Shown: in pieces, positions 1-58,622 of the stretch
How the letters are laid out: every line of letters starts with the position of its first letter
Position numbering within the stretch: position 1 is the stretch's first letter
DNA from: Macrostomum lignano
Taxonomy: Eukaryota
Length of the DNA: 58,622 nt
Reading direction: 5' to 3'
Assembly: GCA_002269645.1 (NCBI GenBank)
Contig: NIVC01004133.1
Coordinates: 1-58,622, forward strand
The notes under the pieces: generated by a model
Told to the model about the DNA's origin: nothing
Databases searched by the model: none
Seen by the model: the letters and a program-made list of their open reading frames with translations, nothing else
Position numbers and translations under genes: made by a program

Positions 1-862
1 AATATTGATAGCAAGCGTCAAACCGTATTTATTGGCTCTTCAATTCATTTAGCCAAGTTTTTAAGTTACTCCTTTGCGGCTTTGTAAAATTACATTTCAC
101 TTCATAATCATAGCATAGTCATAAAACATAGACCAAATCCAGACTGTCACTGAATTAATGCCTCTTAGTTTTATGCAGCTAAGCCTAGTCTACTTTAAAT
201 GTAATTGAGTGTTCTCGTAGCTCTTTAGCTCATTTTTAGTGTTTACTGTTTGCCCTACTAAGTCTAGGCCTAGGCCTAGTTACTTGGCCTATGTGAATTC
301 AATTCTCTATTTAAATTTTATATATTCCTACGCTTCTCTGCAGCCACCCATCTAAAGTCAAATAAAACATTTTAATATGAATAGAAAAGGAAATTCAGCC
401 ACTCACTCTCAGCCACATGGCTCAACACATAACAATGCTTTATCAGGAACTTATCAAAAAAATCATTGGACTTATGTAAGACTATAGTCTAGTCAGTGCC
501 TTTTTATATATAATTTATGTAAATGCTTTAATTATATGACACATAAAATTTGTATTCTACAATTATAGCCTATTAAAAATTGGCCCTGGTTTTCATTTTA
601 GTATACACCTATAATATAGGCATAATAGGCGACAGTAAAGTAAAGATAAATAAATTTTGATCTATTAGATATTCTAGGCTTATGGCTAGGCCTATATCTA
701 ATAATTGAACTATATATAGGCCTATCAATATAGAATTTTTGTACAAAAAATGTAGGCCTAATTCTTGTAATATAATATTATTATATTGCATTTAGGAAAA
801 ATTGTATAGTGCAAAAGAAAATTGCACACTTAGGCCTATATACTTATACCATAATTTAGATC

Positions 863-1967
863 CAGTGTTGGGCACCAGCCACATTCCAGATCATCTAGTA
901 TATGCCAAAAATTTGGGCAGCATTGGCCTTGCATGCCAAAATTAGCCGTGCACAGATGTGTGTATGTAAGCCTGGCATGCACTTTAAAGAATCAAATGTA
1001 AGAATTATTGTAGCATATAGCATAAATTTATTTAGCATAAATTTCAAGCTTTCTAGTTTTTTTAAAATTGTAGAAAGCATTTAAACAAATCTTTGTGTGT
1101 ATCAATTTTTTGCTATAAAAAATTGCCAAAAAAGCAGAAAAATCAACCAAAAAGTTTGCTAATAGGGGTTTATTATGCAATTTAAAAAAGGTTATTTATT
1201 GTCACAATGTAAAAAAGGTCATTTATTGTTGCAACACTGGCACATTTTTGAGAATGGGCTTGTACTACCTTTTTTGGTATGTATTTAAAATTAATCAATT
1301 TTTGTTTGGTTGTGCATCTAGTATGATCTGCGCCTTAGGGGGGTTGGCTCTCAAAGCTGTTAATTACATAAGCAAAGCCAAGCCAAGATTCCAATTGAGC
1401 CCCAAATTAATGTGACTGCACTTGGAATCAAGCCTAGGTTGTTGGCACACCAGAGTAGCTACGCTATTGCTATGCTATGGCCCCCGTGTGAGCATTGATC
1501 ACTTTGATCTCACTTCTTTCCCAATCTTTCATAACTTTCTCCTGTGCCTGCTAATGCTAATGAAACAACTCTTCTATTTGTATTTTATTATTAACTAATT
1601 AGCTTTTAAGTTTTAAAGAAATAAGTTAATTCTTTTACTGTATGCTTACTTTTAGTAGTATTATACATACAAGTTTTTTAATTTATTATGTATTACTTTT
1701 GCTTATAAACCAGTTAGATGACCTCTGTGTTTCCCTAAAAAGATGGAAAAGCAAAGATAGTATATTTTGAAGTCTGTTTTGAAAAAAAGTACAAGATTTC
1801 TATATTTTCTAGGTTAACTTTAACAGATTAATGCTTTTTAACAACTATCAGTTAACTTTCAGTTTATTTAACAAATTTAAAAGTTAATAAATTAAGATTT
1901 TCTTGTTTTAACACTAACACTTGCCATTAATGGAAGTTAAGATTTTTATTAACAGTGCCCAATACTG
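863..1967. mobile_element. Non-autonomous hAT-type DNA element (1105 bp)
   Basis: TIRs CAGTGTTGGGCA (863-874) and TGCCCAATACTG (1956-1967; 11/12 match). Perfect 8-bp TSD TTTAGATC at 855-862 and 1968-1975. Confidence 0.85.
1328..1485 (-). mobile_element. 5' fragment of tRNA-derived SINE family A, heavily C>T/G>A mutated
   Basis: Reverse complement aligns with 5845-5997 over ~150 bp, including degenerate A/B boxes. Confidence 0.85.
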
Positions 1968-4900
1968 TTTAGATCATAGCAGATATATACCAAAATGAAA
2001 ATTCTAGTTTTTTCAATTTTACACAGATATAAGTTAATATTACACAGATATAAATAAAAAACTTTTTATATTAAAATTTAAATTAGACCTTTACTTATAT
2101 GCCAACTTATTTAGAGGCTATATTTCTTAGAAATAAAATAAAATAATATAGAAATATAGATAGGGCCTATTATAATTTTTACATTATATATTATAATTCA
2201 TGATTTAGACTATTAAATAAAGTAGGCAATTAATTAGAAAAACAAAAATTAACCTGTCTATCAAGTTTATCAATAGTAGGCCTAATAATCTGCTATATTA
2301 ATTTTTTAATATTGGTAAAATTGTATTAGGCCTAGATTTAATATGAAATTGTATACCAAAAAGTTGCAATTTTTTGTTTTATATGCTAGTGTAGATGCAA
2401 GAATTCTATGTTATATCGTGATTTATCATAACTTCTATGACTTGTATAAGTTTATCTATTGATATATAAGTTGAACTATTGATATATATATATATATATT
2501 ATTCAGCTAAGTTTCTATAATCTTAAGCAAATATTTTTTAAATAAGGTCTATATCTAAACCATTTAGACATAGATTTATAATCAAACAGTTATAAATAAT
2601 ATAGAAATGGAGGTATATATAATATATAATTTATATAAATCATAGAAGTTATATAAGTTATATAAGTCATAGAAATGTTTGATAAACTTGGAATTTCACA
2701 AGGTCTAAATTGTATACTATCAAAACTAAAAAAGTAGCCATTTTGATAAAAATTGAAACTTTATAAGGTCAAGTTTAGCAAAGTTAAAAACTCCAATATC
2801 CAAAGATAGAGGTTAAATAGGAATGAAGTTATTGAATAGGATTGGAATTGAAAATATTTTTGGGGGAGGGTTAAGATTAGGATTGGGATTTAGTAATTCA
2901 ATCAGGTCTTTTAGTGTACCATAGTTCATTGGTCCATATAGAATTATAGAGAAGGTATACAATATAGTATAGACAAAAATATTAGCTATTAAAGTACTGA
3001 TAGGCATAACTATAAGTATTTGTACAAGACTACTAGCCAAATTTTTAATATTTTGTATGTTGAAAGATTAATAAGTATATTAAATGTTTTAAATGTGCAA
3101 AAAATAAATGAAAAAAATGTATAATTAAGCTCAGAAAAGTGCTAAAAGTTATTAATATTTAATTTCTTGGGTTTTGGATATTCAAAATAAAGGGCCTTAT
3201 TGTTTATAAATTTTTAAACATGATTTAAAGTAGAAAAGGTAGAAAACAGACTAAGATATCTTATCAATGCAAAAACTGTTTTCAGTTTATATTACCAGGT
3301 TGACCTACTTTGCAGTTCCCAAACAATTGTCCAAGCAAGCACTTTTTTGCTTGTTTCTATAAGGCATCATAGAAGACATTTATTGCTGCCACTCACAACA
3401 AAATTTTTTTTGTGCAGGGTAAAAAAATTGTGCAGGCAGAATTAGAAACCTAAGCTGATTATTGTTAGTAAAATGAAGAAACAAATGAAGAAATTCAATC
3501 CAGCATGCTTTTTTTCTTGTCATAATTTTTTCTCAGTCACAACTTTCAAAAATTTTAGTGGCTATAAAGCAATCAAATATAGCCGGTTTTATTTGACTTT
3601 CAAGAGGTAGAAAATATTGCAAACAACTAACCAAGGGAATCACTGAATAATTAATTCAAATTGTATGGCATTGTTAAATTGTCAAAACCTGAAATATTTC
3701 TAAAACTTTGTTTTAATCAAAAAGGCACATTTGTTGCCAAAACTATCCAAAACTAGTCTATATATCTAAATCTGAGCTTAGTAAGCTAATAGTTAAATTG
3801 GTCCAATATGCAAATTAAAAATCAGTTCGGATCAGTCCTTGCTCTTACTGTCCATGCCCTGAACCACAGTTGACACCATGCTAGTGCTAGTGCACTTGTT
3901 CGAACTCAAACTCTGACATGAAGGCCCCCCTGACTGGGGAATCTGGGGACTCAACAGGTTCTGGCGCTCCTTTTGCAGGATCTCTTGCTTTTTTGCAATT
4001 GCTTGCTTGTCTTTTTTAGCACTACTTAGATGCATTGCTTCTTTGCGCTTCTCAGCAGCTGTCTGCATGAGTTCTCGAAGCTGGCTCTCCTGTTCCACTA
4101 CTGTTTGTAATGAACTTGCCAATGAATGCTTCGCAGCCTTCGCTGCCTCTGCCACCTGCAGTTCTTTCTTTTTCTTCTCCTCTTCAGCTTTGCATTCCTT
4201 CCGTTGTTGTTCCAACTTCTTGTGATAATTGCATCGTGCTTCGAAACCACGCTTTATGAGTGAGTCATCAATTGGAAACGTTTCTGCTGACCAGCCTCGG
4301 CTTGCGAGCCCTGACTTAAGCATCAGCATGGCGTGCAGCATTTCCTCCTGTAGGCAGTTACGTTCATTGGTTAAATTGGATGTCAGGAGCTTCAGCAGGC
4401 GCTCCGTGTCTGCATTACCATGTGGTAGGCAGAGCGAGGAAAGAGCCAATTTACTCAAGGTTCGATACGATTCCAGATTGCTCACACTTAACCAGAAGCC
4501 CACAATGTTGCGAGTCTCCGAAAGTGTGCAATCAAAGGTGTTAATTCGGTCATAGATCCGCAGCATACGAGCTTCTGCTGCGACGGAGACCACATCTTCA
4601 GTGATTACTGTTTTCATCACCTTCGCAACTGAGACAGCATTCTCCTCAAAGAATGAATTAGCTCGAGTGCTAGGATCAAGAAACGAAAGACTTCGCCGTA
4701 GTTTCGCCTGCTTATGATTTCCAACTGGCAAATAATGCAATAGCTTGTCAACAAGTGTTACATAGAAGTCCTTGACATCTTTGAGAAACATCAGACTGGC
4801 ACCGCTCCAATTTGAAAATGCTGCTTCGAAGTGTCTCCTGGCTTGGCCGAAGGTGGTTGACAGAATTTTTTAAATCGATCTGATGCACGGCTCTGCCTTC

Positions 4901-5846
4901 CATGGCTTCCTTTGAGACAAAGCGGACGAGAGCAGACTTGAACAGATCATCCATCTTCTGGAAAAGGGCATGAATCAGAGTTTCATTCCTTTGAAAAAGA
5001 AGTTCAAACTTCTTGCACTGCTGCAGTGCATCCTGAAGAAATTGGAGTTTCAGGAGTGTGGTCTTGTTTGCAGTCGCAAGCTTGATACGCTTTACGAGCG
5101 TAGTCGCAACTTGTTCTGCGTGTCTTCATTGGCGTCATCTGGAGCTTGGCTAAAGCTCCAAAGCAGGCCACACGACAAGAAGCCGACTAACGACTGGATG
5201 CATCTGCAACCAGCGGGTCTCGACTAGCCGGAGTAGAAAAAGTTCCGGAATTTGTACTCTCGATGAATCACTTCAATACTATTCCTTCGTTTGGCGTAGC
5301 GAAAGTAGTTGAAGAGGTCTTTGGCAAATTGCTCTACTTCTTCTCCCAGTGCAGTGACAGCATACTTGGTCGCATTGTGCACATGGTGTAGTGAGCAACC
5401 AACCAGATCGAGAATATGCTGAAGGCCAGGTTCCTTTCGCAGTTTTGCGATTACACCACCCTTTTCACCTCTCATGGTGTTGCAGCTGTCGCACATGATT
5501 GCAAGCAGGTTCTTAAAAGGAACACCTCTCGCAACTAAGACGTCCTGAAGAAGTTTTTTTCAGGACTTCAGCTGTCTGCTCTGAGAGCTCATTGACACTT
5601 AAGCAAGTAGTAACGACCTCTTTCTTATCTTGATCTAAATAGCGCACTAGAAAGGCAACGAAGGACCTGTTACCTCTTGTCTTCTCATCGAGAAGAACCG
5701 AGAATGGGCATTTTGATAGCTTCTCAATTAGCATCGCCGTAAATTCTGATTCTAGTGCTTCAATAGTCAGGTACGTCGCCTTCATCCTGCCACAGGAAAA
5801 GTCTTGCAATCGATAAATCAGGAAACATTCACCTAAAAGTAGCTGC

Positions 5847-6199
5847 CGTAGCCCAGCGGTAGCGCAGCTGCTCTGGTGTGCCAGCGACCCAGGCTCGATT
5901 CCAAGTGCAGTCACATTAATTTGGGGCTGAATTGGAATCTCGGCTTGGCTCTGCTGGTGCAATTGACGGCCTTGAGATCCAACCCCCCAAGGCGCAGTAA
6001 AGTGTACATGCCTAACGATAATATAAAGTTAGGGCCACTGTACACTCCTGTGTGAGTGTGTGCCTGCGTACGTATCCGCGCGCTTGTATGCCTGCTCAGG
6101 GGAGTCTGCGGAATGGGCAGCAATGCCTCTCGCCGGTTGTGTGCCAATGTCGCTTAAAGTGCGCCAGGGTGCACACAACCCCCTGCCTCTAATAAAAAA
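5847..6199 (+). mobile_element. Near full-length tRNA-derived SINE family A inserted in the hAT transposase
   Basis: A-box TAGCCCAGCGG, B-box-like GGCTCGATTCC, 3' AATAAAAAAA tail. Flanking direct repeat AGCTGC (5841-5846, 6200-6205). Homologous copies at 1328-1485, ~21090-21230 and 55306-55588. Confidence 0.85.
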
Positions 6200-6367
6200 A
6201 GCTGCGGAGTCAGAGCTGGATGCAAAAGAAAAGTCGTGCTCCACCTGTCGAGTGACCCAAATGAGCTCAGACTGCAAAACATCTTTTTGGTGCTTCGTAA
6301 AATTGCTATTTGGAGTTGCTGCAAAGAAGCTTGTTACAGGCTGACATTTCGACACTTCCCGTACCAG

Positions 6368-6537
6368 CATGCTTGGGCGCAACCTAGGGATTCACCCGGC
6401 CGTTTCTATTGGCAACGCACACTGTCTTAGTAGTAGTCACGTAGTAGTAGTCACGTGACTGCTCTCAGCCAATAGCGACTTACATGAGTGTATTGCCAAT
6501 AAAACGGCCGGGTGATTCCAAAGGTTGCGCATGTAAG
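6368..6537. mobile_element. 170-bp MITE with 8-bp TSD inside the transposase
   Basis: Sub-terminal inverted repeats GCGCAACC..CACCCGGCCGTTT..ATTGGCAA. TSD CGTACCAG at 6360-6367 and 6538-6545. Removing the element and one TSD copy fuses EKHKR-LVR-EVSKCQPVTSFF in frame. Confidence 0.8.
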
Positions 6538-7429
6538 CGTACCAGGCGCTTGTGCTTCTCAGCTCTTGAGTGACTAATAAGCCGAGAGATGCCTCCCTGA
6601 GAGACATCAATGCTGGTCTTGCAGACAAAGCATTCCGCCTCTGTTTCCGTGTCAACGCGCTTGCACCAAGTCTTTATCAATGTTCCATTTGAGTCGGTCT
6701 GCTGGAGCCAATCGGACCGAAATTTTGTTTTCGCTCATAACAATTATTCTGAAATTGAGGCACATAATTAGTCCCAAGTGCCAAGTCAGGTGGCTAATTA
6801 CTGAATTTTGATTGCAAGATAAGGACCTTTGCTCAAAGCACTCTAAGGCTTCTAGCATTGCAATAATGTAATTTTGTTCCTTTACAGTTTTTTGCACATT
6901 TAAAATAGAATACTAATAATTCCTCTTAAGTAGTATATATTGCTTTTTATATAATGTATGTATTTATGTGTGTATAAAAGTCATTTGGATGTAAAAAATC
7001 GACTCAACACGGAGGGCTGATGAAAATAAGACGTAGGGGTGGCATTTCTACTTTAATTGGTAATTGATTCGAAAATTAACTATTGAAGAAATCAGAGACC
7101 CACTTGAATTGTACTATTTCTCTCCCTTTTATGGTATTTGTACCGGCTATTTTAAATTTAATTTGCTAAAGTGCACTGTTTCTACCTATCTGCTAGATTA
7201 AATGTATCGAAATGCAGAATTTGATTGCAGTTAAGCCCTATTACTAAAATAATGATAGACTATGGATTCTCTGCATTCTCCTTTCCTGCTACTATGCGTA
7301 CGTTCTGTTTTCATTCTCTATCTGCAATTGGCGAGTCTCATTGGCGTTTCTCCCCACCCCCCACCTCCCTCCTGCCCTGTCTCTCTCCAATGCCTGCTCT
7401 GGTTAGAACGGCTCAAAAGGTTTGTGCAG

Positions 7430-7895
7430 CGAGCCGGTCGAGTCTCCGCGACCCCAGCCGCCGCCTCCGCCGCCGCCGCCACCTGACAGGCGCTACGACC
7501 CGGCTAATTACTCTCTGCGCCTGCGGCAGCTCAGCAGCAACACTAGCGGCGGCCCTACAGCAGCACCTGCTGGCATTCCCAACGGCAAGCGCCAGCCGCC
7601 TCCACCGCCGCCCCCACCGCCTCAGCAGCAGCAGCAGCAGCAGCATCGCGTGATCACGCCATCAAATTTTCACGCCCCACCGCCTGCAGCCGTTCTGGCA
7701 GCCATGGCCGAGGAAACTCTCATGGCTGCCGCTGCAGCCGCCGCTGCCGCAGCTTCAAACAACGACGGGAAGCGTCGTCATAGCAACGGATCGTTCGAAG
7801 GTGACAAACCCGTACCGCCGGACGTGTCGCTGATTAATAGCAGGCACTACGGCTCCACGTCGAGTCTGGAGGCGTTGCAGAAGACTATGAGCAAG
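7430..7895 (+). CDS. SIPA1L: SIPA1L-like RapGAP, N-terminal exon (5' boundary uncertain)
   Basis: P/Q/A-rich ORF ending ...RHYGSTSSLEALQKTMSK. YGSTSS matches the SIPA1L N-terminal motif. Phase-0 donor AAG|GTTTGC at 7895/7896. The track start is a TTG, so no true ATG was found. Confidence 0.65.
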
Positions 7896-7989
7896 GTTTG
7901 CGCTTTCAATTGGTGTTTTTCTTAAGTGGGTGGTAAATATGGGGATGGAAAACTCCGGCCTGCGAAGCCTCTCTATCTGGCCTTCCAGT

Positions 7990-8727
7990 GCCTGCGCGTG
8001 AAAAGTGGTTTAGTGAGAGAGAGGAACGGTCATAGACAACAACAACAACAAGGGTTGGGGTAACTCCTGGGGTTCACGAGAGGCAGTCAAAGTCATCAGC
8101 CGAGGGCCTGCGCGTGAAAAGTGGTTTAGTGAGAGAGGAACGGCCATAGACAACAACAGCAAGGGTTGGGGTAACTCCATGGATGAAGGAATAAAAAGGA
8201 TCGCTCAACTGAAAGCGAGTCTATGGCCAAAACGTCCCAAAAATTTGGGATACCCCCCATGAATTTCATTGGCTGATGGAATTTAATAATAGTACCCCCT
8301 AAGTTCCTACTAGCTGAAGCTTGTACGCGAAGGAAATTCCAAATCCAAAGTCACGATTAACGTTAGACATCTTTAACTTCCTCTGGGCCACGACGGCTTA
8401 AGGGAAAGAAATTAGCATTTCCCCCGAGTACAAGCTTCAGCCATTAAGAACTTAGGGGAGACTTATTAAATTCCAGCAGCCAATAAAATTCATGAGGGGA
8501 AATATCCCAATTTTTAGAAAGTCTTGGCCATAGACTCGCTTTCAGATGAGCGATCCTTTCTATTCCTTCATCCATGGGTAACTCCTGGAGTTCACGAGAG
8601 ACAGTCAAAATCATCAGCCGAGGGCCTGCGCGTGAAAAGTGGTTTAGAGAAAGGAATGGCCATAAACAACAGCAAGGGTTGGGGTAACTCGTGCGGTTCA
8701 CGAGAGACAGTCAAAGTCATCAGCCTG
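7990..8727. repeat. Three tandem ~111-116 bp units (GCCTGCGCGTGAAAAGTGGTTTAG...), the second interrupted by a MITE
   Basis: Unit starts at 7990, 8106 and 8624. Confidence 0.85.
8178..8576. mobile_element. Fold-back hAT-type MITE (399 bp)
   Basis: Perfect termini CATGGATGAAGG / CCTTCATCCATG. Inverted similarity extends >130 bp, with an inner pair around CTGAAGCTTGTAC. 8-bp TSD GGTAACTC at 8170-8177 and 8577-8584. Confidence 0.9.
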
Positions 8728-9359
8728 CAATAATGCTTGTGGCTAGACCATGTGGCTCTTGTACTATCTTGTCTCCATTGTTGAATGTACGTACAAGCGT
8801 ATATTGGATTTTTCTTGCACAAAGCAGAATGGGGAGGCTTCGGAATAAGCGAGCTAGATCTAGAAGCAGACACGAGCAGGTAGCAATTAAATAGATTGAG
8901 TATCCCCTCTCGAGTATGTAGCAGGTGCTGCGCAAGGCTTCTGGAGCGACCGAGGGAAAAATATCACGGCGGGGAAGCTATACAGTCAGATCCTGCTGAT
9001 AAAGCGCGTAATTTCTCTGTGTAGCCTTCTTCCTGTTAGTGAGTTTGCCTTTGTGTTCCCAACAGTAACAAGACTGACTGATTAATCTTCAAATACTTTC
9101 TAGGTCTGCATCCGTTTGACTCGGCCTGTTCGACTAAAAGGGGGGGGGTCGCTAGGGAAGCTAGAAATTCAGTCAGTCAAGTCCGCTTGCTCAGCAGCTA
9201 GCTTTTTACTTTATGTCTGAGGGATTGCAGGACTACAGTATGCAAGTTATTAATTGAAAATGGCTTGCGAATAATTATAAGCACACAATATAGATCGATT
9301 GATGTATCGATATAATACACCGAATAGTTCGCTACTAGGTACGTAGGACAAACCATAAA

Positions 9360-9815
9360 CAGAGCAGATGGATATGTACACACGAGATGGGTATACATAC
9401 AGAAGATGGATATATACATACAGAAGATGGATATATACATACAGAAGATAGACCTATGCACAAAGTAGATGAATATATACACAATATGGATATATGCATA
9501 CACAAGATGGATATATACATACAGAAGATAGACCTATGCACAAAGTAGATGGATATATATACACAATATGGATATATACATACACAAGATGGATATATAC
9601 ATACACAAGATGGATATATACATATAGAAGATGGATATATACATACAGAAGATGGATATATACATACAGAAGATGGATATATACATATAGAAGATGGATA
9701 TATACATACAGAAGATGGAAATATACACACCAAAGATGGATATATACACGCAACAGATGGGTATGCACACTGCATGTGGATATATACACGCAGTAGATGG
9801 ATATATGCTAAGAAA
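9360..9815. repeat. 21-bp minisatellite (AGATGGATATATACATACAGA)n
   Basis: Direct tandem periodicity; intronic. Confidence 0.9.
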
Positions 9816-9878
9816 TGAGTGCAGTTACGAGTAATAGATGTCAGTAAGCCCGAATAAATGCACCCAAGCCAGCCGCAG

Positions 9879-11229
9879 CTTCTCACCCGCAATCCACGCC
9901 AGGTTCGCATATCCGACGATGTCTCTATTGAGCCTAATAGGCAGCCGCCTTCCCAGCATCTGCGCAATTCCCAACAACAGAAGCAGCAGCAGCAGCATCA
10001 ACAGCATAGCAAGCTGGGTTCTCAGCAGCAACACCAGCAGCAGCAGTTGCTGAGCCCCTCCCGACCCGAGCAAGCCAAAGCCGGCAGTTTCAGCCTGTTT
10101 AAAAGCTTTCGCAAGAATAATTCTCTAAGCGAATTGGAGACTCCGGCTAGTCAGGCCAGGGCCAGGCAGCTGTTCGCCCACTGGGACTGCCAGAGCGCCG
10201 CATGGCGCGCCGAGGACCTCCTCGCTGCTGCCGCTGTCGCCTCCAGTTCCGCTGCCGCCGCCGCCGCTGCGGCCACTGCAGCTGTTGATGGCTCCGGCGA
10301 TTATAGCGCTGGCTTCGGCGGCGGCGGCGGTTCAACATCGTCTGGTGCGGCGTCTCCACTGCAGCCTCAGCAGCAGCCCCATCCTGGTGGCAAGCAGTCG
10401 CCGCAGCTGCCGCCGCCGCCTCCTGCGCAGCCGCAGCCGCCTAAGCGTCGCAACACGGGCGCTTCAGCCGCCGCCGTTGCTCAGGCCAGCGAAGACGGCG
10501 GCGACGAGACCAGCGGAGGCTGCGGTCGCTCCTCGGATGATTCCAGTGCAGTCGGCGGCAGCAACGGCGGAGCAGGCGGCAGCTGCGGCCTGCTGCTCCG
10601 CTGTCCGCACTTCGTTAACGAGCTTGGCGGCGAGCCAGTCCGAGTCTGCGCCCACACCCGCCTGACCTGCTCGCGTGTCTACGCGGCCTCCGCTGTGCCG
10701 CCGCCCCAGCAGCTCCTGCTGCCGCCGTCGGCCAATTCAGCCTGCATGCTAGCCCAGCCGCTGCCCGGACACTGTCCGGAATTCGCAGACCTTGGCGCCT
10801 GCTATTACAGGCAGCATTTCCGTACATTCGACGATCACACTAATTGGTTCGGTCAGGACCCGGACCTGGGACCCCTGGCTGTCAGCCTGCGCCGGGAGAA
10901 GATCAGCAGCCAGGATGGGCAGTACTCCGGTCACCTGTGGCGCGTCATCATTCGGAGCGGCGAGTTGCGAGCACTGCGCGGCTGCATCCTAGAGGAGGCG
11001 GTGCCAACCCACAGTCGCTATTCGGCTAACAAGGGCCTGCCGCCGCGCGACGTGCTGCACTTTGTGGCTCCCCAGCTGCCGCTGTCCTGCCTGCACCTGG
11101 GCCGGTCGGAGCCGCGCGTCTGGGACGATCTAGTGGCTATAGATGAACAGGTGCTAATTAATAAAATCAAAGTTGGCGTGCTGTTGTGCAAGGCTGGGCA
11201 GTCAACGGAAGAGGAAATGTATAATAATG
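9879..11229 (+). CDS. SIPA1L: SIPA1L-like exon: N-terminal conserved region and start of the RapGAP domain
   Basis: LFAHWDCQS, CPHFVNELGGE, YYRQHF..HTNWFG.DPDLGPLAVSLRREK, KIKVGVLLCKAGQSTEEEMYNN. Donor G|GTGAG at 11229. Acceptor at 9879 or 9903 (both phase 0). Confidence 0.9.
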
Positions 11230-11306
11230 GTGAGATTGTTTAAACTTCTTTACCTGCCAGTTTTGCTCAATTCATGGACCTCTGGAGATCTGGACTGGAC
11301 TCAACC

Positions 11307-11415
11307 GGGGATTGTAGCCTAGTGGTTAGAGCGTCAGACTCGCGACTGAAAGGTCGGGAGTTCGATTCTCGCCCCACTCGCTCGGAACAATCTGTGTCCT
11401 TGAGCAAGAACCATC
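11307..11415 (+). mobile_element. Truncated tRNA-derived CORE-like SINE (family B)
   Basis: A-box TAGCCTAGTGG, B-box AGTTCGATTCT, followed by TGTGTCCTTGAGCAAG shared with the copies at 11956 and 32757. Confidence 0.8.
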
Positions 11416-11431
11416 TCGTCAATACATTTTG

Positions 11432-11955
11432 CAGGGGTTTGCAGCCTAGTAGGGGTTTGCAGCCTAGTAGGGGTTTGTAGCCTAGTAGGGGTTTGCAGCC
11501 TAGTAGGGGTTTGCAGTCTAGTAGGGGGTTGCAGTCTAGTAGGAGGTTGCAGTCTGGTAGGAGGTTGCAGTCTAGTAGGAGGTTGCAGTCTAGTAGGGGT
11601 TTGTAGTCTAGTAGGAGGTTGCAGTCTAGTATGGGTTTGTAGCCTAGTAGGGGGTTGCAGTCTAGTAGGAGGTTGCAGTCTAGTAGGAGGTTGCAGTCTA
11701 GTAGGAGGTTGCAGTCTAGTAGGAGGTTGCAGTCTAGTAGGGGGTTGCAGTCTAGTAGGGGTTTGTAGCCTAGTAGGGGGTTGCAGTCTAGTAGGGGTTT
11801 GTAGTCTAGTAGGGGGTTGCAGTCTAGTAGGGGGTTGCAGCCTAGTAGGGGGTTGCAGTCTAGTAGGGGGTTGCAGCCTAGTAGGGGGTTGCAGTCTAGT
11901 AGGGGGTTGCAGCCTAGTAGGGGGTTGCAGTCTAGTAGGAGGTTGCAGTCTAGTA
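11432..11955. repeat. 18-bp minisatellite (GGGGGTTGCAGTCTAGTA)n resembling the SINE B 5' end
   Basis: Unit matches GGGGGTTGTAGCCTAGTG, the first 18 nt of the adjacent SINE at 11956. Confidence 0.9.
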
Positions 11956-12210
11956 GGGGGTTGTAGCCTAGTGGTCAGAGCGTCGGACTCAAGATTTGAA
12001 GGTCGGGGATTCGATTCCAATCCCACTGGAACAATCTGTGTCCTTGAGCAAGACACTCAAGTCTGGATTGCTTCAGTTCACCCAGCTGTAAAATGGGTGC
12101 CAGAATTATCTGGAGTAATTGAGGGTGTGTGGCGACCCCCCAATCCTTGGACTGAACAGCGGTACGCTGATGTTATCAGCCGAAAACCTTACTATCGGAG
12201 GAGGCCTACG
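11956..12210 (+). mobile_element. tRNA-derived CORE-like SINE (family B)
   Basis: tRNA-like head, then GTGTCCTTGAGCAAGACACT...CCCAGCTGTAAAATGGG, which resembles the MIR/CORE domain. Homologous to 32450-32757. Confidence 0.8.
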
Positions 12211-12352
12211 CTCGTAAATGGTGAATATGTGCAGGGCCGGCTTCCAATCCAGGTCTTTAGCTGTAGAGGTCCGTGATCTAATATTTGTTCTCCGCTTCTT
12301 TTCGTGCCAACGGTGCACTGTCTATCAATTAATCAATAAATCAATGTTTCAG

Positions 12353-12451
12353 AGCACACCAGCCCAGCTCTGGAGGAATTTATGGAACTAATTGCTACTA
12401 AAGTTTCGTTGAAAAAATTCGACAAATTCAAAGGCGGTTTGGACTCGAAGT
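12353..12451 (+). CDS. SIPA1L: SIPA1L-like RapGAP domain exon (not in the ORF track)
   Basis: TTTCAG|AG acceptor, phase 1. Encodes (E)HTSPALEEFMELIATKVSLKKFDKFKGGLDSK. Donor T|GTGAGT. Confidence 0.9.
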
Positions 12452-12646
12452 GTGAGTATAAGACTTGGCGTGACGCAAATGTGGGATCGCTGCTCCTACA
12501 ATCGCTGTATACAGAGGGGTCTAGTTCTGAGCATATATGAGCGGGGATAAGGGCCGCAAATAATCTCCGACCCTTAGCAACACGGGGGGGTATATTAATC
12601 CTTTTGACTTCATTCTCTTTTTCTTCATCAGCGGCAGCAGAATGCT

Positions 12647-12677
<31 letters not shown>

Positions 12678-13169
12678 TGCGTCTCTCTCTCTCCAGCCGA
12701 CAAAGGAAAACGCGGGGGAGGGAGTGAGATTAAGGCGGGGCAAATGCAGGGCAGGTAAGAATGCGTGATGAGCTGAGAAAGGGTAGGAAGAGAGCTGAGT
12801 GGGGATTTTCGAATGCGGACTTGCGGTACGCGGGCGGGCATCTGCGTGTAGGGAAGAGAGCTCGGGGTGTTTCGGCGTGTCAGTTTTCTTCTCGCCCTGA
12901 TTTCAGCGGCGGCTGCTGTAAGACAGAAAGAGACGGTAAGGCAGGGATGCGGGGTACATAGAGGCTGAACGCTCGCTTCTCTATCTGCAGCCGCTTCTCC
13001 GCCCCAGTTTGCCGGTTTTGCTATTAACAGATTTCTAGCCTTGCTTTCGCATAGCTCTCCCCATTGCTTGCATGGGGAAATGTTTTGTACATTGCTTTGC
13101 TACATAAATTTTGCTATTGCGATAGTCTTTTGGGAAAGAGAGCTCTCTGCTCCGCTCTGCGCCATCTCT

Positions 13170-14055
13170 GTCTGTCTAATCTACTTGTCTCTGTGCCTGA
13201 TCTACCTGTCTGTGTTCCTGATCTACCTGTCTGTGTGCTTGATCTACCTGTCTGTGTTCCTGATCTACCTGTCTGTGTTCCTGATCTACCTGTCTGTGTT
13301 CCTGATCTACCTGTCTGTGTTCCTGATCTACCTGTCTGTGTGCCTGATCTACCTGTCTGTATGCCTGATCTACCTGTCTGTGTGCCTGATCTACCTGTCT
13401 GTGTGCCTGATCTACCTGTCTGTATGCCTGATCTACCTGTCTGTATGCCTGATCTACCTGTCTGTGTGCCTGATCTACCTGTCTGTGTGCCTGATCTACC
13501 TGTCTGTGTTCCTAATCTACCTGTCTGTATGCCTGATCTACCTGTCTGTGTTCCTGATCTACCTGTCTGTGTTCCTGATCTATCTGTCTGTGTTCCTGAT
13601 CTACCTGTCTGTGTGCCTGATCTACCTGTCTGTGTGCCTGATCTACCTGTCTGTGTTCCTAATCTACCTGTCTGTATGCCTGATCTACCTGTCTGTGTGC
13701 CTGATCTACCTGTCTGTGTTCCTGATCTACCTGTCTGTGTTCCTGATCTACCTGTCTGTGTTCCTGATCTACCTGTCTGTGTTCCTGATCTACCTGTCTG
13801 TGTTCCTGATCTACCTGTCTGTGTTCCTGATCTACCTGTCTGTGTGCCTGATCTACCTGTCTGTATGCCTGATCTACCTGTCTGTATGCCTGATCTACCT
13901 GTCTGTGTGCCTGATCTACCTGTCTGTGTGCCTGATCTACCTGTCTGTGTGCCTGATCTACCTGTCTGTGTTCCTGATCTACCTGTCTGTGTTCCTGATC
14001 TACCTGTCTGTGTGCCTGATCTACCTGTCTGTATGCCTGATCTACCTGCCTGTAT
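13170..14055. repeat. 21-bp minisatellite (CCTGATCTACCTGTCTGTGT/G)n
   Basis: Tandem array; intronic. Confidence 0.95.
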
Positions 14056-14649
14056 CTCTCATTTCGGCCCGTAACAGTGACTTCAAAGGATTATATGGGA
14101 ATGCCCTATCTGATGTAAATGTCGGGGATCAACGCAAAATAATAAGCTTACAAGCAGCGAGAAGTTTGGTTTTCGTTTTTTATTTAAAATCAAGTTACAA
14201 CCAAGATTTATAATATTAACACGAACAGGGAGGCAGATTTTTATGCCAAACTAATGAGCAGGAGATACCCGCGTGGCTCTCTAGAGAACAGTTAAAGTCA
14301 TAAATTAGTTGGCCTTATTGTCAAATTTGTACTTTTATTTACATATATAGAATCTCGGTCTGTTGCCGGCAGGAGATGGCCAAGTAATTATCGTGCAGTG
14401 GATAGCAGTTCCTCATTTTTGTCAGTTTTCTCTCTATGTACAGGTTTTATAATCCCGTGACAGGCTATGAGACGCTGTGCGCCTCTTTCCCAACCGGTTG
14501 CTTCTCCCAACTACAATCGTCTCCTAGCATTAGCATTGGGAAGGGTAGGAATTAATAAGCGCACTATTTTTCTATGCCGCCAATAACTTTTCCTAATGAT
14601 TTTTATTGATTATATAATGTAGCACTTGTATAAGCAAATGGAATTGGGC

Positions 14650-16540
14650 TCTACCCTCTCCCATGATCCTCTACCCTCTCCCATGTTCCTCTACCCTCTC
14701 CCGTGTTCCTCTACCCTCTCCCGTCTTCCTCTACCCTCTCCCGTGTTCCTCTACCCTCTCCCGTGTTCCTCTACCCTCTCCCGTGTTCCTCTATCCTCTC
14801 CCGTGTTCCTCTACCCTCTCCCGTGTTCCTCTATCCTCTCCCGTGTTCCTCTACCATCTCCCGTGTTGCTCTACCCTCTCCCTTGTTGCTCTACCCTCCC
14901 CCGTGTTGCTCTACCCTCTCCCGTGTTCCTCTACCCTCTCCTGTCTTCCTCTACCCTCTCCCGTGTTCATCTACCCTCTCCCGTGTTCCTCTACCCTCTC
15001 CTGTCTTCCTCTACCCTCTCCCGTGTTCCTCTACCCTCTCCTGTCTTCCTCTACCCTCTCCCGTGTTCATCTACCCTCTCCCTTGTTGCTCTACCCTCTC
15101 CTACCTTCCTCTACCCTTTCCCTTGTTCCTCTACCCTCTCCCGTGTTCCTCTACCCTCTCCCGTGTTGCTCTACCCTCTCCCATGTTCCTCTACCCTCTC
15201 CCGTGTTCCCCTACCCTCTCCCATCTTCCTCTATCCTCTCCCGTGTTCCTCTACCCTCTCCCATGTTCCTCTACCCTCTCCCGTGTTGCTCTACCCTCTC
15301 CCTTGTTGCTCTACCCTCTCCCGTCTTCCTCTACCCCTCCCGTGTTCCTCTACCCTTTCCCGTGTTCCTCTACCCTCTCCCGTGTTCCTCTACCCTTTCC
15401 CGTGTTGCTCTACCCTCTCCCTTGTTGCTATACCCTCTCCCGTCTTCCTCTACCCCTCCCGTGTTCCTCTACCCTCTCCCGTGTTCCTCTACCCTTTCCC
15501 TTGTTGCTCTACCCTCTCCCGTGTTCCTCTACCCTCTCCCTTGTTGCTCTACCCTCTCCCTTGTTGCTCTACCCTCTCCCGTCTTCCTCTACCCTCTCCC
15601 GTCTTCCTCTACCCCTCCCGTGTTCCTCTACCCTCTCCCTTGTTCCTCTACCCTCTCCCGTGTTCCTCTACCCTCTCCCGTGTTCCTCTACCCTCTCCCT
15701 TGTTCCTCTACCCTCTCCCGTGTTCCTCTACCCTCTCCCGTGTTCCTCTACCCTTTCCCGTCTTCCTCTGCCCTCTACTGCTTTCCTGTTCCCTCTCCTG
15801 TGTTCCTCTACCCTCTCCCGTGTTCCTCTACCCTCCCCCGTGTTCCTCTACCCTCTCCCGTGTTGCTCTACCCTCTCCCGTGTTCCTCTACCCTCTCCCG
15901 TGTTGCTCTACCCTCTCCCGTATTCTCTACCCTTTCCCGTGTTCCTCTACCCTCTCCCGTCTTCCTCTACCCTCTCCCGTGTTCCTCTACCCTCTCCCGT
16001 GTTCCTCTACCCTCTCCCGTGTTCCTCTATCCTCTCCCGTGTTCCTCTACCCTCTCCCGTGTTCCTCTATCCTCTCCCGTGTTCCTCTACCATCTCCCGT
16101 GTTGCTCTACCCTCTCCCTTGTTGCTCTACCCTCCCCCGTGTTGCTCTACCCTCTCCCGTGTTCCTCTACCCTCTCCCGTCTTCCTCTACCCTCTCCCGT
16201 GTTCCTCTACCCTCTCCCGTGTTCCTCTACCCTCTCCCGTCTTCCTCTACCCTCTCCCGTGTTCCTCTACCCTCTCCCGTGTTCCTCTACCCTCTCCCGT
16301 CTTCCTCTACCCTTTCCCGTGTTCCTCTACCCTTTCCCGTCTTCCTCTGCCCTATACTGCTTTCCTGTTCCCTCTCCTGTGTTCCTCTACCCTCTCCCTT
16401 GTTCCTCTACCCTCTCCCGTGTTCCTCTACCCTCCCCCGTGTTCCTCTACCCTCTACTGTTTTCCTGTACCCTCCTGTCTTTTTACCCTCTACCGTCTTC
16501 ATTTGCCCTCTCCCACCTTCCTCTACCCTCTCCTGCCTTC
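14650..16540. repeat. 20-bp pyrimidine-rich minisatellite (CCGTGTTCCTCTACCCTCTC)n
   Basis: ~1.9-kb tandem array ending ~50 bp before the exon at 16590. Confidence 0.95.
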
Positions 16541-16589
16541 CACTTTACTCTCTACACTGAACTGTCACACCAAACCGTCACACCTGCAG

Positions 16590-16980
16590 GCACAGGCGAT
16601 TACACCTATTATACTACTATGGGCGACTGCGAGCTGGTATTCCACGTGTCCACCATGCTGCCCTATTCAAATACTAACCGTCAGCAGCTGCTGCGCAAGA
16701 AGCACATCGGTAACGATATCGTTACTATAGTGTTCCAGGAGCCGGGGGCTCTGGCGTTCTCTCCTAGGACGGTTCGCAGCCAGTTCCAGCACGTGTTCAT
16801 TGTGGTCCGGGCGCACAACCCCTGCACTAAGAAGCTCTACTATTCGGTGGCCGTAGCCCGCTCGGAGGAGATGCCGGCGTTTGGGCCACCGTTCTCAGCC
16901 GGGCACCAGTTCGCCAGGGAGCCAGCGTTCAGGGAGTTCCTCCTGCGCAAGATCATCAACGGGGAGAACGCCGCGTTCAG
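16590..16980 (+). CDS. SIPA1L: SIPA1L-like RapGAP catalytic exon
   Basis: [27 protein letters not shown] (catalytic Asn thumb), [29 protein letters not shown]. Acceptor CTGCAG| and donor AG|GTGACT. Confidence 0.95.
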
Positions 16981-16999
16981 GTGACTTGGAGTCGGGAAC

Positions 17000-17027
17000 T
17001 AAGACAGACAGACAGAGGAGTACAGAA

Positions 17028-17094
<67 letters not shown>

Positions 17095-17145
17095 GGCAGG
17101 CAGGCAGACAGACAGACAGACAGACAGACAGACAGGCAGGCAGGC

Positions 17146-17182
<37 letters not shown>

Positions 17183-17239
17183 GCCAGGCAGACAGACAGA
17201 CAGACAGACAGACAGACAGGCAGGCAGGCAGAGGAGTAC

Positions 17240-17278
<39 letters not shown>

Positions 17279-17341
17279 GGCAGGCAGGCAGGAAGGCAGG
17301 CAGGCATGCAGGCAGAGGAGTACAGAGACAGACAGACAGAC

Positions 17342-17386
<45 letters not shown>

Positions 17387-17415
17387 GGCAGGCAGGCAGG
17401 CAGGCAGAGGAGTAC

Positions 17416-17483
<68 letters not shown>

Positions 17484-17491
17484 AGGAGTAC

Positions 17492-17563
<72 letters not shown>

Positions 17564-17645
17564 AGGAGTACAGAGACAGACAGGCAAACAGACAGACAGA
17601 CAGACAGACAGGCAGGCAGACAGACAGACAGACGCAGACAGACAC
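17000..17645. repeat. (GACA/GGCA)n microsatellite with interspersed GAGGAGTACAGA units
   Basis: Simple repeat; intronic. Confidence 0.95.
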
Positions 17646-17798
17646 GGAACAGACAAAGCAACACACTGCCAAGGTAATCACAAAACTTGCAGACCAACAA
17701 ACAGATACAAAGCACACCAACAAAACAGACTAATACATAGGCTACTGACCAGTGCCAGTGGGCTTGACGCCATCCTCCCCTTCCCTGACATGCCTCAG

Positions 17799-18096
17799 GT
17801 CAGAGAAGTTCTGCCAGATGCAGAAACGCACCCGTGAGGACCGGCTCAAGGAGCTGGCTGAATCGCATTCCGCCGCCGCCACTATCGACATAAAATCGAC
17901 GCGCTCTCTGCTTGGCAGCGGCCGGCGTCGCAGCTCCAAGTCGCTGACTGCCAGCAACGACGCCGTCAACCGACTGGTTGTTGAACTCAATGAAGCTTTG
18001 AGATTCGAAGTCACCCTGACCGAGCCTAACAATAGAGAGATGCGCTGCGACCTGCTTATTGGCCGCACTTACCTGGCCCTGCAGTACGGACAACAG
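17799..18096 (+). CDS. SIPA1L: SIPA1L-like exon (end of RapGAP domain)
   Basis: CTCAG|G, phase 2 compatible. Encodes SEKFCQMQKRTREDRLKELAE...ALQYGQQ. Donor CAG|GTGAGG. Confidence 0.9.
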
Positions 18097-18156
18097 GTGA
18101 GGATTATGTTTTGTTTATAATTGCCCATTGGTTTATATTTTCTTTAAAAGTATTTA

Positions 18157-18540
18157 CCCGATGAGAATCTCATGAGAACCACCCGATGAGAACCGCCCCA
18201 TCACCAATGAGAATCGCCCCATCACCAACAAGAATCGCCCCATCACCAACAAGAATCGCCCCATCACCAATGAGAATCGCCCCATCACCAATGAGAATCG
18301 CCCCATCACCAATGAGAATCGCCCCATCACCAATGAGAATCGCCCCATCACCAACAAGAATCGCCCCATCACCAACAAGAATCGCCCCATCACCAACAAG
18401 AATCGCCCCATCACCAACAAGAATCGCCCCATCACCAACAAGAATCGCCCCATCACCAATGAGAATCGCCCCATCACCAATGAGAATCGCCCCATCACCA
18501 ATGAGAATCGCCCCATCACCAATGAGAACCGCCCCATTCC
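18157..18540. repeat. 21-bp minisatellite (AATGAGAATCGCCCCATCACC)n
   Basis: Tandem array; intronic. Confidence 0.95.
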
Positions 18541-18612
18541 GAATCGCCCTTTAGCCTAAGTCTGTTCCCAAAGCCAGCAGTTGCTATACCCGGCCAATTG
18601 GCCAATCCCCAG

Positions 18613-19217
18613 GTGCTGCTATCGATCCCGACCGGCTGCCTGCTGTCGTGGCGCACAGGCCAGGCGGGAGAGCTCACTGTGTATTACAATCGCGGCGAGC
18701 TGCTCCGCATGCGCTGCTCAACCGAAACCGCCTGCCAGTTGGCGGCCCGCCGCCTGGCCTGGCTTGGCGAACAGGAAACCCCCGGCGCTTGCCAGGCCAT
18801 CGAAGTCACGGTGCACCGCGTCACGGCCTACGAGGCCAGCCTGAGCTTTGGCGTACAAGCCGACGCTTTCTACGTCCGCTCTGTGGACTCGGCCGCCCTG
18901 CCGGACGTGGCTAAAAACTCTCGTTTAGTAGAATTGTGCGGCGTGCCGATCTGCGCCATGCCGGAGGCGCGCGTATTCAACCTGTTGCAGACCGAGGCCC
19001 AGTTGGCACTCGTGCTGGTGCCGCCAACTTCAAAAGGCGCCGTCCGTTGTTCGCAGGAGTTGCGCGATATTTTCCTGACTAATCGAGCGCACGCTCTGTT
19101 CTGCCCAGCCGGGGCTGCCGGCAGCGGACAGGGCAGCCCGGAGGTCGGCCCGGACCATGGCGACTGTCGCTTCCTGGATGCGTCTCTGCTGCGCAGCGGA
19201 GAAGCCGCGGTTTCCGG
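18613..19217 (+). CDS. SIPA1L: SIPA1L-like exon containing the PDZ domain
   Basis: CCCCAG|GTG, phase 0. LSFGVQAD...SRLVELCGVPI...VFNLLQTEAQLALVLVPP parallels the SIPA1L PDZ (GSRLVEIC...VVIIPP). Donor GG|GTGAGA. Confidence 0.9.
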
Positions 19218-19317
19218 GTGAGAAATTCTTTTCTTTTCCACTCAGGCAGATTCAATCCTCATTTGCCCTGTGGATATTTTCCCTTTGTTCATTCATCCGC
19301 CAACCGGGTGGTATAAC

Positions 19318-19770
19318 CGGGTTCCCCTGCTGTTTGTGCCATGAGCAGCCTCGGGTTCCCCTCCATGTTTGTGCCATGAGCAGCCTCGGGTTCCCCTGCT
19401 GTTTGTGCCATGAGCAGCCTCGGGTTCCCCCCATGTTTGTTCCATGAGCAGCCTCGGGTTTCCCTACGGTTTGTGCCATGAGCAGCCTCGGGTTCCCCTG
19501 CTGTTTGTGCCATGAGCAGCCTCGGGTTCCCCTCCATGTTTGTGCTATGAGCAGCCTCGGGTTCCCCTCCATGTTTGTGCTATGAGCAGCCTCGGGTTCC
19601 CCTGCTGTTTGTGCCATGAGCAGCCTCGGGTTCCCCATCCATGTTTGTGCTATGAGCAGCCTCGGGTTCCCCTGCTGTTTGTGCCATGAGCAGCCTCGGG
19701 TTCCCCTGCTGTTTGTGCCATGAGCAGCCTCGGGTTCCCCTGCTGTTTGTGCCATGAGCAGCCTCGGGTT
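19318..19770. repeat. 33-bp minisatellite (GGGTTCCCCTGCTGTTTGTGCCATGAGCAGCCT)n
   Basis: Tandem array; intronic. Confidence 0.95.
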
Positions 19771-20167
19771 TGTCCCCGTTTTTATCTAATAATAAGATTA
19801 TGAATAATGAATATCCTCTTTTTTGTATGGCATTGATTTGTAAGGCATTGAGGCTTTCTCGGTGCAGGATGCATCGGTGCTATGCCTAGGCTATTGTATT
19901 TGTTTAACAGAGCATGCAGGCAGGTGCCTCCTGCCAGTTGAAAACTCGTTTTGCATGACAAAACAGTGATCTGCATCTGCCTACGGGTTTTGGTTGAATG
20001 GCATTTCTTAATTGCTGTCCGGTCCATGATTTTTGCAGAGCAGCTCAAATTCTAGCTTAGAACTTCCAGTGTCACTACTTTAAGTAGCAGTGTTTGCGAC
20101 AAAAACCGATGTTTTTTGCGAGCTGTTTTCCTTGCATCATAAAGGTCTAATAAAAAACAGAGTTATC

Positions 20168-20480
20168 TCCCAGACTCCGGCCCTTCATCTGCCGGGACCT
20201 CATCCTCCCAGACTGGTTCTTCATCTGCCGGCTCCTCATCCTCCCAGACTCCGGCCCTTCATCTGGCTAGCACCTCATCCTCCCAGCCTCGGGCCCTTCA
20301 TCTGGCTAGCACCTTCTCCTCCCAGACTCCGGCCCTTCATCTGGCTAGCACCTCATCCTCCCAGCCTCCGGCCCTTCATCTGGCTAGCACCTCATCCTCC
20401 CAGCCTCCGGCCCTTCATCTGGCTAGCACCTCATCCTCCCAGACTTCGACCCTTCATCTGGCCGGCACCTCATCCTCCAA
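20168..20480. repeat. ~36-39 bp minisatellite (CTCCCAGACTCCGGCCCTTCATCTGGCTAGCACCTCATC)n
   Basis: Tandem array just upstream of the last SIPA1L exon. Confidence 0.9.
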
Positions 20481-20526
20481 GCCTCCAATTCTTCTGCATC
20501 TCATTTAGTCGCCTATCTCACTGCAG

Positions 20527-20947
20527 CGGCTCTCCTATTCGAGCGCCGCCTACTCAGCAACAGCCGCATCAAGCGGCCAACACACAGGACAAGCTGAAGC
20601 GCCTCATCAACAATGAGATTAGCGAAGATCAGTTGCGTCGCGAAGACGACTGGAGCCAGCTGGTCCGCAGCGCCAACCAGTTCGCCGCGGCCGCCGCCAA
20701 CTCAACCACTTCCTCTTCTAGTGGTCGCGGGACAGCGCAGAAGCAGCAGCCACGGTGCGGCCGCTGCCAGCAGCTCGAGGAGCAGCTCCGCGCCAGCGAG
20801 GCGGAGCGTCAGGCGCTGAAGCGTCGGCTAGTTGAATCGGCCGACGAGATTGAACGACTTCGGGCCCAAACAATGGAGGCAAAACAGGGCCTGATTCAGT
20901 TTACTGAGAAATTCTTCACTAGCATGGACACTCAGACTACATTGTGA
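20527..20947 (+). CDS. SIPA1L: SIPA1L-like terminal exon with C-terminal coiled coil
   Basis: CTGCAG|C, phase 2 matches the previous donor. QLEEQLRASEAERQALKRRL...LIQFTEKFF resembles the SIPA1L C-terminal ..KFTEW.F motif. Stop TGA at 20945-20947. Confidence 0.85.
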
Positions 20948-21089
20948 CCGTTGGATAGTTGTGCATGATCTCAGTCTATTTCGATTGTCAATATGCCCTG
21001 TTCTTCGGTTTCAACTTGTCTAATTTAGTGTGCTACATAAAGGTAGTAAAATCCTCAGTTTTCCTAAGGTTTGCAATTCACAGCCATAA

Positions 21090-21230
21090 GGGCCAACCCC
21101 CCCCCCTAGGCACAAAAAATGTACATGCCTGACGATTAGAAAGTCAGTGCCGTTGTGCACCCTGTGTGAGCGTGTGTACACTATTGTCGCGCTTGTATGT
21201 ACTGAGGAGTGTCAGCGTACACTGGCAGAA
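21090..21230 (+). mobile_element. Internal fragment of SINE family A
   Basis: CCAACCCCCC..GTACATGCCT.ACGAT...CCTGTGTGAG.GTGTG...GCGCTTGTATG matches 5980-6095. Confidence 0.7.
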
Positions 21231-21604
21231 TTGCCGTCAGTGCTAGTTGCGGTTGCATCTGTAGTGCACGTCTCCCCGGTTAGGCAAATAGCAATGCAAC
21301 AATTACAGGCGACCAACAGGTGTTTCTAAAGAGTTGCTAGCTGAGTTTAGAGCCCCATCCAGACTGGAAGCTGCCCCACTGCATTTCTGCAGGCATGCGG
21401 AACATTTTTTTGTTAAATTCTTGCGTTGAACTCTTGTTTAAATCCGATGAACCGGTTCTTAGTAGTTAACTCCCTTCTCGACACCAGTCCAACTGTGTTT
21501 TCAGTGGTCCATGCTGCGCATGCTAAAATGCAAGTTCTTTTTGTTGTACTACTGTATAGTGCGTCACTGCTTTCACAATCTGCAATTTCATTGTGCTAAT
21601 CCGG

Positions 21605-21965
21605 CCGCTCTACTATCCTCTACCCACTACTATCCACCTCCCGCTCTACTATCCACCACCCGCTCTACTATCCACCACCCGCTCTACTATCCGCCTCCCG
21701 CTCTACTATCCACCTCCCGCTCTACTATCCACCTCCCGCTCTACTATCCACCTCCCGCTCTACTATCCACCACCCGCTCTACTATCCACCTCCCGCTCTA
21801 CTATCCACCTCCCGCTCTACTATCCACCTCCCGCTCTACTATCCACCTCCCGCTCTACTATCCACCACCCGCTCTACTATCCACCTCCCGCTCTACTATC
21901 CACCTCCCGCTCTACTATCCACCACCCGCTCTACTATCCACCTCCCGCTCTACTATCCACCTCCC
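21605..21965. repeat. 19-bp minisatellite (CCCGCTCTACTATCCACCT)n
   Basis: Tandem array. Confidence 0.9.
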
Positions 21966-22489
21966 TCCATACATCTCTCCACCTGCTGGCATTCCGGTCT
22001 AAAGCTGTGTTCATAGTTTTCTGTCTGTCTGAATTCTTGTCGCTTATAAAATTAATGCCATTATTCCAAATGTATGTGCATATAGTTTTTATATTTAATA
22101 ATCTGGATTAATCTCATAGTGCGTACTATTTAACTGTTGGTTCTTCATTTGCTGCTATGTCTAAGTATTTTTATTTTTTCCCGCGAATATGTTTCCCTTG
22201 TTGGCGTTTGTCAAGGTGTAATCTCAGAGCGCGTCTCAGTCCTGTTTTTTTGTTTTGTCAATTTTTCAAACGTTTTGCTTGGCAAATTTACGCTTGTAAT
22301 TAGTGCGCTTATTGTGTATTGTGTACGGTAGTTTAGCTGACTTCTGTCTTGTCTGCCTGCTGATCTGCACTAATCTCTCATCCCTGCATCTCTTTTCTTC
22401 TCGTTGCATTTCTCTTCTCTCCATACAATTCCTCTCCGTACACCTCTCTTCCTCTATGCTTTTTTTCTTTGTTTGTCCCCCCTCCCTAC

Positions 22490-22760
22490 ACCTCTCTCCT
22501 CCCAAAATCTCTCCCCTTCCTACATCTCTCCCCTTCCCACATCTCTCCCCTTCTCACATCTCTCCCCTTCCCACATATCTCCCCTTCTCACATCTCTCCC
22601 CTTCCCACATCTCTCCCCTTCCCACATCTCTCCCCTTCCCACGTCTCTCCCCTTCCCACATCTCTCCCCTTCCCACATTTCTCCCCTTCCCACATTTCTC
22701 CCCTTCCCACATCTCTCCCCTTCCCACATCTCTCCCCTTCCCACATCTCTCCCTCAAGTC
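22490..22760. repeat. 17-bp minisatellite (CCACATCTCTCCCCTTC)n
   Basis: Tandem array within a CT-rich zone. Confidence 0.9.
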
Positions 22761-23485
22761 CCCTTCCTAAATCTCTCATCCCATATCTCTTACATCACTC
22801 CCCTCCCTACAATATCTCCTCTTCCTACATTTCCCCTCAGCTACATCTCTCTCCTGTCCCTTCATCTCTCTCTTCCCCACCTCCTCTTCCTATATCTCTC
22901 CTCCCTTCATCTCTACATTTCTCTTCTCCTTTCATCTCCTCCTTCCTTGCATCTCTTCTCCCAACCGACATCTCTAGCTCCCTGCATCTATATCCGCCTA
23001 TTTGTCTTCAATTTGCGCTCAATCGGCATATCATAATTATTTATAATCATAATCCTATCAATCATTCCCCAGAGTCTCCTTCGCGCTGTGCTTAACTAGC
23101 TAGTTCCGTGTCCGTACTGTGCCCTAAATTTGTCTCCATATAAAGTGTTTTAGCCTGCTTAGAATTTGAGCTGCATTGAGCGTCCGAAATTAATTTAATT
23201 CTTGATTTGTTTACTCAAAGTTATTAGTCGGTGTAATGCACTACTCATGAATTGGCGCGTCTGTAGTATGAGAGCGCTTGAAAATAAAATACTCCACCAC
23301 CTGCTCAGAGTATAGGCAGTCCTGATTTGCACCTGGCTGTAAGGTACACAGTACAATTAATTGGTATCGATACATTGGTTTTAATTATTGTTTTTGTCAA
23401 GTTGAGTCTATTAAAGTACACTTGAGCGGAGGCGTTTAAATATTAAATAGTTTTGCTCACTGACTGATAGACATTTTGAGACTAT

Positions 23486-25170
<1,685 letters not shown>

Positions 25171-25474
25171 ATCTATTTTTGCTTGCACCTACTTCAGTAT
25201 CTCTCCCTTCTATCTCACTAGTGGATCGCAGTGCTCACTGAGGGTTCTATCACAGCAAGTAAGGCTGTCCTAGATACTGAGCAATCATGTCTAAAAGCTA
25301 GATTGGCGTTGTACCGTCACTGCAGGCAATGGGGCCAGAACTGAAGCATTGTGCTGCTCATCTTGCAAACAGATGTCAAAGCCAAGTGTTGCTGCTTACA
25401 GCTTTGCAGCAATAAATTGGCAAAAAGTTTCCCACTGTAAAGCAAACAAGTCATTAGCGAAAATTCTATAATCG

Positions 25475-26905
25475 CCTGAGTTCTCACTCTCTCCCGAGCT
25501 CTCACTATCACCTGAGTTCTCACTCTCTCCCGAGCTCTCACTATCATCTGAGTTCTCACTCTCTCCCGAGCTCTCACTATCACCTGAGTTCTCACTCTCT
25601 CCCGAGCTCTCACTATCACCTGAGTTCTCACTCTCTCCCGAGCTCTCACTATCATCTGAGTTCTCACTCTCTCCCGAGCTCTCACTATCGAATGAGCTCT
25701 CACTCTCTCCCGAGCTCTCACTATCATCTGAGTTCTCACTCTCTCCCGAGCTCTCACTATCACCTGAGCTCTCACTCTCTCCCGAGCTCTCACTATCATC
25801 TGAGTTCTCACTCTCTCCCGAGCTCTCACTATCATCTGAGTTCTCACTCTCTCCCGAGCTCTCACTATCATCTGAGTTCTCACTCTCTCCCGAGCTCTCA
25901 CTATCATCTGAGTTCTCACTCTCTCCCGAGCTCTCACTATCATCTGAGTTCTCACTCTCTCCCGAGCTCTCACTATCATCTGAGTTCTCACTCTCTCCCG
26001 AGCTCTCACTATCACCTGAGTTCTCACTCTCTCCCGAGCTCTCACTATCATCTGAGTTCTCACTATCTCCCGAGCTCTCACTATCATCTGAGTTCTCACT
26101 CTCTCCCGAGCTCTCACTATCATCTGAGTTCTCACTCTCTCTCGAGCTCTCACTATCGAATGAGCTCTCACTCTCTCCCGAGCTCTCACTATCGAATGAG
26201 TTCTCACTATCTCCCGAGCTCTCACTATCATCTGAGTTCTCACTCTCTCCCGAGCTCTCACTATCACCTGAGTTCTCACTCTCTCCCGAGCTCTCACTAT
26301 CATCTGAGTTCTCACTCTCTCCCGAGCTCTCACTATCACCTGAGTTCTCACTCTCTCCCGAGCTCTCACTATCATCTGAGTTCTCACTCTCTCCCGAGCT
26401 CTCACTATCATCTGAGTTCTCACTATCTCCCGAGCTCTCACTATCATCTGAGTTCTCACTCTCTCCCGAGCTCTCACTATCATCTGAGTTCTCACTCTCT
26501 CTCGAGCTCTCACTATCGAATGAGCTCTCACTCTCTCCCGAGCTCTCACTATCGAATGAGTTCTCACTATCTCCCGAGCTCTCACTATCATCTGAGTTCT
26601 CACTCTCTCCCGAGCTCTCACTATCACCTGAGTTCTCACTCTCTCCCGAGCTCTCACTATCATCTGAGTTCTCACTATCTCCCGAGCTCTCACTATCATC
26701 TGAGTTCTCACTCTCTCCCGAGCTCTCACTATCATCTGAGTTCTCACTATCTCCCGAGCTCTCACTATCATCTGAGTTCTCACTCTCTCCCGAGCTCTCA
26801 CTATCATCTGAGTTCTCACTCTCTCTCGAGCTCTCACTATCGAATGAGCTCTCACTCTCTCCCGAGCTCTCACTATCGAATGAGTTCTCACTATCTCCCG
26901 AGCTG
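25475..26905. repeat. 36-bp satellite made of two 18-bp subunits (GAGTTCTCACTCTCTCCC-GAGCTCTCACTATCATCT)
   Basis: ~40 tandem units with variant blocks repeated at higher order. Confidence 0.95.
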
Positions 26906-27725
26906 CATTCAATTCTCCTGAGTTGAGAATGGCTACCAATAGCATTGCTGAGCTCCATCTATATAATTTTCTAGAATGCAAATTCATTTTGCCTAGCCGG
27001 CAGTAAACTGGCTCTTTGCAGGTTTTCCTGTACATTTATATGGCCAGCGGTGTGTCTCAGGACCATTTTTCAACGCAGCCCCGGGGACAATCTATCATCA
27101 GCTTGGGAGATTTTCGCAGCAAAGGCGCCGGTTTCGCTATTCATGAGCTCTCGTGTGTCTGCAGTGCGGTTGGTGCGACACCCGATCCTTGATTAGCTGC
27201 TTAAGCCGCTCGCCTCCTTTCCCTTACCCCCGTGTCCAGGATTTGGGACGCTGTTAGCATTGGCAATAAAAATCTTTAGCTGCGCGCGTGTATACAATTT
27301 CTCACAGTTGGAGCTGATGAAGATGCAAGAAATCTCGCACAGTGTACCTATCTGCTTCGGTAATGAACTTGTTATCAGGGCCAAGGAACTGGCAGATATC
27401 ATATCTCTGCCGCCTGTCTCCGGGGAGCCTGTCTGCTTAGAGATTGAAATCGAAATTCACATGAGTTCCTTAAATTAGCTGTGTTGCGGGAAATGCAAAG
27501 CTGTTAGGATTCTGTGTGTGCAGCATTGCGTGATTCACTGATTGCCAATTATCCTGATTTTTCCCTCTTCGATCCGCAAAAATACGTTGCTTTTAACAAT
27601 TTTCTCCATCGAAGCATGCTGCTGAGCACCGTTGCGAAGCAGTGACGGGGACACAAGTGACTCATGATTGTGAAACTGAGGAGAAAATGATTCGACATGA
27701 CTGTTACCATGACTTACAAGTCTCC

Positions 27726-29055
27726 GACCATGAGTCACCTGTGCTCAATACCGCTCACCAACCATGAGTCACCTGTGCCCCTCACTGCTCACCAACCATG
27801 AATCACCTGTGCCCCTCACCGCACACCAACCATGAATCACCTGTGCCCCTCACCGCTCACCAACCATGAGTCACCTGTGCTCAATACCGCTTACCAACCA
27901 TGAGTCACCTGTGCCCGTCACCGCTCACCAACCATGAGTCACCTGTGCCCCTCACCGCTCACCAACCATGAGTCACCTGTGCTCAATACCGCTCACCAAC
28001 CATGAATTACCTGTGCCCCTCACCGCACACCAACCATGAATCACCTGTGCCCGTCACCGCTCACCAACCATGAGTCACCTGTGCTCAATACCGCTCCCCA
28101 ACCATAAATCACCTGTGCCCCTCACCGCACACCAACCATGAATCACCTGTGCCCGTCACCGCACACCAACCATGAGTCACCTGTGCCCCTCACCGCACAC
28201 CAACCATGAGTCACCTGTGCCCCTCACCGCTCACCAACCATGAGTCACCTGTGCCCCTCACCGCACACCAACCATGAGTCATCTGTGCCCCTCACCGCAC
28301 ACCAACCATGAGTCACCTGTGCCCCTCACCGCACACCAACCATGAGTCACCTGTGCCCCTCACCGCACACCAACCATGAGTCACCTGTGCCCCTCACCGC
28401 ACACCAACCATGAGTCACCTGTGCTCAATACCGCTCCCCAACCATGAATCACCTGTGCCCCTCACCGCTCACCAACCATGAATCACCTGTGCCCCTCACC
28501 GCACACCAACCATGAGTCACCTGTGCCCCTCACCGCACACCAACCATGAGTCACCTGTGCCCCTCACCGCTCACCAACCATGAGTCACCTGTGCCCATTA
28601 CCGCTCCCCAACCATGAGTCACCTGTGCCCGTCACCGCTCACCAACCATGAGTCACCTGTGCCCCTCACCGCTCACCAACCATGAATCACCTGTGCCCCT
28701 CACCGCACACCAACCATGAGTCACCTGTGCTCAATACCGCTCCCCAACCATGAATCACCTGTGCCCCTCACCGCTCACCAACCATGAATCACCTGTGCCC
28801 CTCACCGCTCACCAACCATGAGTCACCTGTGCCCCTCACCGCACACCAACCATGAGTCACCTGTGCCCCTCACCGCACACCAACCATGAGTCACCTGTGC
28901 CCCTCACCGCTCACCAACCATGAGTCACCTGTGCCCATTACCGCTCCCCAACCATGAGTCACCTGTGCCCGTCACCGCTCACCAACCATGAGTCACCTGT
29001 GCCCCTCACCGCTCACCAACCATGAATCACCTGTGCCCCTCACCGCTCACCAACC
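27726..29055. repeat. 34-bp satellite (CCATGAGTCACCTGTGCCCCTCACCGCTCACCAA)n, array 1
   Basis: Period 34 (e.g. TGAGTC at 27901 and 27935). Same unit at 33045 and 36400. Confidence 0.95.
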
Positions 29056-29424
29056 AGACGCGAACATGCAAATTCGCAGTGTATTTAGAGAGTCAAATTA
29101 TGAAAAAACCAAGCCAAAGACTTGAACTGAAGATACGTTTGAATTTCGCCGGATTTTCTGCTATAACAATTTGTTAAATTTCCAAGGCGAGATTTTCCTG
29201 CAATTTCTCAGTTTATCTGCTATGTGGTGGGAAAAATTGGCGGCATTTTCAATTCCGCTTAGATTAACAGCTGTTTTACTTTCACACCGAAAAAGTTCAC
29301 GGAATTCCGTACATGTGATGCTGACGTCCTATCTGAAATTTTTTGTGATAGCCAGTCATAAATATCCGCTCTGTATAGGAGAAACAAAAATATCTCGAGT
29401 TTACGAGTAGAGTCAAAAACGAGA

Positions 29425-29832
29425 ACAGTCTAGCAATCCAGAACACGCAGTCTAGCAATCCAGAACACACAGTCTAGCAATCCATCATGCAGTCTAGCAA
29501 TCCAGAACACACAGTCTAGCAATCCAGAACACACAGTCTAGCAATCCATCATACAGTCTAGCAATCCAGCATGCAGTCTAGCAATCCAGCATGCACAGTC
29601 TAGCAATCCAGCATGCACAGTCTAGCAATCCAGCATGCACAGTCTAGCAATCCAGCATGCAGTCTAGCAATCCAGCATTCAGTCTAGCAATCCAGCATGC
29701 AGTCTAGCAATCCAGCATGCAGCCTAGCAATCCAGCATTCAGTCTAGCAATCCAGCATGCAGTCTAGCAATCCAGCATTCAGTCTAGCAATCCAGCATGC
29801 AGCCTAGCAATCCAGCATTCAGTCTAGCAATC
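29425..29832. repeat. 20-22 bp minisatellite (CAGTCTAGCAATCCAGCATG[CA])n
   Basis: Abuts the stop codon of precursor A; paralogous array at 33750-33995. Confidence 0.9.
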
Positions 29833-29846
29833 CTCAATCGTAAATA

Positions 29847-30119
29847 TCAGTAGCCGCACCTTCCATAGTTGCTTCCGAACCTCAGGCTGTTTCTAAAGCC
29901 TCTCTTTTCTGCCTGGGCGGCGGCCCTCTGCCTCAGCAGCGACAGCAGCAGGGCCTCCTCATCATCCGCCCACTGCTGATCGCTCAGTCGGGCAGCGCCT
30001 TCGGCTTCGGCCGCCTCCACGGCAGCACCTGAAGCCGGACGGCCTTCAGCGGGGCTCCAAAGGGCGACTGCGAGCACCAGGAGCAGCGGCAGGACGAGCT
30101 TCGGGACTGGGCACTTCAT
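29847..30119 (-). CDS. Neuropeptide precursor A, allatotropin-like (predicted GFRNSLRFGSNY-amide)
   Basis: Hydrophobic signal peptide ending ..SPAEG, acidic spacer, KR cleavage, 12-mer, then Gly-Arg amidation/cleavage site. Family assignment is by eye against lophotrochozoan allatotropins (GFR...R.[AS].[GN][YF]amide). Confidence 0.8.
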   Translation of the reverse strand: MKCPVPKLVLPLLLVLAVALWSPAEGRPASGAAVEAAEAEGAARLSDQQWADDEEALLLSLLRQRAAAQAEKRGFRNSLRFGSNYGRCGY

Positions 30120-30411
30120 CGTTGTGAGCAGCTGTGCTGTGTTGATGATGAGCTGGCTTGTTATAACTGGCTGAGCTGAGGATGATGGGTGAGAGTGAGA
30201 TGAGTGAGAGTGAAATGAGTGAGTGTAAGACGAGTGAGAGTGAGATGGGTGAGAGAAAGATGAGTGAGAGTGAAATGAGTGAGAGTGAGACTGATGAGTG
30301 AGATGGGTGAGAGAAAGATGAGTGAGAGTGAAATGAGTGAGAGTGGGATAAGTGAGAGTGAGAATAGAGCACTACAACCGTGAGAGCCAGGGCAGCTGGC
30401 GGGAATCTCAC

Positions 30412-30545
30412 CTGAAGCTGTAGCACGGGAATTCGGTGGAGTTCGAGATCAGAGAGTCTCCAGGCGACAGGGATCGCTGAGCTGATCTGGGCTCCCTCAA
30501 TTTATAGGCGACTTAACCGAGTGGGCGCACCGGCAGCCAATGGGT
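30412..30545 (-). promoter_or_regulatory. Non-coding exon 1 and core promoter of precursor A
   Basis: TATAAA (minus strand) at 30501-30506, TCAG initiator-like site ~25-30 nt downstream, CCAAT box at ~30537, donor CAG|GTGAG at 30412/30411. Confidence 0.65.
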
Positions 30546-31199
30546 AGCCGGCTGCACCGCCCTGCTCTGCAAGGCATCGTGTGCGGGACATTTGGCACAC
30601 AATTTGATAATTAGAAAGTCAAACAGCTAGCGGTGGCTTCTCAAATATTGATTGTTAGCCAAGCCATTGCCTAATTTTCCTCGAGCACTCTCGGTCGTTG
30701 AATTCGAATTTAATTTTCACTATAGCGATGCAATGATTGAATCAGATTTTTGTCACCGTTTTTGCTCCGGCGTTGGAATAAAGCCTGGCTAACAAAATGA
30801 GGATGAAATGTTTCGGTGGAAAATGACAAATGCTGGAGGAGATTTAAGATTGACAAGCTGTTGAAACCAGGGGATTTTGAACCCGGGGAATTCCAATCCC
30901 CGGAACTATTTTTGCATGTATTCTGAAATCTAAGGCCACACTCAAACAAAAACTTGTTAATAGTTAGTAGGATAGAGGTAAACATAAAACGGAGTACATT
31001 TGTGTAAAATTAAGATTTGAGGCAAACATTGATATTGTTGGCTGGGGTGCTGCGCAGAATGTCAGGCAATGTCTCCCTGACTCTAAAACATGCATTGGCA
31101 AACTCTGGCCTCTGCCTCTGACTCTTCCTACGTCCCTTGGATCCTTTGAAACTTCTATCTTCTCTTCTGCTTCCTCTCTTCTCTCTCTCCTCTTATCTC

Positions 31200-31905
31200 A
31201 GAGTGAAAGTAGAGAGAGTGAAAGTACAGAGAGTGAAAGTAGAGAGTGAAAGTACAGTGAGTGAAAGTAGAGAGAGTGAAAGTAGAGAGAGTTAAAGTAG
31301 AGAGAGTGAAAGTAGAGAGAATGAAAGTACAGAGAGTGAAAGTAGAGAGTGAAAGTAGGGAGAGTGAAAGTATAGAGAGTGAAAGTAGAGAGTGAAAGTA
31401 CAGTGAGTTAAAGTAGAGAGAGTGAAAGTAGAGAGAGTGAAAGTAGAGAGAGTGAAAGTAGAGAGAATGAAAGTACAGAGAGTGAAAGTAGAGAGTGAAA
31501 GTAGGGAGAGTGAAAGTATAGAGAGTGAAAGTAGAGAGTGAAAGTACAGTGAGTTAAAGTAGAGAGTGAAAGTAGGGAGAGTGAAAGTATAGAGAGTGAA
31601 AGTAGAGAGTGAAAGTACAGTGAGTTAAAGTAGAGAGAGTGAAAGTAGAGAGAGTGAAAGTAGAGAGAGTGAAAGTAGAGAGAGTGAAAGTAGAGAGTGA
31701 AAGTACAGAGTGAAAGTACAGAGAGTGAAAGTAGAGAGAGTGAAAGTACAGAGTGAAAGTAGAGAGAGTGAAAGTAGAGAGAGTGAAAGTAGAGAGAGTG
31801 AAAGTAGAGAGAGTGAAAGTACAGAGTGAAAGTAGAGAGAGTGAAAGTAGAGAGATTGAAAGTAGGGAGAGTGAAAGTAGAGAGAGTGAAAATAGGAAGA
31901 GTGAA
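31200..31905. repeat. 13-15 bp purine-rich minisatellite (GAGAGTGAAAGTAGA)n
   Basis: Tandem array. Confidence 0.9.
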
Positions 31906-32449
31906 ACAGCGATAATTTAAGGAAAACAGTGAAAATTTTGTGTGGGTGGAGAGAGCATAAAGCGAGAAAACAATAAGTGTAAATATGGAAACTCTCTGAA
32001 ATTGCGGAACAAAGAGCTTTCAGTGCCAGCATTGAGTTGCTTTCATTTTTGCGACTCAATTGATTTGGTATTGCCAGCAGAAAAAAAATACAAAAATAAA
32101 TTGTCTTCAGTGTGCCAGTTTCAGATTTCGCAGGCACTCAGCTGCAGTTTTCTATCTTACAATGGAAGATGCAGGATTCTTGCACGCTTGATGAGCTCTT
32201 TAGCTTTGAGATTTTTTAATGCTGGTGCTGCCTTCCACAGTTGTCTAACAACAGTCTCTAGGCGAATATTGCGCTTTAGTGAATCTATTTTTTGTCTTTT
32301 ACTGCTTTCAATGGTTTCAATTTTCTATATTGTTTGCTTGAGGGCTTTAAGCAATATGCTTTGTGTTGGTAGTGAATTCAGTGCTCTGAAGGCCTGAAGC
32401 TCAGATTCTCTCATTCACCTTCTTGATTGGATGCCTGCCATTATAATAA

Positions 32450-32757
32450 ATAATGATAATAATAACTGATTACACCTGTCCTGATTTGCAGATGAGCAAC
32501 CGACAGCTCAGCCGCAGCTATTGCGCGGCGCATCTGAAGGCTGCGTACGGCTGTTCAGTCCAAGGACTGGGGGGTCGCCAGACACCCTCAATTACCCCAG
32601 CTAATGCTGGCACCCATTTTACAGCTGGGTGAACTGAAGCAATGCAGAGTTAAGCCTCTTGCTCAAGGACACAAACTGTTCAGAGTAGGTCGAGCATCGA
32701 ACCCCCGACCTTTCAGTCGTGATTGCGAAACTCCAACCACTGGGCTACGAACCTCCC
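32450..32757 (-). mobile_element. tRNA-derived CORE-like SINE (family B), near full length
   Basis: Reverse complement has A-box TAGCCCAGTGG, B-box GGTTCGATGCT, CORE-like TCCTTGAGCAAG..CACCCAGCTGTAAAATGGG, and ends in a (TTA)n-like tail. Aligns with 11956-12210. Confidence 0.8.
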
Positions 32758-33044
32758 TATTATGCTATTATGCAATTATAACAGTCCACCCGCATTCGTA
32801 CTGCGTTTCTTTGATGCCACGAAGAACAAAATACACTACTGAATTACTGTGAGTAATATAGTAAGAACTTAAGAGAAATATTTTGGCAGACTGCTTGCTA
32901 CCTGTGTGCTGTGCAAGAGGCATCGTGTCTGACGCAGTGTTTATCTTAGGCAATCGTATTGACACAGCCGGACCTTGCCTTTGCCTGTAGCAGTGCCAGT
33001 CAGTCCAAGTAACCAAGCTATTCAGGACATGCGCAGTGCCCAAC

Positions 33045-33430
33045 CATGAGTCACCTGTGCCCCTCACCGCTCACCAACCATGAGTCACCTGTGCTCAATA
33101 CAGCTCACCAACCATGAGACACCTGTGCTCAATACAGCTCACCAACCATGAGCCACCTGTGCCCATCATCGCTCACCAACCATGAGTCACCTGTGCTCAA
33201 TACAGCTCACCAACCATGAGTCACCTGTGCCCATCACCGCTCACCAACCATGAGTCACCTGTGCCCATCACGGCTCACCAACCATGAGTCACCTGTGCCC
33301 ATCACCGCTCACCAACCATGAGTCACCTGTGCCCATCACCGCTCACTAACCATGAGTCACCTGTGCCCATCACCGCTCACTAACCATGAGTCACCTGTGC
33401 CCATCACCGCTCACCAACCATGAGTCACTT
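33045..33430. repeat. 34-bp satellite, array 2
   Basis: Same unit as 27726-29055. Confidence 0.95.
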
Positions 33431-33749
33431 GTGACTTGGAAACCTGTGCCCTGCTTCTGTCATGTGAGCAGGTGCTTCAGCAATTTGATAACGCATTTCT
33501 TTTTGATGAAAAAATCAGAGATCGGTTTGGATATATGATGAATGCAATTTCGATTGTATTTATTTGTTTTCCAAATTGCCCAACCGATATTTTGTATCGA
33601 CTTAGATTCAACCAACAGTTTTTCAACGGTTTTTCTTCACCCTGAAAGCTTTCACCGGAATTGGCTTCAGTGGCGGAGTTGAAATTTTTGTCTTTGCATT
33701 TTTCCGTCCGGATAACTGCCGTCCTTATCTGAAATTTTTTGTGGTAGAT

Positions 33750-33995
33750 AGTCTAGCAATCCATCATACAGTTTAGCAATCCAGCATGCACAGTCTAGCA
33801 ATCCAGCATGCACAGTCTAGCAATCCAGCATGCACAGTCTAGCAATCCAGCATGCACAGTCTAGCAATCCAGCATGCACAGTCTAGCAATCCAGCATGCA
33901 CAGTCTAGCAATCCAGCATGCACAGTCTAGCAATCCAGCATGCAGTCTAGCAATCCATCATGCACAGTCTAGCAATCCATCATGCACAGTCTAGC
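33750..33995. repeat. 22-bp minisatellite (CACAGTCTAGCAATCCAGCATG)n
   Basis: Paralog of 29425-29832; abuts the stop codon of precursor B. Confidence 0.9.
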
Positions 33996-34010
33996 TATCT
34001 ATTCATCATG

Positions 34011-34250
34011 TTAGGAGCCGCACCTTCCATAGTTGCTGGCAAACCTTAGAGTGCCTCTAAAGCCTCTCTTTTCAGCCTGGGCGGCGGCCCTCTGCCTCAG
34101 CAGCAACAGCAGCAGGGCCCCCTCTGCATCCGCCCACAGCCAATCTTTCAGTTCGGCAGCTGCTGCAGGACGGCCTTCAGCGGGGCTCCATAGGGCGACT
34201 GCGAGCACCAGGAGCAGCGGCAGGACGACCTTCAGGACTGGGCACTTCAT
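34011..34250 (-). CDS. Neuropeptide precursor B, allatotropin-like (predicted GFRGTLRFASNY-amide)
   Basis: Paralog of 29847-30119 with the same signal peptide and KR/GR sites and a shorter spacer. Confidence 0.8.
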   Translation of the reverse strand: MKCPVLKVVLPLLLVLAVALWSPAEGRPAAAAELKDWLWADAEGALLLLLLRQRAAAQAEKRGFRGTLRFASNYGRCGS

Positions 34251-34299
34251 CGTTGTGAGCTGGGCTTGCGCAATGAGCTTAGTTGAGGGTGATTTGTGA

Positions 34300-34960
34300 G
34301 AGTGGGATGGGTGAGAGTGAGATGAGTGAGAGTGAGATGAGTGAGAGTGAGATGAGTGAGAGTGAGATGAGTGAGAGTGAGATGAGTGAGAGTGAGATGA
34401 GTGAGAGTGAGATGAGTGAGAGTGAGATGAGTGAGAGTGAGATGAGTGAGAGTGAGATGAGTGAGAGTGAGATGAGTGAGAGTGAGATGAGTGAGAGTGA
34501 GATGAGTGAGAGTGAGATGAGTGAGAGTGAGATGAGTGAGAGTGAGATGAGTGAGAGTGAGATGAGTGAGAGTGAGATGAGTGAGAGTGAGATGAGTGAG
34601 AGTGAGATGAGTGAGAGTGAGATGAGTGAGAGTGAGATGAGTGAGAGTGAGATGAGTGAGAGTGAGATGAGTGAGAGTGAGATGAGTGAGAGTGAGATGA
34701 GTGAGAGTGAGATGGGGGATGGGTGAGAGTGAGATGAGTCAGAGTGAGATAGGTGAGAGTGATATGGGTGAGAGTGAGATGGGTGAGAGTGATATGGGTG
34801 AGAGTGATATGGGTGAGAGTGATATGGGTGAGAGTGAGATGGGTGAGAGTGATATGGGTGAGAGTGAAATGAGTGAGAGTAAAATAAGTGAGAGTGAAAT
34901 GAGTGAGAGTGAAATGAGTGAGAGTGAAATGAGTGAGAGTGACATAAGTGAGAGTGAGAA
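34300..34960. repeat. 15-bp minisatellite (GAGTGAGAGTGAGAT)n in intron 1 of precursor B
   Basis: Highly homogeneous array; shorter paralog at 30180-30362. Confidence 0.95.
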
Positions 34961-35007
34961 TAGAGCACTACAACCGTGAGAGCCAGGGCAGCTGGCGGGA
35001 ATCTCAC

Positions 35008-35140
35008 CTGAAGCTGTAGCACGGGAATTCGGTGGAGTTCGAGATCAGAGAGTCTCCAGGCGGCAGGGATCGCTGAGCTGATCAGGGCACCCTCAGTTTA
35101 TAGGCGACTTGACCGAGTGGGCGCACCGGCAGCCAATGGG
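35008..35140 (-). promoter_or_regulatory. Non-coding exon 1 and core promoter of precursor B
   Basis: TATAAA (minus strand) at 35097-35102, CCAAT box, donor CAG|GTGAG. Nearly identical to 30412-30545. Confidence 0.65.
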
Positions 35141-35529
35141 ACCGGCTGGGCGTTAACCCGAATATCCGTGAAGCCGGCCGTGCCAATCAATTCAAGACGC
35201 ATCGAGTGCCATATCTGGATGTTTTTGATTAACCGAGTGAAAACGCATCGCTTGTGAAAGTCCAGGAACGTGACAAAGGGTTTTATTCCAAAGAGTTATT
35301 TTCGTTCAAAATTCATTTGATATTTTTCTGTAAATGCAAATTAATTGCAGTCAAAAAGCAATTCGCTGTGATTGCTCTCAGCAGCTGTCAGAGATAAGGG
35401 CTGTCGTGTCGCTTAATTGCTTTGCGAATAAACTCATTGCATGCTCTAAAAAATGACAAAAAATACGGCAATTAATCTGCTTTGTTGGCTGCTGCTTGAT
35501 GCCTGTGTGCGCTGCAATGCAGATTGCGC

Positions 35530-36105
35530 TTATTCCACTGGGTGCTTATTCCACTGGGTGCTTATTCCACTGGGTGCTTATTCCACTGGGTGCTTATTCC
35601 ACTGGGTGCTTATTCCACTGGGTGCCTATTCCACTGGGTGCTTATTCCACTGGGTGCTTATTCCACTGGGTGCTTATTCCACTGGGTGCTTATTCCACTG
35701 GGTGCTTATTCCACTGGGTGCTTATTCCACTGGGTGCTTATTCCACTGGGTGCTTATTCCACTGGGTGCTTATTCCACTGGGTGCTTATTCCACTGGGTG
35801 CTTATTCCACTGGGTGCTTATTCCACTGGGTGCTTATTCCACTGGGTGCTTATTCCACTGGGTGCTTATTCCACTGGGTGCTTATTCCACTGGGTGCTTA
35901 TTCCACTGGGTGCTTATTCCACTGGGTGCTTATTCCACTGGGTGCTTATTCCACTGGGTGCTTATTCCACTGGGTGCTTATTCCACTGGGTGCTTATTCC
36001 ACTGGGTGCTTATTCCACTGGGTGCTTATTCCACTGGGTGCTTATTCCACTGGGTGCTTATTCCACTGGGTGCTTATTCTACTGGGTGCTTATTCCACTG
36101 GGTGC
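35530..36105. repeat. 16-bp minisatellite (TTATTCCACTGGGTGC)n
   Basis: Near-perfect tandem array. Confidence 0.95.
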
Positions 36106-36399
36106 TTGTCCCATTGATTGCTTAAATTTCCTGTTCCATAATGGTTTCTCACCTTTTCAATTCAAATATCGACCGAACATCATTAACATTAACAGTAGCA
36201 TGTTGAGAGCTTGGTTTTTTCTTGGTCAATAACATTCCTGTAGATAATATATGAATGTAATAACATCTGTAATGAAAACGTTGTTTGTTTTAACCTTAGC
36301 TGCTTCAAAGAGTACACTGAACTTGTCGATGAAGTCGTCAATGCTTAGCATTTTAAATCATGCCCGTTTGTTTGAGTCTAGGTCTAAACGTCTATCCCT

Positions 36400-37145
36400 A
36401 CTCACCGCTCACCAACCAGGAGTCACCTGTGCCCATCACCGCTCACCAACCAGGAGTCACCTGTGCCCATCACCGCTCACCAACCATGAGTCCACTGTGC
36501 CCCTCACCGCACATTAACCATGAGTCACCTGTGCCCCTCACCGCACATCAACCATGAGTCACCTGTGCCCCTCACCGCTCACCAACCATGAGTCACCTGT
36601 GCCCATCACCGCTCACCAACCATGAGTCACCTGTGCCCCTCACCGCTCACCAACCATGAGTCACCTGTGCCTCTCATCGCTCACCAACCATGAGTCACCT
36701 GTGCCTCTCATCGCTCACCAACCATGAGTCACCTGTGCCTCTCATCGCTCACCAACCATGAGTCACCTGTGCCCATCACCGCTCACCAACCATGAGTCAC
36801 CTGTGCCCATCACCGCTCACCAACCATGAGTCACCTGTGCCCCTCACCGCTCACCAACCATGAGTCACCTGTGCCTCTCATCGCTCACCAACCATGAGTC
36901 ACCTGTGCCTCTCATCGCTCACCAACCATGAGTCACCTGTGCCTCTCATCGCTCACCAACCAGGAGTCACCTGTGCCCATCACCGCTCACCAACCATGAG
37001 TCACCTGTGCCCATCACCGCTCACCAACCATGAGTCACCTGTGCCCCTCACCGCTCACCAACCATGAGTCACCTGTGCCTCTCATCGCTCACCAACCATG
37101 AGTCACCTGTGCCCCTCACCGCTCACCAACCATGAGTCCCCTGTG
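36400..37145. repeat. 34-bp satellite, array 3
   Basis: Same unit as 27726-29055. Confidence 0.95.
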
Positions 37146-37849
37146 CCTGTCAATACAGGTACTGGTTACAACTTATAATTTTTCGTCAGGCAAACTGACA
37201 AAGCTTAGAGCAAACCGTATTTGAAACTATAGTTATTCGATGGTGATTTCAGGCATTAATGCATAGGTAAATATAAATTCTGGCCACTTGGCAAGCGGTA
37301 GGTTTCAAAATATATTCGGCCATCTAATGAGTAGAAACCTAGAAAAGTTTCTGTATAATTGAAAACCAATCAGTCGATAAATATATGCATAGTATATATA
37401 ATGTGACATCGCTAAAATCTTTGGTACATGGAATGCGGACAGCAACTGATTTTTTAGTTTCTTAAAAATATCAGATATAATATTTCAGGCGCACACACGT
37501 AAATAGGCAAATATTTATATGAAATGAAGAGATTGAGCTGACAAAACGAGAGGCAGATGGTTATTAGAACAGTGTCAGTGTACATTGAATGTTCATTGGG
37601 GATAGGGAGAAGAGACAGTGAAAGCATCCCATCCAATCAGGGGCTTTTTATCTAATCTATTTACTGTACTTTTGTAATAGAAATTTTCTCTAACGACATT
37701 TCTTGAAAAACCTGAGAGACACACCAGTGCTCAGATGAGAAAACGTACAGTCAACGTCGAAATATTCGTAATCATGTAATTGTTCTTGTCAGTGAAATTG
37801 ATAAACAAACTGATGGAGAATCCCCCATTTGCTGCCACAACTGAACAGA

Positions 37850-38200
37850 TCTTGGCTATAGACAATAAAACTACTCTTGGCCATAGACAATAAAACTACT
37901 CTTGGCCATAGACAATAAAACTACTCTTGGCCATAGACAATAAATCTGCTCTTGGCCATAGACAATAAATCTGTTCTTGGCCATAGACAATAAATCTGCT
38001 CTTGGCCATAGACAATAAAACTACTCTTGACCATAGACAATAAATCTGCTCTTGGCCATAGACAACAAATCTGCTCTTGGCCATAGACAATAAATCTGCT
38101 CTTGGCCATAGACAACAAATCTGCTCTTGGCCATAGACAATAAATCTGCTCTTGGCCATAGACAATAAATCTGTTCTTGGCCATAGACAATAAAACTAGA
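37850..38200. repeat. 25-bp minisatellite (CTCTTGGCCATAGACAATAAATCTG)n
   Basis: Tandem array downstream of the calmodulin-like gene. Confidence 0.9.
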
Positions 38201-38390
38201 TTCGTAATTTCCCATTCGAGCACTGAGACAGACCCAGTTAATTAGTATTTGATGGATTGATGGCTGGATTTGAGCTGCAGAGTCCAGTTTCATTCCGCTG
38301 GGTATAGAACTACTCGTATTTTAAAAAGAGTTCACACATTGAATACGTAATGAGGCTTTGTTCAGCTCCATAGAAGGAGATCTGGGCGGC

Positions 38391-38699
38391 TCACATCCCA
38401 AGGGCGTCAAGCAGGCGCCGGAACTCGGAGAAGTCGATGAACCCATCCCGGTTGGTGTCGGCGTGGCGGATCATCTGGCGGACGTCCTCCTCGGAGATCT
38501 CCTCACCCAAGCTGCTCATGACGCTCTTGAGCTCCTCTGGGCTGATGAAGCCGTCACCGTTCTTGTCGAAGGCTTTGAACAGCTCTTGAAGGTCCTCGGT
38601 GCTGGCCGCCTGGCTGCCGCTACGGTTTTCCATCATGCTGATGAACTCCTCGAATTCGATGGTGCCGTTGCCATCCAAGTCGACGTCCTTGATCATGTC
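38391..38699 (-). CDS. Calmodulin-like protein, exon 2 (EF-hands 2-4)
   Basis: CTCCAG|GAC, phase 0. EF loops DLDGNGTIEFEE, DKNGDGFISPEE, DTNRDGFIDFSE. Stop at 38391-38393. Confidence 0.95.
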   Translation of the reverse strand, partial: DMIKDVDLDGNGTIEFEEFISMMENRSGSQAASTEDLQELFKAFDKNGDGFISPEELKSVMSSLGEEISEEDVRQMIRHADTNRDGFIDFSEFRRLLDALGM

Positions 38700-39614
38700 C
38701 TGGAGGGTTGAAGGTTGATCTAGCTGACATAGTGGCTGCTTCTATCTATCTAGGTATGTGACTGATTTCAGAATAACAGCTTGCAGCTAAAAAAAGAATT
38801 TCGACATAAAATACGCATATGAGAGTTGCTGTGATGTCAAGGCTGATAGGGGGGAATTGCTGTAATGCTGTGGCTCAAGGCTCATGTTAGGAAGTGCGGA
38901 AAGTTCAAGGTTCATGTGGGGAATTGCTGAGATGCCGAGGGTCAATTCAGAGTCAGTGACTGTACAATGTCAGAATCTACGTGTAATTTATTAAAAAATA
39001 TTTCTTTCTTTCTTTCTTGCCTCCAAAATCAATACCGGTTGATGACGTAATCTTGAAAGTGATCCTTAAAGCTTAAGTACAAAATAAATTTCAATTCATT
39101 GCCACTGATACCGTCCAAGGAAGAGCATTGAGAAGCTTTTTCAGTTAATCTAATAAGACTAATAAAACGGTCATTCACAAGTTTCTAATCAAAGCAAGTC
39201 ATAGTCTATGGTCGATGATGCGCTTTAACTCACTCTCACTTGCATCCAATCACTGAAACTTAGTAAATGGTTGCTAGAATAACTACGCTCGTATATGGAG
39301 ATGGAATTGAGACAATTAGCTATAAAGCGATGAAAACGAAAAAGGGCATGTTTGAGCGAGATACTCTATGTCGACATTTATAAGGTGAATGAAAGCGTAC
39401 AATACACGATTGAGCGTAATATGGGGTGGGACGATCAGAAAGAGTGAAAGTGGTGCGATCAATAATTTGGGACTGTACGTACGAGCAAGATAAATATGCT
39501 AACCCCTAATTGAGCGTACATTTAGCTATTGCAAACGTAAAAGTACAAGAAATACGGTGATACAGTGGCAGCTCAAGAACATCTATTGTCAAACGTCTAA
39601 GCGGTACGCAATGA

Positions 39615-39785
39615 TAGATTGTGTCTATGGTTTTGGAGGCAGACAATGATAGATTGTGTCTATGGTCTTGGAGGCAGACAATGATAGATTGTGTCTATGG
39701 TCTTGGAGGCAGACAATGGTAGATTGTGTCTATGGTTTTGGAGGCAGACATGGTAGATTGTGTCTATGGTTTTGGAGGCAGACAA
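39615..39785. repeat. ~35-bp minisatellite (TAGATTGTGTCTATGGTCTTGGAGGCAGACAATGA)n
   Basis: About 5 units in the calmodulin-like intron. Confidence 0.85.
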
Positions 39786-39891
39786 TATAGTTGATGCTAC
39801 AAGTGAGTAAAATACGACAGAATCTACGACAAAATATTGTTTAAATTCTTCAAACCACAAGATATTTCAGACATAAGCATTTAACCAATAC

Positions 39892-40047
39892 CTTAATCTC
39901 CTCTTTGCTGGGTTCCTGGCCGAGATTCCGCATCACCGTGGCGAGCTCCTTGGCTGAGATTCGGCCGTCTCCGTTTTTGTCGAACATTTTAAAGGCCTCC
40001 GTGTACTCGTTGATTTGAGTCGGAGTCAGTTTGTGTCGCTGTGACAT
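39892..40047 (-). CDS. Calmodulin-like protein, exon 1 (EF-hand 1)
   Basis: MSQRHKLTPTQINEYTEAFKMFDKNGDGRISAKELATVMRNLGQEPSKEEIK, donor AAG|GTATTG. Spliced product is 154 aa. Confidence 0.95.
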
Positions 40048-40331
40048 GATTGAGGCCGGCTTTTGAAAGCTTTAAGATTGAAGGAATTGTGACAGGCTGA
40101 ACCGTTGGTTATCCAGAGCTGGGACAGAGCCGCAGGCGGGCAATGCTATAAAATAAATAAGGTGAGAAGCGAAACCAGGTAACGACAAGTTTCAATCTGG
40201 CACAATGAGACACGACAGATAGACAAACAGAATAAGAGAAAGAAAAGAGAAGGGAGCACAAGCTCTGGCTACTAGCTATAGTTTTGAGCAGTTGGTGTTT
40301 GTTTTGTACATTAAATAATAAATGTACGGTG

Positions 40332-40431
<100 letters not shown>

Positions 40432-41459
40432 GTCCAGGGGTAGAAAGAACTTGCCGGCATTGTGTTGACTGCTGCCTACAAAGATGCTCACCATTATGCT
40501 ATTTGAGACAGAACAGCAGAGTACAGCAGTGTGAAGTGTCCACACTGCTATGCACAGATATGGGGTGAAACGACAGGCTTGCGCAAAAACACCATTAGCT
40601 ATTGTTCTTTGCACAGTCGCATTAATTGTGCTCAAAGTGGGGAGGGGGCCGGGGGTTGAGATAGAGAAACTCAACAACTGAGTAGCTAACAAACGAAACT
40701 CGAACCTAGAGCTCCGAAAAAAATGCAAGGAGCTCGTGTGACGTCGACTGGATCCTAAAATTAGAACAGGTATTCGTTTTTAAACAGTTTTTTCAAAGCC
40801 TTATTTGCCAGTTAGAGAGCGACAATCGTCTTTGGTCAACAGTAAATCAAGTTTTGCATTCTGTTTGGACAGTTTACGTGACCATAGCATAGAGAGCAGT
40901 TAACTTTAGCATTCAAACTGAGCAACTTCTTAACTTTTTAACATACTTTCAAATTTTTAAATATTCCAACTATGCATGACGTTGTCTAAAAAGGCGATTT
41001 TTTATGTTAAATTGGTTTTGTCATTATTATAAACGTTTTTTCAAGTGACAGACCAATTTAACATGAAAAATCGATTAATGAGTCGTTAGAGCAGCTTGTT
41101 GGCACAAAATAGTGTAATTAGGACTTTCTCTGTCACTGTTAAGAGACCCAATCACTGTTTTAGTGTTGAAAATCGTGAAATTTCCTATCTCCGTATTGTA
41201 TTTTTCCGGTGAAACCTGCCTTTAAAACTATTTCTGAACAAAAAGCTTTATGAATATCGATAGAGCAATAAGAAAGACACAACATATCACAAGATGAACA
41301 CTGGATCTGCCTCCTATCAAAAGCAAAAACAATTTTTGTGCTGAAAAAATCAAAACCTCCTATCTCTGTAGTGTATTTTTCGGCGAAAAGTTGCCTTCAA
41401 AACATTTACCATTGATTTCGAGTTTTGCGTCCCATATATATGTTACTTGAGTAGTCCTT

Positions 41460-41725
41460 GTGCTATCTATGGTCACGTGATGCTAGCTTTCCACTAGCGC
41501 ACAGGCCCTATACGAATTGGACGCAAAAGTTAACTGCTATCTATGGTCACGTGATGCTAGCTTTCCACTAGCGCACAGGCCCTATACGAATTGGACGCAA
41601 AAGTTAACTGCTATCTATGGTCACGTGATGCTAGCTTTCCACTAGCGCACAGGCCCTATACGAATTGGACGCAAAAGTTAACTGCTATCTATGGTCACGT
41701 GACGCTAGCTTTCCACTAGCGCACA
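41460..41725. repeat. 74-bp tandem repeat, ~3.5 copies
   Basis: TGCTATCTATGGTCACGTGA... starts at 41461, 41535, 41609 and 41683. Confidence 0.9.
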
Positions 41726-42607
41726 AGACCCAAATGAAATGCAAAATGATGGCTCTAACTACTTTAGGTTTAAGGCAATATACGAGCTTCGGAGCGATGG
41801 TATCACAGAAAGATAGTTAAGAAACAAGTATAAAGATGTGGTGGTAAAAGTACAATCTCACCTGGGCTCTTTTCTCCAGATTTCTCTGCTCTCTCTACCC
41901 CTCTCTCTCTCTTTCTCTCTGGATGTCATAGACAACACAATAGGCAGAAGTAATAGAGAAAGATGAGAATTAAGCAAAGAAACGAGTGTATGTTTGTATC
42001 TGTGTAAGCTAGCTAGTTGAGTGTAAGTGACAGGTAGAGTTGCATGAACCTCTGGATACCTGATTCGAAACGGGACCAGTGGCTCATTTGGAAATGAGAA
42101 ACATTAATAAGCAACACGATGCATGCGTCCTGTTTAATATTTGAAATTTGTTAAAGATTTAAAATAAAACATTCTGTACTGGTTACAAGTCCGTTCCCGT
42201 TTCCAAACCGGCTGTTTCAAACGTCCATGGCTAGGAGACAACTTGAGCTGGAGCAAACAGAAACAAATTTAAAAGGCTTGACCAGTTCTTGCAACTGTTC
42301 TCTATCCAAGCATATAATAATAATAAGTAAAATGTCACACGAAACAGCTGACAAAAGTTTTTTGTCGTTCATTCCTGTTTCGTTTTAGCCAAGACTAATT
42401 GGTTACCTGCTTTTCATCTTGCTGTTGTGTTTGACAGGCTTCTACAGATCAAACTAACGGCTCCCGATAATTGCAGCTGTGTTCCTGCATCGAATAGCTT
42501 TAGGAGATGACAGCATGTGCTGTGAAACTCTACCGATGACTGATTGGCCACAGCAGCCGAGCTGCCCGCGGCCAGGCTGACGAGGGATCGTTTCACAGGC
42601 TCCAAGT

Positions 42608-43730
<1,123 letters not shown>

Positions 43731-44219
43731 GGTATAAAGAGCCGGTCACGAAGGAGTTGCAGGTGCAAAGCTGCCCGGTTCGGTAATGCCCCCCCCAATT
43801 GCTTACGTGCGGCGCTTCATCTCCTCTCGCTATTCGAGGTCCGCTTCACCTGTGCACTTTTTTGTCTCCTCTCCCCCCGCAAGCCAGTCCAGTTAGCAGT
43901 TGCCCGTTCATCAAGGCTGGACCTGCTGTATCCCACAACAGCCCGCCAATCTTCTTGCCCTGCCTTCCCCAATGCGAACCGTTCACTTCAGCCGATAACA
44001 AAGTGAAAAGTTTGCGCAGGTGAACCGCGAGCTACGCAGGTGGATTCTAGCCTTACCTGAGCTTAGTTAATGCAGCCTTGGAACGCTGGTTCTCGGACGC
44101 AAAAGCTTTCAGCCCTGATTCAGTTTGCAAGACTGCTTACTTCACACTGGAGTACTTTGAATATTTTTCAGCAAATTGTCTTCTTCGTTGCAGGCCTGAC
44201 CTGACCTGCTGACTTCTAA

Positions 44220-44900
44220 TCAGCAGTCAGCAGTCAGCAGTCAGCATTCAGCAGTCAGCAATCAGCAGTCAGCAGTCAGCAGTCAGCATTCAGCAGTCAG
44301 CAATCAGCAGTCAGCAGTCAGCAGTCAGCAGTCAGCAGTCAGCAGTCAGCAGTCAGCAGTCAGCAGTCAGCATTCAGCAGTCAGCAATCAGCAATCAGCA
44401 GTCAGCAATCAGCAGTCAGCAATCAGCAGTCAGCAATCAGCAGTCAGCAGTCAGCAATCAGCAGTCAGCAGTCAGCAGTCAGCAGTCAGCAGTCAGCAGT
44501 CAGCAGTCAGCATTTAGCAGTCAGCAGTCAGCAATCAGCAATCAGCAGTCAGCAGTCAGCAATCAGCAGTCAGCAATCAGCAGTCAGCAATCAGCAGTCA
44601 GCAGTCAGCAATCAGCAGTCAGCAGTCAGCAGTCAGCAGTCAGCAATCAGCAGTCAGCAATCAGCAGTCACCAGTCAGCAGTCAGCAGTCAGCATTTAGC
44701 AGTCAGCAGTCAGCAATCAGCAGTCAGCAATCAGCAGTCAGCAGTCAGCAGTCAGCAGTCAGCAGTCTGTAATCAGCAGTCAGCAGTCAGCAGTCAGCAG
44801 TCAGCAATCAGCAGTCAGCAGTCAGCAGTCAGCAGTCAGCAGTCAGCAGTCAGCATTCAGCAGTCAGCAGTCAGCAGTCAGCAATCAGCATTCAGCATTC
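44220..44900. repeat. 7-bp satellite (CAGCAGT)n
   Basis: Tandem array ending ~10 bp before the ATG at 44910. Confidence 0.95.
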
Positions 44901-44909
44901 AGCGGCACC

Positions 44910-45190
44910 ATGCTGTCAGCAGCCGGTGTGAACAGTGGCGCCGGCCGTCTCAGAGACTGCTGGTACACCAGCGGCGGCGGCGCGGTCAGATTCTACCCGA
45001 TGGACCCGCCGACGATGTCCAACAGGCGGTCCGTCCGCTACCTGCACAAGTTCCGCTTTGGTGACACCTACCAGCTGAAGAGTCGCAGCTGGTTGCTGCC
45101 GCAGTTTCTCAGCGGCGCGCTGACCATGTGCGGAGTGATCTTCACCTTGGTGGGCATCATCTGCCTGCAGATTAATAAATACCTGCGCAG
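44910..45190 (+). CDS. Orphan two-TM membrane protein, exon 1
   Basis: CACC-ATG context, GC3-rich codons, TM1 FLSGALTMCGVIFTLVGIICL, donor AG|GTAAGT (phase 2). Confidence 0.75.
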
Positions 45191-45224
45191 GTAAGTTAAG
45201 AGCTACATGTACTTTCCGGCACAC

Positions 45225-46075
45225 CTCATACTGCTCCCCTTCTGACACACCTCAAACTGCTCCCCCTCTGACACACCTTAAACTGTTCTCCCCTCTGACA
45301 CACCTCAAACTGCTCCCCCCTCTGACACACATCAAACTGCTCCCCCCTCTGACACACCTCAAAATGTTCTCCCCTCTGACACACCTCAAACTGCTCCCCC
45401 TCCGTCACACCTCATGCAGACTACTCCCCTTCTGACACACCTCAAACTGCTCTCCCCTCTGACACACCTTAAACTGTTCTCCCCTCTGACACACCTCAAA
45501 CTGCTCCCCCTCTGACACACCTCAAACTGCTCCCCCCTCTGACACACCTCAAACTGCTCCCCCTCTGACACACCTCATGCAGACTACTCCCCTTCTGACA
45601 CACCTCATGCAGACTACTCCCCTTCTAACACACCTCAAACTGCTCTCCCCTCTGACACACCTTAAACTGTTCTCCCCTCTGACACACCTCAAACTGCTCC
45701 CCCCTCTGACACACCTCAAACTGCTCCCCCTCTGACACACCTCAAACTGCTCCCCCTCTGACACACCTCATGCAGACTACTCCCATTCTGACACACCTCA
45801 TGCAGACTACTCCCCCTCCGACACACCTCAAACTGCTCCCCCTTTGACACACCTCAAACTGTTCTCCCTCTGACACACCTCAAACTGTTCCCCCTCTGAC
45901 ACACCTCAAACTGCTCCCCCTCTGACACACCTCAAACTTTTCTCCCTCTGACACACCTCAAACTGCCCTCCCCCTGACACACCTCAAACTGCTCCCCCTC
46001 TGACACACCTCAAACTGTTCCCCCTCTGACACACCTGAAACTGCCCTCCCTCTGACACACCTCACACTGCTCGAA
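45225..46075. repeat. ~26-bp minisatellite (CTGACACACCTCAAACTGCTCCCCCT)n
   Basis: Tandem array; intronic. Confidence 0.9.
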
Positions 46076-46270
46076 CCTCACCAAAAATTCCAGGTGTGAT
46101 TCAGACGATGGAATACACTGCAAAGACAATCAGGCAAAAATTAATAAGTAATTTCACACTATTTTTAACTTCATTTGTTCAAAGTATTTTCTTTTTTTTC
46201 AATTACAAGTAGTATCATAAGAATATTATTCGCATATTGTAATCCAAAATAAAAACGCGCAAAATTGCAG

Positions 46271-46385
46271 CGTCATGATGCCGATTGGAGTCGGGTCAAC
46301 TGGCGGAGGATTAACGCTAATCTTAATCTCCGGATTTATCTTCGTGCACGCCTTCTGCGTTATCTACGACGACACAGAGCACCAG
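46271..46385 (+). CDS. Orphan two-TM membrane protein, exon 2
   Basis: TTGCAG|C, phase 2 compatible. TM2 IGVGSTGGGLTLILISGFIFVHAFCVIY. Donor CAG|GTAGGT. Confidence 0.75.
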
Positions 46386-46459
46386 GTAGGTCCAGAGTTT
46401 TATACTAATTGGTGGAATGTGAAACCAGTTAAACAGTTTTTCCCTTCTGTGAGTTGCGT

Positions 46460-46935
46460 GAATTGCTATGGGAATGCCAAGCATGATCTCAACTGGTTGC
46501 TATGGGATTGCCGAACATGATCTCAACTGGTTGCTATGGCTTGCCGAACATTATCTCAACTGGTTGCTATGGCTTGCCGAACATTATCTCAACTGGTTGC
46601 TATGGCTTGCCGAACATTATCTCAACTGGTTGCTATGGCTTGCCGAACATTATCTCAACTGGTTGCTATGGGAATGCCAAGCATGATCTCAACTGGTTGC
46701 TATGGGATTGCCGAACATGATCTCAACTGGTTGCTATGGCTTGCCGAACATTGTCTCAACTGGTTGCTATGGGATTGCCGAACATTATCTCAACTGGTTG
46801 CTATGGGATTGCCAAACATGATCTCAACTGGTTGCTATGGGATTGCCGAACATAATCTCAAATGGTTGCTATGGGAATGCCGAGCATGATCTCAACTGGT
46901 TGCTATGGAAACAGTGAGCATGGTCTCATCTGGTC
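46460..46935. repeat. 33-34 bp minisatellite (ATCTCAACTGGTTGCTATGGCTTGCCGAACATT)n
   Basis: Tandem array; intronic. Confidence 0.9.
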
Positions 46936-47019
46936 GCTATGGTACTCTCGAACCAGATTTCGCCTGAATATCATAGAATAGCTACATGTAACGCACTTTA
47001 GTCAAGACCCACAATCCAG

Positions 47020-47427
47020 ATTGCATCACCACCTGTGGATTTGACCCCGCCCCGACAGGAAGAGGCCCAGCAAGGCGTCCTGCACATCCCCACCATGCTG
47101 AATCGCGACGCATTAGGCGACTCAGAAGAGGTCTTGCCACCGCCGCCGCCAACTACGGCCACCACGCCGCCGCCGCAGCTCGAGGTGCTGCCGTTAGAGT
47201 TACCGCCGCTAGGGACGCCACCGCAGGATGCGGACACGGACACGGATGAGGATGTGAAACCGGACACGGATGAGGATGTAAAACCGGACACGGATGAGGA
47301 TGTAAAACCGGACACGGATGCGGATGTAAAACCGGACACGGATGAGGATGCAAAACTGGACGCGGATGCGAGTGTGAATCAGGCACTGAATAGAAGCCAA
47401 AGCTTCTACGACAACTTGACAGATTGA
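47020..47427 (+). CDS. Orphan two-TM membrane protein, exon 3 (Pro-rich and acidic tail with DTDEDVKP repeats)
   Basis: ATCCAG|ATT, phase 0, in frame with ORF 47035-47427. Coding 24-bp repeat at ~47230-47370. Spliced product is 267 aa. Confidence 0.7.
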   Translation: MASPPVDLTPPRQEEAQQGVLHIPTMLNRDALGDSEEVLPPPPPTTATTPPPQLEVLPLELPPLGTPPQDADTDTDEDVKPDTDEDVKPDTDEDVKPDTDADVKPDTDEDAKLDADASVNQALNRSQSFYDNLTD

Positions 47428-47764
47428 TGTTTTTGCAGACATTGCTAGTTAAACTCTAAATTGGGAATCGCAAATAAAATATTTAATTATAGCCAGGTCT
47501 TAACTAAACAAACGGCAATACATTATACTAATTCTTTGCGAATAACTCTTTGAATTCGAAGCAAAACTTTCCAGGACAAAACGTTGCGGATAAGCAGATC
47601 AACACTGTATCCTGCGATCTCCCTGTCCCAGTAGATTTCTGTCCCGCAGTCTGATTCTCCACCGGGATGCTGCAGCAATCTGTCCGACCTCATAATGAGT
47701 GCATATACATGAGCGTGAGGCTATGGTTCTTATTAGCTAATTCTTTTTAAGCACGGAGCTCACT

Positions 47765-47837
<73 letters not shown>

Positions 47838-50128
47838 GGACCTGGATGGGCTGATGTTGGGCTGATCTGGAAGCTTACAGCTTACATAATTCCCATTATT
47901 AATTAGTGCCGTGAATGGCACGATCCAGCTCTGGTCGAGGCTGGGGGGGGGTTACAAAAAAGTCAATTTGCTCTGAGTCTGGCCGTGCAGAGTTGGATGA
48001 GTACCCTGCCTTTGCCTCGGATGTATCGCATGGCTAGACAAGACTACACGATCTGGTTTTTTAGAGTGAACTTGCCTACTTCACTGATTCCTTTTTTTGT
48101 TCAGCCACGTGAACTATAGTTTTATACCTTAGTTATACGAGTGTTACCTTTGTTTATTTGAGTCTGTCTTCATTAGCTTGATCAGATTGACTCGGTGAAA
48201 GAGCTCAGTAGTTTTCTGAGCTCAGCTCAGCTCAGGAAAACTACTCAGGAAATTTAACCCCGAACAAACAGCTGCAGGCACAGGAAGGTAAACCTCAAGG
48301 TCACGGGTTGACTTTGTACAGTGTTCCAAGCAGTAGCCTCAAAGCAACTTTTCATACCGATAAACGAAACGATGCGTCGCGTCGATGCTAGGCATAAAAT
48401 CAACTTTTCTTAGATAAGACTGATCGTACTCTTATGAATCCGGGTGTTGAGAGCAGTTCTTCAGACTCGGGGAACAATCTCGCTAACCTAATGAATTTAA
48501 AAAATGAAAACAGCTCAACTCGATCGCCTCCCGAGCTGTCCGGAGAGATTTGAGCTACCCGGTCGCTCATCCCTTCATCCTCAGCTTCCCGAATGTTGAC
48601 ACCAGTGCTAAAGCACTGTCCATTTAGTAGCAGAGTTGCCCCCATTTCCTATTTAATCTCCTCTTCTCGCCGTCCGTCCGTCCTCTGTTTTTTCACTGCC
48701 GATGGTTGTTGAACTTGGCTACCTTTCCTGCCCATAGCTTACTCCGACTGATGAGGGCAGCTGTACTCAGGCACTCCCCATCAACCCTTCTCCCAAGTGT
48801 GCGCTGCAACTCGCGAGCGGACTCAGTGGGGCGGAGGTGGCTCAGGCATGGCAAGGAAGGAGAGGACTGCCTTTGATGAAGATACTTCCAGTCTCTGGGT
48901 CGGATGGAAATTTCCCTCCTTTAGCCCACTCTCACCGACCGACCCCTCCCCTCACAGTGCAAACTGTCGACCTCCCATCGCCGCTCCCCATCATTCCTAA
49001 CAAACTTGGCCAATTCTGAGTCTCAGTCTCAGATCCCCTACCATCCCAATGGACTGGTGCACTCCCAGATTCACTGAGAGAGACGGACTTCTCTTCAGAC
49101 TCCGACTCATACTGGTGCGCTCAGTTCAAAACGCCCAGGCTCACAAGAGAGAGAGAGAGAGGAGAGAGCTTTGAGGATGGCTTGCACAGCAATCGAGGGT
49201 AGAGAGGAATGATGGAGCAGAGATGCTGACTGAGCACTAGCCAATCCGCGTCCCCGGGCTCTGTCGCTTTTTGCCATTCTCCCAGAAGCTCCAACCCTCT
49301 CCTGTTCCTCCCTCTCCTTCGCCCCGTGAGCCTCCGCCCCATCGACGCACGCAGAGTCCGTCAGCGAATTGCCTTTGCCGCACGCGGATAAGAAACCTCA
49401 AGCAATATAGTAAGGGAAAGAGGGTTAGAGAGGCCCAGACTCTCTTGAGAACTTATAGGCCGCGCAACGTTCTTCCTTCCTCATCAACGTTCAACGTTGG
49501 CCAACCGAAACTTTCTATAGCATCGGGTTTCAATTTCAGAGCGTGGAATAGTCGACCAAAGGCATCAGGCATGGGTGAGTTGGCAAACTTATAAAACCGA
49601 TATCCTTGAATGTTCTTAGTCAAGTCGATTTTAGCATGTCACGTTAACTAAGTTAGATAGAAGTCTCTGAATGTCTAGTGGCCTTTTTCTATGGCTTCCG
49701 CAAGCTTGTAGATGAAGCTGTTCTGGAAACAATACCAGAAGAGGTTTTTATGGACTGGACTGGATCACGGGCGAAAATGTCAGTTTGGCGCCTCGTAGCG
49801 CTCGCTTTTCAATGAGCACTGTCTAAGCCACTCTGCCTCTCTCTCAAAGCTTATGCAGCTCAATGTTGGCACGGTTTTGGGAAAATTCATCAATTATTTT
49901 TCACACAGGATGCAGCGGAAGGGTATAAGGTTGGGGATATTTATCCTCTGGGAAGCACAGCGGATACGGCAGCTTAAAAAGGCTGCCTGCAGCTTAAATT
50001 ATGCAGAGGCGCTGCCGGGGGAACTTACAGAGGGTATCTCAGTAGACAGACCTGGCTGCTTCAAGTCTTTCGCTTGATTCTGTTGCTGCTTCTCAAGCCG
50101 AGTCTACCCCCAACCCGCTGCAGCGGAC

Positions 50129-50652
50129 ATGTTCGGCTACTTTAAGCGTCGCTTCTCGTCGGGCGACCTGCAAGGCGAAGCTGCGGACAGCCGTCAACAG
50201 CAGCAGCAGCAGCAGCAGCAACGGCAGCAACAGCCGCAGCAGCAGCCGCACCAGAGCATCGCCGGCTTCTTCAGCAGCATCACGTCCGGCGGGCCGCCGT
50301 CGTCATCTGGACCGCGACCGCCGCCGGCGCCGAGCGCTGGCAACAGCGGCAGCTACGGCGGAGGTCCACCACGCCGCGGTCCGTATCCGAGCGCGCCAAC
50401 GTCGCCTTCAAAATCGGCGCCGTTGCAAGCGCCGCCCCAGCAGCAACAACAGTCGGGTGGTGGGGGCGGCGCAGCCGGCATGTTCTCAGCTAGCGGCGTG
50501 GCCAACCTAACCGGTCAGCTCTCCGGTGCCACCGGTGGCCTCACCGGTCAGATCAGCAACACTATTCAGCGTGGCATCTTTGCCGCCAATAGGAACTACA
50601 ATCCAGACCGGTGCAAGGTGCTGCTGGTTATTGATGAGCCGCACACTGACTG
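50129..50652 (+). CDS. SYN: Synapsin exon 1 (domains A and B, start of C)
   Basis: MFGYFKRRFSSGDL (invertebrate domain A, PKA/CaMK site 1) and CKVLLVIDEPHTDW. Donor TG|GTGAGC. Confidence 0.95.
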
Positions 50653-51005
50653 GTGAGCGGAGCTGGGAGCGCGGCTAGCATACCTTCAGGTGTACCCAAT
50701 CTCAGTTATTGTCTTCATTACGCTTCTTAGAAACTTGATTGGAGCTATTGAAGGAGAAGGATTTACGTAAGATCTGTGCAATATCACAAAAATACTGAAT
50801 ACATAGAGACGTCGGTAACAAAACAGAGGCAGCAGAGGTAAACGTGTCTGACTTTCGTGGCATAGTATCTAGGCTCAGCCACCACGTGCGCAGCCACTTC
50901 AATTAGGGGCTCGTATGATTCTTGACCACGAGGACCAATCTCCAAGACCTTCGTGCAAACTAACTAAACATGCACTAACCTCGTGTATTAATCTCAATTC
51001 AACAG

Positions 51006-51063
51006 GTCAAAGTACTTCAGGAGTCGCAAGATAATGACAGACTGGGACATCCGAGTTGAACAA
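51006..51063 (+). CDS. SYN: Synapsin exon 2
   Basis: AACAG|G; encodes (W)SKYFRSRKIMTDWDIRVEQ; donor CAA|GTGAGT. Confidence 0.95.
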
Positions 51064-51521
51064 GTGAGTTTGCTCGATCTTTGATGCATTTATTATACCT
51101 TTTACCGAGAATACTTTCTCTGAGAACTTAACATTTTTTGTCGCCGAATACGGCAAGGGTCCTAAGTATACAAGGATTTTTTATGACAGACGGTCCAACC
51201 TGAGACGGTCAATTAGGTCTCAAGTACAGAGTTTCACTTAGTAGACAGGTTGTTCAGAGTTGCTCAGAGACATGATTTATAAGTTTTGCTATACAGTTGG
51301 GTTCAATGGTTTTAGGAAACGTTTCTCAATACATGTACGCTCGTACTACAAGGAGTATTCGGGCAGTCAGTGTGCCAGAGTGCAGAAATACTAAATATCC
51401 TTGCCCAACTAACACGCAGCGAGTAAGATCCCGAAGAAATTGCAGCCCGGGACTGAGCTGACGGGCTCGGCCGGGCCGGAATAATAATGTTTTCTCTTTC
51501 CTGCCGTCAATTTCTTGGCAG

Positions 51522-51613
51522 GCCGCATTCAGCGACATCTGCTTGGTCTCGTACGCCGGCCAGGGCTGCCTGGTGGAGATATCCACTGATCGATCTGGCA
51601 ATCGAGGCGGGCG
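51522..51613 (+). CDS. SYN: Synapsin exon 3
   Basis: GGCAG|GCC; encodes AAFSDICLVSYAGQGCLVEISTDRSGNRGG(R); donor CG|GTGAGC. Confidence 0.9.
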
Positions 51614-52134
51614 GTGAGCAAACACGGACCGTTCGAGCCCTTCCATCTATCCCCTTCTCTCCTCGGTCCTCTCTCCTTTTTCGCTTTTTTACCCCGACCT
51701 CCTGGCGGCTTCTATCCGAGCAACTGCTTTGGATGCGTTTCTTGAAGAAAGATTGGGAGTAGGATCCAGCGACACCCCCTTGGGAGAGAAGCTGCTCAAC
51801 CAACTGGCCAAGATTGAACTGCAGCAAGCTTGAGGCAAGAAAGTCATGCCATGATAAGCGTATTTTACAACAGCCTACTTCTCCAAGTAGTAGTATGTTT
51901 GTAACTGTTAAGGCCGAAGATCGATCGGTTAATATTTTATTAACATTTACGCCGTAAACTGGTTTTGGGTGAATCAAGTTTTAGTGCAGTCCCCTACCTT
52001 CCAGGGTTGTCCCCAGTCTGAACTGTCATAACTTTCTCATTGTCATAAGCCCGTTGCCTTGGACTTACCCTCTTGCTATCGAAAACGCATTTGCCGCTGC
52101 GTCACTGTCGGCCCCAAATCCGCGCCTACCGCAG

Positions 52135-52285
52135 GGCGTTCCGGCCGGACTTTGCACTGGTGCGGCAGCGCGTTCGCGACGCCAGCACAGACTGGCGGTC
52201 CATCGTGATCGGCCTGGCGCACGGCGGCGTGCCCACGGTTAACCAATCGAACGCTCTGTATGGTCTGGCCGAGAGGTCTTGGCTG
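52135..52285 (+). CDS. SYN: Synapsin exon 4
   Basis: (R)AFRPDFALVRQRVRDASTDWRSIVIGLAHGGVPTVNQSNALYGLAERSWL; phases compatible on both sides. Confidence 0.95.
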
Positions 52286-52484
52286 GTGCGCAAGACTTTT
52301 TTGCTTTTCGTACAGTTGTGCCGAATCCTTTTCCCGCTGAGTTTCAATAAAATGGCTTTTTGATTGAAATTTCGCTTAGTTAAATTTAGAATTTATAGCA
52401 GACAAATTTCGATTGAGTCATCAGCGATTCAATGTAAACATTAGTAACGCAACTAGCAATCTAGTGCCCCCTTCGGGGCGGCCA

Positions 52485-52980
52485 CCAGATAGCAAGCATC
52501 CCCCAGATAGCAAGCATCCCCCAGATAGCAAGCATCCCCCAGATAGCAAGCATCCCCCAGATAGCAAGCATCCCCCAGATAGCAAGCATCCCCAGATAGC
52601 AAGCATCCCCCAGATAGCAAGCATCCCCAGATAGCAAGCATCCCCAGATAGCAAGCATCCCCAGATAGCAAGCATCCCCAGATAGCAAGCATCCCCCAGA
52701 TAGCAAGCATGCCCCAGATAGCAAGCATCCCCCAGATAGCAAGCATGCCCCAGATAGCAAGCATCCCCCAGATAGCAAGCATGCCCCAGATAGCAAGCAT
52801 GCCCCAGATAGCAAGCATGCCCCAGATAGCAAGCATCCCCCAGATAGCAAGCATCCCCCAGATAGCAAGCATCCCCCAGATAGCAAGCATGCCCCAGATA
52901 GCAAGCATCCCCCAGATAGCAAGCATCCCCCAGATAGCAAGCATGCCCCAGATAGCAAGCATCCCCCAGATAGCAAGCAA
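52485..52980. repeat. 17-18 bp minisatellite (CCAGATAGCAAGCATCCC)n
   Basis: Tandem array in synapsin intron 4. Confidence 0.95.
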
Positions 52981-53224
52981 CAGATATTTTTTTGCCTGCC
53001 TCGAAATTCAATAGGACTTGCCTCCGCTCTTGACTTTTCCAAGGAACTGTCCATCATGAATCGCTGATGCCTAAAACCGAACTCGTCATCAAACTAATCA
53101 TCAAACCTTAATTGGCATAACGAAATCGCAATATTACTGAAATTAAACGGGAAATGTGTACTTTACGCTCAGCAACCTCAGTAAAATCATGCTTATTTCC
53201 GCACTACACTTTTGCCCATCTCAG

Positions 53225-53314
53225 TTCACTCATCTGGCCCAGATCCAGACCCGCGTTGGAAAGGAAAATTTCCCACTGGTTGAGCAGGCATTCTATCCGA
53301 AATATCAGGATTTG
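53225..53314 (+). CDS. SYN: Synapsin exon 5 (gene continues beyond the window)
   Basis: CTCAG|TTC; encodes FTHLAQIQTRVGKENFPLVEQAFYPKYQDL; donor TTG|GTGAGC. The expected next exon (PVVVK.GHAH) was not found in the window. Confidence 0.95.
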
Positions 53315-55305
53315 GTGAGCATTTATTCATCTAATGAGCTTTATCTGTTTGTAATGTTTTCGTTTCATCGCTATTGAGCATTAACAACCCTGAATAGCAT
53401 TTGGGAATGGTTTTTTCCTAAGGATGAATTGAATAAAATTGAATTGATTGCCACGAAGAAGCTGGCTGGGCGGAATCCGAGTCGGCATAGGGAGCCAAAG
53501 TTGCGCTAAACAGCCTTTCGCTGGCTTCCTTCTCCACCCCTCAGTTCCTGGTCGGTGCAAGACAGCTCGCAATGGGCCAAGCCGAGACCGGCCCTTCTGG
53601 CCTTCAATTGAAAAGGCGGGAAAGATTATCGGGAAAGCGAGGGTCCAGATAGCCAAAGCCCTCCTCTGTTCCCAGCAGGATTAGCCCAATTCTCCGGCAA
53701 TCAAGCCCTGCTTCAGGAGGGAGCCGCATCCAGCTTCCCGTAGGATGGTTGGGAAACAGGCGAGAGATAGGAGTTAGGCTTTCCTCATCCGCGCTTAGAT
53801 TGCCGCTATCGCGGGGCATCGCCCTATTCGTTACCGGGGAGGGGGCTACTGGGTCCGGCTGCCTCGTGTACGCCCGCGCCAGGAGAATAGGCTGGCTGGG
53901 TAGCAAAGCCCGAGCGGGAAACCGACAGTTCGCACACCGTAAGCGGAAATCTGGAGCCTTACTTGAATACAGATTCGGCTCTCGCCTAAGATTCGAGAGG
54001 AGTCCCTGTGCCTCCCTCCTCCCCCCCTCACCCCGAATATGCCTCCTCGATCCGCGCCCCTCGTCAGCTATAGCTACCTTCACAGACAGCCAGAAAGGTT
54101 GAAGACGGAGGGAGGAGAGAGCCAGAAGGAAAGATACACAATGGAAGACCCGCCAGATTTGACCCCCCCTATGGCTGCTGACGCATATGAATCGCTATCT
54201 TCAAGCAGTTTCTGTCTCTCTTGTTATGAATACTCTATCCCGCTATCCAATCGAGCGAACCAATATAATATAGTAACGGTACCTGGCAACACGCATGAGC
54301 CGTGCCCCCCCCCGTCAGTACATAGGTCGATAGATACAATGGCGCAAGCCTTCCAAGGCGAACGGGGCAGACCTTTAAGAAGGAAAGAAGATGCATGCTA
54401 TAGGGACGCTGCCAGCAGCGCAGTCTAGTGCACGAATACTTGATTTCGTCAGCAGTCTAAACGTGCCAGCGGCTGCCCCACCTGATTGAAAGTACTGCCA
54501 GTCATGTGCAGTAAAATTCGCCGCAAATTCAACAATGCTTTTAAAAAATCAAACAGCAACACACGGATTTTAATTCTACATTTGCCGAAAACATGAAAAG
54601 AAAAACGATTTGTCGCAGTCCCGGCCTTGTAGTGACTACTTTGTGTATTTTTATCTTTTACTTCTTAAGCGCAGACGGTGAGGAAAAGGATGGCTACAAT
54701 TTGCAACAGTACGAACGAGAGGTTGCAGAAGCCATTGCTTAAAATTGCGAGGTCAAATTGTGCAACTTTTGCTGTTGACAGATGTTTGAATGAAAAAAGT
54801 CGAGCACAACAATTAAAAATTGATTCGAACTTGATAAGGTCGCTTCGAGAAATGGGATGGCAGTTTCTAGAGATCGTAATGATTTGCTTTATGTAGTAGA
54901 CAGTAATAAATGAGGTAAATAAGCAGCTGGTGAAACAGTGAGAAAAGTTAGGCGAAAGAGAAAAAATGTTTCAAATTTAGCAGTACATCTGTAGCGTCGG
55001 ATGTATTAATGGAATGGGTCAGCGAGTCCGCCGCAGGTTCAGGTCGAACCCGGGCTGCGTATTTTAGCGATGGACGAAGAAAAGATCTACAGTTGTAAAT
55101 AGAGAAAAGCTGGCAATTACAGATCTGACAAAAACGCACTGAGTCTAGGTCGCTTGCTATGAGCCACATGAGCTTCCGTGATCCGTTTAGATAGCAGAGG
55201 TCGCATTATCTAGCAAAGTATCGGGTTGGAGACCACAGTATCCTAACATTGCACAGGGTCAGAGAATGCAGTGCTATATCTTACCAAACCTATGTTTTTT
55301 AGTTA

Positions 55306-55588
55306 GTTTTACAGGCAAGGGGGCTGTGTGCACCCTGGCGCACTTTAAGCGGCCTTTGTCACACAACTGGCGAGAGGCACACACAGGCACAGGCACACAC
55401 TCACACAGGAGTGTACCGTGGCACTAACTTTATTAATCGTTGTTGGGCATGTACACTTCACTGTGCCTTGGGAGTTGGCCTTCAAGAGCGGTAATTGCAC
55501 GAGCAGAGCCAAGCCGAGATTCCAATTTAGTCACAAATTAATGTGACTGCACTTGGAATCGAGCCTGGGCCGCTGGCACATTAGAGCG
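55306..55588 (-). mobile_element. 5'-truncated SINE family A copy
   Basis: Reverse complement aligns with 5870-6190 (GGCTCGATTCCAAGTGCAGTCACATTAATT...GTGCGCCAGGGTGCACA). Confidence 0.85.
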
Positions 55589-57249
55589 CCACTCTTGACT
55601 ACTATAGGCTACCGCACTCGTGAAGATATACCAATATCTTTTTGGAAAAACCTTAAGGCATGGTTTTGACTATCTAAATTACTAGTTACGAACAAAGTTT
55701 TCAAGTTTTCACGCTCAGTTAGTTTCACGCGGCTAACTCAGTGCCACTACACGAAATTTCTTACAAAAGAACACTGTCAAAAAACGGAGGAAAAGTCGGA
55801 GCGAAAAAAATGTAAGCAAAAATAGGCAAACAAGCAGTAGTACGGTACGAGTTTACGAGCAGTGTGGGACTTCTATTTTGATCGCAGCGCTGCTACTGCA
55901 AACAGTTTTATAGTCAACCGCTAAAATATTCCCACCGACTAACAAAATGAACTGACGATAAAAAGCATTGTTTACAAAGATGTGTATAGCTTTAAAGTAC
56001 GTACTGCTCAGTATTGAACTAACCCTATTCAAAAGTCTACGAACTGGTCGATGCGATAAGGCGTGTCCATGTGCTCAGTGCAGCTGTCAGCTTGCGCCCA
56101 GTTTCAAACGACAAAAAGACCTATATTTTGCGAACTGTTTGCTATACCAATTATTCGAAAATAAACGATAGCAAATACTACAACGAAGGCGAGCAGTAAA
56201 ATAAAATGGAACAGGAGATGGCGGTTCAGAGGACCATGACCAATATAGCTTGTGAGGTAGCAGATTATTGCTTATGTCTTTAGACATACAGCGCATAGCA
56301 TGCGGGTAATAAATAAACAGCAGTATAAACAACGATTTGAGAGCGGCAAGCAGCCTAGGAACGATGGGTTCATTCCTTGTCGCATCTATGATTAACTATA
56401 TAGATGATGCAAGGCAAATCTGCTCAGAAAACAATGACGCAATCGTAATGCCGATGATTGGTGCATAAAGCAGGTTAACATAGGTTAGCTACAAATTGTC
56501 GCCTCTAAACTTCAGGGAGCATCTGGGCTAGCTGATGAGGTGGGAGTGGACGGGAGTCTAGACTGCATCATCATGATTTCCAGCGCCAGATAAATAAATT
56601 TACAAGATGCTTGTCTTTTCTATTTCCTGTAAGTCACTAATCTCGATCATAGGTTTTTGATACTAAAAAATATTAAAAATTCTCAAAACTGTTTATTTAA
56701 ACCTGATGCATAAAGCTGCGGCTCCCCAACAACAGTGGGGATTATATACTTTCTAATCTGGGCGCTAAAAACCAGAACAGTATACAAAAGTTGCTTCGTT
56801 CGTTCTTGGCTAGGAAAATTGCAATTCTGTAGACCATATGTATTGTATAAAAAATGAGACCTATACTGTATGCTTGCAAAGTCTTTCATATATGACGAAG
56901 CTACCGTAAAAATAGGCGCTCGTAATGGGTTTAGAAAAAGCGATAAGGGAGGGATCAGGCAAGTCAATTTAGTTGATGGGTGACTCTGCAATTCGAGGCA
57001 TGGCAGAGCCGTTTGCTCGATCGCGAGGTTCGAAAAACACCTCCGAGATTACGGTTTTGGATAGCTATTGAGTTGTGGCAGTGCTTATCCTCACGGTACC
57101 GGAAGAATAAGAACTGTCTTTCTTGACTTGTCGGGATTAATCAAATAGAATTTTATTCTTATAATTGCTTAACTTCAAATTTTGAGTTGTATAAATAAAC
57201 TTTACGGAGAATAATTTCGAATCGCCCACGAGTTTAAGTATAGCATGCT

Positions 57250-57481
57250 TCACCCCTTGATGCCTTTCCAATTGGCTTCATACATCACATTGTTCTCCTG
57301 GCATTTCGTATAGTGACTCAAACTGGTCGTGTGCCATTCGCAGCGCCTGGCATAGGTGTACGGATTGTAGTGCATGGCGCAGTAGGCGTACCTGGGATAG
57401 CAGGCGCTGGGGTCCCTGTCCAGGTTGTAACCGGCAGGTGACCATATCTGTGCTGCCGACCCGGTCTCCAAATGAAGCAAT
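57250..57481 (-). CDS. TIMP: TIMP-like gene, terminal exon (C-terminal domain), nested antisense in synapsin intron 5
   Basis: IWSPAG...SACYPRYAYCAMH...RRCEWHTTSLSHYTKC parallels the invertebrate TIMP C-domain as recalled for Drosophila (CKWSPFGKC..YSACMPH...RCRW...YRKC). GC3-rich codons. Stop at 57250-57252; minus-strand AATAAA at 57152-57157. Confidence 0.75.
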
Positions 57482-57569
57482 CTGCGTGATTGAAAGTGTG
57501 CTGTGCTTTATTTTGCTTTATCTCATAATATGAGCTGTTTAGTTTCCTAATAATTTGCTTCCTAATAAT

Positions 57570-58310
57570 CAGTTTCTTAATCATCAGTTTCTTAATCATC
57601 AGTTTCTTAATCATCAGTTTCTTAATCATCAGTTTCTTAATCATCAGTTTCTTAATCATCAGTTTCTTAATCATTAGCTTCTTAATCATCAGTTTCTTAA
57701 TCATTAGCTTCTTAATCATTAGTTTCTTAATCATCAGTTTCTTAATCATTAGCTTCTTAATCATCAGTTTCTTAATCATTAGTTTCTAATCATCAGTTTC
57801 TTAATCATTAGTTTCTTAAGCATTAGTTTCTTAATCATTAGTTTCTTAATCATTAGCTTCTTAATCATCAGTTTCTTAATCATCAGTTTCTTAATCATCA
57901 GTTTCTTAATCATTAGTTTCTTAATAATTAGTTTCTTAATCATTAGTTTCTTAAGCATTAGTTTCTTAGTCGTGAGTTTCTTAAGCATTAGCTTCTTAAT
58001 CATTAGCGTCTTAATCATTAGCGTCTTAATCATTAGCTGCTTAATCATTAGCTTCTTAACATTAGTTTCTTTATCATTAGTTTCTAATCATTAGTTTCTT
58101 AAGCATTAGTTTCTTAGTCGTGAGTTTCTTAAGCATTAGCTTCTTAATCATTAGCGTCTTAATCATTAGCGTCTTAATCATTAGCTGCTTAATCATTAGC
58201 TTCTTAAGCATTAGTTTTTTATCATTAGTTTCCTAATCATTAGTTTCTTAATCATTAATTTCAATCATTGGTTTCTCAGTAATAAATTTCTCAAATCTCA
58301 ATCATTAGTT
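57570..58310. repeat. 15-bp minisatellite (ATCAGTTTCTTAATC)n
   Basis: Tandem array in the putative TIMP intron. Confidence 0.95.
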
Positions 58311-58494
58311 TCTTAAGTTTTTGGGGTGCTCTCAAAACTAGAACTTTTCTAGTTTCATAAATTACGAAATTTTTTGTTAACTGTATGGCAATGAAGATAA
58401 TACCAAGCTGAGAAAATTAAAAATAATAAGTCAAAGTAGTTGATAGATCGTGTCTGTAAACTTTGTCTGCTAAGTGCTAAACAACAGTCCGTAC

Positions 58495-58598
58495 CATGCA
58501 CACAGCTATAGCCAAGCCAATAACCTGAAATTGTTTTCACTCTCAAAGTCGCTCGCTGCAGGACAGACATCCAGTCTCCAAAGCCGGCATTAGAATGA
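58495..58598 (-). CDS. TIMP: TIMP-like gene, penultimate exon (N/C-domain junction)
   Basis: DWMSVLQRATL...SGYWLGYSCVH fits the TIMP [LM]S..Q[RK]..L...Y..G..C pattern. Donor G|GTACGG at 58495/58494. 5' boundary uncertain. Confidence 0.55.
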
Positions 58599-58622
58599 CT
58601 TGAAAACTATTGTTATTGTCGC

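What the first reader, a model, noticed from the sequence alone, without database searches (positions are those of the whole stretch)
29847..34250. Tandem pair of allatotropin-like neuropeptide precursors
Seen: two small secreted precursors, each with a single KR-flanked, Gly-terminated 12-mer (GFRNSLRFGSNY-G-R; GFRGTLRFASNY-G-R), a TATA/CCAAT promoter and a non-coding first exon. Known: mollusc and annelid allatotropins start GF[RK] and end R-x-[AS]-x-G-[YF]amide (e.g. Aplysia GFRLNSASRVAHGYamide), and allatotropin is the protostome orexin counterpart. Inference: short, divergent allatotropin/orexin-type ligands, or a new family. Short genes like these are easily missed by annotation. I cannot tell whether they have been described.
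Basis: partly seen in the sequence, partly recalled or inferred. Interest (0 to 1): 0.8.

Follow-up and report, generated by a model that had tools for sequence, protein, structure and literature searches.

The report
Two flatworm allatotropin-like neuropeptide genes
Two neighbouring small genes of the flatworm Macrostomum lignano each encode a secreted precursor that should be cut into one amidated 12-residue signalling peptide resembling allatotropin, a hormone family whose receptors are reported in flatworms but whose ligand is so far reported only in a polyclad.

Summary
The window is Macrostomum lignano DNA. On the minus strand lie two tandem paralogues, each with a signal peptide, an acidic Ala-rich spacer, KR, one 12-mer (GFRNSLRFGSNY or GFRGTLRFASNY) and Gly-Arg. 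GenBank holds both as RNA-seq-derived "hypothetical proteins". I found no paper that mentions them.

One correction: the annotated transcripts splice right after Gly-Arg, so the proteins end ...NYGR*, not ...RCGY/RCGS. The predicted peptide is unchanged.

The allatotropin (AT) label is partly supported.
- For: profile comparison with AT precursors aligns exactly the peptide (78%, P about 2e-5). An AT-peptide HMM gives 16.6 and 15.0 bits, which shuffles almost never reach. Twelve-residue ATs exist in phoronids and nemerteans.
- Against: the score sits at the bottom of the range for true ATs (11.9-40.3 bits). The conserved [H/R]-G-[F/Y]amide end is S-N-Yamide here. All 40 AT precursors examined carry 43-108 further residues after the peptide, most with an EF-hand-like domain. 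Here the peptide is the C-terminus, and no remnant of that domain lies downstream.

Neuropeptide KY, the family with this architecture, does not match.

Verdict: a real, unannotated amidated-neuropeptide gene pair. It is about as likely to be a truncated AT-type precursor as a lineage-specific family. Interest is moderate.

The parts
30537..30541 (-). Gene 1: inverted CCAAT box (ATTGG on the gene strand)
   Evidence: The same 13-mer CCCATTGGCTGCC is present in gene 2. Paralogue similarity ends about 13 bp upstream of it.
30501..30506 (-). Gene 1: TATAAA box
   Evidence: Conserved in gene 2.
30412..30475 (-). Gene 1: non-coding exon 1. The 5' end is not mapped and is placed about 25-30 bp downstream of TATAAA by inference. 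The exon ends at the donor CAG|GTGAGA.
   Evidence: UniProt model P0004 reads through the exon 1/exon 2 junction.
30176..30411 (-). Gene 1: intron 1, mostly a 15-mer minisatellite (12 copies)
29860..30175 (-). Gene 1: exon 2, with ATG at 30119. Signal peptide 30042-30119; spacer 29907-30041; KR 29901-29906.
29865..29900 (-). Gene 1: codons of the predicted mature peptide GFRNSLRFGSNY. They are followed by Gly (29862-29864) and Arg (29861, 29860 plus 29332).
29333..29859 (-). Gene 1: intron 2 (GT..AG), mostly a 20-mer minisatellite (about 20 copies)
   Evidence: Splicing follows GenBank model P0001 on L001.
29057..29332 (-). Gene 1: exon 3. Its first base completes the Arg codon, the stop TAG is at 29329-29331, and the rest is 3' UTR. 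The 3' end is not mapped and there is no canonical AATAAA.
35133..35137 (-). Gene 2: inverted CCAAT box (ATTGG)
35097..35102 (-). Gene 2: TATAAA box
35008..35071 (-). Gene 2: non-coding exon 1 (5' end inferred), ending at the donor CAG|GTGAGA
34278..35007 (-). Gene 2: intron 1, a 15-mer minisatellite (about 45 copies). The acceptor ACTAAG|CTCATTG is inferred from alignment with gene 1.
34024..34277 (-). Gene 2: exon 2, with ATG at 34250. Signal peptide 34173-34250; KR 34065-34070.
34029..34064 (-). Gene 2: codons of the predicted mature peptide GFRGTLRFASNY, followed by Gly and Arg
33729..34023 (-). Gene 2: intron 2, a 22-mer minisatellite (about 11.5 copies)
   Evidence: GenBank model P0003 implies the same splice.
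33434..33728 (-). Gene 2: exon 3. Its first base completes the Arg codon, the stop TAA is at 33725-33727, and AATAAA is at 33559-33564.

Best explanation
These are two tandemly duplicated, transcribed genes of Macrostomum lignano. Each encodes a small prepropeptide (87 and 76 aa).

Predicted processing:
1. The signal peptide is removed after A-E-G26.
2. A prohormone convertase cuts after Lys-Arg.
3. A carboxypeptidase removes the terminal Arg.
4. Peptidylglycine alpha-amidating monooxygenase turns the Gly into an amide.

The products would be GFRNSLRFGSNY-NH2 (1415.706 Da) and GFRGTLRFASNY-NH2 (1386.716 Da).

The peptides are most likely divergent members of the allatotropin/orexin-type family acting on an allatotropin/orexin-type GPCR. 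On this reading the precursor has lost the conserved C-terminal domain and now ends right after the peptide.

What is shown: the gene structure, the processing motifs, the transcript-derived gene models, and a non-random similarity of the 12-mer to allatotropins. What is inferred: the actual processing, neuronal expression, orthology and the receptor.
For: Anatomy and processing signals.

Transcription and splicing: GenBank models P0001 and P0003 come from an RNA-seq-guided annotation (PMC5730564).

Similarity of the peptide to AT:
- hhalign aligns only the peptide region, at 75-78% probability and P 1.7-2.5e-5.
- The AT-peptide HMM gives 16.6 and 15.0 bits. Shuffled 12-mers reach these in 0 of 5000 and 2 of 5000 trials, and 95 KR...G[KR] decoys from six-frame translation reach at most 3.6 bits.
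- tblastn of AT precursors against the window puts its best non-EF-hand hits on this peptide, for example the phoronid EKRGFRKGPHFGHGYGK at 59% identity over 17 aa.
- Twelve-residue ATs exist in 7 of the 40 examined: GFRKGPHFGHGYa, GFRSGPKYSHGYa, and the MS-confirmed SFKDEIDFGHGFa.
- R-F-[GA] at -6..-4 matches annelid R-F-S. Asn at -2 occurs in linguliform brachiopods (GHNFa).
- In the held spiralian precursor collections, KRGFR begins only ATs and nemertean leucokinins.

Context from the literature:
- AT/orexin-type receptors have been found by phylogeny in Fasciola and in a monogenean, with the ligand 'not yet reported in flatworms' (PMC6114109; PMC9645230).
- An orexin/allatotropin precursor is reported in a polyclad.
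- Loss of the precursor domain has a precedent in vertebrate orexin precursors (PMC5818035).
Against: - The C-terminal [H/R/Y]-G-[F/Y]amide, the best conserved part of ATs, is S-N-Yamide here. Ser at -3 occurs in 0 of 40 ATs. Gly at -2 is present in 38 of 40.
- The HMM score lies at the bottom of the leave-one-out range for true ATs (11.9-40.3 bits, most above 25). Only two aberrant Phoronis ATs score lower.
- All 40 AT precursors have 43-108 residues after the peptide, and most carry the EF-hand-like motif. Here there are none, and no remnant is detectable downstream of either gene (best 1.1 bits).
- Pfam, including PF08187 (the annelid AT-type tetradecapeptides), gives no hit.
- No relative outside M. 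lignano was found, so conservation of the peptide across species is unknown.
- The presence of an AT-type receptor in M. lignano could not be shown.
- The family label was proposed after seeing the peptide. I tested only one other family by profile.
Confidence: 0.5

Rival explanations
1. A lineage-specific (Macrostomum or flatworm) amidated neuropeptide family that is not an allatotropin orthologue. The resemblance (GFR start, aromatic amide end) would be convergent, and the peptides would act on a different receptor. They might belong to one of the flatworm 'npp' families, whose lists I could not read.
For: - No homologue outside M. lignano appeared in a word-indexed search of 5.8 billion proteins or in a full profile search of 1.84 billion representatives.
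- The precursor architecture is unlike all 40 ATs.
- H-G at -3/-2 is absent.
- The score is lower than nearly all true ATs.
- Pfam gives no hit.
- Most flatworm neuropeptide families are said to show little similarity to those of other bilaterians (my recollection of Koziol et al. 2016; the paper is not held).
Against: The similarity to the AT peptide is far above shuffles and decoys and covers both ends plus the internal R-F-[GA]. The length equals phoronid and nemertean ATs. Flatworm AT-type receptors lack a known ligand.
Confidence: 0.33
2. A secreted, amidated bioactive peptide that is not neuronal, for example a product of prostate, adhesive or other gland cells such as a seminal-fluid or defensive peptide. 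It would use the same convertase and amidation machinery.
For: The genes are species-restricted, tandemly duplicated and diverge within the peptide itself (3 of 12 residues, 8 nt differences in 36 nt). That pattern is also seen in fast-evolving secretory products.
Against: The architecture of a single short peptide between KR and G-R, with an acidic helical spacer, is the classical neuropeptide precursor plan. The 12-mers are identical between the two independent copies of the locus, while 1 and 4 residues changed elsewhere (too few changes for a test). The peptide has AT-like features.
Confidence: 0.1
3. A shortened member of the neuropeptide KY (NKY) family. NKY is the spiralian family whose peptide also sits at the very C-terminus of the precursor and ends in an aromatic amide followed by G-[KR]-stop.
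For: The architecture is shared: in all 23 NKY precursors examined the peptide is terminal, with 0-2 basic residues after Gly. NKY orthologues have been reported in flatworms (my recollection of the abstract of Koziol et al. 2016).
Against: hhalign against 23 NKY precursors gives 0.4% probability and E 0.14, and the only aligned stretch is in the signal peptide. NKY peptides are 35-45 residues long with a conserved FW.P.G..P...R core and an R-Y-amide end. Both features are absent here.
Confidence: 0.02
4. Transcribed but functionless ORFs, or decaying duplicates, embedded in minisatellite-rich DNA.
For: The locus is saturated with minisatellites, and the last exon carries only one coding base.
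Against: All four copies have intact frames (two paralogues in two copies of the locus). The signal peptide, KR and GR are conserved, as are the TATA and Y-box promoter and the canonical splice sites.
Confidence: 0.05

Closest known systems
Allatotropin (AT) / allatotropin-related peptide precursors of Spiralia. Examples: phoronid GFRKGPHFGHGYamide, nemertean SFKDEIDFGHGFamide, Platynereis GFRTGAYDRFSHGFamide, Aplysia GFRLNSASRVAHGYamide.
   Same: There is a single peptide per precursor, released at a basic site and amidated through Gly. It starts G-F-R. It is 12 residues long, as in phoronids and nemerteans. It has Arg-Phe-small at -6..-4 and an aromatic amide at the end. Profile alignment picks out exactly this region.
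   Different: S-N replaces H-G before the last residue. The peptide lies at the extreme C-terminus after a 34-45 aa spacer, instead of being followed by 43-108 residues that usually carry an EF-hand-like domain (KFVDxNGDGxVSxxEL). The basic signal after Gly is a single Arg at the protein end, not GKR.
Vertebrate orexin precursors
   Same: They belong to the same superfamily according to receptor phylogeny. They have lost the precursor domain that protostome AT and hemichordate orexin-type precursors share (PMC5818035). The proposed domain loss would be a parallel case.
   Different: Orexin precursors encode two longer peptides. No sequence similarity to them was tested or claimed here.
Neuropeptide KY (NKY) precursors of Spiralia
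   Same: The layout is signal peptide, long helical or acidic pro-region, dibasic site, and a terminal peptide ending in aromatic-amide, Gly and 0-2 basic residues before the stop.
   Different: The NKY peptide is 35-45 aa with an FW.P.G..P core and an RYamide end. There is no profile similarity (0.4%).
Nemertean leucokinins (GFRPWGamide)
   Same: They begin KR-GFR.
   Different: They are multi-copy hexapeptides ending in WGamide. They are otherwise unrelated.

Membership tests
Amidated neuropeptide / peptide-hormone precursor (generic) | N-terminal signal peptide | tested here: met
   MKCPVPK, a 12-14 residue hydrophobic core (mean KD 3.1) and A-E-G at -3..-1, in both genes. SignalP was not available, so this is a rule-based reading.
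Amidated neuropeptide / peptide-hormone precursor (generic) | Peptide flanked by a dibasic convertase site and a Gly-basic amidation signal | tested here: met
   ...AE-KR-[12-mer]-G-R in both paralogues and in both copies of the locus
Amidated neuropeptide / peptide-hormone precursor (generic) | Gene is transcribed and spliced | tested here: met
   GenBank models BOX15_Mlig008911g1 and BOX15_Mlig024750g1 end ...NYGR* through the intron 2 splice. The annotation is RNA-seq-guided (PMC5730564). I did not see the reads themselves.
Amidated neuropeptide / peptide-hormone precursor (generic) | Expression in neurons or endocrine cells; mature peptide detectable | not testable with these tools
   No expression or peptidomic data for these genes are in the held literature.
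Allatotropin/orexin-type | Peptide starts G-F-[RK] directly after the cleavage site | tested here: met
   KR|GFR in both. 26 of the 40 ATs examined start G-F-[RK] at the predicted cleavage site, and four more keep G-F-[RK] one or two residues in.
Allatotropin/orexin-type | Peptide ends [H/R/Y]-G-[F/Y]-amide | tested here: not met
   The peptides end S-N-Y-amide. Position -1 is aromatic (met). Position -2 is Gly in 38 of 40 ATs and Asn only in Lingula and Glottidia. Position -3 is Ser in 0 of 40.
Allatotropin/orexin-type | Single copy, 12-15 residues | tested here: met
   One 12-mer per precursor. 7 of 40 ATs are 12-mers.
Allatotropin/orexin-type | Peptide lies early in the precursor and is followed by a long C-terminal part with a conserved (EF-hand-like) domain | tested here: not met
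   0 residues follow the G-R, against 43-108 in all 40 ATs. The domain is seen in alignment A2. No remnant lies downstream of either gene (best 1.1 bits). The domain is also absent from some accepted ATs (rhynchonelliform brachiopods, hymenopterans, scaphopod paralogues) and from vertebrate orexin precursors.
Allatotropin/orexin-type | Significant profile similarity to family members | tested here: inconclusive
   hhalign gives 75-78% probability and P about 2e-5 over 18-19 columns. The HMM gives 16.6 and 15.0 bits, well above shuffles but at the low end for true ATs. Pfam PF08187 and all other Pfam models give no hit.
Allatotropin/orexin-type | An AT/orexin-type receptor exists in the same species | tested here: inconclusive
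   A search with the Platynereis AT receptor gave 897 hits. Only the best 120 are listed and none is a flatworm. Such receptors are reported in Fasciola and a monogenean.
Allatotropin/orexin-type | Peptide activates an AT/orexin-type GPCR | not testable with these tools
   This needs a cell-based receptor assay.
Neuropeptide KY | Terminal 35-45 aa peptide with an FW.P.G..P...R core ending R-Y-amide | tested here: not met
   Only the terminal position and the aromatic amide are shared. hhalign gives 0.4%.

The most novel reading that the evidence does not exclude
The two 12-mers are the long-missing allatotropin/orexin-type ligands of non-polyclad flatworms. Their precursor would have lost the ancient C-terminal domain independently of vertebrate orexin precursors, leaving a one-base terminal exon as a scar. 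They would then give a template for finding the ligands of the orphan AT-like receptors in parasitic flatworms. The tandem pair, and possibly D-Phe2 isomers as in Aplysia, might address different receptors.
Probability: 0.35. Interest if true: 0.55.

Novelty: new member of a known kind. Interest (0 to 1): 0.35.

Why it matters
Flatworm neuropeptide systems are studied both for evolution and as anthelmintic targets. AT/orexin-type receptors have been placed by phylogeny in a trematode and a monogenean, and no ligand was known in flatworms when the trematode study was written. An orexin/allatotropin precursor has been reported only in a polyclad larva.

If these peptides are AT-type, three things follow:
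- A ligand would exist in the one flatworm with routine transgenesis and RNAi.
- The conserved AT precursor domain would be shown to be dispensable in a protostome.
- A divergent motif (GFR..LRF[GA]SNYamide) would be available for searching parasite genomes.

If they are not AT-type, they are still two unannotated, probably bioactive peptides of a model organism, with a compact promoter (Y-box plus TATA within about 50 bp) that could drive cell-type-specific reporters.

Tried and rejected
1. Pfam scan of both precursors: no family at E up to 10.

2. Search for relatives. The word-indexed search of 5.8 billion proteins and a full HMM search of 1.84 billion representatives with a 4-sequence profile returned only M. 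lignano gene models. Several of these are frame-shifted or fused predictions from older assemblies (P0002, P0004-P0007). One further hit is a spurious repeat protein (P0008).

3. Search for a canonical AT precursor in flatworms with a 26-sequence AT profile. It gave 55 hits, all arthropod, annelid, brachiopod or unnamed, and none from a flatworm. The search is clearly not exhaustive, because the Aplysia precursor itself was missing, so the absence means little.

4. Search for an M. lignano AT receptor with the Platynereis receptor. No flatworm appears among them, so the result is uninformative.

5. The NKY family as an alternative: rejected by profile comparison.

6. A hidden AT C-terminal domain in a downstream or alternative exon: none found. 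The only EF-hands in the window belong to a separate calmodulin-like gene at 38.4-40.1 kb.

7. String searches of the held spiralian precursor collections for SNYG[KR], NYG[KR]R, LRFGS and LRFAS found nothing relevant.

8. Selection test from paralogue and allele comparison: too few substitutions to say anything.

9. Literature. The polyclad AT sequence is not in the held supplement. Koziol et al. 2016 is not held. The planarian peptidome paper's main text has no GFR- or -Yamide peptide. The flatworm-specific npp families therefore remain unchecked.

10. Idea considered and dropped: the whole pro-region plus peptide as an NPY/NPF-like long peptide, prompted by LLSLLRQR. The KR site and the lack of an RF/RY-amide end argue against it.

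Full report
**What is there**

[quoted passage not shown] The only database proteins that match the two ORFs are M. lignano entries. Among them are GenBank "hypothetical protein BOX15_Mlig008911g1" (P0001, 87 aa) and "BOX15_Mlig024750g1" (P0003, 76 aa), both on contig NIVC01000158.1 of assembly GCA_002269645.1. The window is collinear with that contig at about 92-97% identity. It is therefore another allele, a homeologue or another assembly of the same locus.

- 29847..30119 reads ...AEKR-GFRNSLRFGSNY-GR-CGY*.
- 34011..34250 reads ...AEKR-GFRGTLRFASNY-GR-CGS*.

There is no third copy in the window.

**Gene structure**

Both genes have the same plan:
- An inverted CCAAT box (ATTGG on the gene strand) sits about 30 bp upstream of TATAAA.
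- A short non-coding exon 1 ends at CAG|GTGAGA.
- Intron 1 is filled by a 15-mer minisatellite.
- Exon 2 carries the whole reading frame.
- A second donor, AG|GTGCGG, lies inside the Arg codon that follows the amidation Gly.
- Intron 2 is filled by a 20-22-mer minisatellite.
- The last exon adds one base and then a stop (A|TAG, A|TAA).

The exon 1/exon 2 junction of gene 1 is read through by a frame-shifted UniProt model (P0004). The intron 2 splice is the one used in the GenBank models, which end ...NYGR*. That annotation was built from RNA-seq with StringTie/TACO (PMC5730564). So the models are indirect evidence that the genes are transcribed and spliced this way. The predicted peptide is unaffected.

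Similarity between the two paralogous units runs from a 34-mer minisatellite downstream of the genes up to about 13 bp beyond the ATTGG box.

**Predicted products**

Each protein has these parts:
- a textbook signal peptide, with basic residues in positions 1-7, the core VLPLLLVLAVAL, and A-E-G before the predicted cut;
- an acidic, Ala- and Leu-rich spacer of 45 or 34 residues;
- Lys-Arg, then the 12-mer, then Gly-Arg at the end.

By the established rules of prohormone processing (convertase, carboxypeptidase E-type trimming, PAM amidation) the products would be GFRNSLRFGSNY-NH2 (1415.706 Da) and GFRGTLRFASNY-NH2 (1386.716 Da). This processing is inferred, not shown. An additional cut after the internal Arg7 (basic residue at P8) cannot be excluded.

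The paralogues differ at three of the twelve peptide positions (N4G, S5T, G9A). The two copies of the locus have identical peptides but 1 and 4 replacements elsewhere. These counts are too small to test for selection.

**Is it an allatotropin?**

I took about 90 AT precursors from the supplement of Thiel et al. 2021 (PMC8557429) and used 40 of them.

Evidence for:
- Profile-profile comparison of the Macrostomum alignment with 26 or 40 AT precursors aligns just the peptide, AEKRGFRNSL--RFGSNYGR against R.KRGFR.....R..HGFGK. Probability is 75-78% and P is 1.7-2.5e-5.
- An HMM of the 40 AT peptides with their flanks scores the two peptides at 16.6 and 15.0 bits. Of 5000 shuffles of each 12-mer with the flanks kept, 0 and 2 reach these scores. 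The best of 95 KR...G[KR] segments from six-frame translations reaches 3.6 bits.
- The 2-residue gap is not special pleading. Phoronid (GFRKGPHFGHGYa, GFRSGPKYSHGYa) and nemertean (SFKDEIDFGHGFa, MS-confirmed) ATs are also 12-mers.
- Arg-Phe-[Gly/Ala] at -6..-4 matches the annelid Arg-Phe-Ser. Asn at -2 occurs in Lingula and Glottidia (GHNFa).
- In the held spiralian collections, a peptide starting KR|GFR is either an AT or a nemertean leucokinin hexapeptide.

Evidence against:
- Leave-one-out scores of true ATs are 11.9-40.3 bits, mostly above 25. Only two aberrant Phoronis sequences score below the Macrostomum peptides.
- The two most conserved residues before the C-terminal aromatic, His/Arg-Gly, are Ser-Asn here. 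Ser at -3 occurs in none of the 40.
- All 40 AT precursors place the peptide early in the precursor and continue for another 43-108 residues. In most, that tail contains the conserved EF-hand-like motif KFVDxNGDGxVSxxEL. In Macrostomum the peptide is the C-terminus.
- An HMM of the AT C-terminal part finds nothing downstream of either gene (best 1.1 bits). The only matches in the window are the EF-hands of an unrelated calmodulin-like gene at 38.4-40.1 kb.
- Pfam, which includes the annelid AT-type tetradecapeptide model PF08187, gives no hit.

Two points soften the architecture argument. Some accepted ATs lack the domain: rhynchonelliform brachiopods, Hymenoptera and scaphopod paralogues. The domain is conserved from protostomes to hemichordates but lost in vertebrate orexin precursors (PMC5818035). 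A terminal exon contributing a single coding base is what one might expect after loss of downstream coding exons, but that is speculation.

**Alternatives**

Neuropeptide KY precursors share the "peptide at the very end, aromatic amide, G-[KR]-stop" layout. Profile comparison gives 0.4%, and the NKY peptide is three times longer. I reject that reading.

I could not check the flatworm-specific npp families of McVeigh 2009 and Koziol 2016, because those papers are not held. The planarian peptidome paper's text has no similar peptide. This is the main gap. A lineage-specific family remains nearly as likely as a truncated AT. A non-neuronal secretory peptide cannot be excluded without expression data.

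**Context and novelty**

- No held paper contains the peptides or the gene identifiers.
- A 2018 GPCR survey of Fasciola found receptors with phylogenetic similarity to AT receptors and stated that the ligand had not been reported in flatworms.
- A monogenean has an AT/orexin-type receptor.
- An orexin/allatotropin proneuropeptide is expressed in neurons of a polyclad larva, and a 2026 review says many planarians and parasitic flatworms have lost such peptides.
- In Aplysia the AT-related peptide exists as L-Phe2 and D-Phe2 forms that prefer different receptors (PMC10089201). The conserved Gly-Phe start makes this worth testing here, but nothing in the sequence shows it.

**Verdict**

The finding is real and correctly read as a pair of small peptide-precursor genes that standard annotation left unnamed. 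The family label is a reasonable hypothesis with measurable but limited support:
- AT-type: about 0.5.
- Orphan lineage-specific neuropeptide: about 0.33.
- Non-neuronal secreted peptide: about 0.1.
- Functionless ORFs: about 0.05.
- Neuropeptide KY: about 0.02.

It is a new member of a known kind and of moderate interest. It matters chiefly to people working on flatworm or spiralian neuropeptide evolution.

Noticed in passing
window 38394-38741 and 39853-40071, minus strand: Exons of a calmodulin/troponin-C-like EF-hand protein gene (Pfam EF-hand_1 E 8e-30). It lies about 3-5 kb upstream of peptide gene 2 on the same strand. It is a separate gene and not the missing allatotropin C-terminal domain.
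   Followed up: partly
window about 9858-19221, plus strand: A Rap-GAP family gene. The Rap_GAP domain is at 16700-16984 (E 2e-25) and a weak, sub-threshold Rap-GAP_dimer match (E 1e-5, 26.2 bits against a cutoff of 27) is in ORF 9858-11243. Its introns are packed with minisatellites that create long spurious ORFs. A Rap_GAP gene flanks the peptide genes on contig NIVC01000158.1 too.
   Followed up: partly
window 3832-4791, minus strand: A 319-aa ORF with a hAT-family transposase dimerisation domain (E 1e-6), probably a transposon remnant.
   Followed up: no
window 32543-32762 (+) and 11951-12167 (inverted): Two copies (84% identical) of a tRNA-derived SINE-like element. One lies between the two peptide genes. 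Rfam calls a tRNA at 11957-12025 (37 bits), but ARAGORN finds no tRNA gene.
   Followed up: partly
window 28000-29056 / 33040-33433; 29426-29833 / 33750-33999; 30184-30363 / 34296-34959: Each paralogue carries the same three minisatellite families at the same relative places: a downstream 34-mer, an intron 2 20-22-mer and an intron 1 15-mer. Copy numbers differ widely (31 vs 11.6, 20 vs 11.5, 12 vs 45). So the arrays predate the duplication and have since expanded or contracted. Copy numbers also differ from the L001 copy of the locus.
   Followed up: partly
window 29329-29332 and 33725-33728, minus strand: The last exon of each peptide gene contributes a single coding nucleotide followed by the stop codon. 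The 3' UTRs of the two paralogues are otherwise poorly conserved (159 of 337 aligned positions identical). Only gene 2 has a canonical AATAAA.
   Followed up: partly
window 31200-31906 and 35528-36107: Further long minisatellites lie between and upstream of the two genes: a 15-mer of 48.6 copies and a 16-mer of 36 copies at 99% identity. Minisatellites are strikingly abundant in the stretches I examined.
   Followed up: no

What the first reader, a model, noticed from the sequence alone, without database searches (positions are those of the whole stretch)
53315..58622. TIMP gene nested antisense in synapsin intron 5
Seen: after synapsin exon 5, two minus-strand coding segments (58495-58598, 57250-57481) carry TIMP-type motifs: MS..QR..L...Y..G..C, then WSP.G, CY..Y..C, RCEW, Y.KC, a stop and a polyA signal. 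Known: TIMP genes are nested antisense in a synapsin intron in vertebrates (SYN1/TIMP1, SYN2/TIMP4, SYN3/TIMP3) and Drosophila. Inference: the ancient bilaterian nesting persists at the equivalent intron in this lineage, where the exons are too divergent and too short for the ORF track to reveal.
Basis: partly seen in the sequence, partly recalled or inferred. Interest (0 to 1): 0.8.

Follow-up and report, generated by a model that had tools for sequence, protein, structure and literature searches.

The report
TIMP gene nested in flatworm synapsin
The window's end holds the last exon of a metalloproteinase-inhibitor (TIMP) gene lying backwards inside intron 5 of a flatworm (Macrostomum lignano) synapsin gene, an arrangement already known from sea anemones to humans, so this is a correct but largely ordinary finding.

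Summary
The DNA is Macrostomum lignano (free-living flatworm). The plus strand carries synapsin coding exons 1-5 (50129-53314). On the minus strand, 57250-57481 is the fifth and last coding exon of an RNA-supported, already deposited TIMP-family gene (PAA89245.1 and its near-identical copies). That protein passes Pfam TIMP and has C-x-C, HPQQAFC and 12 cysteines.

On three homologous public contigs, TIMP exons 1-4 lie 1.9-3 kb beyond the window's end. Synapsin exon 6 lies beyond them, so the nesting is real. The host intron has the same position and phase as the TIMP-bearing intron of a blowfly and a chiton.

Three corrections:
It is absent from the protein, out of phase, and interrupted by a stop in one copy.
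- The "WSP.G" motif is an off-frame reading.
- The window has one extra T (57430) that breaks the exon's frame. All three reference copies lack it. It is probably an assembly indel.

The kind is known, and this appears to be the first flatworm example. In passing: M. lignano has three diverged synapsin/TIMP nested pairs, one with an unannotated TIMP. A trematode has the same intron empty.

The parts
50129..50652 (+). Synapsin coding exon 1 (524 nt). Starts MFGYFKRRFSSGDL (A-domain kinase site) and ends ...VLLVIDEPHTD-W.
   Evidence: ORF; splice donor gtgagc and in-frame joined translation; Pfam Synapsin.
51006..51063 (+). Synapsin coding exon 2 (58 nt, SKYFRSRKIMTDWDIRVEQ).
   Evidence: AG/GT sites, frame kept. 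100% match in L001 and L002. The 58-nt exon is also present in Echinostoma synapsin.
51522..51613 (+). Synapsin coding exon 3 (92 nt).
52135..52285 (+). Synapsin coding exon 4 (151 nt, AFRPDFALVRQ...AERSWL).
   Evidence: (Pfam Synapsin, E 1.4e-11).
53225..53314 (+). Synapsin coding exon 5 (90 nt, 30 codons, FTHLAQIQTRVGKENFPLVEQAFYPKYQDL). It ends in phase 0.
   Evidence: (Synapsin_C). The homologous 90-nt exon precedes the same intron in Echinostoma and Lucilia.
53315..58622 (+). First 5.3 kb of synapsin intron 5, the host intron (about 10.2 kb on the reference contigs). The window ends inside it.
   Evidence: On L003, synapsin exon 5 is at 18385-18296 (-), the TIMP gene at 10001-14365 (+) and synapsin exon 6 at about 8055-7996 (-). 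Window position 58622 corresponds to L003 12985.
57250..57481 (-). TIMP coding exon 5 of 5, including the TGA stop. It encodes IASFGDRVGSTDMVTCR-YNLDRDPSACYPRYAYCAMHYNPYTYARRCEWHTTSLSHYTKCQENNVMYEANWKGIKG, which holds 5 of the 12 conserved cysteines. It is 232 nt here and 231 nt in the reference copies.
57429..57430 (-). TT where all three Mlig_3_7 copies have a single T (ccggTtac). This +1 insertion shifts the exon's frame after ...VTCR.
   Evidence: Alignment; two-frame tblastn. Of 20 window-versus-L003 differences, 16 are short indels (15 of 1 bp, one of 2 bp), many in homopolymer or dinucleotide runs.
57152..57157 (-). AATAAA hexamer 93-98 nt after the stop codon; a candidate polyadenylation signal.
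   Evidence: Sequence only; usage not shown.
57482..58622 (-). 3' part of TIMP intron 4 (2994-3120 nt in the reference copies; gtagga...cacgcag).
57539..58276 (.). 15-bp minisatellite (about 50 copies, consensus TTAGTTTCTTAATCA) inside TIMP intron 4.
58495..58598 (-). Rejected: it is an intronic chance ORF.

Best explanation
Positions 57250-57481 (minus strand) are the last of five coding exons, followed by the 3' UTR, of a Macrostomum lignano TIMP-family gene (locus family Mlig025997). The gene lies antisense and wholly inside the phase-0 intron 5 of a synapsin gene whose exons 1-5 occupy 50129-53314 on the plus strand.

Shown:
- the identity of the exon;
- the five-exon GT-AG structure;
- the TIMP profile match;
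- the C-x-C/HPQQAFC motif and the 12-cysteine pattern of the full product;
- the position of TIMP exons 1-4 and of synapsin exon 6 just beyond the window on three homologous contigs;
- the exact positional and phase homology of the host intron with TIMP-bearing introns in an insect and a mollusc.

Inferred from the family:
- The product is secreted.
- It inhibits metzincin metalloproteinases by inserting its N-terminal Cys/C-x-C ridge into the active site. The C-terminal subdomain encoded here (cysteines 8-12) modulates partner binding.
- It is transcribed from its own promoter, independently of the neuronal host gene.

The extra T at 57430, which breaks the frame in this window only, is most probably (about 75%) a homopolymer-type assembly error rather than biology.
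For: - The exhaustive representative search finds P0001 (PAA89245.1, M. lignano), with 59/60 C-terminal residues identical, E 1.1e-34.
- P0001 and its paralogue P0002 pass Pfam TIMP (32.8 and 42.1 bits against a cut-off of 23.1) and NTR.
- All 12 cysteines are invariant between the 37%-identical paralogues, and CPCRPH..HPQ.AFC is present.
- An exact spliced mapping gives five exons of 325/113/142/176/231 nt with GT-AG introns in L001, L002 and L003.
- The window aligns to these contigs at 96-99.6% identity.
- Synapsin exons 5 and 6 flank the TIMP gene on the opposite strand in all three contigs.
- Host identity: Pfam Synapsin E 1.3e-39.
- The same intron hosts an annotated antisense TIMP in Lucilia sericata and Liolophura sinensis.
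- Foldseek top hits of the (weak) model are TIMP-1, TIMP-2 and NTR domains.
- The public gene models are built from RNA-seq (PMC5730564).
- The nesting is described from Nematostella to human (PMC2825198).
- The CDS is 0.1-0.2% diverged among copies, against about 1% for intron 4 and the 3' flank in the more divergent copy pairs.
Against: - Only one exon of the TIMP gene is inside the window. The rest is inferred from 96-99.6% identical contigs, not from the window's own continuation.
- The window-encoded peptide alone matches no Pfam or PDB entry.
- The Pfam TIMP match of the full protein covers only the N-domain (profile positions 3-116 of 183).
- The AlphaFold model is poor (mean pLDDT 43, C-terminal part below 50), so the fold of the exon-5-encoded part is untested.
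- As it stands, the window's frame is broken by the extra T.
- By eye, about 25 residues separate the hydrophobic signal-like segment from Cys-89 in P0001. A free N-terminal cysteine, which the canonical inhibitory mechanism needs, would therefore require extra processing or a different start.
Confidence: 0.92

Rival explanations
1. The extra T at 57430 is real. This copy, one of several near-identical homeologous copies in a neopolyploid genome, is a frameshifted allele or young pseudogene. Its product keeps the inhibitory N-domain but replaces the last 60 residues (four cysteines) with 51 unrelated ones.
For: - The window sequence as given has the insertion.
- The genome carries redundant 95-100% identical copies, so loss of one would be tolerated (PMC5730564).
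- No indel disturbs the 915 nt of synapsin coding sequence in the same window.
Against: - All three polished Mlig_3_7 copies and the ML2-based model P0004 read in frame.
- The rest of the exon is 100% identical.
- Window-versus-L003 differences are 16 indels against 4 substitutions, a pattern typical of long-read consensus error rather than of polymorphism.
Confidence: 0.2
2. One reading: 58495-58598 is spliced to 57250-57481 and together they encode the TIMP C-terminal domain.
For: - The segment has AG and GT sites at its ends.
- It shows a loose S-x-[IL]-Q-x-x-x-L-R resemblance to the true exon-4 motif SNIQSRYLR.
Against: - The true exon with that motif (..SNIQSRYLRGGVYENSCLKCQ) is 1.9 kb beyond the window.
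- The segment is 104 nt long. It reads a stop when entered in phase 0, and its own frame joins exon 5 in a non-TIMP frame.
- It has a stop codon in copy L001 and a frame-changing indel relative to L002 and L003.
- The joined peptide finds nothing beyond exon 5 (the match starts at query residue 43).
Confidence: 0.02
3. The gene encodes an NTR-module protein that is not a TIMP (for example a netrin, sFRP, PCOLCE or complement-type module), and the nesting is coincidental.
For: - Pfam NTR also matches (29.6 bits).
- UniProt names it only 'NTR domain-containing protein'.
- Foldseek also lists PCOLCE and complement C345C domains.
Against: - The TIMP profile scores higher and passes its cut-off.
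- C-x-C, HPQQAFC, exactly 12 cysteines and five exons are all TIMP hallmarks.
- The gene sits in the very intron that holds TIMP in insects and molluscs.
- A 2023 survey counts two canonical TIMPs in M. lignano (PMC10755359).
Confidence: 0.04

Closest known systems
Drosophila Syn/Timp and vertebrate SYN1/TIMP1, SYN2/TIMP4, SYN3/TIMP3 nested pairs (Pohar et al. 1999; Candiani et al. 2010, PMC2825198)
   Same: - The TIMP is antisense and wholly inside one intron of the synapsin C-domain region.
- The guest has five coding exons.
- The intron position is conserved. Mouse Timp4 lies in intron 5 of Syn2 (title cited in PMC2599898).
   Different: - This is a flatworm host. Platyhelminthes were not in the 2010 survey (no mention).
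- The protein is far diverged: it is found only by profile, and its C-domain has no Pfam coverage.
- It has a long N-terminal extension before the C-x-C.
Lucilia sericata (L008) and Liolophura sinensis (L007) annotated synapsin loci with an antisense TIMP
   Same: - The host intron follows the exon ending ...FPL[IV]EQ.[FY][FY]P.... and precedes ...FP.V.K.GH.H.G.
- That exon is 30 codons long in M. lignano and Echinostoma and 35 codons (105 nt) in Lucilia.
- The intron is phase 0 in Lucilia and M. lignano.
   Different: - Those TIMPs are 210-221 aa and hit Pfam TIMP strongly.
- Their host introns are 13.6-24.7 kb, against about 10.2 kb here.
Echinostoma caproni (trematode) synapsin, L005
   Same: It has the same exon architecture (58-nt and 90-nt exons) and the same phase-0 intron.
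   Different: The intron is only 687 bp and holds no TIMP. No TIMP-like sequence was found in the 30-kb locus.
Human TIMP-1 and TIMP-2 (PDB 9sop, 1br9, 2e2d, 1gxd)
   Same: - Best structural matches of the predicted model (E about 1e-5).
- N-TIMP-1 is the only relevant PDB sequence match.
- They share the 12-cysteine pattern.
   Different: - Sequence identity is 15-20%.
- There is a three-residue insertion between Cys3 and Cys13 (RPHNPHHPQQAFC).
- The model confidence is too low to compare the C-terminal subdomains.

Membership tests
TIMP (Pfam PF00965) | Profile match above the curated threshold | tested here: met
   Full-length products P0001 (32.8 bits) and P0002 (42.1 bits) exceed the cut-off of 23.1. 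The window-encoded C-terminal peptide alone gives no hit.
TIMP (Pfam PF00965) | N-terminal C-x-C followed by HPQxAFC | tested here: met
   GCPCRPHNPHHPQQAFC in exon 1 of L001-L003 (C-L-C in two copies). This exon lies outside the window.
TIMP (Pfam PF00965) | Cys1 becomes the free N-terminus directly after signal-peptide cleavage | tested here: inconclusive
   By eye, about 25 residues (P0001) or about 18 residues (P0002) lie between the hydrophobic segment and the C-x-C. No signal-peptide predictor was available.
TIMP (Pfam PF00965) | Twelve conserved cysteines (six disulfides, in two subdomains) | tested here: met
   C89, 91, 104, 167, 207, 248, 251, 268, 279, 286, 299 and 312 are all invariant between the 37%-identical paralogues. 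Five of them are encoded by the window's exon. Disulfide connectivity is not testable here.
TIMP (Pfam PF00965) | OB-fold N-domain plus C-terminal subdomain structure | tested here: inconclusive
   AlphaFold2 mean pLDDT is 43, and only residues 101-220 are moderately confident. The Foldseek top hits are nevertheless TIMP-1, TIMP-2 and NTR domains.
TIMP (Pfam PF00965) | Inhibits matrix metalloproteinases/ADAMs | not testable with these tools
   Biochemical assay needed.
Synapsin/TIMP nested gene pair | Host gene is a synapsin | tested here: met
   The joined window exons score Pfam Synapsin 135 bits (E 1.3e-39) plus Synapsin_C. They are 50% identical to mollusc and nemertean synapsins.
Synapsin/TIMP nested gene pair | Guest lies on the opposite strand, entirely within one host intron | tested here: met
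   Shown on L001, L002 and L003. In the window itself only the guest's 3' end is visible.
Synapsin/TIMP nested gene pair | Host intron is homologous in position and phase to that of other animals | tested here: met
   The phase-0 intron after ...FPLVEQAFYPKYQDL is matched in Lucilia (exact splice map) and Liolophura (tblastn boundaries). The human exon map was not tested; the literature was used instead.
Synapsin/TIMP nested gene pair | Guest is transcribed | not tested
   No RNA data are available here. Indirect support: the Mlig025997 models come from a genome-guided RNA-seq assembly (PMC5730564).

The most novel reading that the evidence does not exclude
Macrostomum lignano keeps three anciently diverged synapsin/TIMP nested pairs: the window's pair, the L004 pair and the L006 pair. 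TIMP identities are 44-50% over conserved exon parts. The third TIMP is unannotated. Host and guest identities rank in the same order across the pairs. Host and guest were therefore duplicated together and stayed nested each time, independently of the vertebrate SYN1-3/TIMP1,3,4 expansion. A parasitic flatworm, by contrast, has the same intron empty. That pattern would argue for a selective link between the two genes rather than mere inertia.
Probability: 0.55. Interest if true: 0.4.

Novelty: new member of a known kind. Interest (0 to 1): 0.25.

Why it matters
The finding adds Platyhelminthes to the phyla in which the synapsin/TIMP nest is documented. It shows that the nest sits at the identical phase-0 intron in a flatworm, a fly and a chiton, which strengthens the case that the arrangement predates bilaterians.

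On the practical side, it flags three annotation points:
- The host synapsin is only half annotated publicly, because the models break at the nest intron.
- The guest is labelled 'hypothetical protein'.
- The window's copy carries a probable 1-bp assembly error in a coding exon.

The mechanism and the arrangement are textbook-known, so the result is confirmatory rather than surprising.

Tried and rejected
- **Joined peptide.** Only the exhaustive representative search worked.
- **Alternative acceptor.** The true protein shows it is wrong.
- **Cassette or alternative first exon.** I considered 58495-58598 in these roles. Rejected on phase, an in-frame stop and lack of conservation.
- **Word-index search with P0001.** It returned only itself, so no deep alignment was available.
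- **Structure prediction.** AlphaFold2 on a 3-sequence alignment was low confidence, so no claim is made about the C-terminal fold.
- **Lineus synapsin.** The look-up was not on record.
- **Liolophura splice map.** The exact spliced mapping failed, so tblastn boundaries were used.
- **Other ORFs in 53315-57250.** No Pfam hits.
- **Third TIMP.** The conceptual product of L006, lacking exon 2, gave no Pfam hit.
- **RNA scans.** Rfam and ARAGORN found nothing in the finding's range.
Full report
**What the sequence shows**

On the minus strand, 57481-57250 is preceded by a good acceptor (cacgcag|) and ends in TGA. An AATAAA hexamer lies 93-98 nt downstream. Frame 2 of this stretch reads ...YNLDRDPSACYPRYAYCAMHYNPYTYARRCEWHTTSLSHYTKCQENNVMYEANWKGIKG*. 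Frame 1 reads IASFGDRVGSTDMVTCR... from the acceptor.

On the plus strand there are five GT-AG exons: 50129-50652, 51006-51063, 51522-51613, 52135-52285 and 53225-53314. They join in frame to a 305-residue N-terminal part of a synapsin. This part scores Pfam Synapsin E 1.3e-39 and reaches Synapsin_C profile position 44. The finding's start coordinate, 53315, is the first base of synapsin intron 5.

I joined the two segments through the only in-frame acceptor I could find. The joined peptide matched no Pfam family, no PDB chain of relevance and no word-index candidate.

An exhaustive HMMER scan of 1.84 billion representatives found two proteins. P0001 matched at E 1.1e-34, but only from query residue 43 onward. 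P0002 matched at E 3e-4. Both are Macrostomum lignano proteins (PAA89245.1 and PAA59871.1). They are labelled 'hypothetical' or 'NTR domain-containing', and both pass Pfam TIMP and NTR.

P0001 carries GCPCRPHNPHHPQQAFC and exactly 12 cysteines from the C-x-C onward. All 12 are invariant in the 37%-identical P0002. A 2023 survey already counts two canonical TIMPs in M. lignano (PMC10755359).

**Gene structure and nesting**

P0001 and its near-identical copies are encoded on three contigs of assembly Mlig_3_7 (L001, L002, L003). The window aligns to them at 96-99.6% identity and is closest to L003.

An exact spliced mapping gives five coding exons of 325/113/142/176/231 nt with GT-AG introns in all three contigs. 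The last exon corresponds to window 57481-57250.

The window's end (58622) corresponds to L003 position 12985, which is inside the roughly 3-kb intron 4. So exon 4 lies 1.9 kb beyond the window, and the start codon (with the C-x-C exon) lies 3.0 kb beyond it.

On the opposite strand of the same contigs, synapsin exon 5 lies on one side of the TIMP gene. Synapsin exon 6 (..DTYPLVMKIGHAHGGLGKV) and the later exons lie on the other side. The TIMP gene is therefore wholly inside synapsin intron 5, which is about 10.2 kb long, and is antisense to it.

The Mlig gene models derive from a genome-guided RNA-seq assembly (PMC5730564). This is indirect evidence of transcription.

**What was wrong in the observation**

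The segment 58495-58598 is not part of the protein.

- Exon 4 ends in phase 0, and exon 5 starts in phase 0 at 57481.
- A 104-nt insert would break the frame, and entered in phase 0 it reads S-F-stop.
- In copy L001 its ORF contains a stop. It differs from the window by three substitutions and one indel in 104 nt. L002 and L003 differ by a frame-changing G.
- The true CDS differs by only 1-2 of 987 nt among copies.

The 'WSP.G' motif is a frame-2 reading upstream of a frameshift. The real reading there is ..STDMVTCR, whose cysteine is conserved in P0002.

**The frameshift**

The window has ccggTTac where L001, L002 and L003 all have ccggTac. The rest of the exon and its flanks are identical. 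As written, the window's copy would read ..VTCRLQPGQ.. to a stop and would lose four cysteines.

Over 5.6 kb, the window differs from L003 by 4 substitutions and 16 short indels, many of them in homopolymer or dinucleotide runs. Mlig_3_7 was Pilon-polished with Illumina and RNA-seq data. An ML2-based model also reads in frame (P0004).

I judge the extra T to be an assembly artefact (about 75%). A real homeolog-specific frameshift in this redundant, neopolyploid genome is not excluded.

**Comparison with the known arrangement**

The nesting of TIMP in a synapsin intron is described from Nematostella to human, with nematodes as the exception (PMC2825198). Mouse Timp4 lies in intron 5 of Syn2. 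That survey does not mention flatworms.

I tested positional homology directly.

- In the blowfly Lucilia sericata, an annotated antisense TIMP (210 aa) lies in the phase-0 intron after ..FPLIEQSFFPSAKYL.
- In the chiton Liolophura sinensis, an annotated antisense TIMP (221 aa) lies in the intron after ..FPLIEQAYYPNHKEM(L).
- Both correspond to the M. lignano intron after ..FPLVEQAFYPKYQDL.
- In the trematode Echinostoma caproni, the same phase-0 intron follows the same 90-nt exon. It is only 687 bp long, and no TIMP-like sequence is detectable in the 30-kb locus.

**Structure**

AlphaFold2 on the three available sequences gave a poor model: mean pLDDT 43, with the part encoded by the window below 50. 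Its best Foldseek matches are nevertheless TIMP-1, TIMP-2 and NTR modules.

I treat this as weak support for the N-domain fold. It gives no information on the C-terminal subdomain.

**Mechanism**

By family knowledge, a TIMP is secreted. Its N-terminal cysteine and C-x-C ridge occupy the metalloproteinase active site, and the C-terminal subdomain tunes partner binding. None of this was tested here.

One caveat: in both annotated paralogues a spacer of roughly 18-25 residues separates the hydrophobic signal-like segment from the C-x-C. Exposing Cys1 would therefore need extra processing or another start codon.

**Seen in passing**

M. lignano has three diverged synapsin/TIMP nests.

- L004 holds P0002 between synapsin-like exons 4/5 and exon 6 (Pfam Synapsin_C 50.5 bits).
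- L006 holds the synapsin paralogue P0044. It has an unannotated TIMP-like gene on the opposite strand, in the equivalent intron.
- Host and guest identities rank the same way: pair A-C is closest, then B-C, then A-B. This is compatible with co-duplication, but the data are thin.

**Verdict**

One of the two exons is wrong. The window's copy carries a probable 1-bp error. The arrangement is a new phylum-level instance of a well-known nest.

Noticed in passing
L004 (NIVC01002217.1) 1500-23100: A second, diverged synapsin/TIMP nest in M. lignano. TIMP paralogue P0002 (10001-16953, +) lies between synapsin-like exons 4 and 5 (23050-22898; ORF 21963-21808) and exon 6 (about 1601-1551) on the minus strand. 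The joined synapsin-like exons pass Pfam Synapsin_C and Synapsin.
   Followed up: partly
L006 (NIVC01000006.1) 6805-9227 minus strand, within synapsin paralogue P0044 (4041-12328 +): A third nest. Unannotated TIMP-like exons (signal peptide plus GAPGCSCRPHNPQHPQMAFC; ..CSWVAYWPKKR..CSRCQ; ..CEWHTDRLRDYRRC..) lie inside the equivalent intron of a third synapsin paralogue. Exon 2 was not located, and the conceptual product gave no Pfam hit. Published counts give only two TIMPs for this species.
   Followed up: partly
L005 (Echinostoma caproni UZAN01044411.1) 11303-11989: In this trematode the homologous phase-0 synapsin intron is only 687 bp. No TIMP-like sequence was found in the 30-kb locus, which suggests the guest was lost or moved in parasitic flatworms.
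   Followed up: partly
window 50129-53314 and L001 4400-8060: The host synapsin is only half annotated publicly. P0046 (UniRef, 317 aa) starts right after the nest intron. No called gene covers exons 1-5 on L001-L003. The nest intron seems to break gene models, and Drosophila partial models also start there.
   Followed up: partly
window 52126-52347 minus strand: The ML2-based model P0004 (406 aa) reads past the TIMP stop and fuses the TIMP to the antisense translation of synapsin exon 4 (..KRIRHNCTKSKKVLRTSQDL..). This is a gene-prediction artefact in a public database.
   Followed up: yes
L001/L002/L003 exon 1, CDS position 269: The C-x-C motif is C-P-C in copy g1 but C-L-C in copies g2 and g3 (a single C to T change). 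A spacer of about 18-25 residues separates the signal-like segment from Cys1 in both annotated paralogues. This is unusual for TIMPs, which need a free N-terminal Cys.
   Followed up: no
L001-L003, TIMP gene and flanks: Mosaic similarity among the three copies. L001 is nearly identical to L003 in introns 1-4. L002 is nearly identical to L003 in the 3' flank. This hints at recombination or gene conversion between homeologous copies, or at assembly chimeras.
   Followed up: no
window ~9858-21000 plus strand: An upstream neighbour on the same strand as synapsin is a Rap-GAP gene. Pfam Rap_GAP scores 145 bits at about 16700-16984 and Rap-GAP_dimer hits in 9858-11240. Long coding-looking minisatellite arrays are interspersed.
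   Followed up: partly
window 3835-4791 minus strand: A 319-aa ORF with a hAT-family dimerisation domain (Pfam 28.7 bits). It is probably a hAT transposase remnant.
   Followed up: no
window 11957-12025 plus strand: Rfam tRNA hit (37.2 bits) that ARAGORN does not call. It sits at the edge of a tandem repeat (ORF 11334-12056), so it may be a tRNA-derived repeat element.
   Followed up: no
window 52440-52990, 57539-58276 and many sites in 11000-47500: Very dense minisatellites (for example a unit of about 17-18 bp, CCCCAGATAGCAAGCAT, in synapsin intron 4, and a 15-bp unit in TIMP intron 4). They create many long spurious ORFs on both strands.
   Followed up: no
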